Made by a program: the position numbers and the translations under genes. A DNA stretch of 61,006 bases, the filler included. It is 5 parts of 5 records of this genome, joined end to end, with 100 filler letters (N's around TTAATTAATTAA, not from the genome) between each part and the next. Parts side by side here need not be neighbours in the genome. Positions count along the whole stretch, not along the records: positions 42,791 to 55,227 come from SRR20825006_2201; 4 more parts are not named here. One strand, written 5' to 3'. Under the pieces are notes generated by a model. The model was not told where the DNA came from. It saw only the letters and a list, made by a program, of their open reading frames with translations, and did not search any database. Below are positions 1 to 61,006 of the stretch, piece by piece (the stretch's first letter is position 1; every line of letters starts with the position of its first letter).

Positions 1-1
1 C

Positions 2-364
2 GTCACCGAATGCCAGATGGTCAACCAGTTCAAGGGCTCGGCGAAAGTGCCCCCGCAATTTACCCGCGGCTATGGCCTGACCTTCGGCCATTGCGAACGC
101 AAGGCGATGTCCATGGCGCTGGTCGACCGCGCTCTCAGAGCGAAGGAGTTCGGTGAAGAGATCACCGCTCCCGCCCAGGACGAGGAGTTCGTCCTCTATC
201 ACTCCGACAATGTCGAGGCTTCCGGCTTCGTACAGCACCTGAAACTGCCGCACTACGTCGACTTCCAGGGCGAACTCGTGACCGTGCGCGAGTTGCGCAA
301 GGAGATCGAGGCCCGCGAGGCGGCGGAAAACACCGATGACGACGAACTGGCCGCGGCCGAGTAG
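2..364 (+). CDS. phnI: C-P lyase complex subunit PhnI, 3' part (truncated by window edge)
   Basis: C-terminal motifs GYGLTFGHCERKAMSMA and HSDNVEASGFVQHLKLPHYVDFQ; directly upstream of phnJ. Confidence 0.95.
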   Translation, partial: VTECQMVNQFKGSAKVPPQFTRGYGLTFGHCERKAMSMALVDRALRAKEFGEEITAPAQDEEFVLYHSDNVEASGFVQHLKLPHYVDFQGELVTVRELRKEIEAREAAENTDDDELAAAE

Positions 365-374
365 GACGAGACTC

Positions 375-1322
375 ATGAGCATGACGCAAGAAGCGCAGCC
401 TTGGCAGACGCCGGAGCACGACAAACCGGTCGAACAGGTCGAAGGCTATAATTTCGCCTATCTGGACGAGCAGACGAAACGGATGATCCGCCGGGCGATC
501 CTGAAGGGCGTCTCCATCCCAGGGTATCAGGTGCCGTTCGGCAGTCGGGAAATGCCGCTGCCTTATGGCTGGGGCACCGGCGGCATGCAGGTGACCGCTG
601 CGGTGATCGGCGAAGATGACACCCTGAAGGTCATCGACCAGGGCGCGGACGACACCACGAACGCCGTCAATATCCGGCGTTTCTTCGCCAAGACCGCAGG
701 CGTGGCGACAACCGAGAAGACGGCGGACGCAAGCCTGATCCAGACCCGGCACCGGATTCCCGAAAAGCCGCTGACCGACGATCAAATCCTGATCTATCAG
801 GTACCGATCCCCGAGCCGCTGCGCTGGGTCGAGCCACGCGAGACCGAGACCCGGAAAATGCATGCGCTTGAGGAATATGGCGTCATGCATGTCAGCCTCT
901 ATGAGAGCATCGCCCGCTTCGGCCGCATCACGACGGCCTATAACTACCCGGTGCAGGTAAACGGCCGCTATATCATGGCGCCGAGTCCGATCCCGAAATT
1001 CGACAACCCGAAGATGCACCAGATGGCCGCGCTCCAGCTTTTCGGCGCCGGCCGCGAGAAACGCATCTATGCGGTCCCTCCCTATACGGACGTGAAGAGC
1101 CTCGATTTCGAGGATCACCCCTTCACCATTCAATCCTGGGAAGAGAACTGCGCGCTCTGCGGAGCCGAAGACAGCTATCTCGACGAGGTCATCACCGACG
1201 ATGCTGGCGGCAAGATGTATGTCTGCTCCGACAGCGACTATTGCGCCGAACGCCGCGAGGCCGGCCATGTCGGCGATCAAGGCGAACCACAAAACCCCGA
1301 AAAGAAGGGAGCCGCCAAATGA
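375..1322 (+). CDS. phnJ: alpha-D-ribose 1-methylphosphonate 5-phosphate C-P lyase PhnJ
   Basis: GYNFAYLDEQTKRMIRRA, EMPLPYGWGTGG and C-terminal CxxC...CSDSDYC Fe-S cysteines; start set at ATG 375. Confidence 0.97.
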   Translation: MSMTQEAQPWQTPEHDKPVEQVEGYNFAYLDEQTKRMIRRAILKGVSIPGYQVPFGSREMPLPYGWGTGGMQVTAAVIGEDDTLKVIDQGADDTTNAVNIRRFFAKTAGVATTEKTADASLIQTRHRIPEKPLTDDQILIYQVPIPEPLRWVEPRETETRKMHALEEYGVMHVSLYESIARFGRITTAYNYPVQVNGRYIMAPSPIPKFDNPKMHQMAALQLFGAGREKRIYAVPPYTDVKSLDFEDHPFTIQSWEENCALCGAEDSYLDEVITDDAGGKMYVCSDSDYCAERREAGHVGDQGEPQNPEKKGAAK

Positions 1323-2107
1323 TGGCGCTGCGTGACAACGGACCTTTGCTTGAAGTCGAAGGCCTGACCCAGAAATATGGCCATCAGATCGGCTGCGAGG
1401 ACGTGGATTTCTCGCTCTATCCCGGCGAGGTGCTGGGGATCGTCGGTGAATCCGGTTCCGGCAAATCCACCTTGCTGCGTTGCGCCTCTGGGCTGATGCA
1501 GCCGACCGCCGGGACCGTCCGGTTCAACACGCGGGTTGATGGCCTGCAGGACATCTATGCTCTGTCGGAAGCCGAACGGCGCATGCTGATGCGGACCGAC
1601 TGGGGCATCATCTTCCAGAATGCCCGAGACGGGCTGCGGATGAATGTATCCGCCGGGGCCAATGTCGGTGAACGCCTGATGGCCGTCGGCGACCGTCATT
1701 ACGGCAACATCCGGGAGGTCTCCTCGGAATGGCTGGAAAAGGTCGAGATGGATCTCGGCCGGATGGACGACCTGCCCCGGACCTTCTCCGGCGGCATGCA
1801 ACAGCGCCTGCAGATTGCCCGCAACCTCGTCACCAAACCGCGCCTCGTCTTCATGGACGAGCCGACAAGCGGTCTCGATGTGTCCGTGCAGGCCCGTCTG
1901 CTGGATCTGGTGCGCGGCCTCGTCCGCCAGCTCGGCATCGCCTGCATCATCGTCACCCACGATCTCGGTGTGGTCCGGCTGCTGTCGGACCGGCTGATGG
2001 TGATGCGGCGCGGCCGGGTCGTCGAACAGGGCCTGACCGATCAGGTGCTGGACGATCCGCAGCACGCCTATACCCAGCTTCTCGTCTCCTCGATCCTGCC
2101 GGTGTAA
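1319..2107 (+). CDS. phnK: C-P lyase system ABC-ATPase-like protein PhnK
   Basis: Walker A GESGSGKS, FSGGMQQRLQIARNL, LDVSVQARLLDL; ATGA overlap with phnJ stop. Confidence 0.95.
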   Translation: MMALRDNGPLLEVEGLTQKYGHQIGCEDVDFSLYPGEVLGIVGESGSGKSTLLRCASGLMQPTAGTVRFNTRVDGLQDIYALSEAERRMLMRTDWGIIFQNARDGLRMNVSAGANVGERLMAVGDRHYGNIREVSSEWLEKVEMDLGRMDDLPRTFSGGMQQRLQIARNLVTKPRLVFMDEPTSGLDVSVQARLLDLVRGLVRQLGIACIIVTHDLGVVRLLSDRLMVMRRGRVVEQGLTDQVLDDPQHAYTQLLVSSILPV

Positions 2108-2823
2108 TGACCATGAACGATAAAAACCAAGACATGATCCGCGTCGACAGCCTGATGAAGAGCTTCACGCTGCATAATCAGGGCGGCGTCACCCTTCCCG
2201 TGCTGGAAGACGTTTCCTTCACCGTCGCACAAGGCGAATGCGTCATCCTCGCCGGGCAATCCGGAGCCGGTAAATCGACCCTGCTCCGCTCGCTCTATGC
2301 CAACTACCTGCCGCAAGCGGGGCAAGTGCTGATCCGGCGTGACGGAGAGATGGTCGATCTGGTCAGTGCCGCACCCCATGTCGTGCTCGACATCCGGGCC
2401 CGGACACTCGGCTATGTCAGCCAGTTCCTGCGCGTTATCCCGCGCGTGGGCACGCTTGATCTCGTGGCCGATTCCCTGCTCGCCCGCGGCATCAACGAAG
2501 TCGCCGCCCGCGAGAAAGCCGCAACATTGCTGGCACGTTTGCGGATACCGGAAAGCCTCTGGTCCCTGCCGCCCGCGACCTTCTCCGGCGGAGAGCAACA
2601 GCGCGTGAACATCGCCATGACGCTCGTTCAGGATTACCCCGTGCTCCTGCTCGATGAGCCGACAGCCTCCCTCGACGCGGAAAACCGTCAAACAGTCGTG
2701 GACCTGATCAACGAAGCACGGCAAAACGGGTCCGCCATTGTCGGTATTTTCCACGATCAGGCCGTTCGCGAGGCGGTCGGCACCCGGACATACGAACTTC
2801 AACCTGCGAGGAGCGCGGCGTGA
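2107..2823 (+). CDS. phnL: C-P lyase system protein PhnL
   Basis: KSFTLHNQGG, GQSGAGKST, GYVSQFLRVIPRV, PATFSGGEQQRVNIA; TAATG coupling to phnK. Confidence 0.95.
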   Translation: MTMNDKNQDMIRVDSLMKSFTLHNQGGVTLPVLEDVSFTVAQGECVILAGQSGAGKSTLLRSLYANYLPQAGQVLIRRDGEMVDLVSAAPHVVLDIRARTLGYVSQFLRVIPRVGTLDLVADSLLARGINEVAAREKAATLLARLRIPESLWSLPPATFSGGEQQRVNIAMTLVQDYPVLLLDEPTASLDAENRQTVVDLINEARQNGSAIVGIFHDQAVREAVGTRTYELQPARSAA

Positions 2824-3977
2824 GCACGAGCGAGGCCCCCGATGCCATTCTGACCAATGCACGGATCATTCTGGCCGATGGTGAAGTGCATGGCACCGTT
2901 ACTGTCCGGAATGGCAAGATCGAGGATATTTCAGAAGGACGCACAGCCGCGCCCGGCGCGGTGGATTTCGATGGCGACTATCTGATCGCCGGTCTGGTTG
3001 AGCTGCACACGGACAATCTCGAAAAGCACCTGATCCCGCGCCCGAAAGTCCATTGGCCGGTCATGTCCGCCCTCTTGGCGCATGACGCGCAGGTCACGGC
3101 GGCGGGTATCACGACGGTGCTTGACGCGGTTGCCGTCGGCGGCACCCTGCGGGACGATGCACGCGACAAGATCCTGATGGAATCCGCCAATGCCATCCGC
3201 GAGGCCAGCGAGCATGACATGCTGCGGGCCAGCCACTTCCTGCACATGCGCTGCGAGGTTGGCAACCCGAACGCGCTTACCCTGTTCGAGCCGTTCAAGG
3301 AAGATTCGCTGGTCAAGCTGGTATCCTTGATGGATCACACGCCCGGCCAGCGCCAGTTCGTCGATCTCAGCAAGCTGAAGATCTACTACACCGGCAAGCA
3401 TGCCATGAGCGACGCCGAATTCGACGCCATGGTAGAGGAGCGCAAAAAGAACCAGGTGCTGTATTCCGACAAGCACCGGCAAACCATCGCCGCTGCCTGC
3501 CGGGATATGGGCGTGGTCATCGCCAGCCATGACGATGCCACGGTCGATCATGTGGACGAGGCGCACGCGCTGGGCCTGACCATCAGCGAATTCCCGACCA
3601 CGATGGAAGCGGCGCATCATGCCCGCAAGAAAGGCCTCGCCAATATCATGGGCGGGCCGAACGTGGTCCGTGGCGGCTCCCATTCGGGCAATGTCTCGGC
3701 CGGTGAGCTCGCGGAAGCCGGCGTGCTGGACGCGCTTTCCTCCGACTATGTCCCGGCCAGCATGCTGCACGGCGCCTTCATGCTGCATGAAAAGCACGGC
3801 CTGCCCCTGCCAAAAGCACTGGCGACGGTCACGGCCAACCCGGCCCGCATGGTCGGACTGGACGATCGCGGGGAAATCCTTCCCGGCAAACGGGCCGATC
3901 TGATCCGGGTCCGCCGGGCCAAGGACGGCACGCCGGTGGTCCGCAAGGTCATGCGGGCGGGGACGCGGGTCACCTGA
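2820..3977 (+). CDS. phnM: alpha-D-ribose 1-methylphosphonate 5-triphosphate diphosphatase PhnM
   Basis: [47 protein letters not shown] amidohydrolase motifs. Confidence 0.96.
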
Positions 3978-4014
3978 CGCAGTTGCTTTAGCAGAAAGAC
4001 GGAAAGTTCAGTTC

Positions 4015-4629
4015 ATGGGACAGAAACAGCTCTCCTCCATGCCGACGGTGCATGAAACCGCTCAGGTTCGGGATTCCGAGCTTGGAGCCTGGACTGAGGT
4101 CGGTGCCCGCACCTCCGTCATCGAAACCGAGATGGGCGACTATTCCTACGTGGTGAATGACAGCGACATCATTTACGCGACGATAGGAAAATTCTGCTCA
4201 ATCGCATCCCATACGCGTATCAATCCCGGAAATCATCCAAGCACACGCGCCTCCCAGCATCATTTTCTCTACCGTGCTGCGGCTTATGGGCTTGGAGACG
4301 ATGACGAGGCGTTTTTCGACTGGCGCCGCCAGCACCATTGCACCATCGGGCACGATGTCTGGATCGGCCATGGCGCGACCGTGCTTGCCGGCGTGAATGT
4401 CGGCACCGGCGCCGTTGTCGCGGCAGGAGCCGTGGTCAGCAAGGATGTTGCGCCTTATACAATCGTTGGCGGTGTCCCCTCGAAAGAGATCAAGCGCCGG
4501 GTGGACGAGGATACAGCCAAAGGCCTGCTGGAACTGGCCTGGTGGGACTGGCCGCACGCGCTGCTTAAAGAACGGATGGGCGACTTCCGTGCCCTGCCGG
4601 CAGCGGAGTTCCTGGCAAAGTATCGGTAA
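4015..4629 (+). CDS. phosphonate-operon hexapeptide-repeat acetyltransferase (Xat/CatB-like)
   Basis: [35 protein letters not shown]; this family is often found in alphaproteobacterial phn clusters. Confidence 0.88.
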
Positions 4630-4666
4630 GCACCTATCGAAATATCGGATTTAGCCGATATTTCAC

Positions 4667-5224
4667 CTATTGCGCGAATAGAGCCGTAAAGGCAGAGACA
4701 GACTCTTCAAGCGGCCGGTCGTTGATGAAATTGATCACGCCCGGCCCTTCCAGCGTGAAGGCCTCGGCCCGCTCCAGACGCTTCTGGATATCGGCCTCGC
4801 TCTCCCGGCCCCGCCCCCGGAGGCGGCTTTCCAGCACCGCGCGCGGCACCGTGATATTCACCACGCGCACATCCGGAAACATCTCGCGCGCCGTGCCGAT
4901 CAGTGCGCGCGACACATTCACGATGACATGCCGCCCCGCAGCCAGCTCCGCTTCGATCATCTTCGGAATGCCGTAGCGCAGATCATGGGCCTGCCAGCTC
5001 AGGCAATAACCGCCCTCTTCCAGCGTTGCTTCGAATTCCTCGACCGATACCGGATTATGGTCCTCGCCCCCCGCATCCGCCGGACGCGTGATGTCCCGGC
5101 GCACGAAATAATGGGCAGGGCTATCCGCCAAAGCGACCTTGGCCCCGTCCAGAAGACTGTCCTTGCCCGCACCCGACGGCCCAACGATGAGCCAGAGCGT
5201 GCCGGTGGTGGAATGAGGGGTCAT
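4667..5224 (-). CDS. phnN: ribose 1,5-bisphosphate phosphokinase PhnN
   Basis: VGPSGAGKDSLL, RDITRP, SWQAHDLRYGIP, NVSRA, RGRES motifs; next to phn operon. Confidence 0.92.
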   Translation of the reverse strand: MTPHSTTGTLWLIVGPSGAGKDSLLDGAKVALADSPAHYFVRRDITRPADAGGEDHNPVSVEEFEATLEEGGYCLSWQAHDLRYGIPKMIEAELAAGRHVIVNVSRALIGTAREMFPDVRVVNITVPRAVLESRLRGRGRESEADIQKRLERAEAFTLEGPGVINFINDRPLEESVSAFTALFAQ

Positions 5225-5416
5225 GCGGGGAACTCACGTGGTAAGGAAGAGGTATTTCTAGCCCTTCCAGCCCGGTGTGGCGAGGCTCAAGGGCGCATTT
5301 TTCAGGCATGTCACAGATGCTTCACATGCGGGGCAGAGATCCCACCGGATAGTTTGGCGCAATATCCAGGCGACTTGTTCGCATTAGGCACTTTCCAGCC
5401 ACACGCGTGCTGACTA

Positions 5417-6469
5417 ATGTCCGCACCCATGACACAGGACCTTACCTATCTGCTCGGAGATACGCGGCCCGAAGACGGCGCTCTCCTTGAAGTGGCGCCG
5501 GGCGTGCACTGGCTCCGCCTGCCGCTGCCTTTCGCCCTCAATCACGTCAATCTCTACCTGCTGGAAGACGATGCCGGCTGGGTGATTGTCGATTGCGGCC
5601 TCAACTCGGAAGCGTGCCGGGCCGCCTGGACGAAAATCCTGAAGGACGTGATCGGGAATGATCCTGTGCAGGCCATCATCGGCACGCATTTTCACCCGGA
5701 CCATGTCGGCCTCGCGGGCTGGCTGCAGGAACAGACCGGCGCCCCGCTCTGGATGAGCAGGACGGAATGGCTGAATGCCCGGGCCTATTATCTCGACACG
5801 TCCGAGGATTTCGTCGACCAGATGGTCGGCTTCTACGGACGGCTTGGCCTTGGCGCGGATATCAACGGCGAGATGCGCAAGATCGGCAACGAATACCGCA
5901 AGCTGGTCTCGCCCGTCCCGCCTGCCTTCAACCGCATCGGCCCGGAGACGACATTCGACATTGGCGGCCGCACCTGGCGCCCCTATTTCGGCGCCGGCCA
6001 CTCGCCGGACCATGTCTGCCTGTTTTCGGAAGCCGACAGTCTGATGCTCGGCGGCGATCTGCTGCTGCCCCGGATCACCCCGATCATCGCCGTCTGGTGG
6101 ACGGAGCCGGACGCCAATCCGTTGCAGGATTTCTTCACCTTCCTCGACAGTATGAAGGGCGGAAAAGACGAAATCCTCGTCCTGCCGGGGCATGACGGCC
6201 CCTATCGCGGCATCAATTTCCGGATCGACGCCCTGCGCAGCCACCATGACGCTCGGCTCGAGGAAACCATCGCTGCCTGCGACCGCCCGGCCTCCGCCGC
6301 CGAGGTGATGAAAACCCTCTTCACCCGCGAGCTCGACCTGCACCAGACCCGCTTTGCCGTCGGCGAGGCGCTGGCCCACCTGCATTTGCTCATAGAAGAC
6401 GGACAGATCACGCGGGAGCTGTCTGAGAACGGGACTTACCGGTACGGCCGCGCCGCGCCTAGGCCGTGA
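5417..6469 (+). CDS. MBL-fold metallo-hydrolase
   Basis: THFHPDHVG metal motif, GHSPDH, PGH; N-terminal LPLPFALNHVN. Confidence 0.9.
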   Translation: MSAPMTQDLTYLLGDTRPEDGALLEVAPGVHWLRLPLPFALNHVNLYLLEDDAGWVIVDCGLNSEACRAAWTKILKDVIGNDPVQAIIGTHFHPDHVGLAGWLQEQTGAPLWMSRTEWLNARAYYLDTSEDFVDQMVGFYGRLGLGADINGEMRKIGNEYRKLVSPVPPAFNRIGPETTFDIGGRTWRPYFGAGHSPDHVCLFSEADSLMLGGDLLLPRITPIIAVWWTEPDANPLQDFFTFLDSMKGGKDEILVLPGHDGPYRGINFRIDALRSHHDARLEETIAACDRPASAAEVMKTLFTRELDLHQTRFAVGEALAHLHLLIEDGQITRELSENGTYRYGRAAPRP

Positions 6470-6530
6470 CCTTATAAACGCCCTGCCAAAGCCGGAGTGC
6501 CGCGCATTTGACGATGGCGAGGACGTGAGT

Positions 6531-6562
6531 GGTGTGTTTTCCATTGGAACGTGAAACACACC
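6531..6562. terminator. hairpin downstream of MBL hydrolase (possible terminator)
   Basis: GGTGTGTTT-N14-AAACACACC inverted repeat between convergent transcription units; no clear U tract. Confidence 0.3.
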
Positions 6563-6784
6563 GCGGTGCCGAAGATCAATGTCTGCTTAACCTCCAGCTG
6601 AGGTGAACCAGCCCACAAGGAGGAAAGGCCATTTATGACCCCTTGCGGTCATTGATGTCCGTTTATCTCTATTAGGTAACGCGCATCTACTGATACGAAA
6701 AAACGATCCCTATCATTCAGTAACGTTGGGTTACAGATTGATAAGGAAGATGGAATCAGGATCACATTTATTCATAAGTAAAAA

Positions 6785-7231
6785 TTAAGAACACATAATG
6801 CAATCCTTGAGAAATAAATCTCTTAGTTCGCTCCTGTATTTTTTGACTATTGATTTGCTTAAATTGGCCTCAAATACTCGTATTTGACAATGACGATCAT
6901 TATCTACTACTGGCGTTCTCTCGACGATAAATATCTGATTTCCATTTTCATTTATTTCTTGAATGGATTGCACTAAAGCTCGCAGCGCAACGCGCGGATC
7001 TTGTTTTGTTGTGGTACTTCTATCTCCAGCAAATTTTACTACCAATTCGCATATTTCTGCGCTGGTTAGACCGGTAACATCGTCAACTGAAAGCCCCCCA
7101 CGGCTCTCATTCAAAAAATCCTGAGAGGGGAATGCTTCTGGCGTTGGTTTACCTGACTCATCATCCCAGGAATGAGGGCTAGTCAGTTTTCTCGCGACTT
7201 TACTTGAGTCATCCAAAATGGGAGGTGACAT
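6785..7231 (-). CDS. hypothetical protein, putative ADP-ribosyltransferase-like fold (candidate toxin)
   Basis: 148-aa ORF, last of AT-rich operon; VAR...P.AF...GLSVD...D.HCQI pattern resembles ART-fold Arg and Ser strands (inference). Confidence 0.6.
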   Translation of the reverse strand: MSPPILDDSSKVARKLTSPHSWDDESGKPTPEAFPSQDFLNESRGGLSVDDVTGLTSAEICELVVKFAGDRSTTTKQDPRVALRALVQSIQEINENGNQIFIVERTPVVDNDRHCQIRVFEANLSKSIVKKYRSELRDLFLKDCIMCS

Positions 7232-7247
7232 ACAAAAACAATAGCCA

Positions 7248-7880
7248 TTACTTATTGAAAATTGCGTTCAGCGCGTCATAGAGATCCTTGGGTATGTCGG
7301 TTCCGTCGGATTTGGAGTCACCTAGCCATTCCGCATTCTTATTTCGAGCAAAGAAGCTAATTTCATCCTCACCCGAAAAAGTTACATCGATTAGGTAATT
7401 CTCACCTTCCCAATAATACCCCACATCGCCGCCGCCTCCGACTTGCACTCGCGGAACTGGAACAAAGCCGCCAAGAATTCGCAGCATTTTACATGCGTTA
7501 TTAATGGCCGACGCTGTAGGAGCAGATCCACCGTATCCGTCCCAATTTTCAGCTAAGCTAATAAAGCCCCGCAATTCAGACTCTAGTTTTTCAAGGCGAT
7601 GACTTCTCGAGTTTATGGAGCCGGCCTTGGCAAATCTCTCAACGACTACAACATGCCAATCCTCGCGAGCTGAGGAGGTGTCAGCAAGCGACCATTTCCG
7701 AAATGTGTAATCGATCGCTGGAATTGTATCCTCTTGAACCCATTCACCAGCGCTTTGCCCACGGTGACTTCCCGAGACGTCAGGGAAATACTCTGAGAGT
7801 ACGTCGTCAACAACTGGATCGGGTACGCTTTTGAGAGCGTAACCGCTGGGGTAGACCGTATCGGTCGTCCGGTAATTCAT
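7248..7880 (-). CDS. hypothetical protein with C-terminal LAENWDGYG motif domain
   Basis: 210-aa ORF overlapping upstream stop by 4 nt; polar N-half, folded-looking C-half (NWDGYGGSAP...GDVGYYW). Confidence 0.75.
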   Translation of the reverse strand: MNYRTTDTVYPSGYALKSVPDPVVDDVLSEYFPDVSGSHRGQSAGEWVQEDTIPAIDYTFRKWSLADTSSAREDWHVVVVERFAKAGSINSRSHRLEKLESELRGFISLAENWDGYGGSAPTASAINNACKMLRILGGFVPVPRVQVGGGGDVGYYWEGENYLIDVTFSGEDEISFFARNKNAEWLGDSKSDGTDIPKDLYDALNAIFNK

Positions 7881-8707
7881 TTGGAACCTCCAGCGAACAA
7901 GCTGATTTTCTCTATATGTGCGTCCTGCAGGATAGCAGCAAGAGTGACCTTGTTAACTTCACGACAATTAGGAACGACTTCATCAACCAAAGATAGCAGT
8001 TTTTTACCTGACTTAACTGGTTTTTCTAAGTCTGATCTCAAGAGGTTATCTATTTTCACAAAATGGGTAGCCTTGGCCGATTTCCCCACACCATCAGCAG
8101 TCGACGAGCAATCGATATGAAGGCGTTCTAATCGCTTTTCGATGCCGGTCGTTGCGGAGTGATTAAACCAACCTTGATGATTGTGCCACGGGGACGCGAG
8201 CGAATCTTTTGGCTTGAACGGAGGAAACGCATTTTCTTTCAGTAGATCATCATATTTGGGGGTAGATGATCCTCTCCATTCAAACACGTCGATATATTGA
8301 ACCGCTATTCGACTGACCAAATTTGAGGAGCCAATGCCCTTGGCTGCGACTTCGAGAGCTTCGCGTATGACGGGCCATACAGAAGTCCACCGAGTATAAC
8401 GCAAGCAGTGTACGGAAATCGTGTTGGCTCGCGCCCATAAGAGCCATTCGTCGTCGCCATTCTGTAGCACTCTTGCGAAGCGAATCTCAGGTAATTCACT
8501 TGCTTTAACCTTTGAGACTTGTGGCAGCCCTCCAGATATCGAAATCCGATGACTTGGAGCCATTGGAATTTGCATTGATGGAAAGTGCTCTTCAATTTTG
8601 GGGTGAATTTTTCGAAGTTTCCCAATGCTATCTTCTATGGGTTGAGAAAACTCCAGAAGAACAAGCATCTCGGCAAGAGCATTGGTTCCACGGATTGGCT
8701 GCCACAT
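7877..8707 (-). CDS. TIGR04255-family-like protein
   Basis: 276 aa; ALAEMLVLLEF, ISVHCLRYTRW, VSRIAVQYIDVF, KID pattern recognisable as this sporadic family. Confidence 0.7.
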   Translation of the reverse strand: MWQPIRGTNALAEMLVLLEFSQPIEDSIGKLRKIHPKIEEHFPSMQIPMAPSHRISISGGLPQVSKVKASELPEIRFARVLQNGDDEWLLWARANTISVHCLRYTRWTSVWPVIREALEVAAKGIGSSNLVSRIAVQYIDVFEWRGSSTPKYDDLLKENAFPPFKPKDSLASPWHNHQGWFNHSATTGIEKRLERLHIDCSSTADGVGKSAKATHFVKIDNLLRSDLEKPVKSGKKLLSLVDEVVPNCREVNKVTLAAILQDAHIEKISLFAGGSK

Positions 8708-9222
8708 TTAGAAAGCGCTCAATTATAAGATACAAACGGTTTTCTGCTCAGAACATATTTCTTAGATGCTGCGTAGCATACCATCTAGAGGCTGTACATC
8801 ACGAGTTGCTAACGCGGGTACGCCCATTAGAAGAGCGTTATTGCCGATTCAGGGGCTGGCTTGCGTGACGCTAATCGTTCGTTGGTAACGCCCGAATCGT
8901 AAGGCCGATACTTCAGCCGGAAATAACTATGTTGCCGTCCAGCTCACCGAAATTACTATCTAAATATAAGTACGATAGACCATTAGTTCAAGGTACATGA
9001 GTCGTGGGCATACATTACTGATTCGCATTTAACTAATTGATATAATTATCAAAATATTCACCTCATTATTGCTACCGATCATCCTCAGCTCCACCACTTC
9101 AGCTTCTGAAACTAGTGGAAAGACCGCTTCCCATCCATTTTTATCCTACGCAACCGAGTGACCGACTTCCGAGACTTTGCCGAAAGCGGCCATCAGCACG
9201 CCCCCGTTTAAGAACACACGCC

Positions 9223-10254
9223 CTAACCCGTCTGTTCGTTATGGACCACGCCGCTGATCAGGTTTTCCTGATAAAGCGCTGTCTCGTCGAGCCATGCCGC
9301 GGCCGGGCTTAGGGAGGAGATCAGCCGTTTAATCTCCTTTTCCTGCTCCCGACGCGCTTCTTCAGCCTCGGCAACGCTGACTTCCGCGAAGGACAGGGTA
9401 TCGCCCGGCTTCAGGCGGCCAAGACGGGGGATATCGGCGGAAATGACGGTGCCGATTTTCGGATAGCCGCCCGTGGTCTGGTGATCCGCCAGCAGGATGA
9501 TCGGCAGGCCGTTGCCGGGCACCTGGATGGCGCCAGTGACGATGCCGTCCGAGGTGATGTTGTAGCCGCGTGCGTGTTCCAGCGCCGGGCCTTCAAGGCG
9601 CATGCCCATCCGGTCTGCTTCCCGGCTGACGCTGTACTCATTGTTCAGGAACGCGGCGGCGCTCTCGTCGGTGAAATAATCCCGCTGCGGGCCGAACACG
9701 ACACGGACCGGGCCGCCGGCATCGAGATATCCGGGATTTTCCAGCCGGAGCTCACCCCGCGCGGGAACCGCGTTCATGCACAGAGGCAATTCATCCCCGT
9801 CTTTCAGTGCGCGCCCCTGAAACCCGCCGATCCGGGAGCGGCCATAGGTGGAGAGGCTGTCGAACACGGCGGGCAGATCGCATCCGCCTTCAATGCAGAG
9901 ATAGGCCGCACCGCTATCCGTCACCGGATTGACGGAGAGCCGGTGCCCGCGCTTCAGCGTGACGCTCTGGTAGGACGGCAGCGCGACGCGCTCCCCCGCC
10001 TCAACGACAATCCCCGCGCGGGTGCCGACCAGCGCGACGCGCACGCTTTCCGCCAGCACTTCAAGAACCGGTCCGATCAGCCGGAACTCGATGGCAGCCA
10101 TCCCGCCGTCATTTCCGACCAGCGCATTGCCGATCCGGAGCGAGACCGGGTCAAGCGCGCCGGACACGGGCACGCCCCTGTTCTGGAAGGCCGGGCGGCC
10201 GAAATCCTGCAGGGTCGGCGCGAAGCCGGCCTGGATCACCCTGAGCCCGCTCAT
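9223..10254 (-). CDS. pxpC: 5-oxoprolinase subunit C (allophanate hydrolase 2-like)
   Basis: TLQDFGR, GALD, DRMGMRL, GAIQVPGNGLPIILLADHQTTGGYPKI. Confidence 0.92.
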   Translation of the reverse strand: MSGLRVIQAGFAPTLQDFGRPAFQNRGVPVSGALDPVSLRIGNALVGNDGGMAAIEFRLIGPVLEVLAESVRVALVGTRAGIVVEAGERVALPSYQSVTLKRGHRLSVNPVTDSGAAYLCIEGGCDLPAVFDSLSTYGRSRIGGFQGRALKDGDELPLCMNAVPARGELRLENPGYLDAGGPVRVVFGPQRDYFTDESAAAFLNNEYSVSREADRMGMRLEGPALEHARGYNITSDGIVTGAIQVPGNGLPIILLADHQTTGGYPKIGTVISADIPRLGRLKPGDTLSFAEVSVAEAEEARREQEKEIKRLISSLSPAAAWLDETALYQENLISGVVHNEQTG

Positions 10255-10988
10255 GCGCCCTCTCCCGGTGCGATATCCTGCACGACAGGAACATATTCTC
10301 CGGCCTCTACATCCTTCCGGAGCGCTTCATAATCGGCCATCGACACCGGCTGGAAATGAACCCGGTCTCCGGCGGCGACCAGAATCGGCGCGTCACGTGC
10401 GGGATCGAAGAATTCGACCGGCGTGCGCCCGATCAGATGCCAGCCGCCCGGGCTCTCGACCGTGTAGACCGTGGTCTGTCGTACAGCGATGGAGATCGAC
10501 CGGGCCGGCACCTTGACGCGCGGCTCGAACCGTCTCGGCACATCGAACGCTTCGGGCAAAAGTCCCAGATAAGGGAAGCCCGGCAGGAACCCCATCATCA
10601 GGACTTCCTGCGGTTCGACCGTATGGCCCCGCACCACTTCCGCAGGCGTCAGCTTCATGTCCCGCGCCACACTCTCGAGATCGGGCGCGCACTCGCCCTC
10701 ATAGCAGACGGGAATGGACCAGAGCCGGTAGCCGTCCTCGCCCTCATGCTGGTGATGCAGGATTTCCGAGATCGCCGATTGCAGCTCGGAAGAGCGCGTC
10801 AGCAGCGGATCGTAATGCACCATCAGCGAGCGGATCGTCGGGACGATATCGACAATGCCGGCCAGCGACAGCTCGCGCAGCTTGGCGGCAACATGGCGCA
10901 CCTGGCGGTTTACGGCCGCATCGACGGCTTCGCCGAACTGCACGACAAGGGCGGTATCCCCGGCGGGGAGAAAGACAGGTTCCGACAT
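10251..10988 (-). CDS. pxpB: 5-oxoprolinase subunit B
   Basis: PAGDTALVV, IPVCYEG..PDL, GFLPGFPYLG, SPGGWHLIGRTP. Confidence 0.92.
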   Translation of the reverse strand: MSEPVFLPAGDTALVVQFGEAVDAAVNRQVRHVAAKLRELSLAGIVDIVPTIRSLMVHYDPLLTRSSELQSAISEILHHQHEGEDGYRLWSIPVCYEGECAPDLESVARDMKLTPAEVVRGHTVEPQEVLMMGFLPGFPYLGLLPEAFDVPRRFEPRVKVPARSISIAVRQTTVYTVESPGGWHLIGRTPVEFFDPARDAPILVAAGDRVHFQPVSMADYEALRKDVEAGEYVPVVQDIAPGEGA

Positions 10989-11116
10989 CACAATGGTTCT
11001 GTTCCGGACATGGACCATACGAAGGGTTTGGCGCTAGTCTTCACGTCCAATCGCCCATCGACCAAGCGTCCGGACGCGCGAGCTGCGCTTCGAGACAATA
11101 GCCACGGACCATAACC

Positions 11117-11890
11117 ATGACCAAAGTGAATTTGAACGCCGATATGGCCGAAGGTTTCGGCGCCTACGATATCGGCGACGACATGGCGATGCTGAAGATC
11201 GTCGGCTCGGCCAATGTGGCCTGCGGGTTCCATGGCGGGGATGCCAATGTGATGGACCGGGTCGTGGGCACGGCCAAGGCGGAAGGCGTCAGCATCGGCG
11301 CGCATCCGGGCTTCAACGATCTCTGGGGCTTCGGCCGCCGCCGTATCAGCATGGCCCCGCGCGAGGTCGAGGCGATGATCGCCTATCAGATCGGCGCGCT
11401 GCAGGCGATGGCGGCGATGCACGGCATGAAGGTCACGCACATGAAGCCGCATGGCGCGCTGAACAACATGGCTTCGGAAGACAAGGATCTCGCCGAAGCC
11501 ATCGTGCGCGCGACCAAGGCGGTCGATCCGGCCATCATCCTGCTGGCGACAACCGGCTCGGAGCTGATGAAAGCGGGCGTTACGCTCGACGTGCCGACAG
11601 CCTCCGAAGTGTTCGCCGACCGCACCTATGATGCCAAGGGCAGCCTGACCAGCCGGAAACGGGACGACGCCATGATCCGCGATCCCGAACAGGCCGTGGA
11701 GCATGTGCTGCGCATGGTCGAGACCGGCAAGGTCCGCTCGACCGATGGCGTGGAGGTGCCCGTTGTCGTGCATTCCATCTGCATTCATGGCGATGAGCCG
11801 ACCGGCCCCGCCGTCGCCGGAGCCGTCCGGGCCGCGCTCGAAGCCAAGGGCATCGAGGTCGTCACCCTTCCAGAAGTCCCGCTTAACTGA
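11117..11890 (+). CDS. pxpA: 5-oxoprolinase subunit A (LamB/YcsF family)
   Basis: LNADMAEGFG, ANVACGFHGGD, GAHPG, HMKPHGALNN, EVFADR, ICIHGD. Confidence 0.94.
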   Translation: MTKVNLNADMAEGFGAYDIGDDMAMLKIVGSANVACGFHGGDANVMDRVVGTAKAEGVSIGAHPGFNDLWGFGRRRISMAPREVEAMIAYQIGALQAMAAMHGMKVTHMKPHGALNNMASEDKDLAEAIVRATKAVDPAIILLATTGSELMKAGVTLDVPTASEVFADRTYDAKGSLTSRKRDDAMIRDPEQAVEHVLRMVETGKVRSTDGVEVPVVVHSICIHGDEPTGPAVAGAVRAALEAKGIEVVTLPEVPLN

Positions 11891-11923
11891 ATATCGATAT
11901 TGTCCAACCCAGGAGCTACCCAA

Positions 11924-12172
11924 GTGAGTCGTGAGCAAGCCATCTCAGCCGCCGCCGAACATTTTGACAGCGGCGATTTCCTCAAGGACCTGAGCCGCCG
12001 GGTGGCGATCCGCACCGAGAGCCAGCTCTACGAGGAGCGGAAGCCCGACATGGAGGCCTATATGGCCGAAATGCGCGCGACCCTGGAGCCGATGGGATAT
12101 GTCTGCGAGCAGTTCCCGAACCCCTCGCCGAAGGGCGGCCCCTTCCTGATCGCAACCCGTCACGAGGGCGAC
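11924..12172 (+). CDS. M20 family metallopeptidase, N-terminal part (truncated at linker)
   Basis: GTG start after AGGAG; FLKDLSRRVAIRTESQ...GGPFLIA.R.E typical of M20 N-termini. Confidence 0.7.
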
Positions 12173-12272
12173 NNNNNNNNNNNNNNNNNNNNNNNNNNNN
12201 NNNNNNNNNNNNNNNNTTAATTAATTAANNNNNNNNNNNNNNNNNNNNNNNNNNNNNNNNNNNNNNNNNNNN
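12173..12272. other. artificial contig linker
   Basis: N-run, TTAATTAATTAA (stops in all six frames), N-run; 100 nt. Confidence 0.98.
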
Positions 12273-12419
12273 CCCGATCTGGTGCGCGAGACCATCGACC
12301 TGATCCCTGGCAGCCAGTTCCAGATCATCCGCCGCACCGGCCACCTGCCCTGCGTCGAAAAGCCCGAGGAATATGCGCAGATCCTGATCAAGTTCATGCG
12401 CGACACGGGGCATATCTGA
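12273..12419 (+). CDS. pcaD: 3-oxoadipate enol-lactonase-like alpha/beta hydrolase, C-terminal fragment
   Basis: Manual translation PDLVRETIDLIPGSQFQIIRRTGHLPCVEKPEEYAQIL...* with catalytic-His motif GHLPCVE; abuts pcaB-like gene. Confidence 0.7.
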   Translation, partial: PDLVRETIDLIPGSQFQIIRRTGHLPCVEKPEEYAQILIKFMRDTGHI

Positions 12420-12420
12420 G

Positions 12421-13755
12421 ATGGCAGCCAGTGTTTTCGCAAGCCCGCTCTACGGGCAATTGTTCGCCACTGGCGAGACCGGGCGTCTGTTCACCGACAG
12501 CGCCGAAGTGCGCGCCATGCTGCTGGTCGAGGGCGCGCTGGCCAAAGTGCAGGGTGCGTTGGGCGTGATCCCGGAGATCAGCGGCGCCGCAATCCACCGC
12601 GCCAGCCTTGAGGTTGCCATCGACCCCGGTGCCCTGGGGGCCGCCACGGGTCAGAACGGTGTGCCGGTTCCCGGATTGGTCGCGGCGTTTCGTGCAGCAA
12701 TGGAGGCCCCCGAACACGCGCAATACGCCCACTGGGGTGCCACCAGCCAGGACATCGCCGACACCGCGCTGATGCTGCGGTTGCGTCAGGCGCTGGCATT
12801 GGCCGAGGCGGAGATCCGTGCACTGCTGGGCGCGCTGGCCCAAGCCGCAGAGGATCATGCCGCCACACCAATGCCCGCCCGCACCTATGGCCAGGTCGCC
12901 ACGCCGACCAGTTGGGGCGCGGTTCTGGCGCAGTGGGGCACGCCCTTGATTGCCGCATTGGACGACCTGCCCGCATTGCGCGCGGCCAGCCTGTGGGTGT
13001 CGTTGTCGGGCGCGGCGGGCACCTCTTCGGCGCTTGGCCCCAAGGCGACAGAGACCCGCGCGGAACTGGCAAAGGCGCTGGGGCTGAAAGACCCCGGCCA
13101 CAGCTGGCACACCGACCGCAGCCCGGTGTTGCGCATTGCTGAATGGATGGCACGGGTGACGGCCACGCTGGCCGCGATGGGCGACACGTTGGTGGGCCTG
13201 ACCATGTCCGGCATCGGCGAGGTCACCCTGTCCGGCGCGGGCGGATCATCGACCATGCCACAGAAACAAAACCCGGTCGGACCCTCGGCGCTGGTGGCGC
13301 TGAACATCCAGATGGCAGGTCTGCGCGCGTCACTGCAAACCGCTGCATCCCATCAGCACCAGCGCGACGGGGCGGCCTGGTTCGCCGAATGGATGGTTCT
13401 GCCGCAGGTCGTTCTGACCAACGCCTGTGCCCTGCATCACGCGTTGAAACTGGCGGAGGGCATCAATCCGGTGCCTGCGCGGATGCACGCAGCCCTTGAG
13501 GACGGTCTGGGCCTGATCCACGCCGAGGCGCTAAGCTTTGCGCTGGCAGGCCAGATGCCGCGCCCCGAAGCACAGGCCGCGACCAAGGCACTGTGCAAGG
13601 AAGTGATGGACACCCAGACCCCGCTGCCCGAACTGGCCGGGCGTGCCTATCCCGATCTGCCACAGGGACTGTTTGACGCCGCCTCCCAGATGGGCACAGC
13701 CGCAGACGACGCCCGCGCCTTTGCCAGCCGCGCCCGCAGCGCCGCTGCGGTGTAG
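12421..13755 (+). CDS. fumarase/aspartase-superfamily lyase (PcaB/adenylosuccinate lyase-like)
   Basis: HWGATSQDIADT, ARTYGQ, GSSTMPQKQNPV signature. Confidence 0.88.
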   Translation: MAASVFASPLYGQLFATGETGRLFTDSAEVRAMLLVEGALAKVQGALGVIPEISGAAIHRASLEVAIDPGALGAATGQNGVPVPGLVAAFRAAMEAPEHAQYAHWGATSQDIADTALMLRLRQALALAEAEIRALLGALAQAAEDHAATPMPARTYGQVATPTSWGAVLAQWGTPLIAALDDLPALRAASLWVSLSGAAGTSSALGPKATETRAELAKALGLKDPGHSWHTDRSPVLRIAEWMARVTATLAAMGDTLVGLTMSGIGEVTLSGAGGSSTMPQKQNPVGPSALVALNIQMAGLRASLQTAASHQHQRDGAAWFAEWMVLPQVVLTNACALHHALKLAEGINPVPARMHAALEDGLGLIHAEALSFALAGQMPRPEAQAATKALCKEVMDTQTPLPELAGRAYPDLPQGLFDAASQMGTAADDARAFASRARSAAAV

Positions 13756-13762
13756 CACCGGC

Positions 13763-14965
13763 GTGAAACCCGCCGTTGTTTTCCTGCTGTTCACCGTCCT
13801 GCTGGATGCGATGGGCATCGGGTTGATCCTGCCGATCATGCCCGACCTGATCCGCGAGGTGCAGGGCGGCACGCTGGCGCAGGCGGCGCTGTGGGGTGGT
13901 GTTCTGTCCACGTCCTTTGCGGTGATGCAGTTCCTGTTCGGCCCGGTGATCGGAGGGTTGTCCGACCGCTTTGGCCGCCGTCCGGTGCTGCTCTTGTCGC
14001 TGGTCGTCATGTGTCTGGACTACATGCTGATGGCGGTGGCGGGCAGCATCTGGTTGCTGCTGGTGGGGCGGATCATCGGCGGGGTCGCCGCCTCGACCCA
14101 GTCGACGGCCAACGCCTGTATGGCTGACCTGTCCGCCCCCGAGGACAAAAGCGCCAATTTCGGCCTGATCGGCGCGGCCTTTGGCATCGGTTTCGTGCTG
14201 GGGCCGCTGATCGGTGGGCTGCTGGCCGAATATGGCACCCGCGCGCCGTTCTGGGCGGCGGCGACTTTGGCGGGGCTGAATGCCCTGTTCGGCTGGCTGG
14301 TGCTGAGCGAAACAGTCACGAACCGCATCCGCCGCGCGTTTTCATGGCGGCGGGCCAATCCGCTGGGCACGCTACGGGCGCTGGGGAAATTGCCGCAGAT
14401 CCGACGCCTGCTGGTGGTCTATTTCATCTATCAGTTCGCCTTTATCGTCTATCCGACGATCTGGGCCTATTTCGGGCACGCGCGATTCGACTGGTCGCCC
14501 GCCGTGATCGGCCTCAGCCTGGGCCTGTTCGGCATTGCCATGGCCGTCGTCCAGGGCGGACTGATCCGCATCGCCCTGCGCCGGTTTGGCGAAAGCGGTA
14601 CGATAGTCTACGGGCTGCTGTTCAGCATCGCGAGTTACGTGGCGATTGCGCTTGTTACCTCGGGCACCCTGGCGTTGATCCTGACGCCGCTGGCCGCCTT
14701 GGGCGGCGTCATCGCCCCCGCGTTGCAGGGGATCATGTCCAAGGCCACAGGCGATGACCAGCAGGGCGAATTGCAAGGGGCCATGGTATCGGTCAACGCA
14801 CTGGCGATGATCCTGTCGCCGATGGTCATGACCTCGGTGTTCTACAGCTTTACCGCCGCCGACGCGCCCATCCATCTGCCCGGTGCACCCTTTGTGCTGT
14901 CGGCCCTGCTGACGGTGCTGGCGCTGGCGATCTACCTGCGGCCCATCGGCACACGGGTCACCTGA
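13763..14965 (+). CDS. TCR/Tet-family MFS transporter
   Basis: DAMGIGLILPIMP, GLSDRFGRRP, GAAFGIGFVLGP; about 12 hydrophobic segments; GTG start. Confidence 0.9.
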   Translation: MKPAVVFLLFTVLLDAMGIGLILPIMPDLIREVQGGTLAQAALWGGVLSTSFAVMQFLFGPVIGGLSDRFGRRPVLLLSLVVMCLDYMLMAVAGSIWLLLVGRIIGGVAASTQSTANACMADLSAPEDKSANFGLIGAAFGIGFVLGPLIGGLLAEYGTRAPFWAAATLAGLNALFGWLVLSETVTNRIRRAFSWRRANPLGTLRALGKLPQIRRLLVVYFIYQFAFIVYPTIWAYFGHARFDWSPAVIGLSLGLFGIAMAVVQGGLIRIALRRFGESGTIVYGLLFSIASYVAIALVTSGTLALILTPLAALGGVIAPALQGIMSKATGDDQQGELQGAMVSVNALAMILSPMVMTSVFYSFTAADAPIHLPGAPFVLSALLTVLALAIYLRPIGTRVT

Positions 14966-15084
14966 CGTTACTTGGCCAAACTGGCGCGGACGGACCGGGA
15001 ACGTGTCGGTTTCCGACATGCGCGGCCCCTTTGCGACCCCCACCCTGAACAGGTCGCATCACCTTCTGCCATCAGGACAGTCCC

Positions 15085-16182
15085 ATGCAAACCATCAAAG
15101 CCGCCGTCTGCCACGCCTTTGGCGAACCTCTGCGCATCGAAGACATCCATCTGCGCGCGCCCGAACAAGGCGAGGTGGAAGTGACCATCGACGCAGTGGC
15201 GATCTGCCATTCGGACATCTCCTATGCCGAAGGGTCCTGGGGCGGCAGCCTGCCTGCGGTCTATGGTCACGAGGCAGCGGGACGCGTCAGCACCGTGGGG
15301 ACAGGTGTGCAGGGACTGTCCGAGGGCGATAGCGTCGTGGTCACATTGATCCGTTCGTGCGGGTCCTGCGCCCCCTGCGCCGGGGGCAGCCCGGTGTCGT
15401 GCGAGACACCCTACAACGGCGACATGGGCCCGATCACCCTGCCGGACGGCAGCAAGCTGCATCAGGCGATGGCCACCGGCGGCTTTGCCGAAAAGGTGGT
15501 TGTGGACCGACGGCAGGTGGTGCGCATCTCGGACAAGATCGCCAAGGACGTGGCCTCGCTGGTGGCCTGCGGCGTGATCACCGGCGTCGGCGCGGTGGTG
15601 AACTCGGCGCATCTGCGCGCGGGTCAGGACGTGGTGGTGATTGGTGCGGGCGGCGTCGGGCTGAACGCCATCCAAGGCGCGCGGATTGCAGGCGCGCGGC
15701 GTATTGTGGCCGTCGACATGAGCGCCGAGAAACTTGACGTTGCCAAGGAATTCGGCGCAACCCACGGCGTTCTGGCGACCCACAAAGCGCCGTGGCTGGT
15801 GACGCGCAAGGCTTTGGGCGGGCGCGGGGCCGATGCGGTGATCGTCACCGTGGGTGCCATTCCCGCCTATGATCAGGCTCCGAACTATCTGGCCACGCAG
15901 GGCAAGGTGATTATGGTCGGGATGCCCCATGTGGGCGGAGAAGCCACATACCAGCCTGTCAATCTGGCCGCCGCAGGTCAGGGCATGATCGGGTCGAAAA
16001 TGGGGGATGTGGTGATCCAGCGCGACATTCCGTGGATGCTGGACCTGTATGAACAGGGTCGGCTGAAACTGGACGAGTTGATCTCGGGGCGGTGGTCGCT
16101 GGAACAGATCAACGAGGCGATTGCCGACACCAAGACTGGAACTGCGCGGCGCAATGTGATCGTCTTTGATCGCAAAGCATAG
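15085..16182 (+). CDS. zinc-dependent alcohol dehydrogenase
   Basis: ICHSD, GHE, CGSCAPC..C, GAGGVG. Confidence 0.92.
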   Translation: MQTIKAAVCHAFGEPLRIEDIHLRAPEQGEVEVTIDAVAICHSDISYAEGSWGGSLPAVYGHEAAGRVSTVGTGVQGLSEGDSVVVTLIRSCGSCAPCAGGSPVSCETPYNGDMGPITLPDGSKLHQAMATGGFAEKVVVDRRQVVRISDKIAKDVASLVACGVITGVGAVVNSAHLRAGQDVVVIGAGGVGLNAIQGARIAGARRIVAVDMSAEKLDVAKEFGATHGVLATHKAPWLVTRKALGGRGADAVIVTVGAIPAYDQAPNYLATQGKVIMVGMPHVGGEATYQPVNLAAAGQGMIGSKMGDVVIQRDIPWMLDLYEQGRLKLDELISGRWSLEQINEAIADTKTGTARRNVIVFDRKA

Positions 16183-16261
16183 GACGCTGACCGACCGGGG
16201 CTCTGCCCCCGGTTTTGAGTCCGGCCCCGGAGTTTACTGGCAAGATGAAGGAACGGCCTGC

Positions 16262-17494
16262 ATGAAGCTTAAAGACCTTGATATCATCGTCACGGCGCCC
16301 CCTGCGCCGGGCTGGGGCGGGCGCTATTGGATATTGGTCAAGGTGACCACGGACACCGGCATCGTCGGCTGGGGAGAGTGTTACGCGGCCTCGGTCGGAC
16401 CGGATGCCATGCGGGCAGTGATCGGGGACGTGTTCGCACGGCACATGCAGGGCGAGAACCCGGAGAATATCGAACTGATGTTCCGCCGTGCCTATTCGGC
16501 GGGATTCACGCAGCGGCCTGACCTGACGGTGATGGGCGCGTTTTCGGGGCTTGAGATTGCCTGTTGGGACATCCTCGGCAAAGCGCGCGGGCGACCTGTT
16601 CATGCGCTGATCGGCGGGCGGATGAACGACCGCATCCGGGCATACACCTACCTCTACCCCCTGCCCCATCATGATATGCAGGCTTTTTGGACCTCGCCCG
16701 AGATGGCTGCTGAGGCGGCTTTAGATTGCGTGGCGCGCGGGTATACGGCGGTGAAATTCGACCCCGCAGGCCCCTATACCCTGCGCGGGGGCCACATGCC
16801 TGCAATGAGCGACATCAGCCAGTCGGTGGCCTTCTGCAAGGCAATCCGCGAAGCCGTGGGCGACCGCGCCGACTTGCTGTTCGGCACCCATGGGCAGTTC
16901 ACCACCGCCGGCGCAATCCGGCTGGGCCGCGCCATCGCGCCCTATGGTCCGCTTTGGTACGAGGAACCTGTGCCACCGGACAATCCGGCACAGATGGCCG
17001 CCGTGGCCAGCGCCGTAGGCATTCCCGTGGCCACCGGCGAACGGCTGACCACCAAGGCCGAGTTCGCCCCGATCCTGCGCAGTGGTGCGGCCAGCATCCT
17101 GCAACCGGCACTGGGCCGCGCGGGCGGCATCTGGGAGGTCAAGAAAATCGCCGCGATGGCCGAAGTTTATAACGCGCAAGTCGCGCCACACCTCTATGCA
17201 GGGCCGATCGAATGGGCCGCCAATCTGCAACTGGCCGCGTCCATTCCCAACCTGCTGATGTGTGAAACCATCGAGACACCGTTCCACGACGCGCTGATCA
17301 AGGGCAGCATCCGGGTCGAGGACGGCTTTGTCACGCCGTCAGATGCGCCCGGTCTGGGGATCGAGGTGGACGAGGATCTGGCCCGCGCGCATCCTTACAC
17401 CGGCACCGGCCTGCATCTGGAGATGCAGGAAGCGCCCTGCGATTACGTGAACGGCAATGCCTTTGAAGGGGGTGCGCCCGCACCGAGAGACTAG
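16262..17494 (+). CDS. mandelate racemase/muconate lactonizing enzyme family protein
   Basis: GWGE, EIACWDILGK, WYEEP, ATGERL, PGLGIE. Confidence 0.9.
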   Translation: MKLKDLDIIVTAPPAPGWGGRYWILVKVTTDTGIVGWGECYAASVGPDAMRAVIGDVFARHMQGENPENIELMFRRAYSAGFTQRPDLTVMGAFSGLEIACWDILGKARGRPVHALIGGRMNDRIRAYTYLYPLPHHDMQAFWTSPEMAAEAALDCVARGYTAVKFDPAGPYTLRGGHMPAMSDISQSVAFCKAIREAVGDRADLLFGTHGQFTTAGAIRLGRAIAPYGPLWYEEPVPPDNPAQMAAVASAVGIPVATGERLTTKAEFAPILRSGAASILQPALGRAGGIWEVKKIAAMAEVYNAQVAPHLYAGPIEWAANLQLAASIPNLLMCETIETPFHDALIKGSIRVEDGFVTPSDAPGLGIEVDEDLARAHPYTGTGLHLEMQEAPCDYVNGNAFEGGAPAPRD

Positions 17495-17946
17495 ACCAGC
17501 CGCACGCCGCTGACTGCCACATCGACCGCGAATTCACGCCCCACGGCGACGACGCCCACGCGGCGCAGCTCGGATGCGTCAAAGTTGGCATCGGTCCGAT
17601 AGGCTTCGAGCGTCTTGAAGGGCACCGTGATCGTGGTCCACGTGGACGGTGCCACAAAGCCCGTGCGAAAGGATTGCCATGCACGCGTCAGCCGGGTGGT
17701 CCGCAGGCGCAGATCGTAGTTTTCGCCATTGCCGCAAACATCCAGTTCCAGCCCCGTGCAACCGCTGGCATCCTGCTCCAGATCAAAGGCCATCTGGATA
17801 AAACCGCCGCCGTTGTCTGTGCTGACCGTGCCTGTCAGGCGCATGGCCCTGCGACCGGCGACCTGCTCCGTTGACGCCTGCCCGCGGGACACGCCGCCCA
17901 TCACGCTGTCGGCAACATAGGTCCAGTCGGGGTGCAGCGCCCTCAC
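17491..17946 (-). CDS. CIA30 family protein
   Basis: W..VADSVMGGVS, GTVSTDNGGGF. Confidence 0.88.
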   Translation of the reverse strand: MRALHPDWTYVADSVMGGVSRGQASTEQVAGRRAMRLTGTVSTDNGGGFIQMAFDLEQDASGCTGLELDVCGNGENYDLRLRTTRLTRAWQSFRTGFVAPSTWTTITVPFKTLEAYRTDANFDASELRRVGVVAVGREFAVDVAVSGVRLV

Positions 17947-18989
17947 GCGCCCTTTTCCAGATGCCGGCCAAGGAACGCCAACCAGTTCTCACAGCAAATC
18001 TTGGCGATCACCTCTGAGCCAAAGCCCGCATCCTCCATCGCCTTGACCAATACAGGCAGATCCGCCGCCGAGGCGATCCCGTCGGGCATGCGCGCCCCGT
18101 CGAAATCGCTGCCCAGTGCCACGTGATCCTCGCCCAGGTGTTCAATCATGTACTCCAGATGGCGAATGCAGGCTTCCAGCCCCACGCGCCCTGTCTTCCA
18201 TCCTGCATCACTGAGAAAAGGTGGGGCAAAGTTCAGCCCCGCGATGCCGCCGCTTTGGGCGATGACCTGCAACTGCGCGTCCGTCAGATTGCGCGAGGAC
18301 GGGCACAGCGACCATGCGTTGGAATGGGTGGCCACGACCGGCTGTCCCATATCTGCGATATCCTCAAACCCCTTGAGCGTGATGTGGCTGGTGTCGAGCA
18401 TGATCCCAAGCTCGCCGCAGCGTTTCGCCAGCCGTTTGCCGGCCTCGGTCAGCCCTGGACCAAGGTCGGGATCGCGGAAATGCGCAAAGGGCACACCATG
18501 GCCAAAGATGTTGTTGCGCGACCAGACCGGCCCGAGCGACCGCAGGCCAACCCCGTAAAGCACGTCCAGCGCCAGCAGGTCGGCGTCGATGCATTCAGCA
18601 CCCTCAAGGTGCAGGACACAGGCCACCGCATCGCCCATGAACGCCCGCCCCAGCTGGTCGGGGCGCGTGACGATCTCAATGTGGCCAGCGGCGGCCAGTT
18701 GCAGGGCAATTCCCGCCTGCCCCATGGCCGCCTGCAAGGCCCAGCCCTGATCCAGCGGGGCATCCAGAGGTTCAAGCTCAACGGCGTTGACCTCGGTGCT
18801 GCCCGTGTGAGGCATGCGGCTGGCCGGGCAATAGATCGCAAAGAACCCGCCGCCCATGCCGCCCGCCCGACAGGCAGCGGCGTTGATGTGTCCCGCATCC
18901 GTTGCAAAATGTGCCACCGGATCGCCCTGTTGTTTCCAGAGCCGCATCAGCGCGTCGTTGTGACCGTCAAATATCATCTGTTTTCCCAT
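17943..18989 (-). CDS. M19 membrane dipeptidase
   Basis: FDGHND, LHLEGAE, DTSH, ATHSN, RNLTD, LGSDFDG. Confidence 0.92.
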   Translation of the reverse strand: MGKQMIFDGHNDALMRLWKQQGDPVAHFATDAGHINAAACRAGGMGGGFFAIYCPASRMPHTGSTEVNAVELEPLDAPLDQGWALQAAMGQAGIALQLAAAGHIEIVTRPDQLGRAFMGDAVACVLHLEGAECIDADLLALDVLYGVGLRSLGPVWSRNNIFGHGVPFAHFRDPDLGPGLTEAGKRLAKRCGELGIMLDTSHITLKGFEDIADMGQPVVATHSNAWSLCPSSRNLTDAQLQVIAQSGGIAGLNFAPPFLSDAGWKTGRVGLEACIRHLEYMIEHLGEDHVALGSDFDGARMPDGIASAADLPVLVKAMEDAGFGSEVIAKICCENWLAFLGRHLEKGA

Positions 18990-19753
18990 CAGTCTGCCGT
19001 CCAACCTCCGTCGACCATCATGGCCGTGCCTGTCACCATTCCCGAGGCTTCCGACGCCAAATACAGCGCCGCCCCCATAATATCGCTGACCGCGCCCACG
19101 CGCGGCAGTTTGATCTTGTCCATGATCCACGCGCGGCTGCGCGCGTCGTTGAATGTACCTTCGGTCAGCGGTGTGCGGATGAAGGTGGGGCAGATCGTGT
19201 TGATGCGAATGCCCGCCTTGCCCCATTCGATGGCCATTGCCTTGACCATGCCCTCGACCGCGTGTTTCGACGCACAATAAACCGCGCGGTCCGGGCCGCC
19301 GACGTGCCCCATCTGGCTGCTGATGTGAATGATCGAGCCGGGCTTGCCCGCATCCAGAAGTGCGCGTGCGGCATAGGAGGACAGAAAATAAGCCCCCTTC
19401 ACGTTCACATCCATCACCGTATCGAAATCCGCCACATCGGTGTCCACCGCCGCCGAATGACGCGCCAGACCGGCCGAATTCACCACAACGTCAAAGGGGT
19501 CGGAAAACGCACCCTTCAACGCCGTAAGATCCGTCTGGTCCAGCACCAGCACCTCTGCCGAATGACCCGCATCACGCATGGCGGCGACGCTGTCGTGCAA
19601 CACATCGGCGCGGCGCGCGGCACAGACCACATGGGCCCCCGCCCCGGCCAATGCCACGGCACAGCCCAGACCGATGCCCGAGGATGCACCCGTGACAAGG
19701 GCGCGGCGGCCTGACAGGTCGAAGGACGGGATTTGTGGAAGTGTCTGAGCCAT
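18989..19753 (-). CDS. SDR family oxidoreductase
   Basis: [17 protein letters not shown]. Confidence 0.9.
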
Positions 19754-19852
19754 CTGTCGCCTCGCATTGGTGTTCGGCACAGCTTAGCGGATGATGTGCG
19801 TTTCACCAGAGCCAGCGCATGGCTGCAACCATTGGCATGGATATTTATAGCC

Positions 19853-19880
19853 AAAAGAAACGGGGGCACTGTGGCCCCCG
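19853..19880 (-). terminator. rho-independent terminator of gcdH
   Basis: CGGGGGC-N6-GCCCCCG hairpin followed on minus strand by TTTCTTTT. Confidence 0.7.
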
Positions 19881-19913
19881 CATCTGTTGTTTCAATTTTT
19901 AAAGCGTGCAGGT

Positions 19914-21137
<1,224 letters not shown>

Positions 21138-21241
21138 GATGGACCTCTTTCTCGAATCTGTTGAATTTCGTGCAGTATTGCAAAGAAACGCGGCAAGTTC
21201 TAACAATCATCCGTCCTGTGATACATGAGGATTAGTCATAG

Positions 21242-22147
21242 ATGATCGCCCCCCGCCGTTTCCTGCCTTCAACCGGTGCACTGATGGCATTCGAGGCTGT
21301 GGCGCGTCTGGGATCGGCAACGGCCGCCGCGCAAGAGCTGTCCTTGACCCAAAGCGGGGTCAGCCGCCAGTTGCGCAGCCTGGAGACACAGATCGGTGCA
21401 TCGCTGGTGCAGCGCGAGGGGCGTGCGCTGGTGCTGACGCCGGTGGGGCGCGAATATGCGCGCACGGTGCGCGAGATCCTGCACAGGCTGGCGGCAGCAT
21501 CCGTGGCGGCGCGCACCAACCCGGACGGCGGCACATTGAACCTTGCGATCCTGCCTGCATTCGGGATGCACTGGCTGGCCCCGCGCCTGCAGGATTTCGC
21601 CCGCACGCATCCAGAGGTCACGGTCAACCTGTCCACCCGTCTCGCGCCCTTCGATTTCCGCGCCAGCCGGTTCGACGCCGCGATCCATTTCGGCCGCGCA
21701 GACTGGCCGGGAGCGGATCACCTGCCCCTGATGCCGGAAACCGTGGTGCCGGTCTGTGCGCCGGGGCTGCTGCAACAGGCCAGCAACGCCCAGATCGCAG
21801 CGCAGCCCCTGCTGCATCTGGAAACGCGTCCCAAAGGCTGGGCGCGCTGGCTGGCGGCGCAAGGGTGGACAGGGGAATTGGGCGCCGGGATGCAGTTCGA
21901 TCAGTTCTCGACCATGGCACAGGCGGCGATCCACGGCATGGGCGTGGCATTGCTGCCGACCTTTGTGGCACAGCCCTATCTGGACAGCGGCCAACTTGCG
22001 CTGGCCTCGGCGCAGACATCGCAAAGCATCGGGACCTATTACCTTGTGTGGCCGTCCGAACGCGCCACCCAGGCCTCGCTGCGCTCCTTTCGCGCATGGC
22101 TGGGCGAACAGGCACGCACCGCATCCGAACCAATTCCGCAGACCTGA
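21242..22147 (+). CDS. LysR family regulator (GcdR-like), divergent from gcdH
   Basis: N-terminal HTH AAQELSLTQSGVSRQ; LysR substrate domain. Confidence 0.9.
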   Translation: MIAPRRFLPSTGALMAFEAVARLGSATAAAQELSLTQSGVSRQLRSLETQIGASLVQREGRALVLTPVGREYARTVREILHRLAAASVAARTNPDGGTLNLAILPAFGMHWLAPRLQDFARTHPEVTVNLSTRLAPFDFRASRFDAAIHFGRADWPGADHLPLMPETVVPVCAPGLLQQASNAQIAAQPLLHLETRPKGWARWLAAQGWTGELGAGMQFDQFSTMAQAAIHGMGVALLPTFVAQPYLDSGQLALASAQTSQSIGTYYLVWPSERATQASLRSFRAWLGEQARTASEPIPQT

Positions 22148-22233
22148 CCCACTGTCGCCGCATTTGCGCCGCAATCCCCCGCTAGGGCTTCGGTCAGTGT
22201 TTTCGGGTGGGGCCGGACCAAACAGGAGCATTC

Positions 22234-22611
22234 ATGCTGCGTTCTATTCAAAAACTGGCCCTTGCCGCCGCTCTCGGCGCGACCTTGGCCCCTGCCGCCT
22301 TTGCCGATGGTGAATCCGCCAATGAACATACCGTCATGGTTCTGGGCGAATCCTTCTTTCCACGTGTGACCTATGCAAGTCCGGGCGACACCGTCCGGTT
22401 CATCAACGCATCAGAAAGCGAACAGTTGATCGTCGCCAAGGACGAAAACTGGACTGTCGGCCCGATCGCAGTCGGTGGAGAAGAAGTCTTTGCCGTCGTC
22501 GCAGGCATGAAAAACGACTTTTCCCTAATGCTCGGCGAAGAGGCCGACGAGGAAGCCCTCGCAAACGCAGCGGGCGCAATCAGCTTCAGCTCGCCTCCTC
22601 TGGGCAACTGA
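22234..22611 (+). CDS. secreted cupredoxin-like protein
   Basis: Signal peptide (ALAAALGATLAPAAFA), FFP..PGDTVRFIN; AGGAG RBS. Confidence 0.7.
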   Translation: MLRSIQKLALAAALGATLAPAAFADGESANEHTVMVLGESFFPRVTYASPGDTVRFINASESEQLIVAKDENWTVGPIAVGGEEVFAVVAGMKNDFSLMLGEEADEEALANAAGAISFSSPPLGN

Positions 22612-22675
22612 ATCTCGTAAATCGCGAAGTGTTCCGGGACCTGCTTGTCTTTTCGGCAAGCAGGTCGTTCCGCGT

Positions 22676-23338
22676 TTAGTCAAAGGGTACGATCAACTCG
22701 GAACCTTCGGCGCGGTTCGAATTCACGGCCGTGCCCACGCGGTGCATCTGCAACGTATCTTCGGGCGCAGGCTGCATCAGGCGGGCGGCGCCTTTGCCCT
22801 CTTCCCCCAGCCACAGTGACAGCTGCTCCGGCTCCAGCAGGACGGGCATCCGGTGGTGAATGGCGGACATCGTTGTATTGGCCCCTGTGGTAACAATTGC
22901 GCAGGTCCGCAACCGGGTGTCGCCCCCCTCCCAATCCTGCCAGATTCCCGCAAAGGTCAAGGGCGCGCCATCGCTGCGGGTGATGTACCACGGCAGACGG
23001 TTGCCGTCGGCATCCTTGGTCCATTCATAAAAACCGGTGGCCAGCACCACACACCGCCGGTCGCGGCAGGCGGTGCGAAAGGCGGGTTTCTCGGCGATGG
23101 TCTCGGCCCGCGCATTGATCAGCAACGGTCCGTCATTCGGTTTCTTGTACCACTGCGGGATAAAACCCCAACGCATCGCCCCCAGCGACCGCTGACTGCC
23201 ATCGCTGCGGACGACATGCACCGGATCGGTGGGGCAGACGTTGAAATTGGGCACATGCGGCAAATCGTTTGCGGGCGCTGCCGCGAACAGTTGCGCCATC
23301 GCGTCGGTTGGCAGAGTAACGGCTATACGACCACACAT
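22676..23338 (-). CDS. SOS response-associated peptidase (SRAP/YedK/HMCES family)
   Basis: MCGR N-terminus, INARAE, GFYEW, IHHRMP. Confidence 0.94.
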   Translation of the reverse strand: MCGRIAVTLPTDAMAQLFAAAPANDLPHVPNFNVCPTDPVHVVRSDGSQRSLGAMRWGFIPQWYKKPNDGPLLINARAETIAEKPAFRTACRDRRCVVLATGFYEWTKDADGNRLPWYITRSDGAPLTFAGIWQDWEGGDTRLRTCAIVTTGANTTMSAIHHRMPVLLEPEQLSLWLGEEGKGAARLMQPAPEDTLQMHRVGTAVNSNRAEGSELIVPFD

Positions 23339-23473
23339 GGTCGGGAATGTAGGCGACTTGTGTCACAGGTCCAAGCCCCACCCGCATTGAGCGGAAAGAC
23401 GACGCCATCCGTTTGCAACCCACAGCAAAGCCGCGCAGACTGCAACCACACCGACCGATTGGACCCCTGCCCC

Positions 23474-24742
23474 ATGATCCGCCATTTCCTGCCCGTCTTT
23501 GCCCTGTTGCTCGGCTCGTCCTTCCTGCTGTTCGCAGGGGGCATCAACGGGCTGATCCTGCCGGTGCGTGGCAGTGCCGAAGGTTTTTCGGCTTTCTCCC
23601 TGGGTCTGCTCGGCACGGGCTGGGCCATCGGCTACATGGCAGGCTGCGTGCTGACGCCCCGGCTTGTGGCAAATGTCGGCCACGTGCGCGCGTTCGGAGC
23701 GATGGCCGCGATTGCTGCGGTGTCGATGCTGGGGTCTGCGATCATGCTCACCCCGTGGGCGTGGATCGCGCTGCGCGGCGTCTGCGGTTTCTGTTTTGCA
23801 GGGGCCGCGATGATTGTCGAAAGCTGGCTGAGCGATCAGGCGGCACCCGAGCAGCGCGGGCGGATCTTTGGCGTTTACACGATGGTCAACCTCGGCGCTG
23901 TGACCGCAGGTCAGATGACACTGACGCTGGGCGACACCTCCGGGTTTTTCTTCTTTGCCTTGGGCGCGATATTCTATTGTCTGGCGCTGGTCCCCACCGC
24001 CCTGTCCTCCAGCTCCAACCCCGCACCGCTGGTGGCTGCGCGACTGGATATGAAAGCCTTGTGGCGCAATTCACCCGTCGCAGTCTTCGCGGTGTTCTGG
24101 GTGGGGGTCAGCAACTCGGCCTTTGGCACGCTGGCGGCGGTCTATGCGGAACGCACGGGGCTGATGCTGGCGGCAATTGCCTTCTTTACCTCATTGCCGA
24201 TCCTGGCAGGTGCGCTCGCGCAAATTCCCGTGGGCATCCTCAGCGACAGGATGGACCGGCGCAAGGTGCTGGTGGGCATCGCGCTGGCTGCGCTGGTTGC
24301 CGACATCCTGTTCATCACCATCGCACCACAGGGGCGCATCCCCAACCTGATACTGGCCGCGATCCTGGGCGGATCGATCTTTGCCATGTATCCGGTGATC
24401 GTGGCCCATGCCAACGACCACGCCGCCCCCGGCACTTCGATCCAGATCTCGGGTGGGCTGCTGCTGCTTTATGGCGGCGGCGGCATCGTGGGGCCGCTGA
24501 TGGCAGGCTGGGCGATGAGCAACTTTGCCGACCGCGCCCTGTTCATGGTCACCGCCGTCGCCCATGTGCTGGTGATCGTCTACACGATGTGGCGCATCTC
24601 GCGCCGGGTGGCCGTGAACGAAGCGGACAAGACCGCCTTTCAGGTGGCTCCGGGCGGTCGCGGCAGCACGCCGCAAACCGCGGTCCTTGGTGCATCCGAC
24701 GCAGAAGTGCAGGCCGAAGCCGACACCGCAGCGGCCACCTGA
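23474..24742 (+). CDS. MFS transporter (YcaD-like)
   Basis: VGHVRAF, VESWL, LSDRMDRR, AHANDH; multiple TM helices. Confidence 0.88.
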   Translation: MIRHFLPVFALLLGSSFLLFAGGINGLILPVRGSAEGFSAFSLGLLGTGWAIGYMAGCVLTPRLVANVGHVRAFGAMAAIAAVSMLGSAIMLTPWAWIALRGVCGFCFAGAAMIVESWLSDQAAPEQRGRIFGVYTMVNLGAVTAGQMTLTLGDTSGFFFFALGAIFYCLALVPTALSSSSNPAPLVAARLDMKALWRNSPVAVFAVFWVGVSNSAFGTLAAVYAERTGLMLAAIAFFTSLPILAGALAQIPVGILSDRMDRRKVLVGIALAALVADILFITIAPQGRIPNLILAAILGGSIFAMYPVIVAHANDHAAPGTSIQISGGLLLLYGGGGIVGPLMAGWAMSNFADRALFMVTAVAHVLVIVYTMWRISRRVAVNEADKTAFQVAPGGRGSTPQTAVLGASDAEVQAEADTAAAT

Positions 24743-24753
24743 TCAGAGCCGCG

Positions 24754-24787
24754 AAAAAGGGCGCGCAGACCGATGCCTGCGCGCCCT
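24754..24787 (-). terminator. rho-independent terminator of 5'-nucleotidase gene
   Basis: AGGGCGCGCAG...CTGCGCGCCCT hairpin preceded by AAAAA on + strand. Confidence 0.7.
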
Positions 24788-24809
24788 GACAGTTCGGCCG
24801 CGAAAGACC

Positions 24810-26369
24810 TTACTTGACTGTGATACGCCCATCGGTGACCGGCGTGAACGGCCCTTGGGCCGCCAGATACTCGGCCAGGACATCCGCCACATCCGGCCCG
24901 AAGTCATAGGCGTTTTCAGCGTTGATGAACATCTTGTAGCCATCACCGCCGTTGCGGACATAGTTGTTCGACACGACGCCATAGACCTTTTCAGGATCAA
25001 TCGGCGCGCCGCCGACCATCACGTCCGACACCCGTTCACCCGCCGGCTTCGAAGCATCAAACGCATAGGTCAAGCCCGCAACCTGGGCAAAGCGGCCTGC
25101 GCCCTCTTCCACCTGGCTCACACCGTTTTCCAGCGCCTCGATCACGGTCGCACCAGTGACCTGGAACGTGGACAGCGTGTTCTGGAACGGCAGCACGGTC
25201 AGCACTTCACCCATGGTGACGGGGCCTGCGTCAATCGACGCGCGGATGCCGCCGCCGTTCTGGATCGCGATCTCGATGCCCTGATCCTTGACCCGTGCCA
25301 GCATTGCATCGGCAATCAACGTCCCCATCGAACATTCCATCGCACGGCAGGTTTCCCGGTCGCCGCCAATCTGGTCTGATGCTTCGGCCACCACGCGGTT
25401 GCGGATCTCTTCCAGCGGTGCCGCCGCTTCGGCAATGCGCGCCACGGTCGCCTCATCCTCTGCCACGCTCGCGTCGATAAGGATCGGATCGCCCTTGGCT
25501 TCGGTGACGTTGCCCTCGTCGTCAAAGGTCACGTTCAGCTCGCCCAGGTATTTGCCATAGGCATAGGCCTGAACAATCGCGGTGCTGCCCACCATCGTGG
25601 GATAGGGGCCTTCGGCCTTTTCGTCAGTGTTGCTGAGCAGCGTGTTCGAGTGGCCGCCCACGATCACGTCAACGCCGGTGGTGTTTTCGGCCACCTTCTT
25701 GTCGACCACATAACCCGAGTGCGACAGAACGATGATCTTGGTGATACCTTCTTCGGTCAGCTTGTCGACCTCGCCCTGAACGGCGTCGGACGGATCGGTG
25801 AAGATCACGTTCTTACCGGGGCTGGCCAGCTCGTCCGTGTCCTGCGGCGTCAGGCCGATCAGGCCGATCTTTTCACCACCACGTTCGATCACCGTGGATT
25901 TCGCCAGCTTGTCCGCCAGCAGCGGCTCGCCCGAGACATCGGCGTTCGACATCAGGATCGGGAAATTGATCGTATCGATAAAGCTGGCCAGCACCTCGGG
26001 GCCATCGTCGAATTCGTGGTTGCCCACGGTCATCGCGTCATAGCCCAGCATGTTCATCATCTCGGCGGCCAGCTTGCCCTTGTAGTAGGTGTAGAACAGC
26101 GTGCCCTGGAACTGGTCACCGCCGTCCACAAGGATGGAATTGTTCGAGCGTGCCTTGGCGTCCTTGATCGCCGTCACCAGCCGCGCCGTGCCGCCAAAGC
26201 ATTCGCCGGCCGTGTTGTCCTCGGCACCGCAGGGACCGTCATATTTGCTGATCGGTTCGAACCGCGCGTGGAAATCGTTGGTGTGCAGGATGGTCAGCGA
26301 ATAATCCGCCATCGCTGTGCCAGCGGTCAGCGCAAGCGCCATCGCTGTCTGTGTCAGACGCAAAAACAT
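24810..26369 (-). CDS. bifunctional metallophosphatase/5'-nucleotidase
   Basis: Signal peptide, LHTNDFH, DGGDQFQGT, GNHEFD, GGHS, NGGGIR. Confidence 0.94.
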   Translation of the reverse strand: MFLRLTQTAMALALTAGTAMADYSLTILHTNDFHARFEPISKYDGPCGAEDNTAGECFGGTARLVTAIKDAKARSNNSILVDGGDQFQGTLFYTYYKGKLAAEMMNMLGYDAMTVGNHEFDDGPEVLASFIDTINFPILMSNADVSGEPLLADKLAKSTVIERGGEKIGLIGLTPQDTDELASPGKNVIFTDPSDAVQGEVDKLTEEGITKIIVLSHSGYVVDKKVAENTTGVDVIVGGHSNTLLSNTDEKAEGPYPTMVGSTAIVQAYAYGKYLGELNVTFDDEGNVTEAKGDPILIDASVAEDEATVARIAEAAAPLEEIRNRVVAEASDQIGGDRETCRAMECSMGTLIADAMLARVKDQGIEIAIQNGGGIRASIDAGPVTMGEVLTVLPFQNTLSTFQVTGATVIEALENGVSQVEEGAGRFAQVAGLTYAFDASKPAGERVSDVMVGGAPIDPEKVYGVVSNNYVRNGGDGYKMFINAENAYDFGPDVADVLAEYLAAQGPFTPVTDGRITVK

Positions 26370-26521
26370 GTCAGGTGTCCCCCTAAAAGGTCTGTTGGCA
26401 TTGGTATCACTCTGGCGGCGCTCTGATTAAGAGTCAAAACCCGAGTGCACGGCCGGCGAATTGACGTATCGGAAGCCTAGGCAGCTTGACCAACCTCAAG
26501 GCACACGGCATCAGTGAAACC

Positions 26522-26860
26522 ATGCTGATTTTGAAAATATTCCGTGCCGATGAATGGCAAGACCTGCGCGCCAGGGGCGAAACTCTGGGCGCACCCATCG
26601 ACGTCACCGACGGCTATGTGCATTTTTCGACACCCGCGCAGGCTGCCGAAACCGCTGCCAAACACTTCGCGGGCGAAGAAAACCTGTGGCTGCTGGGACT
26701 TGAGGCAGACGATCTGGGCGAAAAGCTGGTCTGGGAGCCGTCGCGCGGCGGTGCGCTGTTCCCCCATCTTTACCGCCCCCTGAAACTGGACGACGTGGCC
26801 TGGGCACAGCCCCTGCCCCTACAGGACGGCATTCACCAATTCCCCGCAGGTGTCCTATGA
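26522..26860 (+). CDS. DUF952 domain protein
   Basis: GAPIDVTDGYVHFST, WEPSRGGALFPHLY; usual neighbour of pyrD. Confidence 0.9.
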   Translation: MLILKIFRADEWQDLRARGETLGAPIDVTDGYVHFSTPAQAAETAAKHFAGEENLWLLGLEADDLGEKLVWEPSRGGALFPHLYRPLKLDDVAWAQPLPLQDGIHQFPAGVL

Positions 26861-27291
26861 CCGACAACCACATCGACCCCGAACGCGCGCAGTTCGACGC
26901 CTTCAAGGATCTGCCGCGCGATCATCCGATTGAAATGCTGAACCTTGTGCGGTTCCGTGAACACGCCGCCTATCCCGAGGATCACCCGCTTGCAGGCAAG
27001 GGGCTGACCGGAGCGCAGGCCTATGCCAATTACGGGCGCGACTCGGGCCCGGTTCTGGCGCGTCTGGGCGGGCGCATCGTCTGGCGCGGGGCCTATCAGA
27101 CGACGCTGATCGGACCGGCGGACGAGGCGTGGGACGCCTGTTTCATCGCCCGCTATCCCGACGCCGCAGCCTTTCTGGCGATGGTCACCGACCCCGACTA
27201 CAAACAGGCGGTGATCCACCGTCAGGCCGCCGTGCTGACCTCGCGGTTGATCCGCACATCGCCGTCCGACGCCGGAGCAACCTTCGGATGA
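26857..27291 (+). CDS. DUF1330 domain protein
   Basis: [15 protein letters not shown]...IARYP...FL.M, HRQAA. Confidence 0.8.
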
Positions 27292-28331
27292 AGCGCAGTA
27301 TAGAGAAGCTGGGCCTGGCCGCCCTGCGCCGCATCGACCCGGAAGTGGCCCACGGCCTTGCCCTGCGCGCGCTGCACACGCCCTTTGCCGCCCTGCCCGG
27401 TCCGGTGACTTCGCCCCGGCTGACCACGCGCGTCGCGGGCCTGACGCTGAACAATCCGGTCGGGCTGGCCGCGGGTTTCGACAAGAACGCGACCGCGATC
27501 CGCCCGCTGGTGCGTGCGGGCTTCGGCTTTATCGAGGTGGGAGCCGCCACGCCCCTGCCCCAACCCGGCAACCCCAAGCCACGCCTGTTTCGCCTGACCG
27601 AAGACCGCGCCGCGATCAACCGTTTCGGGTTCAACAACGACGGGGCCGAGGCCATCGTGCGCAGGCTGGCCCGCGCCCACAGGACGATTCCCGTGGGCCT
27701 GAACCTGGGGGCCAACAAGGACAGCGCCAACCGCGCCGAAGATTTCGCCCGCGTGCTGCAAATGGCCCGTGGCCATATCGACTTTGCCACCGTCAACGTG
27801 TCCTCGCCCAACACCGAGAAACTGCGCGACCTGCAAGGGCCGATGGCGCTGGCCGCCCTGCTGGACGGGGTCATGCAGGTGCGCGGCAACGTGCCGGTGT
27901 TCCTGAAGATCGCCCCGGAACTGACCGATCAGGATCTGGCCGACATCGCCAAAGTGGCCGAGGACGCCCGGATTTCCGCGATTATCGCGACCAACACCAC
28001 GCTGGACCGCATCAACCTGCGCAGCCCCCACGGCACCGAGGCCGGCGGCCTGTCCGGCGCGCCCTTGTTCGAGAAATCCACCCGCACGCTGGCCAAACTC
28101 CACACACTGACCGACATCCCGCTGATCGGCGTCGGCGGCATCAGCACGGCCCGCGACGCCTATGCCAAGATCCGCGCCGGTGCATCGGCGGTGCAACTCT
28201 ACACCGGCCTCGTCTACGGCGGCCTCAGCCTGGCCGCGCGCATCGCCCAAGGCCTTGACGTCTTGTTGCAACAGGACGGCTTTGGCTCGGTCAGCGAAGC
28301 GGTGGGGACAAACACCAAAGACTGGCTCTGA
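27288..28331 (+). CDS. pyrD: quinone-dependent dihydroorotate dehydrogenase
   Basis: [34 protein letters not shown]. Confidence 0.96.
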
Positions 28332-28335
28332 CTCC

Positions 28336-28369
28336 CTCCGCTTCTTTTGGCCAGAAATATCCCGGGGGA
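28336..28369. repeat. probable intergenic REP-like repeat at contig end
   Basis: CTTCTTTTGGCCAGAAATATCCCGGGGG resembles a recurrent Rhodobacteraceae intergenic repeat; contig breaks inside it; single copy in this window. Confidence 0.35.
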
Positions 28370-28469
28370 NNNNNNNNNNNNNNNNNNNNNNNNNNNNNNN
28401 NNNNNNNNNNNNNTTAATTAATTAANNNNNNNNNNNNNNNNNNNNNNNNNNNNNNNNNNNNNNNNNNNN
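28370..28469. other. artificial contig linker
   Basis: N-run, TTAATTAATTAA, N-run. Confidence 0.98.
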
Positions 28470-28519
28470 AATGTCAGCAACTTCGGCTGTATCGACAAAG
28501 AATTTCATGATTTCCTTCC

Positions 28520-28942
28520 TTAGCGCTGAGTATATTCAGCCAATATTTGGCGCGACCGTTCAACATCGCGCATGGTTTGTTCTTTAAGGGCGTCGACCGA
28601 TGGAAACACCACCATCTCGCGCAAAAGCGCCACAAAACTCACATGGATGGCGAAATCATAAAGATCACGATCAAAATCGTGAATATAGGCTTCAAAACGC
28701 CGTTCTTTCACATCGTCAAATGTGGGATTGTCGCCAATACTCATTGTAGCATGATAAATTTGATGCTCATCTTCAATCGTCACCAAACAGGCATAAACAC
28801 CATCTGGCGGGGTGGGTGCATCCGCGGCAACAGAAATGTTGGCCGTGGGAAAGCCCAGCACTTGCCCGCGGCCGTGGCCGGAAACCACATGGCCGGATAA
28901 GATGATCTCTTGCAAAGAGAGGGCAGGAGCGGCCGAAATCAT
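28520..28942 (-). CDS. monofunctional riboflavin kinase (RcaA-like)
   Basis: G.VV.G.GRG..LGFPTAN, GVY, SIGDNPTF, EAYIHDF..DLY; no FAD synthetase domain. Confidence 0.9.
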   Translation of the reverse strand: MISAAPALSLQEIILSGHVVSGHGRGQVLGFPTANISVAADAPTPPDGVYACLVTIEDEHQIYHATMSIGDNPTFDDVKERRFEAYIHDFDRDLYDFAIHVSFVALLREMVVFPSVDALKEQTMRDVERSRQILAEYTQR

Positions 28943-29445
28943 GCGTCGTCCATCAATTCGCGGAATTGGCTTTGATGAAACACCAAAGGTGCCTTAGCGG
29001 GAAACAACTCTGCATCATGCACATCAAGAATGATGATTTCGTGATCACCAGCAGTCACAGCTGCGCTTTGGCTGCATTCGAGCCACAAAGCACCCCCATT
29101 GATCAACACTGCACCATTGTTTTTTTCAGTCCATTCAACCCCATCAAAGCGATCAGCCGTGCGCGACGCCAATTTGCGGCAGAGTTCGCTGTGCCGCGCG
29201 CCCAACACTGTTAGGCCCAACCGTTCTGCCTTTGCCAAAAGGGGCCAAGTGGACGAGCCATTGCCCACGCAGATCGACACAAGCGGCGGATCGAGTGATA
29301 CCGAATTGAATGAGTTGACCGCAAAACCAACTGGTTTGCCCTCAATGAGCGCACAAACGGCAACGACACCGGTGGGGAAAACGGAAAAGGCGCGGCGCAA
29401 TTCGCTGGGCGAAATTGCATTTGCTATTTGAGTTTGTGCTGACAT
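28939..29445 (-). CDS. flavin reductase (RcaB-like)
   Basis: FPTGV, NSFNSVSLDPPLV, AGDH, PLVF. Confidence 0.92.
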   Translation of the reverse strand: MSAQTQIANAISPSELRRAFSVFPTGVVAVCALIEGKPVGFAVNSFNSVSLDPPLVSICVGNGSSTWPLLAKAERLGLTVLGARHSELCRKLASRTADRFDGVEWTEKNNGAVLINGGALWLECSQSAAVTAGDHEIIILDVHDAELFPAKAPLVFHQSQFRELMDDA

Positions 29446-29498
29446 TAAATTCTCCCGGACCGTTTGGTGGTCCCTAAACTAAATTTGGTCTTATTTCG

Positions 29499-29527
29499 TT
29501 TGAACTATTCTATCTTGAATGTTCAAA
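29499..29527. promoter_or_regulatory. candidate PadR operator
   Basis: TTTGAAC-TATTCTATCTTGAAT-GTTCAAA nested inverted repeat between divergent flavin reductase and PadR genes; similar core at 35319-35334. Confidence 0.45.
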
Positions 29528-29550
29528 AATGATCACGTAAACATAAGCTT

Positions 29551-30147
29551 ATGTCGAACCTTACACGCCTCATGGTGCTTGGCGCCGTTCATCAATTTCA
29601 GCCTGTGCATGGATATTTTCTGCGCCAGGAACTGATCACTTGGCACGTTGACGAATGGGCCAACGTCAACCCCGGTTCCATTTACAATGCGCTGTCTTCG
29701 CTCAAAAAAGATGGCTATGTTGAAGAGCATTGCATCGAGACGCAGGGTAAACGCCCCGAGCGCACGGTTTACAAAATGACGCCCGAGGGCAATGTCGAAT
29801 TTATTCGCTTGCTGCGGAAAGTCATTTGGACCGTGGATGCGTTCGACACGAAATCTGGCATGGTGCTGACCTCGTTTATGTTCGCTTTGAGCCGACAGGA
29901 AGTTATCGAAGTGCTTGAACATCGCGTGCGCGAAATCGACGCCCGTGTGAAAGCCAACGGCTATCATGTTGAAGATGTGGCGCAATCGGAAACTACGCCG
30001 CTCTATGTGCGCGAAATTTTTGAGCTGTCCACCACGCGCTTGAAAGGCGAGAAAGAGTGGACCGAGGCGTTGCTGCAACGGCTGCATGATGGCGAATATA
30101 GCTTTGCGGGGGAAGAGCCCAGCAAGCGCGGACGACATCAGCCGTAA
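29551..30147 (+). CDS. PadR family regulator (RcaC-like)
   Basis: PVHGY, NPGSIYNAL, PERTVYKMT..G winged HTH. Confidence 0.9.
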   Translation: MSNLTRLMVLGAVHQFQPVHGYFLRQELITWHVDEWANVNPGSIYNALSSLKKDGYVEEHCIETQGKRPERTVYKMTPEGNVEFIRLLRKVIWTVDAFDTKSGMVLTSFMFALSRQEVIEVLEHRVREIDARVKANGYHVEDVAQSETTPLYVREIFELSTTRLKGEKEWTEALLQRLHDGEYSFAGEEPSKRGRHQP

Positions 30148-30167
30148 CGATTTGACGGCAATCTTAG

Positions 30168-31076
30168 TCATAAGATCACCTGTTGCGTTTGCGATGAATT
30201 GCTGATCATCGCGTGAATTTTCTCTAGCGACAAGTTGTCGGTTTGTGCACCCATCGCCGTAGCGGTGAGAGCCCCTGCAGCGGATGCATGGCCAATCGCA
30301 TCTTCAATTGAATGACCAGAGGCTAGAGCTGCAGCAAAGGCCCCACAAAAGGCATCGCCAGAACCTGTTGTATCAACGGCATTGATGGGGAATGCAGATG
30401 CAGTCTGCGCTGGGGCATCCTGTTCTGCCCACATGACACCATTGGCACCCAACGTCATCACGATGAGGGAAGGGCCGGCTTGCCGCAAGGCATCAAAGCC
30501 GCCCAAATCCTCTGCCTCAGTTTCATTGACCACCAAAATATCAGCCAATGCCAAATGCTCGGGGCCAACATCGCGAGACGGGGCTGCATTTAGCAAAGTC
30601 AGCACGCCAAGATGCTGGCTAATGGCCATGGCGGTTTTTGCTGCCTGAGGGCCAATTTCCATTTGCACCATCATTAAATCAGCATTGCTGAGGGCATGTG
30701 GCAGTTGGGTTAGGTCCAACTGTTCATTGGCGCCAGGCACCACAATGATGGAGTTTTCGCCGTCGGATTGGCAGGAAATATAGGCCGTGCCAGTGGGTGC
30801 TTGCGGGTTGGTACGCAGATAACGGTCACTTAGGCCGATCTGCGCACAGACCTTGCGCAGATGCTGCGCCTCGCTGTCGGCGCCAACTTGTCCCACAAAT
30901 TGTGTGGAGGCGCCGCAGCGGTGGGCGGCAACGGCTTGGTTGAAGCCCTTGCCACCGGGCATTTTGCCCAGCATTTGCCCCATAATGGTCTCGCCCGGCG
31001 CGGGGGCATGATCAACCTGCACCATAAGGTCCAGATTGATGCTGCCCACAACACAGACTTTTCCCAAAGCACCCAT
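30168..31076 (-). CDS. rbsK: ribokinase (RcaD-like)
   Basis: VVGSINLD, PGGKG.NQA, VNETE, DTTGSGDAF PfkB signatures. Confidence 0.9.
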   Translation of the reverse strand: MGALGKVCVVGSINLDLMVQVDHAPAPGETIMGQMLGKMPGGKGFNQAVAAHRCGASTQFVGQVGADSEAQHLRKVCAQIGLSDRYLRTNPQAPTGTAYISCQSDGENSIIVVPGANEQLDLTQLPHALSNADLMMVQMEIGPQAAKTAMAISQHLGVLTLLNAAPSRDVGPEHLALADILVVNETEAEDLGGFDALRQAGPSLIVMTLGANGVMWAEQDAPAQTASAFPINAVDTTGSGDAFCGAFAAALASGHSIEDAIGHASAAGALTATAMGAQTDNLSLEKIHAMISNSSQTQQVIL

Positions 31077-31082
31077 AATGGA

Positions 31083-32438
31083 CTAGCCCTTCGCACCAGC
31101 GCGATAGCCCGCGCCAGGGTGATCATCGCGCAATTGCGGGGTGGATGTGCCCACCAAGCGCTCACGCAATGTTGATTCAGGGTAACCTTCACGCGCATAG
31201 CCACGTTCACGCAAGATCGGCAACACTTTGGTCGCAAAATCCAAGGTTGAACCGGGCTGCGTGACCGGGGTCAGCAAAAAGCCGTCCAGATCGGTGGCGT
31301 CGGCCAGCTCGCAAATATGATCTGCAATCTCTTCGGCTGTGCCAACCAATGGCGCGGGTTTCACGCCATGGGCATGCCAATCTGCCAACACGTCAGCGAC
31401 GGTTTTATCGCCAAAACGTGCAATCTGAGTTTGCGACAGTTCGGTGTGCAGCGAGCTCATTTTTGTTTCTGGTGCGTAAGACGACAGGTCTAGCCCCGTG
31501 AACATGGCATAAGACGCGACAGCAACTTCTGGGTTTTGGGCATCCAAAACCTCTTTATATTTGCGTTCGGCTTCTTCCTTGGTGTCGCCAATCACACATG
31601 AAAAGGCGCTCATCAATTTGATGGAATTGGCATCACGCCCAGCTTTTACAGCCTCATCGCGGATGGACTTGACCTGTTCAGCCAATTTTTCTGCCGTGCC
31701 ACCACCAAGGAAAATACATTCCCCGTGGGTGCCGCCAAATTGGCGACCCCGTGGGGAGGAACCAGCTTGGAACAGAACAGGCGTGCCTTGTGGCGAATAG
31801 GACGTGTTGGCATAGCCATCAGAATTGAAGTGTGTGCCCTTATGCTTGACGCGGTGCACTTTTTTCGGATTGGCGAAATGGCCATCCTTATTGCGCTCAA
31901 TTGCATCTGGCTCCCAAGAACCTTCAAACAATTTATAGGACAATTCCATAAACTCATCGGCCATGTCATAGCGATCATCATGCGCCACCATTGGCACGCC
32001 AAAGGCTTTAACTGCGGTTTCAGCGGTGCCAGTTGTCACCACGTTCCAGCCCAAACGGCCTCCAGAAAAATGGTCCAAGCTCGCCATGCGACGGGCGAAT
32101 GAGTAGGGCTGTTCCAGAAGCGTTGACCCCGTTACCACCAACCCAAGGTTTTTGGTTTGGCTGATCAGCGCGGCAGCGACAATAAACGGGTCCATACGCG
32201 GCAGGTCCAAAGATTCAGTTGAGCAGATATCTGGCCGCTCACCATTCACTTCAGACCAACCCCATGCGTCCGCTAGGAACAGAAAGTCAAGTCCACCTTC
32301 TTCGCAAATGCGAGCGACTTCCTGCCAATATTCTAGACGATCAAAATGATCGCGTTTATTGCCTTTGTGGCGCCATGTGGCGGTGCCGGAATCGTTAGCT
32401 TGTGCGTTCTCAAACACACCAAAACGGAGTTGTTTCAT
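31083..32438 (-). CDS. NtaA/DmoA-family FMN-dependent monooxygenase, probable riboflavin-cleaving enzyme (RcaE-like)
   Basis: FLAD, ASLDHFSGGRLGWNVVT, SPQGTPVLFQAGSS; substrate inferred from flavokinase/reductase/ribokinase context. Confidence 0.85.
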   Translation of the reverse strand: MKQLRFGVFENAQANDSGTATWRHKGNKRDHFDRLEYWQEVARICEEGGLDFLFLADAWGWSEVNGERPDICSTESLDLPRMDPFIVAAALISQTKNLGLVVTGSTLLEQPYSFARRMASLDHFSGGRLGWNVVTTGTAETAVKAFGVPMVAHDDRYDMADEFMELSYKLFEGSWEPDAIERNKDGHFANPKKVHRVKHKGTHFNSDGYANTSYSPQGTPVLFQAGSSPRGRQFGGTHGECIFLGGGTAEKLAEQVKSIRDEAVKAGRDANSIKLMSAFSCVIGDTKEEAERKYKEVLDAQNPEVAVASYAMFTGLDLSSYAPETKMSSLHTELSQTQIARFGDKTVADVLADWHAHGVKPAPLVGTAEEIADHICELADATDLDGFLLTPVTQPGSTLDFATKVLPILRERGYAREGYPESTLRERLVGTSTPQLRDDHPGAGYRAGAKG

Positions 32439-32488
32439 CTTAAAACTCTTTCATTATTAGGGACGGTGAGCGCAAAGAAACCTTCGTC

Positions 32489-33322
32489 CTAGCGCCCAAC
32501 AGCATTCTCGTCGCTCCACCACAGAACCCGCTTGCGGATCATGGCGAGGGCAGCGATCAACACGATGCCCAAAAGGCAAAGCAGTGCGATAGATGCCCAA
32601 ATTACCGGCAAATTGGCCTGCGCAGCGGCAATGGTGAGCAGGGAGCCAAGACCTGCTTGCTGACCTGCAGCCACAAATTCCGCCACAGCAGCACCCACAA
32701 CCGAAAGGGGCAGGGCAATGCGCAAACCGGCAAAGAAGAACGGCATAGAGCCAGGGAAGCGCAGATCACGGAATATCTCCCAGCGACTGGCGTGAAGCGT
32801 GCGCAACACGTCCAATGCACGTGGATCAGCTTCTTTTAACCCTGCAAGCGAGTTCACCAGCATTGGGAAAAAGACAACCAAACCCGTCACAATATATTTG
32901 GGCAACATGCCAAAACCGAACGCCACCACCAGCGCAGGGGCAATAGCCACAACAGGCGTGACCATAATCACCACCATAAGCGGCATAACGGCCCGTTCAA
33001 TCAGCGGAAATTCGCACATAATGACCGCGAGGATAAATCCGGCAAATATGCCCATGCTCGCGCCAATGGCAATTTCTTGCGCGGTGACCAGAAGGTTTGC
33101 CCAATACATTTGCGGCGAACTCATCAGGCTGTTGCCGATCGCATCCAATGTGGGGATCACATAAGGATTTGAATAGGCCACAAGCTGCCATAAAACGGCA
33201 ACCGCAATGAAGGTGATAACGGTGGGGAGGGACGAGAGCGCCATGGCCACCAACTTATAGTCTCGCAACGGCCGCAGAGCTGACCCATCCAATTTTGTAT
33301 CTGTCGGTGTTGTATTAGCCAT
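32489..33322 (-). CDS. ABC transporter permease (SsuC/TauC-like)
   Basis: TPVVAIAP, FFP, P.FFAGLR, GAAVAEF. Confidence 0.9.
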   Translation of the reverse strand: MANTTPTDTKLDGSALRPLRDYKLVAMALSSLPTVITFIAVAVLWQLVAYSNPYVIPTLDAIGNSLMSSPQMYWANLLVTAQEIAIGASMGIFAGFILAVIMCEFPLIERAVMPLMVVIMVTPVVAIAPALVVAFGFGMLPKYIVTGLVVFFPMLVNSLAGLKEADPRALDVLRTLHASRWEIFRDLRFPGSMPFFFAGLRIALPLSVVGAAVAEFVAAGQQAGLGSLLTIAAAQANLPVIWASIALLCLLGIVLIAALAMIRKRVLWWSDENAVGR

Positions 33323-34154
33323 GAGCTTCCCTCATCACTTTTTTCAAACTATTGCGCACATAGCCTTCCAAATCGCGGAACGCGTCCGTTGCATAAGCGG
33401 CTTCCTCACGTGGCCGGGGCAGATCAACTGGAATAATTTCAGCAATTCGCCCAGGATGCGCCGCCATCAAAATAATCCTGTCAGACAACATGATCGCTTC
33501 TGGCACCGAGTGGGTAACAAACATCACCGATTTCCGGTTGGACTGCCAAAACTCGAGCAAGCCCATACGCTGTTGATCACGGTTCATCTCATCAAGTGCT
33601 GAAAACGGTTCGTCCATCAGCATAACTGCGGGGTCAAAAACAAAGGCGCGCGCAATCGCAACACGTTGCTGCATCCCGCCAGACAATTGACCGGGAAATT
33701 TGTGCATGGCATTGCCCAGCCCAAACGAGCGCAACAAGGCTTCCGGGTCGCGCAAATCGCGACCCTTATTGGCACCTTTGTTGATCAAGAGCGGTAAGCG
33801 CACATTGTCCAGCACCGTGCGCCAAGGCAACAATGCCGGGGATTGCGGCACCAAACCAATCGATTTAGCTTCCGCGGCGGCCTTAACGGGGCTGCCATTG
33901 ATCTCAACTTGACCGGCATCGGCCTTGGAAAGCCCTGCCACAAGTTTCAACAATGTAGATTTGCCACACCCGCTTGGCCCGATAACTGAAACAAATTCGC
34001 CCTTTTTGATGTCAAAGCTGACATCATCAAGAACCGTGATTTTTGCGCCTTCGGGGCCAAACCCTTTAGACACATTTCTCACCATCACGCCAACATCATC
34101 ATCCTTAGGAAGTGATGATGCTGGCTGGCTGCTAACATCTTGCATCAACATCAC
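33315..34154 (-). CDS. ABC transporter ATP-binding protein
   Basis: GPSGCGKST, LSGGMQQR, MDEPFSALD. Confidence 0.92.
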   Translation of the reverse strand: MMLMQDVSSQPASSLPKDDDVGVMVRNVSKGFGPEGAKITVLDDVSFDIKKGEFVSVIGPSGCGKSTLLKLVAGLSKADAGQVEINGSPVKAAAEAKSIGLVPQSPALLPWRTVLDNVRLPLLINKGANKGRDLRDPEALLRSFGLGNAMHKFPGQLSGGMQQRVAIARAFVFDPAVMLMDEPFSALDEMNRDQQRMGLLEFWQSNRKSVMFVTHSVPEAIMLSDRIILMAAHPGRIAEIIPVDLPRPREEAAYATDAFRDLEGYVRNSLKKVMREAHG

Positions 34155-34157
34155 CGA

Positions 34158-35264
34158 TTAGCGTGGCCACTGAAGCTGGCCATCCTTATAGAGATCAGCC
34201 ACAAGGTCCGCGTCCATCATTTCGTCAATGGCTGGGAGTTCAGCAAGTTCGCCATATTTGGCAACCATGGCGTGCTCATTTTCCCAATCAGCTGGGGAGT
34301 GGGCACCCGGTGCTTTATTGCTGTTGCGCACCCACGAGGATTCAACAGCCCAAGTACGAGCTTGCTGATCAGCCGGGAAGGCAGACCCTTGGTTGTTTGC
34401 CGCAGCAAGTGCGCTGATTTGCTCAACGCAATCTTGTTCGTTCGCCAAACAATATTCTAGCGCACGCAATGAAGCCCGCATGAAATCAGCCGCCACTTCA
34501 CGGTTTTCTTCCAAGAACTGCGAGTTGACTTCCATCACATTATAGGTGCCTTGCAGGCCATAATCTTCTGGGCGGAACTCATTGAATGGCATGCCGAGCG
34601 AACGCAGTTTCTCAGGCTGGTTTGATGCATAACCAACAATAGCATCCACTTGGCCACGTGGCACAACAGTGGGGTCATAATTGGTCATTTTGATCAGGCT
34701 GACTTTTGACATATCAACGCCAGCAGCGTCCAACATGGCTTTTGCGATTGGCGTGATATTGATGAAATAGCCAAGCGTGCCGCCTTCCAAATCTTTCAAA
34801 GATTTGATTTTCTCGTTCGCAAAAATCGAAAAAGGCGAGTTGTTGCCATAAGTGGCAACGGCTTTCAAATTCCGGCTGTTTGCAGCGGCCAACATCACAT
34901 CTGAGGCGGAGCCAAGAGCGGTGAACTGGGCTTGGCCTGATGCCACCAGCAATTGACCATTTGCACCGCCTGCATTGATTTCAACATCAAGGCAAAGCGC
35001 ATCAAAAAAGCCAAATTCTTTCGCCAAAAACACATCCAACTGCCCAGCGCTGGCTGAATAACCATAGCCGGACACATAGGTAATGGTGCCAACAGATTGG
35101 TTGCGCTCACACTCTTCAGCGCTGATCGCCACATTGTCTTGCGCCAAGGCGCTGCTGGCCATCAAGCTGGCGGGCAGGGACGCAGCCGCCGCAAGTGCAA
35201 TCGTTCCAAACGTAGACGCAAAGGCACGACCTTTGTGTCCTAAATTACGCGAATCCATTCTCAT
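34158..35264 (-). CDS. ABC substrate-binding protein (NMT1/THI5-like), probable riboflavin uptake
   Basis: Signal peptide, GFF....LDVEI, GYASNQP; first gene of minus-strand operon. Confidence 0.8.
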   Translation of the reverse strand: MRMDSRNLGHKGRAFASTFGTIALAAAASLPASLMASSALAQDNVAISAEECERNQSVGTITYVSGYGYSASAGQLDVFLAKEFGFFDALCLDVEINAGGANGQLLVASGQAQFTALGSASDVMLAAANSRNLKAVATYGNNSPFSIFANEKIKSLKDLEGGTLGYFINITPIAKAMLDAAGVDMSKVSLIKMTNYDPTVVPRGQVDAIVGYASNQPEKLRSLGMPFNEFRPEDYGLQGTYNVMEVNSQFLEENREVAADFMRASLRALEYCLANEQDCVEQISALAAANNQGSAFPADQQARTWAVESSWVRNSNKAPGAHSPADWENEHAMVAKYGELAELPAIDEMMDADLVADLYKDGQLQWPR

Positions 35265-35318
35265 GATTCATCTCCTCTCCTCGCAATTCATGCAAAAAGT
35301 TACATATTTAAATTCAAT

Positions 35319-35334
35319 TAGTCAACTTTGAATA
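35319..35334. promoter_or_regulatory. candidate PadR operator upstream of transporter/monooxygenase operon
   Basis: TAGTCAACTTTGAATA near-palindrome, similar to 29506-29521. Confidence 0.45.
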
Positions 35335-35529
35335 ATATGATTGTGAATAATGAGAGTGCACGTACTTGATCTGCTGATTAATCGATAAATTTCAATGAGA
35401 TATGCGTGCGGAACCGCCGAGAGAATGCTCGTCGCTACATGTTCGTATAAATATTTTTGAATGTAAAGCTTGGAGATTTTTTGACAGAATGTCGCAGCGG
35501 AAAGTGCGCGTCTAAGTGCAAATTGATGC

Positions 35530-35564
35530 AAAAAAAACGGCGCCCAAAATCAATTTGGACGCCG
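35530..35564 (-). terminator. rho-independent terminator of mmsA
   Basis: CGGCGCCCAAA...TTTGGACGCCG hairpin with A8 run on + strand. Confidence 0.7.
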
Positions 35565-35582
35565 AGGGGAGGAGAAGGGAAT

Positions 35583-37082
35583 TTAGCCCAATGTTGGCAT
35601 GGAAAATTGTGCATCAGCGCGCATACCCGTCGGCCAACGGCTGGTGGTGGTTTTCATGCGGGTATAGAACCGCACACCTTCCATGCCATGCATGTGATGG
35701 TCGCCAAATAGGGAAGCCTTCCAGCCGCCAAAGCTGTAAAACGCCATCGGCACGGGGATCGGCACATTGACGCCAACCATGCCCACTTCAATTTCTTCGC
35801 TAAAGGAGCGCGCCACGTCGCCATCGCGGGTGAAGATGGAAACGCCATTGGCATATTGATGGCCATGGATCAGCTCAACAGCATCCTGATAGGAATTGCG
35901 GCGGATCATGGTGAGCACCGGACCAAAAATCTCTTCTTTGGAAATGGTCATGTCCGGTTCTGCATGGTCAAACAGCGAGCCGCCAATAAAGAAACCATCT
36001 TCATGGCCTTGCGGCTTTTTGAATGTGCGCCCATCCACAACCAGCTTTGCGCCTTCTTCAATGCCCTTATCGATATAAGAGGTGACTTTGGCCAAGTGTT
36101 CGCCAGTGACGAGTGGACCCATTTCCATGCCTCGTTCAAGCGACGGACCAACTTTTAAAGCTTCAATTTTCGGCACTAGTTTTTCCACCAACGCATCTGC
36201 AACCGCGTCAGTAACGGGCACAGCCACTGAGATGGCCATGCACCGTTCGCCTGCCGAACCATATGCTGCACCCATCAAGGCATTGGCCGCCATGTCCAAA
36301 TCGGCATCTGGCATGATCACCATATGGTTCTTCGCACCGCCAAGGGCTTGCACCCGCTTGCCATTCGCAGTGCCTTTTTGGTGGATATATTGCGCGATGG
36401 GGGTGGAGCCAACAAAGCTGATGGCTTTCACATCGGGATGCTCAAGCAAGGCATCCACGGCCACTTTATCGCCATTGACCACGTTGAACACGCCATCTGG
36501 TAATCCTGCCTCTTTTAGCCATTCGGCAATCAACATAGGCGCCGACGGATCGCGCTCACTCGGCTTGAGGATGAAGCAGTTGCCTGTGGCCAGCGCGACA
36601 GGGAACATCCACATCGGAACCATAGCGGGGAAGTTAAACGGGGTGATGCCTGCCACTACGCCTAATGCCTGGCGCACCATGTGGCTGTCTACGCCTGTGC
36701 CAACATTTTCAGAAAATTCCCCTTTCAAGAGGTGGGGCATGCCAGTGGCGAACTCAACAACTTCAAGCCCGCGGGTGACTTCGCCCTGCGCGTCGTCAAA
36801 CGTTTTGCCATGTTCAAGCGACACAACACGAGCGAGTTCATCCAACCGATCCCATAGAATGGTTTTGAACTTGTCTAGAATACGTACTCGACGCAGGGCC
36901 GGCGTTTTAGACCATGCAGGCCATGCAGCTTTGGCTGCTGCGACCGCTTGATCGACTTCCTGCGTGCTGGCTAGCGCGACTTGCGCGCTGACTTCGCCGG
37001 TTGATGGGTTGAAAACATCTTTTGCCTGGCCTGATGTGCCCGCAACTTGCTGATTAGAAATGAAATGTCCAATAGACGCCAT
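35583..37082 (-). CDS. mmsA: CoA-acylating methylmalonate-semialdehyde dehydrogenase
   Basis: [37 protein letters not shown]. Confidence 0.95.
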
Positions 37083-37118
37083 GATAATCGCTCCTTTGCC
37101 TTTGGATCACCATACACA

Positions 37119-37173
37119 TTGCAAAAATGGAACTAAACGCGCATAATTGCGTAACTGAATTGCAAAAAGCGAA
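37119..37173. promoter_or_regulatory. LysR-type binding sites
   Basis: Two T-N11-A-type boxes, TTGCAAAAATGGAA (37119) and TTGCAAAAAGCGAA (37160), between divergent mmsA and LysR. Confidence 0.5.
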
Positions 37174-37180
37174 ATAAGAT

Positions 37181-38062
37181 ATGAATTGGGACGATGCGCG
37201 AATGTTCCTCGCCGTGGGGCGCCATGGTCAATTTCTGGCCGCGTCCCGCACGCTGGGCATCAACCAGGCCACTTTAAGTCGTAGGATTTCGGCATTGGAA
37301 GCAGATGTCGGCAGCAAATTGCTGGTACGCCGCACCAATGGCTGCGAGTTGACCGAAGCAGGGCGCAAAATGTTGACCGCATTGGAACAGGCCGAAAGCA
37401 ATATAATGGACGGTCTTGAAGGCGTTTCGCATCAAGATTCTGATGTGAGCGGCACCGTGCGGATTGGCGCGCCAGATGGCTTCGGCATTGGCTTTTTGGC
37501 GGCGCGACTTGGGGCGCTGGATGCAAAGCACCCCAATTTGAAAATCGAACTGGTGCCAGTGCCGCGCAGTTTTTCACTTTCTCAGCGAGAGGCTGATATC
37601 GCGGTGATGGTGGGACGGCCAGATAAGGGCCGCTTGGTGGTCCGCAAGTTGGTCGATTATAGTTTGGGACTTTATGCTGCCGAGAGCTATCTGGACCAAG
37701 CAGGTCGTCCGCAATCACGCAATGATCTGGCTGATCACAAGTTGATCGGCTTTGTAGATGATCTCATCTATGCACCATCACTGGACTATGTGCAGGAATT
37801 TTACCGGGGTTGGCGATCTAGCGTTGCCGTGTCGAGCGCGACGGGGCAGGTGGAGGCGGCAAAAGGCGGCGCGGGCATTGCCATTTTGCACGATTATCTT
37901 GTTTTGCCAGAAAGTGGCCTAGAGCCTGTGTTGCCCGATTTAAAGATCACTCGATCCTACTGGCTGGCCGTGCATGAAAGCCAGCGCAATTTGGCGCGCA
38001 TTGCAGCGGTGAATGACTTTTTGATTGAGATTGTAGGCAAAGAACGAAATCTGTTTGCCTAA
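37181..38062 (+). CDS. LysR family regulator
   Basis: MNWDD, HTH LGINQATLSRRI, READIA. Confidence 0.92.
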   Translation: MNWDDARMFLAVGRHGQFLAASRTLGINQATLSRRISALEADVGSKLLVRRTNGCELTEAGRKMLTALEQAESNIMDGLEGVSHQDSDVSGTVRIGAPDGFGIGFLAARLGALDAKHPNLKIELVPVPRSFSLSQREADIAVMVGRPDKGRLVVRKLVDYSLGLYAAESYLDQAGRPQSRNDLADHKLIGFVDDLIYAPSLDYVQEFYRGWRSSVAVSSATGQVEAAKGGAGIAILHDYLVLPESGLEPVLPDLKITRSYWLAVHESQRNLARIAAVNDFLIEIVGKERNLFA

Positions 38063-39078
38063 AGCGGCGCGGTGCTTTGTCGGGGGATGAGTTTCACATC
38101 TACTTGCTGCACGGGCGTGGTTTGCGGCGGTAAGCGATTGGCGAGTTGGTCCAGAAGATAGGACGCGGCCAAAACGCCGATTTGTGTGCGGTTTTGCCGG
38201 ATGGTGGTGAGCGACGGAATGAAGCTGCCAGCAATTTCAATATCATCAAAGCCGACCACAGAAATATCATCCGGCACTTTCAGGCCGCGACGCGATATTT
38301 CGGAAATAAAGCCCATGGCAATCAAGTCGGAACCGCAAGTGATTGCAGTTGGCCGTTCTGTCATTTCCATAAAGGAGCGGGCGGCTTGGGCACCCGCATC
38401 AAGAGAAAAGGCGCCGCCATCGATAAAGAAATCGCGGTTGATGGGCAGGTCTAGCTGTTCCATCGCGCTTTCAACGCCACGCAAACGCTCTTTTGTCAGC
38501 ACATTGTTGCGCGGGCCGGAAATATGGCCGATTTTACGATGGCCTAAACTGTGCAAATGCTCGACCGCTTGGATGGCGCCGCCAAAATTGTCGCTGCGGA
38601 CAGAGGGGAATTCAAACTCAGGTTTCCATTCGCAAGCAAAGATAATGCGATTGCCAAAAGCGGAATTTTGCATCTGCGTAAGAACATCACGCGGAATAGC
38701 GCCATCCAGAATGATCATGCCATCCGCGCGCATATCCATGAAGTAATCCAAGAGATTGTCTTCACGTATGCCCTTGGTGTCTGACACCAGCAAGCTCAAA
38801 TCTGAGGTGGTGAAAACACTCTCGATACCAGATAGAATTTGCGAAAAGAATGGGTTGCCCAAATCCGGGAGCAGGGCAAGGATCGCATCCGACTGCCGCT
38901 TTCTTAGGTTTTTCGCGGCGCGATTCACGCGATAACCAGTGCGCTTAACCGCGTCCAAAACCAGTTCACGGGTTTTCTCTGAAACCAAATCTGGGTTAGA
39001 AAGGGCGCGGCTTACCGTGGCTGTGGATACGCCAGCAACGGTTGCAACATCTTGAATTTTGGGGCTTTTCCCGTCCAT
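38059..39078 (-). CDS. LacI family regulator
   Basis: IQDVA..AGVSTATVSRAL, VPDDISVVGFDD, LTTIRQ. Confidence 0.94.
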   Translation of the reverse strand: MDGKSPKIQDVATVAGVSTATVSRALSNPDLVSEKTRELVLDAVKRTGYRVNRAAKNLRKRQSDAILALLPDLGNPFFSQILSGIESVFTTSDLSLLVSDTKGIREDNLLDYFMDMRADGMIILDGAIPRDVLTQMQNSAFGNRIIFACEWKPEFEFPSVRSDNFGGAIQAVEHLHSLGHRKIGHISGPRNNVLTKERLRGVESAMEQLDLPINRDFFIDGGAFSLDAGAQAARSFMEMTERPTAITCGSDLIAMGFISEISRRGLKVPDDISVVGFDDIEIAGSFIPSLTTIRQNRTQIGVLAASYLLDQLANRLPPQTTPVQQVDVKLIPRQSTAPL

Positions 39079-39154
39079 AAGTTGCGGTCCTTTTCCTCAC
39101 CTTCTTCCAGTCATAAACAAATTCTTGACAAAATCAAATCTTTGATTGATCGTT

Positions 39155-39201
39155 TGTAATCGATTACAGAAAACGATTGCAGTTTAATGTAATCGATTGC
39201 A
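39155..39201. promoter_or_regulatory. tandem LacI-type operators
   Basis: Perfect palindrome TGTAATCGATTACA (39155-39168) and TGTAATCGATTGCA (39188-39201), downstream of TTGACA (39125-39130). Confidence 0.75.
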
Positions 39202-39263
39202 CAAACTTTGCTGGTAGGAGGCCAGAAAAGCGGGTGCGAACGGTCGATTTTAGGGAGGAACAA

Positions 39264-40508
39264 ATGGACCAATTGAAGAAATTTCTAATCGCAACCTCAG
39301 CAATGGGTGCGATGAGCGTGGGCAGCGCAGCGCTGGCTGCCGATCTGGAAGTCACCCACTGGTGGACATCTGGCGGCGAAGCAGCAGCTGTGGCTGAATT
39401 TGCCAAAGCATTTAACGAGAAAACGGACCACAATTGGGTGGATGGCGCCATAGCTGGCTCTGGCGGCACAGCGCGGCCAATCATCATCAGCCGTATTTTG
39501 GGCGGGGACCCAATGGCGGCAACCCAGTTGAACCACGGTCGTCAGGCGGAAGAGCTGATCGAAGCCGGATTGATGCTGGATTTGACCGATGTGGCTGAAG
39601 CTGAAGGCTGGCGTGATGTGGTGCATCCAGTATCATTGCTTGATAGCTGCACCGTTGATGGGCGCGTTTATTGCGTGCCGGTGAACATTCACTCTTGGCA
39701 ATGGCTATGGCTAAGCCATCAGGCATATGCCGATGCGGGCGTTGATGTGCCGACAAACTGGAGCGAATTTGTTGCAGCGGCACCAGCTTTGGAAGCCGCA
39801 GACAAAGTGCCATTGGCGATGGGCCAGCAAGGGTGGCAAACTTCAGGCGCATTTGGCGTGATCAACGTGGCCATTGGTGGGCTTGATTTGTGGCGCAAAA
39901 TCAATGTGGACAAAGACGCGGCAGCAGCAGCGAGCCCTGAAATGTTGGAAGTGTTCCAAGCCTTTGCTGAAGCACGTTCACTGTCGTCTGGCTCAAATGT
40001 TCAAGATTGGAACTTGGCCACCAACATGGTGATCACTGGACAAGCCGGTGGACAAATCATGGGTGACTGGGCGCAAGGTGAGTTCCAAGTGGCTGGCCAA
40101 ACCGCAGGCGAAGACTACACCTGTTTGCCAGGTCTGGGCGTGAACGAAATCATCTCCACTGGTGGTGACGCATTCTACTTCCCGAAAACGGATGACCCAG
40201 AAATCACCGCTGCACAAAAAGAATTGGCGAGCCTGATGCTCTCCAAAGAAGTGCAGGTGGCGTTCAATCTGAAAAAAGGCTCTCTGCCTGTGCGGGGTGA
40301 CGTTGACCTGCAAGCAGCAAACGACTGCATGCGTAAAGGCCTCGATATCTTGGCCAAAGGCAACATAATGCCAAGTGGTGACCAGCTGTTGACTGCGGAT
40401 ACCTCGTCGCAAATCGAAGATTTGCTGGTCGAGTTCTGGAGTGACACCAGCATGACGGCAGAAATGGCGCAAGAACGCTACGCCGACATCATCTCAAACG
40501 CTGACTAA
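39264..40508 (+). CDS. sugar (glucose/mannose-type) ABC substrate-binding protein
   Basis: LEVTHWWTSGGEAAA, VPVNIH, MGDWA.GEF, FN.KKGS.P; GGGAGG RBS. Confidence 0.9.
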   Translation: MDQLKKFLIATSAMGAMSVGSAALAADLEVTHWWTSGGEAAAVAEFAKAFNEKTDHNWVDGAIAGSGGTARPIIISRILGGDPMAATQLNHGRQAEELIEAGLMLDLTDVAEAEGWRDVVHPVSLLDSCTVDGRVYCVPVNIHSWQWLWLSHQAYADAGVDVPTNWSEFVAAAPALEAADKVPLAMGQQGWQTSGAFGVINVAIGGLDLWRKINVDKDAAAAASPEMLEVFQAFAEARSLSSGSNVQDWNLATNMVITGQAGGQIMGDWAQGEFQVAGQTAGEDYTCLPGLGVNEIISTGGDAFYFPKTDDPEITAAQKELASLMLSKEVQVAFNLKKGSLPVRGDVDLQAANDCMRKGLDILAKGNIMPSGDQLLTADTSSQIEDLLVEFWSDTSMTAEMAQERYADIISNAD

Positions 40509-40624
40509 TTGCTCCCGTGACCGGGGCTGGTTCTTCGCTTAGGCATAAGAGCCAGCTCTGCGCTCAAGGTTCGCGCGTCGATTAAACGTGCGAACCCTTT
40601 CGCAAGACTTGAGAGGCATTTCAC

Positions 40625-41521
40625 ATGGCGGGCGCAAAACAACCCGTGCGCATTTTGCGCAACTTGAATGCGAAAATCGCAGCGCTGCCCATGATCGCCA
40701 CGGCTTTGGTGATTTTTGTGGGCTGCACAGTCTGGACGATTGTTCATTCATTCACAAAATCCAGATTGCTGCCGAAACTCGAATTTGTCGGCTTCGATCA
40801 ATATGAACGGCTTTGGAGCACGCGCCGCTGGCTGATCTCCATTGAGAATTTGGCTTATTATGGTATTGGCTCACTGGTGTTCTCGCTCACCATCGGCTTT
40901 TTGCTTGCAGCCTTACTGGATCAAAAAATCCGGTTCGAAAACACATTTCGCACCATTATTCTCTATCCATTTGCCTTGAGCTTCATTGTGACCGGCCTTG
41001 TCTGGCAGTGGATACTCAACCCTGAATTTGGCATTCAGCATATTGTGCGCTCGCTCGGTTTCGAAAGCTTTGTGTTCGATCCGCTTTATACGCCAGATAT
41101 CGTGATCTTCGGCGTTTTGATTGCTGGGCTTTGGCAGGGTACAGGATTCATCATGGTGATCATGCTTTCCGGCTTGCGCGGCATTGATGGTGAAATTTGG
41201 AAAGCGGCGCGCATTGACGGCATTCCGAAATGGAAAACCTATCTTTTCATCGTCATCCCGATGATGCGCCCAACCTTCGTGACTGCGCTCGTGTTGATCT
41301 CGGCCGGCATCATCAAAGTTTATGACCTTGTGGTGGCGCAAACCAATGGCGGGCCAGGCATCGCTTCTGAAGTGCCAGCTAAATATGTTTATGACGCCAT
41401 GTTTAGAAGCCAGAATTTGGGGCAGGGCTTCGCCGCTTCCACCATGATGCTGCTTAGCGTGTTGGTGGTGCTGATCCCCTGGGCATATTTAGAATTTGGG
41501 GGCCGCAAAAATGGCAAATAA
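40625..41521 (+). CDS. carbohydrate ABC permease
   Basis: FRTIILYPFALSFIVTG, AARIDG EAA loop. Confidence 0.92.
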   Translation: MAGAKQPVRILRNLNAKIAALPMIATALVIFVGCTVWTIVHSFTKSRLLPKLEFVGFDQYERLWSTRRWLISIENLAYYGIGSLVFSLTIGFLLAALLDQKIRFENTFRTIILYPFALSFIVTGLVWQWILNPEFGIQHIVRSLGFESFVFDPLYTPDIVIFGVLIAGLWQGTGFIMVIMLSGLRGIDGEIWKAARIDGIPKWKTYLFIVIPMMRPTFVTALVLISAGIIKVYDLVVAQTNGGPGIASEVPAKYVYDAMFRSQNLGQGFAASTMMLLSVLVVLIPWAYLEFGGRKNGK

Positions 41522-42425
41522 TGCAAAAACTACAAGCGCATCAGGCGTAGAGCCACGCGGGCCGAAACCACGCCCCATGCTATCGCCGCGCAACATCATG
41601 ATTTACGGCACCTTGTTCATCGTCGCGATCTATTATGCATTGCCACTTTATGTGATGGTAGTCACCAGCTTGAAAGGCATGCCCGAAATCCGCCTAGGCA
41701 ACATATTCGCGCCGCCAGTTGAGGTGACGTTTGAACCTTGGGTAAAGGCGTGGGCTGAAGCTTGCACCGGGCTAAACTGTAATGGGTTGAGCCAAGGCTT
41801 TTGGAATTCAGTAAAAATTCTCATCCCATCGGCAGCGCTGTCGATCCTGATCGCTTCAATCAATGGCTACGCCTTGGCCAATTGGAAGTTCAAAGGCTCG
41901 GAGGTGTTTTTCACCATACTGATATTTGGTGCTTTTGTGCCTTATCAGGTGATCATCTATCCAATCGTGATCATTTTGCGGGAATTGAATTTGTTCGGCA
42001 AATTGGGTGGCCTCGTTATGGTGCATGTGATTTTCGGCATGCCAATCCTCACCTTGCTGTTCCGCAATTACTTCACTTCACTCCCCGAAGAGCTGTTTAA
42101 GGCGGCGCGCGTGGATGGGGCAGGGTTCTGGGGTATCTATTTTAGGATCATGCTGCCCATGTCTCTGCCCATCTTTGTGGTGGCGCTGATTTTGCAGGTC
42201 ACTGGGATTTGGAACGACTTCCTGTTTGGCGTGATCTACACCAAGCCGGACAATTACCCGATGACGGTGCAACTTAATAACATCGTCAACTCAGTGCAGG
42301 GCGTGAAGGAATATAACGTCAATATGGCTGCAACCATGCTCACGGGCATCGTGCCGCTCATCATCTATTTCGCATCAGGCAAACTATTCGTGCGCGGCAT
42401 CGCTGCTGGCGCGGTGAAAGGTTGA
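41511..42425 (+). CDS. carbohydrate ABC permease
   Basis: PEELFKAARVDGA, IWNDFLFG, FVRGIAAGAVKG. Confidence 0.92.
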   Translation: MANNAKTTSASGVEPRGPKPRPMLSPRNIMIYGTLFIVAIYYALPLYVMVVTSLKGMPEIRLGNIFAPPVEVTFEPWVKAWAEACTGLNCNGLSQGFWNSVKILIPSAALSILIASINGYALANWKFKGSEVFFTILIFGAFVPYQVIIYPIVIILRELNLFGKLGGLVMVHVIFGMPILTLLFRNYFTSLPEELFKAARVDGAGFWGIYFRIMLPMSLPIFVVALILQVTGIWNDFLFGVIYTKPDNYPMTVQLNNIVNSVQGVKEYNVNMAATMLTGIVPLIIYFASGKLFVRGIAAGAVKG

Positions 42426-42427
42426 TC

Positions 42428-42690
42428 ATGACCAGTGTTTCTATTCAAAATCTTGATCTTAATTTCGGCAGCGTCAATGTGCTGAAACAGTTGAACCTCT
42501 CTATCGAAGAAGGGGAGTTTCTGGTGCTGCTTGGCGCTTCAGGCTGCGGCAAATCCACGTTGCTCAATTGCATCGCTGGTTTGCTAGATGTGAGTGACGG
42601 GCAGATATTCATCAATGGCAAAAACGTTACTTGGGCCGAACCAAGCGAGCGTGGCATCGGCATGGTGTTTCAATCCTATGCGCTTTACCC
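42428..42690 (+). CDS. sugar ABC ATP-binding protein, N-terminal part
   Basis: GASGCGKSTLL, MVFQSYALY; truncated at linker. Confidence 0.9.
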
Positions 42691-42790
42691 NNNNNNNNNN
42701 NNNNNNNNNNNNNNNNNNNNNNNNNNNNNNNNNNTTAATTAATTAANNNNNNNNNNNNNNNNNNNNNNNNNNNNNNNNNNNNNNNNNNNN
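42691..42790. other. artificial contig linker
   Basis: N-run, TTAATTAATTAA, N-run. Confidence 0.98.
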
Positions 42791-42791
42791 G

Positions 42792-43925
42792 CTCTATGTC
42801 GGCTTCTTCGCCTTCATCATTGGCAATTTCTCTCTTCTCGCAGGGATCGTCTTTGACAGTTTCGCGGAGCTTGGCGTGACCGCTGGCGGCGGGACCATGA
42901 CCGCCGATGATCTCCTGCGCCCCGGCTTCATCGCCAGTGTCGGTCTCGACGCCGGTCAGCCGCTCTTGGAAGAGATCAGCGACATGCTGGGGCCAATCTC
43001 CTTCTTCCATAACTTCATCATGATCGCGGTGATGTTCATCGCCTGGGCGATCATCATGGTCGCCTTCTTCGTGCTGGCCGTGCAGCTCTTCATCACGATC
43101 CTGGAGTTCAAGCTGACGACGCTCGCCGGGTTCGTGCTCGTGCCGTTTGCGCTCTGGAACAAGACGACGTTCCTGGCTGAACGCGTCCTCGGCAATGTCA
43201 TCACCTCGGGCATCAAGCTGATGGTGCTTGCCGTCATTATTGGCATCGGCTCGACGCTCTTCTCATCCGTGACCGATGCGTTCCGTACCGGCGATGATGT
43301 GACGCTCGCGCAAGTCATGGGCACGGTGCTCGCCGCGATCGTCTTCTTCTGGATGGGCATCTTTGCGCCCGGCATCGCCTCCGGCCTGATCACCGGTGCG
43401 CCGCAACTCGGCGCGGGTTCCGCCGCAGGCGCGGCCGCCGGTGTCACAGCCGGAACCTATGTCGCCGGGATGGGCGGCCGCGCTGCCGTCGGCGCCGTCG
43501 CGGGCGGGGCGTCCTCCGCCGTCAAGGCCGGCGCCAGCATGGCCGGCGCGGCGCGCACTTCTTATACGCTGGGATCGGTCGCCTCTGGCGCATCCGGCGC
43601 AGCGGGCGTCGCCGCAGGCCTTGCCGGTGTCGCCCGTGCAGGCGGCGACGCTATGCGTCGCACAGCATCGCGCCCGGCTCAAGCCCTCAGAGACGCCTAC
43701 CAACGCGGCAGTCAGGGCGCCTGGCGCGCCACCGGCGGGTCTGAGGCCGCGTCCATGCAAAACTCTGCCTCCGGATCATCATCAAGCCAAAGCCCCGGCT
43801 GGGCGCGGCGCATGCAGGCGAGCCAGCGCATGGGACAGGCAGGCCAGATGGCCGCGCACTCCCTGCGCGACGGTGATCGCGGCGCTTCGGGCGCAAACCC
43901 CACCCTCAGAGACAAGGACGACTAG
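42792..43925 (+). CDS. trbL: P-type conjugative transfer protein TrbL (5' truncated)
   Basis: LYVGFFAF, QLFITILEFKLTTLAGFVLVPFALW, FLAERVLG, GAPQLGAG, Ala/Gly-rich tail. Confidence 0.93.
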   Translation, partial: LYVGFFAFIIGNFSLLAGIVFDSFAELGVTAGGGTMTADDLLRPGFIASVGLDAGQPLLEEISDMLGPISFFHNFIMIAVMFIAWAIIMVAFFVLAVQLFITILEFKLTTLAGFVLVPFALWNKTTFLAERVLGNVITSGIKLMVLAVIIGIGSTLFSSVTDAFRTGDDVTLAQVMGTVLAAIVFFWMGIFAPGIASGLITGAPQLGAGSAAGAAAGVTAGTYVAGMGGRAAVGAVAGGASSAVKAGASMAGAARTSYTLGSVASGASGAAGVAAGLAGVARAGGDAMRRTASRPAQALRDAYQRGSQGAWRATGGSEAASMQNSASGSSSSQSPGWARRMQASQRMGQAGQMAAHSLRDGDRGASGANPTLRDKDD

Positions 43926-43928
43926 ACG

Positions 43929-44129
43929 ATGGCTTTCAGGCGATCCTCCTCCAGCTATGGACCAAGCCCGTTTCCCGAAACGCCTTACCAGAAGGCGGGC
44001 CAGATCTGGGAGTTCGCAGCCGGTTTGCCGCAGGCAAAACAATCCATCCGGGGGATGGATTGTAGGCGAAGAACGCCGCGGCAGCGGCCCGCAGGCTCCC
44101 GCTTCAACCCAACAAGACAGGAGGTCTGA
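43929..44129 (+). pseudogene. truncated duplicate of trbF 5' end interrupted by palindromic element
   Basis: First ~27 codons MAFRRSSSSYGPSPFPETPYQKAGQIW match TrbF start MAFKRSSSSYGRSPFPETPYQKAGQVW, then diverge. Confidence 0.75.
44038..44062. repeat. palindromic miniature element core
   Basis: ACAATCCATCC-GGG-GGATGGATTGT perfect 11-bp inverted repeat. Confidence 0.7.
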
Positions 44130-44132
44130 TCT

Positions 44133-44825
44133 ATGGCGTTCAAGCGTTCATCTTCAAGCTACGGCCGCAGCCCGTTCCCCGAGACGCCATATCAGAAGGC
44201 CGGACAGGTCTGGGATGAAAGAATAGGCTCCGCCCGCGTGCAGGCGAAGAACTGGCGGCTCATGGCGCTCGGCTGTCTCGGGCTCTGCTTCGTCACCTCC
44301 GGCGCGCTGGTCTGGCGCTCGATGCAATCCACCGTCACGCCCTATGTGGTCGAAGTCGATGAGACGGGTGCGGCCCGCGCTGTGGCTCCGGCCACGACAA
44401 GCTACACGCCGACCGATGCCCAGATCGCCCATCACCTTGCGAACTTCATAGAACATGTCCGGGGGCTTTCCGTTGACCCTGTCGTCGTCCGCGAGAACTG
44501 GCTGCGCGCCTATGACTTCGTGACCGACCGCGCCGCCACCACGCTCAACGAATACGCCTCCGCCAATGATCCTTTCGCCGATGTCGGGCGCAAATCCCGC
44601 ACCGTGGACGTGGTCAGCGTGGTTCGCGTCTCGGAGGACAGCTTCCAGGCCCGCTGGATCGAGAAGACCTATGAGAATGGTGCGCTCGTCAGCGCCCAAA
44701 GGTTCACCGGCAATTTCACAATCATCACCCAGCCGCCGACGGATGCAGAGACCCTGCGCGCCAATCCGCTCGGCCTTTATGTCCATGCCCTGAACTGGGG
44801 TCAGGACCTCGTTACAGGAGAATGA
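44133..44825 (+). CDS. trbF: conjugal transfer protein TrbF (VirB8-like)
   Basis: PETPYQKA.QVWDERIGSARVQA.NWR, DPVVVRENWLRAY, NPLGLYV. Confidence 0.95.
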   Translation: MAFKRSSSSYGRSPFPETPYQKAGQVWDERIGSARVQAKNWRLMALGCLGLCFVTSGALVWRSMQSTVTPYVVEVDETGAARAVAPATTSYTPTDAQIAHHLANFIEHVRGLSVDPVVVRENWLRAYDFVTDRAATTLNEYASANDPFADVGRKSRTVDVVSVVRVSEDSFQARWIEKTYENGALVSAQRFTGNFTIITQPPTDAETLRANPLGLYVHALNWGQDLVTGE

Positions 44826-45868
44826 TCCCCATGCTTCGTATTCTGCTTGCCACTTCGGCCCTCGCACTTACCACGGCCTGCGCCACGACCGAGCTTGAAC
44901 CTATCGATGCGAGCGCCTTTGTCGCGGCCAAGCCCGTCGAGGATAGGACCGACTATCCGGTGGAGATCGTCGAAACCGCCGTCGCGCTGCCGCTGCCCGG
45001 CCAGATGATGCCCATCGGCGCGCGTGTCACCACCAATGCCGATGGCAGCGTGACGCGGACCTACACAAGGACGATATCGCGTCCCTCAGTGTCACCGGCT
45101 GAAGCCATCAGACAGGGCCGCACCGGCGCGCTTATCGAACCTTCGGTCGATGGCTATGTGAACGCGATCCAGGTCTATCCCTATACAGAAGGCGCGCTCT
45201 ACCGGCTCTATGCCAGCCCCGGACAGGTTTCGGACATTGCCCTGCAGCCGGGCGAGGAACTGGTCTCGGTCTCGGCAGGCGACACGGTCCGCTGGGTCGT
45301 GGGCGATACGATCTCCGGCTCTGGAAACACTTCCCGCGCGCATGTGCTGGTCAAACCGATTTCCTCCGGCATTCGCACCAATCTGATGATCGCCACGGAC
45401 CGGCGCACCTATCATCTGGAACTTGAAAGCACGGGCGGCGGCTATATGGCCGCTCTGTCCTGGCGCTACCCCGCGGATGAACTCGCAGGCCTCACTGCCC
45501 GCAATGAGCGCGCGATCGCACGGGACGCGGGAAGCATTGAGCGCGGCCTGACGCTGGAAGGCCTGAACTTCGACTATCGCCTCTCCGGCGACAGTCCGGA
45601 CTGGAAGCCTGTCCGCGTCTTTGATGATGGCCGTCAGGTCTTCATCCAGATGCCGGAGGACATCGCCACAACCGACATGCCGCCGCTTTTCGTGCTCGGC
45701 ACGGACGGTGATGCGGAACTGGTGAACTACCGTGTGCGCGGCAATTATTATGTCGTGGACCGGCTGTTCCGTGCGGCCGAGTTGCGCCTCGGCGAGCGGA
45801 ACCAGACCGTGGTGCGAATCTCACGCAACGAGCGGCGCTCGCCGCTGGCTGGCCTGTTCGGGAACTGA
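44822..45868 (+). CDS. trbG: P-type conjugative transfer protein TrbG (VirB9-like)
   Basis: NAIQVYPY..GALY, GDTVRW, TDRRTYHLEL, RVFDDG, LVNYRV. Confidence 0.95.
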   Translation: MIPMLRILLATSALALTTACATTELEPIDASAFVAAKPVEDRTDYPVEIVETAVALPLPGQMMPIGARVTTNADGSVTRTYTRTISRPSVSPAEAIRQGRTGALIEPSVDGYVNAIQVYPYTEGALYRLYASPGQVSDIALQPGEELVSVSAGDTVRWVVGDTISGSGNTSRAHVLVKPISSGIRTNLMIATDRRTYHLELESTGGGYMAALSWRYPADELAGLTARNERAIARDAGSIERGLTLEGLNFDYRLSGDSPDWKPVRVFDDGRQVFIQMPEDIATTDMPPLFVLGTDGDAELVNYRVRGNYYVVDRLFRAAELRLGERNQTVVRISRNERRSPLAGLFGN

Positions 45869-45872
45869 GCCG

Positions 45873-47150
45873 ATGTCCGAGCCCATTCCCTTCGACGAAC
45901 ATGCCGAGCGGCTGAAGATCCGCTCCAGCCCGAAGCCGGTGACGCGGATCAATCGCAAAGTATTGATGGTCGGCGCAGGCCTCGGCGTGCTCGCCCTGTT
46001 CGCAGCCATGAGCGTTGCCCTCAAACCGCCAACCGCTACCGATCCGGATGCCCGTCGCGAGCTCTACAACACGACGAACACGCGCAAGCCCGAAGGTCTC
46101 TCAACGCTTCCGACCAGCTATAGCGACATCACATCCGTCGAGGACCGCGTCACGCGTCTTGGCCCACCGCTTTCGGGCGATCTCGGCGCGACCATGCTGC
46201 GCGCCGAACGCGAGCTCGGTATCGAACCGGAATATGTGACCCGGTTCGAGGATGACTTTCGCCCGAACCCAGCCGACGAGGCCGAACGTGCAAGGCGCAT
46301 GCGCGAGGCCGCCCTTGCCGATGAAGCCGCCCGCGCACCGGTCTTTTTCCGACTCGATTCTCAGAGCGGCACGGCAAGCACCACCGACACCCGTCCTGCT
46401 TATCGAGACCCCGCGCTTGATCTGGGTTCTGAGCTTCTGGCGCTCGCCGCTCTGCCGCAAGGCGCACGGTCCGCTTTCGGACAGCCTATCGATACAAATC
46501 TCCAGTCCCGCAAGCTCGCCTTTACGAGCGAAGGACCAGCAAGCGACATCTACAATCCACACGGCGTGGAAGACCCTGCCTCGCCGTATCAGGTCATGGC
46601 TGGCACGCTCATTCCGGCTTCAATGGTCACGGGCATCAACTCAGACCTGCCGGGCACGATCGTCGCGCAGCTCACCCAGCCCGTCTATGACACCGTCACC
46701 GGCCAATACCTCCTCATCCCGCAGGGCTCGCGCCTGATCGGGCGCTACCAGTCGGAAGTCTCTTTCGGGCAGGACCGCGCACTCGTGACCTGGGACCGGA
46801 TCATCTTCCCGGACGGGTCGTCGATTGTGATTTCCGCGCCAGGCGCTGATGCGCAAGGCTTTGCGGGTCTCTCGGATCGAACCGATCATCATTGGGACCG
46901 CGTGTTCATCGCAGCAGGCCTCGCCACCATTCTCGGCGTCGGCGCAGAACTCGGTGCAGACGGTGACGGCGATCTCGAACGCGCGATCCGACGCGGCACG
47001 ACCGACACCGTCAACCAGGCCGGCCAGCGCGTCGTCGAACGCAACCTTGGCATTCAGCCGACGGTCCGTGTGCGGCCGGGCTGGCCCGTGCGCGTGGTCG
47101 TCACCCGCGACCTCATCCTCAGACCCCATCCACAAGGAACAAGCAGATGA
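45873..47150 (+). CDS. trbI: TrbI/VirB10 family protein
   Basis: AGTLIPA..VTGINSDLPG, VYDTVTG..LLIPQGSRLIG, IQPT..VRPG. Confidence 0.95.
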   Translation: MSEPIPFDEHAERLKIRSSPKPVTRINRKVLMVGAGLGVLALFAAMSVALKPPTATDPDARRELYNTTNTRKPEGLSTLPTSYSDITSVEDRVTRLGPPLSGDLGATMLRAERELGIEPEYVTRFEDDFRPNPADEAERARRMREAALADEAARAPVFFRLDSQSGTASTTDTRPAYRDPALDLGSELLALAALPQGARSAFGQPIDTNLQSRKLAFTSEGPASDIYNPHGVEDPASPYQVMAGTLIPASMVTGINSDLPGTIVAQLTQPVYDTVTGQYLLIPQGSRLIGRYQSEVSFGQDRALVTWDRIIFPDGSSIVISAPGADAQGFAGLSDRTDHHWDRVFIAAGLATILGVGAELGADGDGDLERAIRRGTTDTVNQAGQRVVERNLGIQPTVRVRPGWPVRVVVTRDLILRPHPQGTSR

Positions 47151-47383
47151 CCCTACGCCTTGGACAGTTACCCGATCGCACCCCGGTGCGTATGAGCCTC
47201 TCGGTCGATCCCGACCTCGCCAGCGCCCTCAGCGACTATGCCGAAATCTACCGGCAAACCTATGGCGCGGAGGAAAAGCCCGAAGCGCTCATCCCCGCCA
47301 TGATCGAAAGCTTCCTGGCGTCAGATGCCGGGTTCAAACGGGCGCGCCGCGCCCTTCATTCCAACGCCAGCAAAGGAGACTAA
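47147..47383 (+). CDS. DUF2274 domain protein
   Basis: LRLGQLPDRTPV...L.DYA..Y...YG...LIPAM..FLASD; typical after trbI. Confidence 0.9.
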   Translation: MTLRLGQLPDRTPVRMSLSVDPDLASALSDYAEIYRQTYGAEEKPEALIPAMIESFLASDAGFKRARRALHSNASKGD

Positions 47384-47386
47384 CCC

Positions 47387-47701
47387 ATGGCGCAGATCGG
47401 CACGTTCACCCTGAAAGATGGCAGCTATACCGGCACCATCCGCACCATGACCATCAACGTCAAAGCACAGCTTGTCCCGAACAGTGACAAGGCATCAGAT
47501 GGCGCACCCGACTTCCGGCTCTATGCCGGCGGGGCCGAACTCGGTGCGGCCTGGCGTCAGGAAAGCAAGGACGGCGAAACCCCGTACCTCGCCGTCAAGC
47601 TCGACGATCCAAGCTTTGCCAGCCCCGTGCGCGCCGCCTTCTTCGAGAATGAAAAGGACGGCACCGGCGTCATGGTCTGGAACCGGACGAAGACCAACTA
47701 G
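47387..47701 (+). CDS. DUF736 domain protein
   Basis: MAQIGTF, APDFR, ELGAAW, VKLDDPSF. Confidence 0.92.
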   Translation: MAQIGTFTLKDGSYTGTIRTMTINVKAQLVPNSDKASDGAPDFRLYAGGAELGAAWRQESKDGETPYLAVKLDDPSFASPVRAAFFENEKDGTGVMVWNRTKTN

Positions 47702-47720
47702 CAAAGGGTCTGGCGCCCCA

Positions 47721-47918
47721 ATGAGCCTCAGCCTGCATGATCTTGAAAAAGGCCGCCGCATTGCGGCGCTCGTCGTGCGCCATTGCGGTGAGAAGTATTT
47801 TCCCCTGTTCGACCGGTTCGACCGGGAAGTCCGCGAGCGGGCCTCGGCGGCCGACCGGATCGAGGACGCCATCGGCGCGAACATGCCCGCTCGGCCGAGA
47901 AAGCGAGGGCGCTCTTGA
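47721..47918 (+). CDS. small hypothetical protein
   Basis: 65 aa MSLSLHDLEKGRRIAALVVRHCGEKYFPLFDRFDRE...; fills operon gap. Confidence 0.55.
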   Translation: MSLSLHDLEKGRRIAALVVRHCGEKYFPLFDRFDREVRERASAADRIEDAIGANMPARPRKRGRS

Positions 47919-47968
47919 TTTCCTCAGAAAGAACCGCTATATATCCCTTCAGTGGAAAGGATCGCTCA

Positions 47969-48346
47969 ATGTCCCAAACAGCAGCCATCGACGCACAGGA
48001 ACGGGCACGGGTGATGACCATGGCCGTGGTCCGGGCCGCTGAAAAGCTTGGTCTTTCCGGGAAGGACATGGCCCTGATTTTGGGGGTTTCGGAACCGACC
48101 GTGTCGCGGATGCGCAAGGATGAGTTCCGGCTGGAGGAAGGCACCAAGCCGTTTGAACTGGGAGCGCTGTTCGTTCGCCTGTTCCGGTCGCTTGATGCGA
48201 TCACCGGCGGCGACGGCAAGGTGGCCAACGCCTGGCTACGCAATGAAAACCGGGCGCTTGGCGGTCGTCCACTCGATCAGATCAAGACGATTACAGGACT
48301 GACCCATGGCCTTGCCTATCTGGATTCCAGACGCGCTCCGCTCTGA
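47969..48346 (+). CDS. Xre/MbcA/ParS family antitoxin
   Basis: HTH ALILGVSEPTVSR; LFVRLFRSLDAI.GGD, WL..EN.ALG.RP. Confidence 0.9.
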   Translation: MSQTAAIDAQERARVMTMAVVRAAEKLGLSGKDMALILGVSEPTVSRMRKDEFRLEEGTKPFELGALFVRLFRSLDAITGGDGKVANAWLRNENRALGGRPLDQIKTITGLTHGLAYLDSRRAPL

Positions 48347-49088
48347 GCGGCAAGGCGTATCCCGCGTTTTCTGGCGCTGCGTGGAGGCGCAACACATCGT
48401 CTCCACGCTTCAGCTTGTTGATACGCTGGATGAGCAGCGTATTCTCGAAGACATGCTCGAAGAAACAAAGCCGCCTGTACCCCCCGACTGCGCAGGGCTC
48501 CACTATCTCTACATGACGCCGTTCCGCTACGGCCTCTATCCGAACGGCTCGCGGTTCCGCCGCGCCGGACCGACGCCCGGCGTCTATTATGTGTCCGAAG
48601 AACCGGCGACAGCGATCATCGAAACCGCGTTTCATTTGCTGCTCTTCTACGCAGACTCTCCGGGCACGCCATTTCCGGCGCAGCCGAGCGAGCACACCGC
48701 ATTCGACGTGCCGGTCCGCACCGACGCAGCCATAGATCTCATGTCAAAGCCATTTAGCGACGCTGCCAACCTCTGGACGCATCCAAACGACTACGAAGCG
48801 TGCCAGCAACTCGAAGAAGCTGCGCGTGCGGAGAGTATCGGGCTGATCCGCTATGCGTCAGTGCGCGATCCCGAGCACCGGCCAAATGCGGCTATTCTCT
48901 CCTGCGCCGCCTTCGCCGCCGCAACCCCGACACAAAACCAGACCTGGCGGCTATGGTTCAACAAGACAGGCGTGCACACGATATGTGAGTTTCGGGGAGA
49001 AAGATTTGGTATTCCAGCGCTTGCATGGGAAACCGACGAAAGACTCAAGCGACTGTTTTCTGCAGATACCACGCAGAAAACTCCATAA
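48306..49088 (+). CDS. RES family toxin (NAD+ phosphorylase/mART-like)
   Basis: WRCVE (R), GSRFR, TAIIE (E), IRYASVR (S); overlaps antitoxin. Confidence 0.9.
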   Translation: MALPIWIPDALRSERQGVSRVFWRCVEAQHIVSTLQLVDTLDEQRILEDMLEETKPPVPPDCAGLHYLYMTPFRYGLYPNGSRFRRAGPTPGVYYVSEEPATAIIETAFHLLLFYADSPGTPFPAQPSEHTAFDVPVRTDAAIDLMSKPFSDAANLWTHPNDYEACQQLEEAARAESIGLIRYASVRDPEHRPNAAILSCAAFAAATPTQNQTWRLWFNKTGVHTICEFRGERFGIPALAWETDERLKRLFSADTTQKTP

Positions 49089-49133
49089 AATTGAATTACA
49101 TAAATAGTCGGATCCCACTGAATCGAATGCTCC

Positions 49134-50555
49134 ATGGAAAAAACACAGAATGAGCGCACTGTCCTCTTCGTCACAAAAGCGACGCCAGAGGATAATGAAT
49201 TCACAGAGTGGCTCGCCCCGCGCCTTGAGGCTGCAGGATACCAGGTTTTCGCCGACATTCTGAATCTCGAAGGAGGTGAACGCTGGCGAAAAACATTGAC
49301 CCGTACTTTGCAGGACCGGGCGGTAAAGCAATTGCTGATTTGCGCCGGAGATGGCTTGCATAAAAACGGCGTGCAGGAAGAAATTGGCATTGCAGCCGAC
49401 GTCTCCCGCACGACCGGTGATGAAAAATTCACGATACCGCTTCGCGTTAGGAGCTTCCGCAAAGTCTTCGGCATGGGAGAACTACAATATCTGAACTTCG
49501 AGGATAGCTATGCGGATGGTCTCGCTGATCTGTTAGAGACGCTCGAAAAGCAGAACGTCCCAAAACTCAATGAACCTTTGATTCAGCCGCAATGGGAGCA
49601 GCACCGAAGGCGAAATGAGATCAGACTGGAAAACCGCGCCGAAACCCTGACCAGCAATTGGGTCGCGATCGAAAACGCGCCAGACGAGATCGCTTATGTC
49701 GCGCCGACTGGACCTTGCGATCGCGACAAGCTGAAAAGGCGCGCGAACAGCTTCGCTTTTCCCACTTATCCTCACTTATCTGGTTTCATCACCTTCGCTT
49801 CCCCCTTGGAAATGGCCGAGCATTTCGAGGGGTTCGGACCGATCAAGACGATTGCTACGAGTCGCCTTTCATCTTTCATGGAAAAGGGGTGGTCGGAACT
49901 CGACATAAAGAGTCGTGAAGCCAAAAATATTTTAGTCGCGCTATTCCGTCAGGCCTGGGAGCGACGTCTCTCTTCGATCGGGTTTCAAGAATATGGGTGG
50001 GCGAGCGGTCTCGGGCATCATGCCGCCCCCGCGCAGATTCGCATCAACGAACGCGTGGCATGGGGGCCAAAGGAAGGCAAGCGTAGGTCGGTTCTGCGGA
50101 ACGTCGCAAAGGGGCGGGTTTGGTCCTACGGCGTGAGCGCAATTCCCAATCTCTATCCCTTCCCCCATTTCCGGCTCAAGGCTCGGGTTCTGTTTTCGGA
50201 TATCAAGGAAAACGCTAAAGGAGATGAGGACCGTCAGGGCAGCATCATCGACGATAAGGAGAGGCAGCACCGTCATCGGCGCAGCGACTGCAAGGGCTGG
50301 AGGAACAAGTCCTGGCACGGTCGCATGATGGCGTTTCTGGAGCTTGTGGCGGGAGGCGATTCCTATATCTCACTTCCCATCGGCGCGGGCGGCAATCTCG
50401 TCCTCAACGTAATGCCTATACAGATGATTTCACCGGTGACGACACCGATCGTCCATGACGACGAGGACGCCGAAGAAACTGATCCCTCGACTCTGGCTGG
50501 CGATTTTGACCCCGAGGATGGGGATACCTCCGATGAAGAGGAGGCGCAGAAATGA
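49134..50555 (+). CDS. TIR-APAZ protein (SPARTA effector subunit)
   Basis: N-terminal TIR (ATPEDNEF..WL..RL...GY.VF.DI, GVQEEI), APAZ-like region (SNW, WSYGVS, GWRNKSW), acidic C-tail; translationally coupled to pAgo. Confidence 0.88.
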   Translation: MEKTQNERTVLFVTKATPEDNEFTEWLAPRLEAAGYQVFADILNLEGGERWRKTLTRTLQDRAVKQLLICAGDGLHKNGVQEEIGIAADVSRTTGDEKFTIPLRVRSFRKVFGMGELQYLNFEDSYADGLADLLETLEKQNVPKLNEPLIQPQWEQHRRRNEIRLENRAETLTSNWVAIENAPDEIAYVAPTGPCDRDKLKRRANSFAFPTYPHLSGFITFASPLEMAEHFEGFGPIKTIATSRLSSFMEKGWSELDIKSREAKNILVALFRQAWERRLSSIGFQEYGWASGLGHHAAPAQIRINERVAWGPKEGKRRSVLRNVAKGRVWSYGVSAIPNLYPFPHFRLKARVLFSDIKENAKGDEDRQGSIIDDKERQHRHRRSDCKGWRNKSWHGRMMAFLELVAGGDSYISLPIGAGGNLVLNVMPIQMISPVTTPIVHDDEDAEETDPSTLAGDFDPEDGDTSDEEEAQK

Positions 50556-52105
50556 AATTTGACGTCGTTACGCCGAGACTTATTCACCTCCCGGAACCAG
50601 CTCTCTCATTCGGTTTCGGTCAATCGACGGACCATCCCAAAGACGGGCTATATCTCTACGGACCCCACAAAGCGGATGATCGCAACAAGGTCATCACCAT
50701 AGGCGTCATCGGCACAACAGAGGGACTGGAATATTTCCGGCGCTGGGGGCGCAGCGTGCTCGGCGATGTGCTCGTGCCGCCCCCAAAAAAGACGGACAAG
50801 GAACATCGTCTCCATCTCAGCAATTTTCCGGGGATGCCTGCGGCCTTTGGTGTTAGCTTCGACCCCCGAGACTTCATTGAATACGTGGTCGACGGCGACA
50901 AGATTGAGACAACCACAGCCCTGCAAAACCACCATGAAGCGGTCGCCCAGACAGTTGAAGTTTTTCTCGAACGCGTTCGCCATCATGACGAAAACGAAGA
51001 AAGACGTCCCGACGTCTGGGCGTTTGTCCTGCCAGAAATTATCTATACGCGTTGCACACGCCAGGCTCGGCGCAGCGGCGTGACTCTATCTCCTGGCGAA
51101 TATGTGAAGCGTCAGAAGCAGCGCAGCAACTTGCCGCTTCTGGAAGATGTAATCGATCTTACGAAAGAAGACATCTTCGATGACGTTCCGGACTTCCATC
51201 GTCAGGCAAAAGCCAAGCTTCTGAAGCTGGGCTACACTTCGCAGCTCGTGCGGGAAACAACGCTTGCGCCGGAAGCATTCACAAATGCCCACGGCTATCC
51301 TATCCGCGGTGTCCAGGATGCAGCCACAATTGCCTGGAATCTGGCTACTGGTCTCTACTACAAAACGCAGGCCGAACCGCCGTGGAAGATCGCTAATATG
51401 CGCGATGGCGTCTGCTATGTTGGGCTCGTCTTCAAGAACCTCCCAAATGACAGGAACAATCATGCATGCTGCGCGGCACAGATGTTTTTGTCAGAAGGCG
51501 ACGGGATCGTCTTCCGTGGAGCAAATGGCCCTTGGCAAACGGAAAACGGCGAGTTCCACTTGAAGAGCACCGCCGCCCGGGATCTCATCGGCAAAGTCCT
51601 TGAGACGTATGAGGAGAAATTCGGCGCACCCCCAAAGGAACTCTTCATCCACGGGCGCGCTGGATTTTCGAGCGAAGAATGGCGCGCCTTTGAGGCAGCC
51701 GCTCCCAAGGAAACGAATATCGTCGGTGTTCGAATTAAGACGACGACCGGCCAGGTGAAGCTGTTCCGGGACGGAAAGTATCCAACCTTGCGCGGCACGG
51801 CCATGATCCTCGATCAGAATAACGCCTTCCTCTGGACATCCGGCTACGCACCGAGATTGGACACATACATTGGTCCAGAAACGCCAAACCCTCTGAACGT
51901 GACTGTACTAAAGTCATCCGGCGAAAGACCGGATATTGAAACGGTGCTGTCCGACATCTTGGCGTTGACGAAAATCAACTACAACGCCTGCAACTACTCG
52001 GACGGCCTGCCCGTCACCATCCGATTCGCGAATAAAGTCGGTGACGTTCTGATTATGGGTAGCGCGAGAGGCGGCGGAAAGCAGCCGTTCAAATTCTATA
52101 TCTGA
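50552..52105 (+). CDS. short prokaryotic Argonaute (MID-PIWI, catalytically inactive)
   Basis: EP.L.FG..Q...HPKDGL.LYGP, SQLVRETTL, AWNL.TGLYYK, CYVGLVFK, FIHGR, LTKINYNAC, PVTIRFA, C-terminal PFKFYI; 517 aa; DEDX aspartates absent. Confidence 0.93.
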   Translation: MKFDVVTPRLIHLPEPALSFGFGQSTDHPKDGLYLYGPHKADDRNKVITIGVIGTTEGLEYFRRWGRSVLGDVLVPPPKKTDKEHRLHLSNFPGMPAAFGVSFDPRDFIEYVVDGDKIETTTALQNHHEAVAQTVEVFLERVRHHDENEERRPDVWAFVLPEIIYTRCTRQARRSGVTLSPGEYVKRQKQRSNLPLLEDVIDLTKEDIFDDVPDFHRQAKAKLLKLGYTSQLVRETTLAPEAFTNAHGYPIRGVQDAATIAWNLATGLYYKTQAEPPWKIANMRDGVCYVGLVFKNLPNDRNNHACCAAQMFLSEGDGIVFRGANGPWQTENGEFHLKSTAARDLIGKVLETYEEKFGAPPKELFIHGRAGFSSEEWRAFEAAAPKETNIVGVRIKTTTGQVKLFRDGKYPTLRGTAMILDQNNAFLWTSGYAPRLDTYIGPETPNPLNVTVLKSSGERPDIETVLSDILALTKINYNACNYSDGLPVTIRFANKVGDVLIMGSARGGGKQPFKFYI

Positions 52106-52117
52106 CGGAGAACATGA

Positions 52118-53635
52118 ATGGTCTATGTAAATGGAACCGCACATATCCGTCACGCTCAGAGCGGTCAGGTCTATGAGATTGATGCCGACATGCTCGACTT
52201 CGAAAGCGTCTCCAGTGAAGAACGCAGCATGGGACCGGAAACAGCCTATTCGGCAGTCGTTGAACATCCGGAGCTTGGGCAGCTCACCTGGTCGATTTGG
52301 GAATATCCAATAGGCGCAGAAAATTATCGCGAGACCGATGTCGGCCCGCATGAATTGCTGAACAACCTTGAGTTTGGACTGGAACACGAACCGCCAGACC
52401 CGGACGAAGACGGCGACGAAAGAATAGACGAAGAAGACCGACAGGCGCAGATAGACGCGCTGGTTGAATGGTTCTTTGAGCGTTATGAAGATCCGGCCCA
52501 GCGGCTACCCTATATCAGCGCCGAAGGCGGCTACCAATGGATTTATGGCGGCCCTTACGATGCACGCGAGGAACTGGCTGAGAACTTCCCAGACTTGCCC
52601 GACGACGTCATCGAAGCTGCTGTCGATGAAATCGAATCTGACGGATTGACGGATTGGGCACCCGTCGCAAGTGCCGAGGACTATGATCAGTATGAGGACA
52701 ACGAGCCGGATGATTTAGAAGTTTCCGCAATCGCGCGCGACCTTGAAGATTTAATTCAAGGCCTTCCAGAGGCCGTTGCTGAGCCAGCGTTTGAGGTCGG
52801 CGGTGATGGCCTGATCCATATGGCGATCCCTCCTGATGCGACGACGCCGGATGCGAACAACCCTTTGCTCGATGAGTTACGTGAGGCAACGCAGGATTTA
52901 CTACACGAACTCAATGGAACGAATGCGCATACGGATCTTCTGAATGCCGTGCAGCGCTATCACGCTACCATCAGCGCTGATTCGATTTCTATTTCGCAGG
53001 TTTATTCTCGCGGCATACGGCTGGCGAACGTCGGTGAGGCAACCGAAAAAGCGATCGCGCGGGACTATCTTCCGTCATTCCCGTTGAGTGTTGAGGCGCA
53101 TCTGTCCTCTGTGCTGGACCTGAACCGCGCTTACATTATGGCCCACCCGGAAGGACGCAGGATCGCCGAGAATTCTGCCGCCTATCAACGGACGCCATCA
53201 GATACAGAAGCAATGCGAAGGGCCGCGGATGATTTTGCCGATGCCGTTGCCAGTGCACGAAGCCTGTTTGCCGATGACGTCCGCGAACTCGTTGTACAGG
53301 CATCGTCGCAGATAGGGCACGGCCCCCAGCCAGGCCGGTCGAATCAGAACGCCGCACACACGTTCGGCAACCTGACTCGGTTCATTCTAAAGCAAGTTGG
53401 GACCGCAGCCTTGTTCACAGGCGCCGCTCTCGGCGGCGCGGCAATCACGGGAAGTATTCCGGGCGGGGCGTTGGCTGCAACCGGAACCGAGTACATCAAT
53501 TTATGTTGGAGCTTTTTGGTCGCAAACGCATCCGCCCTTCACGCGATTGCCGCCTCCTTTGGCGCAGACTTGTCCTGGATGTCGTCTGCTGCGCACATTC
53601 TCGAGCGACACAAAGCGCAAAAGCCTGACTCATGA
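52118..53635 (+). CDS. hypothetical multidomain acidic protein downstream of pAgo
   Basis: 505-aa ORF, GGAG RBS, 12 nt after pAgo stop; motifs WEYPIGA and WFFERYEDPA..PY...EGGYQW..GGPYDA; Gly/Ala-rich hydrophobic C-terminus. Confidence 0.8.
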   Translation: MVYVNGTAHIRHAQSGQVYEIDADMLDFESVSSEERSMGPETAYSAVVEHPELGQLTWSIWEYPIGAENYRETDVGPHELLNNLEFGLEHEPPDPDEDGDERIDEEDRQAQIDALVEWFFERYEDPAQRLPYISAEGGYQWIYGGPYDAREELAENFPDLPDDVIEAAVDEIESDGLTDWAPVASAEDYDQYEDNEPDDLEVSAIARDLEDLIQGLPEAVAEPAFEVGGDGLIHMAIPPDATTPDANNPLLDELREATQDLLHELNGTNAHTDLLNAVQRYHATISADSISISQVYSRGIRLANVGEATEKAIARDYLPSFPLSVEAHLSSVLDLNRAYIMAHPEGRRIAENSAAYQRTPSDTEAMRRAADDFADAVASARSLFADDVRELVVQASSQIGHGPQPGRSNQNAAHTFGNLTRFILKQVGTAALFTGAALGGAAITGSIPGGALAATGTEYINLCWSFLVANASALHAIAASFGADLSWMSSAAHILERHKAQKPDS

Positions 53636-55066
53636 TTTTGCGGAGCCGCCGACTGCCCAGAGTACATTTTCGCGATCAAACAACTCCATCACCCGAGGAT
53701 CAAACGGGTGGATGATCTTGAGCAGTTCGTCACGCCGATACTCAAGCGAGCCACCGTCGCCATAGACGGGTCTTGTCGTCTTGTGGCCCATGAGCAGGCA
53801 TCGCAGGCCGTAGTCGATATTGGCTTCCTGCATGCGTTTCTCGAAGGCGTGGCGGAATGAGTAGATCTTGTGGTCGGGCGACTCCAGCAGGCCGCGATTG
53901 CGGAAGTTCTTCATCATGTTGGCGGAGAAAAGCTCGCCCTTGTCGTAGTAGTGGGCAAAGGCTTTCGGCGCCGCGCGCTTTGCCGCTTCGAGTGCGATGC
54001 CGACCAGCGGAATGTCCCTCTCGGAGGTGTCGGTCTTCACTTCGCGGTCCGTCCGTGCGCGGATGGAGATGTAGGGCACCGGCTCATCAATGTGAAAATC
54101 TTCAACGCGTAGGTTGATGATCTCACTCGGTCGGCATCCTGTCTCGATCAGCATCAGCGTAATGAGCTGCAGTTCCGGCCGCCATTTACGGGTAGCACCC
54201 GGCGCAAGAATCTTCTCCCGCACCCAGTTGGATGAGAATGGCGGCACTTCGGTTCTCGCCTTCGCCTTGAAGTGCATATTGCGGAAGGGGTTCGGACGTT
54301 CCTCTTCGCCAATGTGCTTGAAGTAATCGGCATAGAGCGAACGGATATTGCCGATGTGACGGTTAGCGGTGTTAGGCGCGACCGGCTTTGCGTTCTGATC
54401 CTTGGGTCTGACCTGTTTGGCCCAGTGCTTCTGGTAATTGAGCGCGAGGTCACGGGTGATCTCCTCAAGGGCAATGTCACCGGCAAAGTCGATAAAATAC
54501 TGAACTGAGGTTCGCTTAGTTTTCTCCCACGATGCGCGTTGGTTCGGCGATTTGTACAGCTGCGCGTTGTACGCGATCTCGTTCACATAGACTTCGAAAG
54601 CCTCGGACACGCTGACAGTCGGTTTCGGCGCGCCGCCAAGCAGCGCTTCGGCGTCCCGCACTTTGGGGATTTCGGCGGGCCCTGCGTTCTGATGAACCGC
54701 AAGCAGCCGTGCCAGCGCCTCTTCAAGCGGCGCAACAGTCGCGAGATGGTCGATGGGCTGATAGGTGAAGCCGCTCGCCAGCGCCTTGACGGTCGCCATG
54801 CGATAGCGGCGACGAACGGCCTCCGAAGTTTCCCGACTGGATGAGGGCCCGACCTCTTCGGCGATCTTCAACGATGCCCAGTGATGGTCATCGGCTTCGG
54901 CCAGCAAGTCGCGCTTGTAGCGAGCCTGGTCGATTGAAGTGGTCCCCAGCGATTCCTTGATCCGCTTGCGCGAATCAAGGTGCGCGAACTTACTCGGCAC
55001 ACGGCGGTTATACCACCAGACGCGGCCTCGCTGTTCGAGGTAGGAATTGTCGTCGACGCGCTTCAT
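53630..55066 (-). CDS. tyrosine recombinase/integrase with N-terminal arm-binding (DUF6538-like) domain
   Basis: YL.QRG..WWY.RRVP, TGCRPSEI, VKT, YSFRH, LMGH, YG. Confidence 0.9.
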   Translation of the reverse strand: MKRVDDNSYLEQRGRVWWYNRRVPSKFAHLDSRKRIKESLGTTSIDQARYKRDLLAEADDHHWASLKIAEEVGPSSSRETSEAVRRRYRMATVKALASGFTYQPIDHLATVAPLEEALARLLAVHQNAGPAEIPKVRDAEALLGGAPKPTVSVSEAFEVYVNEIAYNAQLYKSPNQRASWEKTKRTSVQYFIDFAGDIALEEITRDLALNYQKHWAKQVRPKDQNAKPVAPNTANRHIGNIRSLYADYFKHIGEEERPNPFRNMHFKAKARTEVPPFSSNWVREKILAPGATRKWRPELQLITLMLIETGCRPSEIINLRVEDFHIDEPVPYISIRARTDREVKTDTSERDIPLVGIALEAAKRAAPKAFAHYYDKGELFSANMMKNFRNRGLLESPDHKIYSFRHAFEKRMQEANIDYGLRCLLMGHKTTRPVYGDGGSLEYRRDELLKIIHPFDPRVMELFDRENVLWAVGGSAKS

Positions 55067-55077
55067 GACGCCGACCA

Positions 55078-55110
55078 TTGGTCCACAATCTGGTCCCATT
55101 TTGGTCCACA
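55078..55110. repeat. direct repeats, candidate integrase arm-type sites
   Basis: TTGGTCCACA (55078), TGGTCCCA (55091), TTGGTCCACA (55101) between integrase start and tRNA end. Confidence 0.55.
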
Positions 55111-55200
55111 GATTCCGGCCATTTTATGCAAAGCGAAGCAAACGAGATCAAAAATATCGTTTAACTTCAATGCTTTACACGGAAACCATTTCGAGAGAAA

Positions 55201-55227
55201 TGGCGCGAGTGACGGGGCTCGAACCCG
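55201..55227 (-). tRNA. tRNA 3' portion (probably tRNA-Asp) / att site, truncated by linker
   Basis: Reverse complement CGGGTTCGAGCCCCGTCACTCGCGCCA = T-arm + acceptor strand + CCA; anticodon not visible, identity from resemblance to alphaproteobacterial tRNA-Asp. Confidence 0.75.
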
Positions 55228-55327
55228 NNNNNNNNNNNNNNNNNNNNNNNNNNNNNNNNNNNNNNNNNNNNTTAATTAATTAANNNNNNNNNNNNNNNNN
55301 NNNNNNNNNNNNNNNNNNNNNNNNNNN
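55228..55327. other. artificial contig linker
   Basis: N-run, TTAATTAATTAA, N-run. Confidence 0.98.
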
Positions 55328-56460
55328 AGGCGCGACTGGATGTTTTCCTCGGTCAGGCCCGGTTCCATCCCTTCGAACAGCGGAGCCAGCGTGTTGGTGA
55401 TCGCGGCGCGGCCTTCGGCGATGGGGACATAGTCATAGTGACAGCCCAGCGCCTTGGCACAGGCCTCGGCATCCTCGAGGCTTTCGGGGCTGGTGTATTC
55501 CGACGGCAGCATCACGCAGCGCACGTTTTCTGGGCCGATGGCATCGGCGGCAATGGTGGCCACCAGCGCACTGTCGACGCCACCCGACATGCCCAGCAGC
55601 ACTTTCTTGAAGCCCGTCTTGGCCATGTAATCGCGCAGGGCCAGGACCATGACGTGATAATCCTGCTCCCATGCGTCCGGCTGCGGGGCGATATCGCCCT
55701 CGACCACGCGCCAGCCATCGGGGGTGCGTTCCAGATCGACATGGGTGATTGCCTCGGACATCACGGGCATCCGCATCGCCAGCTTGCCACCGGGGTTCAG
55801 CGCAAAGGACGCGCCGTCGAAGACCTGGTCGTCCTGACCGCCCACCATGTTCAGGTAGATCAGCGGCAGGCCGGTTTCGACCACGCGGGCGACCATCTGG
55901 TTCAGCCGCGTTTCCATCTTGTCGCGGTAATAGGGCGATCCGTTCGGCACCAGCAGGAACTCGGCCCCCGTCTCTTGCAGCGTTTCGGCCACGTCCTCGT
56001 GCCATGCGTCTTCGCAGATCGGGCTGCCGACGCGGGCGTTGCCCACGCTGTAGGGGCCGCCCAAGGGCCCCGCATCAAACACCCGCACTTCGTCAAAGAC
56101 GGTCTCATTGGGCAGATGATGCTTCAGCACGCGGCTGACGATGCGCCCACCGCGACAGATCAGATAGGCGTTGAACAGTTCGGTCCCCTCGACCCAGGGG
56201 CAGCCGATGGCCAGCGTCGGCCCGTCGGCACAGTCCACCGCCAGCGCCTTGACCGCCTCGATGGCCGCGGTGTGGAACGCGGGCTTCATCATCAGGTCCT
56301 GCGCGTTGTAGCCGGTGATGAACAGCTCGGGCAGTGCGACCATATCGGCCTTGGCATCGCGGCCGGCCTCCCATGCGGCGCGGGCCTTGGCGGCATTGCC
56401 GTCGATGTCACCGACAGTGGGGTTCAGCTGCCCCAGGGTGATACGAAAAGTGTCGGCCAT
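55328..56460 (-). CDS. nadE: glutamine-dependent NAD+ synthetase (3' truncated)
   Basis: Nitrilase domain (PELF, K..LPN, ICED) followed by GMSGGVDSA and EENIQSR. Confidence 0.95.
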
Positions 56461-56656
56461 GTCTGCACTCCGAAAATTGCTTGATTGCCCCTATACGGTC
56501 TGGCTGCGCGGCGTGAAAGACCCCAGCCGCCAAATCGCGGCGACCACGCGCTTGTGTTGCCTTATGGGGCGGCAAAGCCATTGCGACCCCCTCGCGGTTT
56601 CTTTACCCTTTGGTAACGATCCACGGGGCCCTCCCCTTCATCGCCAAAGGTGCCAA

Positions 56657-58111
56657 ATGTCCACACGCAGCCTGATTTTTTGCCTCGCCCTGCTTCCTGC
56701 CATCGCCCATGCGCAGGACGGCCAGGTCCTGACCAAGCAATATGACGACGGCGGCATCTATGAAGGGACGTTCAAGAACGGCCTGCAAAACGGCACCGGC
56801 ACCTATCGGCTGCCCAATGGCTATGAATACACCGGCACCTGGGTCGACGGCGAGATCAAGGGCGAAGGCGTGGCGCGGTTTCCCAACGGGTCTGTCTACG
56901 AGGGCAACTTTGAAAAGGGCAAGCCCGACGGATTTGGCAAGATCACCTTTGCCGATGGCGGCACCTATGAAGGCGACTGGGAAACCGGCGCGATCATGGG
57001 TCAGGGCGTGGCGCTGTATGCCAACGGGGTGCGCTATGAGGGCGCGTTCCGCAATGCCAAGCACCACGGCAAGGGCGTCATGCAGAGCCCGGGCGGTTAC
57101 GAATACAAGGGCGACTGGGTGGACGGTGTCAAACAGGGTGTGGGCACGATCACCTATCCCGATGGCGCGGTCTATGACGGCGAGATTGCCAATGGCGAAC
57201 GCGATGGCACCGGCACGCTGACCATGCCCGATGGGCTGGTCTATGAGGGCAAATGGGTGAACGGGCAGATCGACGGCAGCGGCAAGCTGGCCCAGCCCAA
57301 CGGCGACGTCTACGAGGGCGACCTTGTCGCCGGGCGGCGCGAGGGCAAGGGTCGTGTGACCTATGCCAATGGCGATGTCTACGAGGGCGATTTCAAGGAT
57401 GACCGCCGCGACGGCACCGGCACGTTCATCGGCAACGACGGCTATACCTATATCGGCAACTGGGTCGAGGGTCAGATCGAGGGCAAAGGCCGCGTGACCT
57501 ATCCCGACGGGTCCGTCTACGAGGGGGATTTCCGCGATGATCTGGCCGATGGCACGGGCAAGATCACCTATGCGGACGGTGCGACCTATGAGGGTCAGTG
57601 GACCGCGGGCGTGATCGAGGGAGAAGGCAAGGCAACCTATCCCAACGGGGTCGTCTACGAAGGCAGCTTCAAGAACGCCAAGAACGACGGTCAGGGTTTG
57701 ATGACCTATGCCGACGGCTACAAATACGAGGGCGGCTGGCAGGATGGCCAGCGTCAGGGGCCGGGCAAGGCAACCTATCCCGACGGCACGGTCTATGAAG
57801 GCAACTTTGAGGACGGCCAGCGCCACGGCACCGGCAAGATCGTGATGGCGGACGGGTTCATCTACGAAGGCGAATGGGTGCGCGGCGAGATCAGCGGCGC
57901 GGGCACCGCGACATATGTGAACGGCGATGTCTACGAGGGCACCTTCCGCGCGGGCAAACGTCAGGGCAACGGCACCATGCGCTATGCCACCGGAGAAGAA
58001 GCCACCGGCGACTGGGACAACGGCGCGCTGAAAGAGGAAGCGGCAGCAGAGGGCGCGGCCGCACCCCAGCAGGAACCGGCAGCGGAACAGACACCCGGTC
58101 AGGGCGGCTAA
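56657..58111 (+). CDS. secreted MORN-repeat protein
   Basis: Signal peptide followed by many 23-aa YEG.W/F..G...G.G...Y.DG repeats. Confidence 0.92.
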   Translation: MSTRSLIFCLALLPAIAHAQDGQVLTKQYDDGGIYEGTFKNGLQNGTGTYRLPNGYEYTGTWVDGEIKGEGVARFPNGSVYEGNFEKGKPDGFGKITFADGGTYEGDWETGAIMGQGVALYANGVRYEGAFRNAKHHGKGVMQSPGGYEYKGDWVDGVKQGVGTITYPDGAVYDGEIANGERDGTGTLTMPDGLVYEGKWVNGQIDGSGKLAQPNGDVYEGDLVAGRREGKGRVTYANGDVYEGDFKDDRRDGTGTFIGNDGYTYIGNWVEGQIEGKGRVTYPDGSVYEGDFRDDLADGTGKITYADGATYEGQWTAGVIEGEGKATYPNGVVYEGSFKNAKNDGQGLMTYADGYKYEGGWQDGQRQGPGKATYPDGTVYEGNFEDGQRHGTGKIVMADGFIYEGEWVRGEISGAGTATYVNGDVYEGTFRAGKRQGNGTMRYATGEEATGDWDNGALKEEAAAEGAAAPQQEPAAEQTPGQGG

Positions 58112-59634
58112 ACCACCTCGCCCGCGTCCAGCCGCTTGAGGAACCGTTTTGCGTCCGAGAGCACAGCCTTGCGGCGGTCTTCGTCCATCCGGTCCCATGT
58201 GCGGTACATATTGCCCATACGCGGGTTGTTTTCGAACCGTTCGCGGTGGCGCGTCAGGAAATCCCAATACAACAGGTTGAACGGACAGGCCCCCTCGCCC
58301 GTCTTCTTGGTCACCTTGTAGCTGCACTGTTTGCAGTGGTCGGACATGCGGTTGATGTAGGCCCCCGAGGACACATAGGGCTTGGACGCGATCACGCCGC
58401 CATCGGCAAACTGGCTCATGCCGACGGTGTTCGGGGCCTCGACCCATTCGAAGGCATCGGCATAGACCGCCAGATACCAGTCGTGCACCTGTGCCGGATC
58501 GACGCCCGCCAGCAGGGCAAAGTTGCCCGTCACCATCAGCCGTTGGATGTGGTGGGCATAGGCGTGCGTTCTGGTCTGGGCCACCGCTTGACGCAGGCAG
58601 CGCATCTTGGTTTCCGCGCCCCAATAGAGGCCGGGCAAATCCCGGCTGTGGGCCAGCACGTTGCGGTCGGTATAGTCGCGCCCTTCCAGGAAATAGATGC
58701 CGCGCACGTATTCGCGCCAGCCGATGATCTGGCGGATGAACCCTTCGGCGGCGTTGATCGGCACGTCGCCTGCGTCATAGGCATCCTGCACCGCCTGACA
58801 GACCTCGCGCGGCGACAGCAGGCCGATGTTCATGTAAGGCGACAGCACCGCGTGATAGAGGTAGGGCTCCCCGTCCAGCATCGCATCCTGATAGTCGCCA
58901 AAGCACGGCAGGGCGTGTTCGACGAAGTGCGCCAGCGCCTGTCGCGCGCCCGCGCGGTCGGTGGCAAATCCGAAGGGCTCAAGGTCGCCGAAATGGTCGC
59001 CGAATTCAGCTGCCACAAGGTCCAGCACGGCGCGTGTCGTCTGGTCCGGGTCGAAGGTCAGCGGGCCTGTGGTCTGGATGTCGTCGGGGGCGGGCTTGCG
59101 GTTGTCATGGTCAAAATTCCACTGCCCGCCCGCAGGGTCATCGCCGTCCATCAACAGCCCCGTCTTGCGCCGCATCTCGCGGTAGAAATACTCCATCCGC
59201 AGCGCCTTGCGCCCCTCGGCCCAGCCTTCGAACATGGCGTGGCTGGCGATAAAGCGGTCGTCGTCGCAAATCTGGACCTTCAGCGGCGCATAGCGCAGCT
59301 TGTCGATCAGCCGCCATTCGCCCGGCTCGGTGGCGATCACCTCGGACGCGCCCCGTTCCTCGGCACGGCGCAGCAGTTCACCCACGATGCTGCCTGCGTT
59401 GTCGGGATCGTCCAGCGTGGTGTAGTCGACCGTCCAGCCCGCATCGCGCAGCCGTTCGGCGAACTTGCGCATCGCCGCCAGCACCAGCGCGATCTTCTTG
59501 GGGTGGTGGCGGACATAGGTGCCCTCGTCGCGGACCTCGGCCATCACGACCACGTCCTGCGACTTGTCGGCCTTGGCCAGCGCCGCGATGTCCTCGCTGA
59601 GCTGATCGCCCAGGATCAGGACCAGACGGCTCAC
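58108..59634 (-). CDS. FeS-cluster bacterial cryptochrome/(6-4) photolyase (PhrB/CryB family)
   Basis: LVLILGDQL, HHPKK, MEYFYR, WNFD..NRK, HHIQRLM, KPY.SSG.YI..MSDHC..C, CPFN. Confidence 0.92.
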   Translation of the reverse strand: MSRLVLILGDQLSEDIAALAKADKSQDVVVMAEVRDEGTYVRHHPKKIALVLAAMRKFAERLRDAGWTVDYTTLDDPDNAGSIVGELLRRAEERGASEVIATEPGEWRLIDKLRYAPLKVQICDDDRFIASHAMFEGWAEGRKALRMEYFYREMRRKTGLLMDGDDPAGGQWNFDHDNRKPAPDDIQTTGPLTFDPDQTTRAVLDLVAAEFGDHFGDLEPFGFATDRAGARQALAHFVEHALPCFGDYQDAMLDGEPYLYHAVLSPYMNIGLLSPREVCQAVQDAYDAGDVPINAAEGFIRQIIGWREYVRGIYFLEGRDYTDRNVLAHSRDLPGLYWGAETKMRCLRQAVAQTRTHAYAHHIQRLMVTGNFALLAGVDPAQVHDWYLAVYADAFEWVEAPNTVGMSQFADGGVIASKPYVSSGAYINRMSDHCKQCSYKVTKKTGEGACPFNLLYWDFLTRHRERFENNPRMGNMYRTWDRMDEDRRKAVLSDAKRFLKRLDAGEVV

Positions 59635-60287
59635 CACGGCACCTCTTTGCCCGCCCAGTCAAAGAAGCGTCCCGTGTGGTCAGCGGTCAGCCCGTCCATC
59701 ACCGCCAGCAGGTTGCCCGCGGCGGCGTCCGGCGAAACCGACGGATGCCGCCCCAGATATTTTGCGGTAAACGGCGTCGCGACCGTGCCGGGGTGCAATG
59801 CCACCACCGCCGCCCCCTTGTGGGTGCGCGCCAGTTCAATCGCCGCCGTATGCACGATCTGGTTCACCGCCGCCTTCGCGCTGCGATAGCTGATCCAGCC
59901 GCCGATGCGGTTGTCCCCGATCGATCCAACGCGCGCCGAGAGCACGGCAAAGTTGCCGTCGGGTTTCAGCAATTGATGGGCATGGGTCAGCACCAGCGCA
60001 GGCCCGATGGCGTTGACCGCGAACTGGTCTGCCATCGCCTTGGCCGTCACCGCACGAATCGTCTTTTCCGGCTCGGCCCCGGCGATTTCCAAGGCACCCG
60101 TCGCCACGATCACCCGGTCGAACGGCCCCCGCCCCGTCAGCGCCGCATCGACCGAGGCCGGATCGGTCACGTCGAACCCGTCACCTGACCGCGACAGCCC
60201 CGTCACCACATCCCCCCGCGCCGCGTGCGCTGCGCACAGCGCCGCGCCGATCCCGCCCGAGGCGCCCAATATCAAGACTTCTGCCAT
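59631..60287 (-). CDS. SDR family oxidoreductase (C-factor-like)
   Basis: GASGGIG, LSARVGSIGDN..GGW.SYRSAK, LHPGTV. Confidence 0.9.
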   Translation of the reverse strand: MAEVLILGASGGIGAALCAAHAARGDVVTGLSRSGDGFDVTDPASVDAALTGRGPFDRVIVATGALEIAGAEPEKTIRAVTAKAMADQFAVNAIGPALVLTHAHQLLKPDGNFAVLSARVGSIGDNRIGGWISYRSAKAAVNQIVHTAAIELARTHKGAAVVALHPGTVATPFTAKYLGRHPSVSPDAAAGNLLAVMDGLTADHTGRFFDWAGKEVPW

Positions 60288-60436
60288 GCCAGCGGACCTA
60301 GTGCCCGGCGCACGCCCGTCCATCGGCTGATGCTATAAAAGATCCCCGCCGGAGGCACAGCGCCCCGCGGCGGCGGGGTGCAAATAATAATTCTGCCCCC
60401 TTTTCATTCATTCACAGGCCTGTATAAGTTTTCTCC

Positions 60437-60517
60437 ATGACACAGGTCGCACATATCCCCACTGCCCGCGCTTCGCGTGCGATCCTGCGCGACCTACTGA
60501 TCCTAATCCGCCTCTGA
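60437..60517 (+). CDS. leuA leader peptide (26 aa)
   Basis: Manual translation MTQVAHIPTARASRAILRDLLILIRL*; 5 Leu codons in last 10, two of them rare CTA. Confidence 0.7.
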   Translation: MTQVAHIPTARASRAILRDLLILIRL

Positions 60518-60547
60518 GCGTGCCATTTCGGCGCGCCCGCTCAGAGG
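60511..60547 (+). promoter_or_regulatory. leuA attenuator hairpin
   Basis: CCTCTGAGCG...CGCTCAGAGG 10-bp stem overlapping leader stop codon. Confidence 0.65.
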
Positions 60548-60592
60548 GGAGTGCTGCGCGCCACAGGCTTTAGGACAAAAAAGAGATCTCAC

Positions 60593-61006
60593 ATGACCCA
60601 AGAACAAGACCGCGTTGTCATTTTTGACACGACTTTGCGTGACGGCGAACAATCGCCCGGCGCCACGATGACCCACACCGAGAAGCTGGAGATTGCCAGC
60701 CTTCTGGACGAAATGGGCGTCGATATCATCGAAGCAGGCTTTCCCATCGCCTCGGAAGGCGACTTTGCCGCCGTGTCCGAGATTGCGAAGAACTCGAAAA
60801 ACTCGGTGATCTGCGGGTTGGCCCGGGCGCAACTGCCCGACATCGACCGGTGCTGGGAGGCGGTGAAACACGCAGCCCAACCGCGCATTCACACGTTTAT
60901 CGGCACCTCGCCGCTGCACCGCGCGATCCCCAACCTGACCATGGACGAGATGGCCGAACGCATCGACCAGACCGTCACCCACGCGCGCAACCTGTGCGAC
61001 AACGTG
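60593..61006 (+). CDS. leuA: 2-isopropylmalate synthase (3' truncated; absent from ORF track)
   Basis: Manual translation [26 protein letters not shown]...[10 protein letters not shown]...[12 protein letters not shown]. Confidence 0.96.

Follow-up and report, generated by a model that had tools for sequence, protein, structure and literature searches.

A modular defence-type protein with a putative membrane-directed tail, encoded directly behind a SPARTA pair on an ICE

SPARTA is described as a two-gene TIR-APAZ/pAgo system, a view that the original prediction for this locus adopted and with which Koopal et al. 2022 (PMC9097488) agree, stating that no protein other than the APAZ protein has a specific association with short pAgos. 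In the window analyzed here, the whole stretch of 61,006 nucleotides, a SPARTA pair is directly followed by a third gene encoding a protein of 505 amino acids (P0001), which raises the question of whether this protein is an accessory of SPARTA or a defence protein in its own right. We favour, with a probability of about 55%, an Abi-like defence protein that is modular and autonomous and belongs to the cargo of an ICE, its gene having become, in this lineage of elements, the last one in the transcription unit of SPARTA. The gene is thus probably a separate defence gene on the transcript of SPARTA and not one for a SPARTA subunit.

The window consists of five contigs joined by 100-nt spacers (12173-12272, 28370-28469, 42691-42790, and 55228-55327), each composed of 44 N, a 12-nt all-frame stop linker, and 44 N, and the 505-aa gene and its neighbours are located wholly inside a single contig (42791-55227). 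A truncated ICE with 103-nt att repeats, proposed from a TrbL fragment and two short ORFs for an ABC ATPase and an NAD synthase, was rejected since the repeats are these N-run contig spacers. Pfam searches of the contig revealed ICE conjugation genes (TrbL/VirB6, VirB8, CagX, TrbI, DUF2274, and DUF736; 42876-47701, plus strand), among which the TrbL/VirB6 gene is cut by the contig end at 42791. Directly upstream of SPARTA there is a pair of genes for an Xre-like antitoxin and a RES toxin (47915-49088, plus strand; Pfam Xre_MbcA_ParS_C and RES). SPARTA itself comprises the TIR-APAZ gene (49134-50555, plus strand, 473 aa; Pfam TIR_2, 6.6e-14; PADLOC Aga_TIR-PNTD1-PNTD2, 3.5e-149) and the short pAgo gene (50552-52105, plus strand, 517 aa; PADLOC pAgo_I, 2e-206), which overlaps the TIR-APAZ stop by 4 nt. 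The 505-aa gene (52118-53635, plus strand) overlaps at its end by 6 nt with a convergent gene for a tyrosine integrase (53630-55099, minus strand; Pfam DUF6538 and Phage_integrase), and in the identical public copies L001, L002, and L005, of which L002 comes from the isolate Hyphomonas atlantica 22II1-22F38, a tRNA-Asp gene was found about 100 nt past this integrase.

The 505-aa gene is a real ORF with an ATG start at 52118, 12 nt past the pAgo stop, which ends at 52105. The spacer between them (52106-52117, plus strand) contains the sequence GGAG at 52107-52110, 7 nt ahead of the ATG. A consensus scan of the plus strand, whose power is low given that it found 13 terminator-like sites against 9.9 +/- 3.3 expected, reported no terminator-like sites downstream of 50187 and no promoter-like ones downstream of 49928. 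The close same-strand start, the GGAG ribosome-binding site, and the absence of an evident terminator had all been predicted, and all three were found. Together they give the layout of an operon with TIR-APAZ and the short pAgo, and, judging from this layout, the third gene is probably co-transcribed with SPARTA. The ORF is a real gene under purifying selection, with a dN/dS of 0.11 relative to a 95%-identical copy in L007. This value, together with 98 homologous clusters at E <= 1e-3 and 1935 representative clusters having at least one domain in common with the protein, distinguishes it from a chance ORF.

The modular build supposed from the letters alone, with a beta-rich domain, acidic linkers, a middle motif, a helical region, and a Gly/Ala-rich tail, was recovered at the places assigned to it. 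The WEYPIGA motif occupies residues 61-67 and the EDPA...GGPYDA motif residues 124-149, while the acidic linkers are at residues ~91-104 and 191-214 and the Gly/Ala-rich segment of the tail at 429-454. An AlphaFold2 model based on a 64-sequence alignment had a mean pLDDT of 86.1 and showed nine strands in residues 2-88, followed by helices and two short hairpins; pLDDT was below 50 at residues 92-101 in the first acidic linker, 194-196 in the second one, and 435-452 in the Gly-rich segment. Structure prediction, suggested as a check, yielded a confident model with an all-beta N-terminus but no relative among solved structures, since Foldseek found no matches in the PDB at E <= 1e-3 for either the whole model or the C-terminal module (best TM-scores <= 0.24). 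The same Foldseek search of the PDB revealed no similarity to colicin-like or other solved pore-forming folds, and the full model had no match at E <= 1e-3 in BFVD. A profile built from the A1 alignment matched only designed helical proteins among PDB sequences, at 1e-3 or weaker.

The N-terminal all-beta domain (residues 1-90; 52118-52387, plus strand) was modelled as nine strands with pLDDT of 92-97 and is conserved in the A1 alignment, with H50, L53, G54, W58, E62, Y63, P64, and H78 invariant. Its match to any named family was not found, and the search of the ESM Atlas with residues 1-95 returned no usable match. In L030-L040 and L044 the domain stands apart from the other modules, and L031 has it fused to SIR2_2. 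In the 505-aa protein it is followed by a probable HEPN/RES-NTD1 domain (residues ~105-190; 52430-52687, plus strand; PF18870 and PHROG 17908, the latter at 3.9e-16). The middle motif had been said to recall the N-terminal modules of HEPN/RES proteins, and the profile search agreed at the level of the family: 45 of 64 members matched PF18870 at E <= 1e-3, and the relatives P0140 and P0163 scored 38.7 and 49.3 bits, whereas the 505-aa protein itself reached only 21.8 bits over residues 110-187 (E 2.6e-4), under the Pfam cut-off of 27.4. No HEPN or RES toxin domain was matched by Pfam in the 505-aa protein. As a separate observation, HEPN/RES-NTD1 recurs beside NAD+-consuming domains (RES, SIR2, and TIR).

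The C-terminal half begins with a helical module (residues 215-404; 52760-53329, plus strand) consisting of two short hairpins and seven helices, for which the domain model had a pLDDT of 86 and a pTM of 0.83; residues 200-505 matched only unnamed clusters in the ESM Atlas. It ends with a hydrophobic Gly/Ala-rich helical tail with a basic end (residues 405-505; 53330-53632, plus strand), recognized by Kyte-Doolittle hydropathy. Across the family the hydrophobic tail is conserved. The 19-residue maximum has a median of 1.79 and reaches 1.6, the usual mark for a membrane helix, in 42 of 64 members, and tails of 1.85-2.41 end eight of the nine shorter, more distant relatives. The hydropathy expected of a membrane-active tail is thus reached by most relatives, but the 505-aa protein's own maximum of 1.38 lies below this mark. 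Basic residues flank the hydrophobic hairpin. The model folds these helices with confidence outside residues 435-452, and they could be the core of a soluble bundle. On the basis of hydropathy within the family, the C-terminal helical module is probably membrane-directed, and its insertion into the membrane would be toxic.

The family comprises about 75 full-length clusters, mostly alphaproteobacterial, and many more proteins with single modules. In its relatives, NTD1 and the C-terminal module are preceded by AbiJ_NTD4, DUF6979, TPR, Ank, or TIR/SEFIR, the C-terminal module alone comes after DUF7380, and the beta domain with NTD1 sits ahead of a KAP NTPase. NTD1 is also paired with SIR2, HEPN (HEPN_RiboL-PSP), TIR, or PIN_8. 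The modules of the family therefore recombine with known defence effectors. Since none of the PADLOC and NCBIfam models matches the 505-aa protein, its defence role is assigned by association only. A tblastn search of 72,556 plasmid records found no full-length homologue and single-domain matches in 48 of them, and the literature search returned nothing on this family or on a SPARTA with three genes. The family is an uncharacterised, mobile, and modular one of defence type.

The genomic company of the full-length homologues was compared across 14 lineages, with L001-L007 counted once. SPARTA is directly upstream in only three of them, pAgo was absent from the fetched span in the other 11, and no relative of the 505-aa gene was located within 4 kb of SPARTA at any of 12 plasmid SPARTA loci; consistent co-occurrence with SPARTA was therefore not observed, and the family appears autonomous. 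The pAgo has 3150 homologous clusters (E <= 1e-20) versus 98 for the third gene, and its closest relatives, P0232 and P0233, are 83-84% identical to it. The SPARTA-adjacent genes fall within two separate, starred clades of the family tree, so the SPARTA-adjacent state changes at least twice. Defence or mobile-element neighbours were found in 11 of 14 lineages, including the Fic-domain PDC-S24 and PDC-S06, LmuB, an AbiZ-like protein, PD-T7-4, and a RES toxin, as well as a Mu-like prophage, ICE genes, and integrases. In L011, L018, and L019 no neighbour of either kind could be recognised. The accessory role considered in the original prediction would have been weakened if homologues were rarely near pAgo or defence genes; the former is the case, but the latter is not.

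One alternative is that in the ICE-borne SPARTA lineage the 505-aa protein is a true third component. It would bind either pAgo or the complex once activated, or detect what TIR activity leads to, and would supplement the NADase arm with a membrane-directed one. Besides the operon-like layout, this is favoured by the junction between pAgo and the third gene, which is homologous in four loci (this one, L007, L010, and L013) and was kept although the dS of pAgo is saturated (1.9-2.3). The block of TIR-APAZ, pAgo, and the third gene is preserved in three different settings, namely with a DUF6538-type integrase and tRNA-Asp, with an integrase of another type and guaA, and between DUF3363 and traG. 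Relative to L007, dS is equal for pAgo (0.245) and the third gene (0.227). The dN of the third gene is about six times that of pAgo, both between L013 and L010 and between this locus and L013, which fits long co-inheritance as well as separate acquisition. Replacement of the gene, suggested by 90% identity of pAgo versus 51-52% of the third gene, was weakened by the same ratio within the L010/L013 pair. A mosaic gene with an N-terminal half co-inherited with SPARTA and a swapped C-terminal half was rejected, because the N-terminal domains are 71-72% identical to those of the pAgo-less L008 and 70-73% to those of SPARTA-linked relatives; these domains are the part of the protein that the family conserves. 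In L067, a 255-aa NTD1 protein is encoded 11 nt behind an unrelated SIR2-APAZ-pAgo fusion, in line with a third component, and two preprints describe pAgo systems that have membrane effectors (bioRxiv 10.1101/2021.12.09.471704 and 10.1101/2023.03.09.531850). Complex prediction with pAgo (517 aa) and residues 1-480 of the third protein gave a median score of 0.38 (runs of 0.54, 0.00, and 0.38) versus 0.00 for the best control; agreement between the runs was 0% of contacts or more, and the partner had a pLDDT of 69 or higher. Calibration put 51 of 78 solved complexes and 2 of 108 mismatched pairs at or above the pass mark; scores of 0.60 or lower were obtained for only 5 of the 78 solved complexes and for all 4 passing mismatches (of 180), and 7 of 44 blind neighbours also passed. 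So weak a pass, with one run at 0.00, is more often wrong than right unless the complex is likely beforehand. Against a third component stand also the 11 pAgo-less lineages, the 12 plasmid loci, and the report by Koopal et al. (PMC9097488) that SPARTA works with two proteins. In L007 an IS21 element cuts TIR-APAZ while pAgo and the third gene are intact, a single case that may be recent. In the L010/L013 subclade, moreover, the third gene is accompanied by a HEPN/Toprim-NTD1 gene, and L014 has these two genes without SPARTA. We therefore regard a third SPARTA component as unlikely. An extended version is quite improbable: in a three-protein, two-effector SPARTA, guide-directed target recognition by pAgo/TIR-APAZ would cause both NAD+ depletion and release of the membrane module, through contact with pAgo or through sensing of NAD+ products or loss by the beta domain and NTD1, and in NAD+-linked immunity at large HEPN/RES-NTD1 would serve to couple the components.

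The downstream gene of this subclade suggests another possibility, that the 505-aa protein is a sensor or adaptor needing a partner, which in relatives would be the HEPN/Toprim-NTD1 protein and here would be missing or replaced by another one. The HEPN_Toprim_N gene (433-435 aa, E 1e-50 to 1e-53) is located about 20-45 nt downstream of the third gene in L010, L013, and L014 and co-diverges with it (76%/65% identity versus 75%/60-62%). By eye, the C-terminal half of the partner has an E...DxD pattern, presumably a Toprim-like motif; the L013 protein had no match among PDB sequences. However, the partner occurs in only three of 14 lineages, no partner or remnant was found at this locus or the other fetched loci, and both proteins are built as an N-terminal domain plus effector, self-contained in the terms of PMC3710099, making this dependence highly doubtful. 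The 505-aa protein could also be a membrane protein of mobile elements outside defence, acting in element maintenance, exclusion, or stress response. Its carriers (ICEs, a Mu-like prophage, and a resolvase-linked locus), the lack of a matching defence model, and three lineages among housekeeping genes would agree with such a role, but its domains are shared with proteins bearing SIR2, TIR, HEPN, PIN, and KAP NTPase effectors and AbiJ-type N-terminal domains, and defence genes are frequent neighbours. A role outside defence is thus rather unlikely.

On balance the evidence favours the autonomous Abi-like defence protein. The choice offered at the outset, between a SPARTA accessory and an independent defence gene with a membrane tail in place of a nuclease, is tipped towards the latter by the shuffled modules, the defence or mobile settings in 11 of 14 lineages, and the conserved tail, while the accessory role is partly contradicted (3 of 14 lineages, 0 of 12 plasmid loci) but keeps a low probability in this lineage because the junction is conserved and the complex prediction is weakly supportive. 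In the autonomous protein, the all-beta domain and HEPN/RES-NTD1 may constitute the sensing or regulatory part; Anantharaman et al. 2013 (PMC3710099) proposed that the N-terminal domains of Abi proteins are sensors. The helical module at the C-terminus, together with its hydrophobic hairpin, would occupy the position of the enzyme in relatives and could act on the inner membrane, causing arrest or death of the infected cell.

Such a protein would carry a helical, probably membrane-directed module without a solved structural relative where related proteins carry nucleases or NADases, preceded by a beta domain that is conserved, has invariant His and Glu residues, and lies outside all named families. 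If the family is a defence system, it contributes an effector of a new type as well as a sensor domain not catalogued before; if the protein is a third component after all, this SPARTA would be the first to include an accessory effector and would give a handle on the cooperation of operon-sharing defence genes.

Single-protein or two-gene defence systems with transmembrane effectors exist as a general class, and the 505-aa protein resembles them in its predicted build, with cytoplasmic sensing domains and a C-terminal hydrophobic hairpin. With the HEPN/RES-NTD1 Abi-like conflict proteins (PF18870; PMC3710099) it shares a probable NTD1, a build in which N-terminal domains lead into a C-terminal module that varies, and defence or mobile settings; unlike them, it has no HEPN or RES domain, an additional unnamed beta domain ahead of NTD1, and a helical C-terminal module of about 290 residues with a hydrophobic tail and no PDB relative. 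Its gene directly follows a canonical SPARTA pair and is probably co-transcribed with it, whereas SPARTA is described with two proteins in PMC9097488 and the gene is absent from all 12 plasmid SPARTA loci. As a third component, the protein would be comparable to Aga2 in the SiAgo system or to the membrane effectors that accompany long-B pAgos. Compared by description, the SiAgo-Aga1-Aga2 and long-B pAgo systems likewise encode a putative membrane-directed protein together with an inactive pAgo, but there that protein is described as the sole and required effector, whereas here a TIR NADase is already present.

The open reading frame behind the SPARTA pair was as originally predicted: positions 52118–53635, plus strand, ATG start, 505 aa. 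The TIR-APAZ gene (49134–50555; PADLOC 3.5e-149) and the short pAgo gene (50552–52105; PADLOC 2e-206) lie directly upstream on the plus strand, and the 12-nt spacer after pAgo carries GGAG at 52107–52110. A consensus scan found neither a plus-strand terminator-like site after 50187 nor a promoter-like site after 49928, and has low power because it returned 13 terminator-like sites versus 9.9 ± 3.3 expected. Relative to the 95%-identical copy in locus L007, dN/dS was 0.11 for the third gene and 0.06 for pAgo, with nearly the same dS (0.227 and 0.245). By these substitution rates, the third gene is functional and co-inherited with pAgo on the time scale separating the window and L007. In L007, an IS21-type element (5740–8438; IstA-like 502-aa ORF and IstB) stands in place of TIR-APAZ save its last ~75–135 codons, and pAgo (97% identical) and the third gene are intact beside it.

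The contig carrying the gene (42791–55227) begins within a TrbL gene and ends within a tRNA. Its genes are ordered from conjugation genes (TrbL, VirB8, CagX, TrbI, DUF2274, DUF736) through an Xre-like antitoxin and RES toxin pair (47915–49088, directly upstream of SPARTA), the SPARTA pair and the 505-aa gene to a convergent tyrosine integrase (53630–55099). The third gene is therefore carried as cargo by an integrative conjugative element (ICE), at its integrase end. The G+C fraction was 0.51–0.585 for SPARTA, the third gene, and the integrase versus 0.61–0.67 for the conjugation genes. In identical public copies of the element (L001, L002, L005), tRNA-Asp(GTC) (13084–13160) is located about 100 nt past the integrase, and in the window the contig end (55198–55227) falls within a tRNA gene on the minus strand; tRNA-Asp(GTC) is likely the integration site. 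RES genes were also observed 3' of a family member in L020 (7483–7995) and within 3 kb of a Roseibium plasmid SPARTA (L081 8041–8951), where a RES NAD+ phosphorylase gene comes after a hypothetical gene.

The window comprises five contigs with four 100-nt spacers (12173–12272, 28370–28469, 42691–42790, and 55228–55327), each with a 12-nt all-frame stop linker between two runs of 44 N; it represents several molecules, not one. Since the spacers join contigs, gene truncations at 42.7 and 55.3 kb are assembly joins rather than biology. The neighbourhood across spacers is not real, and ORFs touching them are cut by contig ends, for example the TrbL ORF (42876) and two abutting a spacer, a 106-aa ABC ATPase ORF (42422–42742) and a CN_hydrolase/NAD_synthase ORF (55276–56460). 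A neighbouring contig encodes a 598-aa protein with 13 MORN repeats (56315–58111; Pfam 1.5e-99). Another contig (28470–42690), with third-position G+C of 0.48–0.65, below that of its neighbours, carries transport and catabolic genes (luciferase-like monooxygenase, aldehyde dehydrogenase, ABC transporters, LysR and LacI regulators).

All motifs and modules listed in the original prediction were present in the 505-aa sequence. An AlphaFold2 model built from 64 homologues (mean pLDDT 86.1) comprised a nine-stranded beta domain (residues 2–88), a helical domain with a long loop (105–190), two short hairpins with seven helices (224–397), and four terminal helices (405–501); pLDDT was below 50 in the first acidic linker (92–101), at 194–196 within the second one, and in a Gly-rich segment (435–452). 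Residues 110–187 matched HEPN/RES N-terminal domain 1 (NTD1, PF18870; E 2.6e-4, 21.8 bits, under the 27.4 cut-off), a profile that hit 45 of the 64 aligned members of the family (E ≤ 1e-3); the same stretch was covered by PHROG 17908 of unknown function (3.9e-16). PADLOC and NCBIfam models did not match the protein. The C-terminal module, comprising the helical part and hydrophobic tail, was also modelled alone (pLDDT 86, pTM 0.83); it had no PDB match at E ≤ 1e-3 (best TM-scores 0.24 or lower), and searches with the whole model were likewise empty.

The family comprises 98 homologous clusters (E ≤ 1e-3, word-indexed search), about 75 of them full length (483–525 aa); the few clusters with a named source come from Alphaproteobacteria, and all of them carry only a hypothetical annotation. 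An alignment of 64 clusters (483–524 aa, query coverage at least 94%) revealed invariant residues in the beta domain (H50, L53, G54, W58, E62, Y63, P64, H78) and the middle domain (W118, F119, P126, G137, G138, G144, A149, W180). Maximal 19-residue Kyte-Doolittle hydropathy of the 505-aa protein is 1.38, short of the classical threshold of 1.6; across the family the median maximum is 1.79, with at least 1.6 in 42 of 64 members, and 0.82 outside the last 110 residues. Basic residues flank the two hydrophobic tail helices in the alignment. Shorter relatives with the beta domain and NTD1 (L021–L029) have tails of 1.85–2.41 in eight of nine cases.

Exhaustive search of cluster representatives yielded 1935 proteins at E ≤ 1e-3, of which 149 reached E ≤ 1e-30; many of the matches cover only part of the protein. 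Pfam scans of 30 relatives of other architectures and 17 locus-encoded relatives showed NTD1 plus the C-terminal module following DUF6979 with AbiJ_NTD4, AbiJ_NTD4 alone, TPR, ankyrin, or TIR/SEFIR; the C-terminal module alone following DUF7380; the beta domain and NTD1 preceding a KAP NTPase (three proteins); the beta domain preceding SIR2_2 (L031); and NTD1 joined to SIR2_2, HEPN_RiboL-PSP, TIR_2, or PIN_8. Thus, every module acts as a mobile part of conflict-system proteins, and the C-terminal module occupies the place of an enzyme in relatives.

Co-occurrence with SPARTA was assessed in 80 loci (one genome per species, up to 10 kb each side) by tblastn with the window TIR-APAZ, pAgo, and integrase. 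The full-length homologues formed 14 lineages: L001–L007, near-identical copies of the window's element counted once, and L008–L020. SPARTA was directly upstream in three, the window type, L010 (Hyphomonas sp.), and L013 (Parvularculaceae); tblastn detected no pAgo within the fetched span in the other 11. Their neighbours included Fic-domain PDC-S24, PDC-S06, and ICE genes (L008, L009), LmuB and an integrase (L015), an AbiZ-like DUF6161 protein (L016), PD-T7-4 (L017), a resolvase and RES toxin (L020), the repressor region of a Mu-like prophage (L012), and a HEPN/Toprim-NTD1 gene with a transposase (L014); no defence or mobile-element neighbour was recognisable in L011, L018, and L019. The L018 member lies between proteasome-type (HslV-like) and AAA_2 (HslU-like) genes, with polyketide-cyclase-like and glyoxalase genes (8329–13414), an arrangement suggestive of insertion between two paired housekeeping genes. 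Among 60 loci with partial relatives, two contained pAgo. In L067 (6723–10720), a 255-aa protein with a HEPN/RES-NTD1-like N-terminal part (PHROG 17908, 3.4e-18) is encoded 11 nt downstream of a 1072-aa SIR2-APAZ-pAgo fusion; this is another short pAgo, unrelated to the first, that has an NTD1 protein immediately after it. In L068, a DUF4365-APAZ/pAgo pair is 6.7 kb away. None of 12 sampled plasmid SPARTA loci (pAgo 39–58% identical to the window's) had a relative of the third gene within 4 kb (tblastn and family-profile search), and in none of them is a co-directional gene annotated at 100 nt or less from the pAgo stop. The pAgo has 3150 related clusters (E ≤ 1e-20) versus 98 for the third gene.

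It is unlikely, at roughly one chance in five, that the third protein is a true lineage-specific SPARTA accessory. In favour of a link to SPARTA, the window, L007, L010, and L013 share a homologous junction (stop, spacer with ribosome-binding site, start), and the block occurs in three different settings: with a DUF6538-type integrase and tRNA-Asp, with guaA and an integrase of another type, and between DUF3363 and traG. The L010 and L013 pAgos are 90% identical to the window pAgo with saturated dS (1.9–2.3), and the third gene is only 51–52% identical between the window and these loci. In each of two comparisons, L013 with L010 (0.136 versus 0.023) and the window with L013 (0.418 versus 0.064), the third gene's dN is about sixfold the pAgo value, and therefore long co-inheritance with fast divergence accounts for the data as well as replacement does. 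In a quick, unrooted IQ-TREE tree (77 rows), SPARTA-adjacent genes formed two separate clades; the nearest relatives of known setting lack pAgo in both, so that SPARTA adjacency changed at least twice, by gain or by loss. Complex prediction for pAgo with residues 1–480 gave a weak signal (median 0.38 from 0.54, 0.00, and 0.38, versus 0.00 for the best control), with run agreement of at least 0% of contacts and partner pLDDT of at least 69. In calibration, 51 of 78 solved complexes and 2 of 108 mismatched pairs reached the pass mark, and among blind neighbours 7 of 44 passed as well; scores no higher than 0.60 included only 5 of those 78 complexes and all 4 passing mismatches (of 180). Such a weak predicted pass would be more often wrong than right unless the pairing was likely beforehand.

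A 433–435-aa HEPN/Toprim-NTD1 gene, whose product has a C-terminal half with an E...DxD pattern that we take, by eye, to be Toprim-like, lies 3' of the third-gene homologue and co-diverges with it in L010 (4187–5491), L013 (9874–11181), and L014 (11525–12826); in L014 the pair occurs without SPARTA. That the third protein is a sensor needing a partner seems the least probable reading, and a role outside defence is only slightly less doubtful. We favour, with a probability of about 0.55, an autonomous Abi-like protein in which N-terminal sensor domains would be joined to a membrane-directed helical effector; its gene, part of the ICE cargo, probably shares the SPARTA transcript in the window lineage.

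According to Koopal et al. 2022 (PMC9097488), no protein other than the APAZ protein is specifically associated with short pAgos. The beta domain and the C-terminal module had no description in Pfam, PADLOC, NCBIfam, PHROG, or the literature searched. Anantharaman et al. 2013 (PMC3710099) define NTD1 by its fusions with HEPN, RES, an ABC ATPase, and novel domains and propose that such N-terminal domains in Abi-like proteins bind viral targets. The NTD1 domain itself is already known, as is the principle of coupling an N-terminal domain to an effector.
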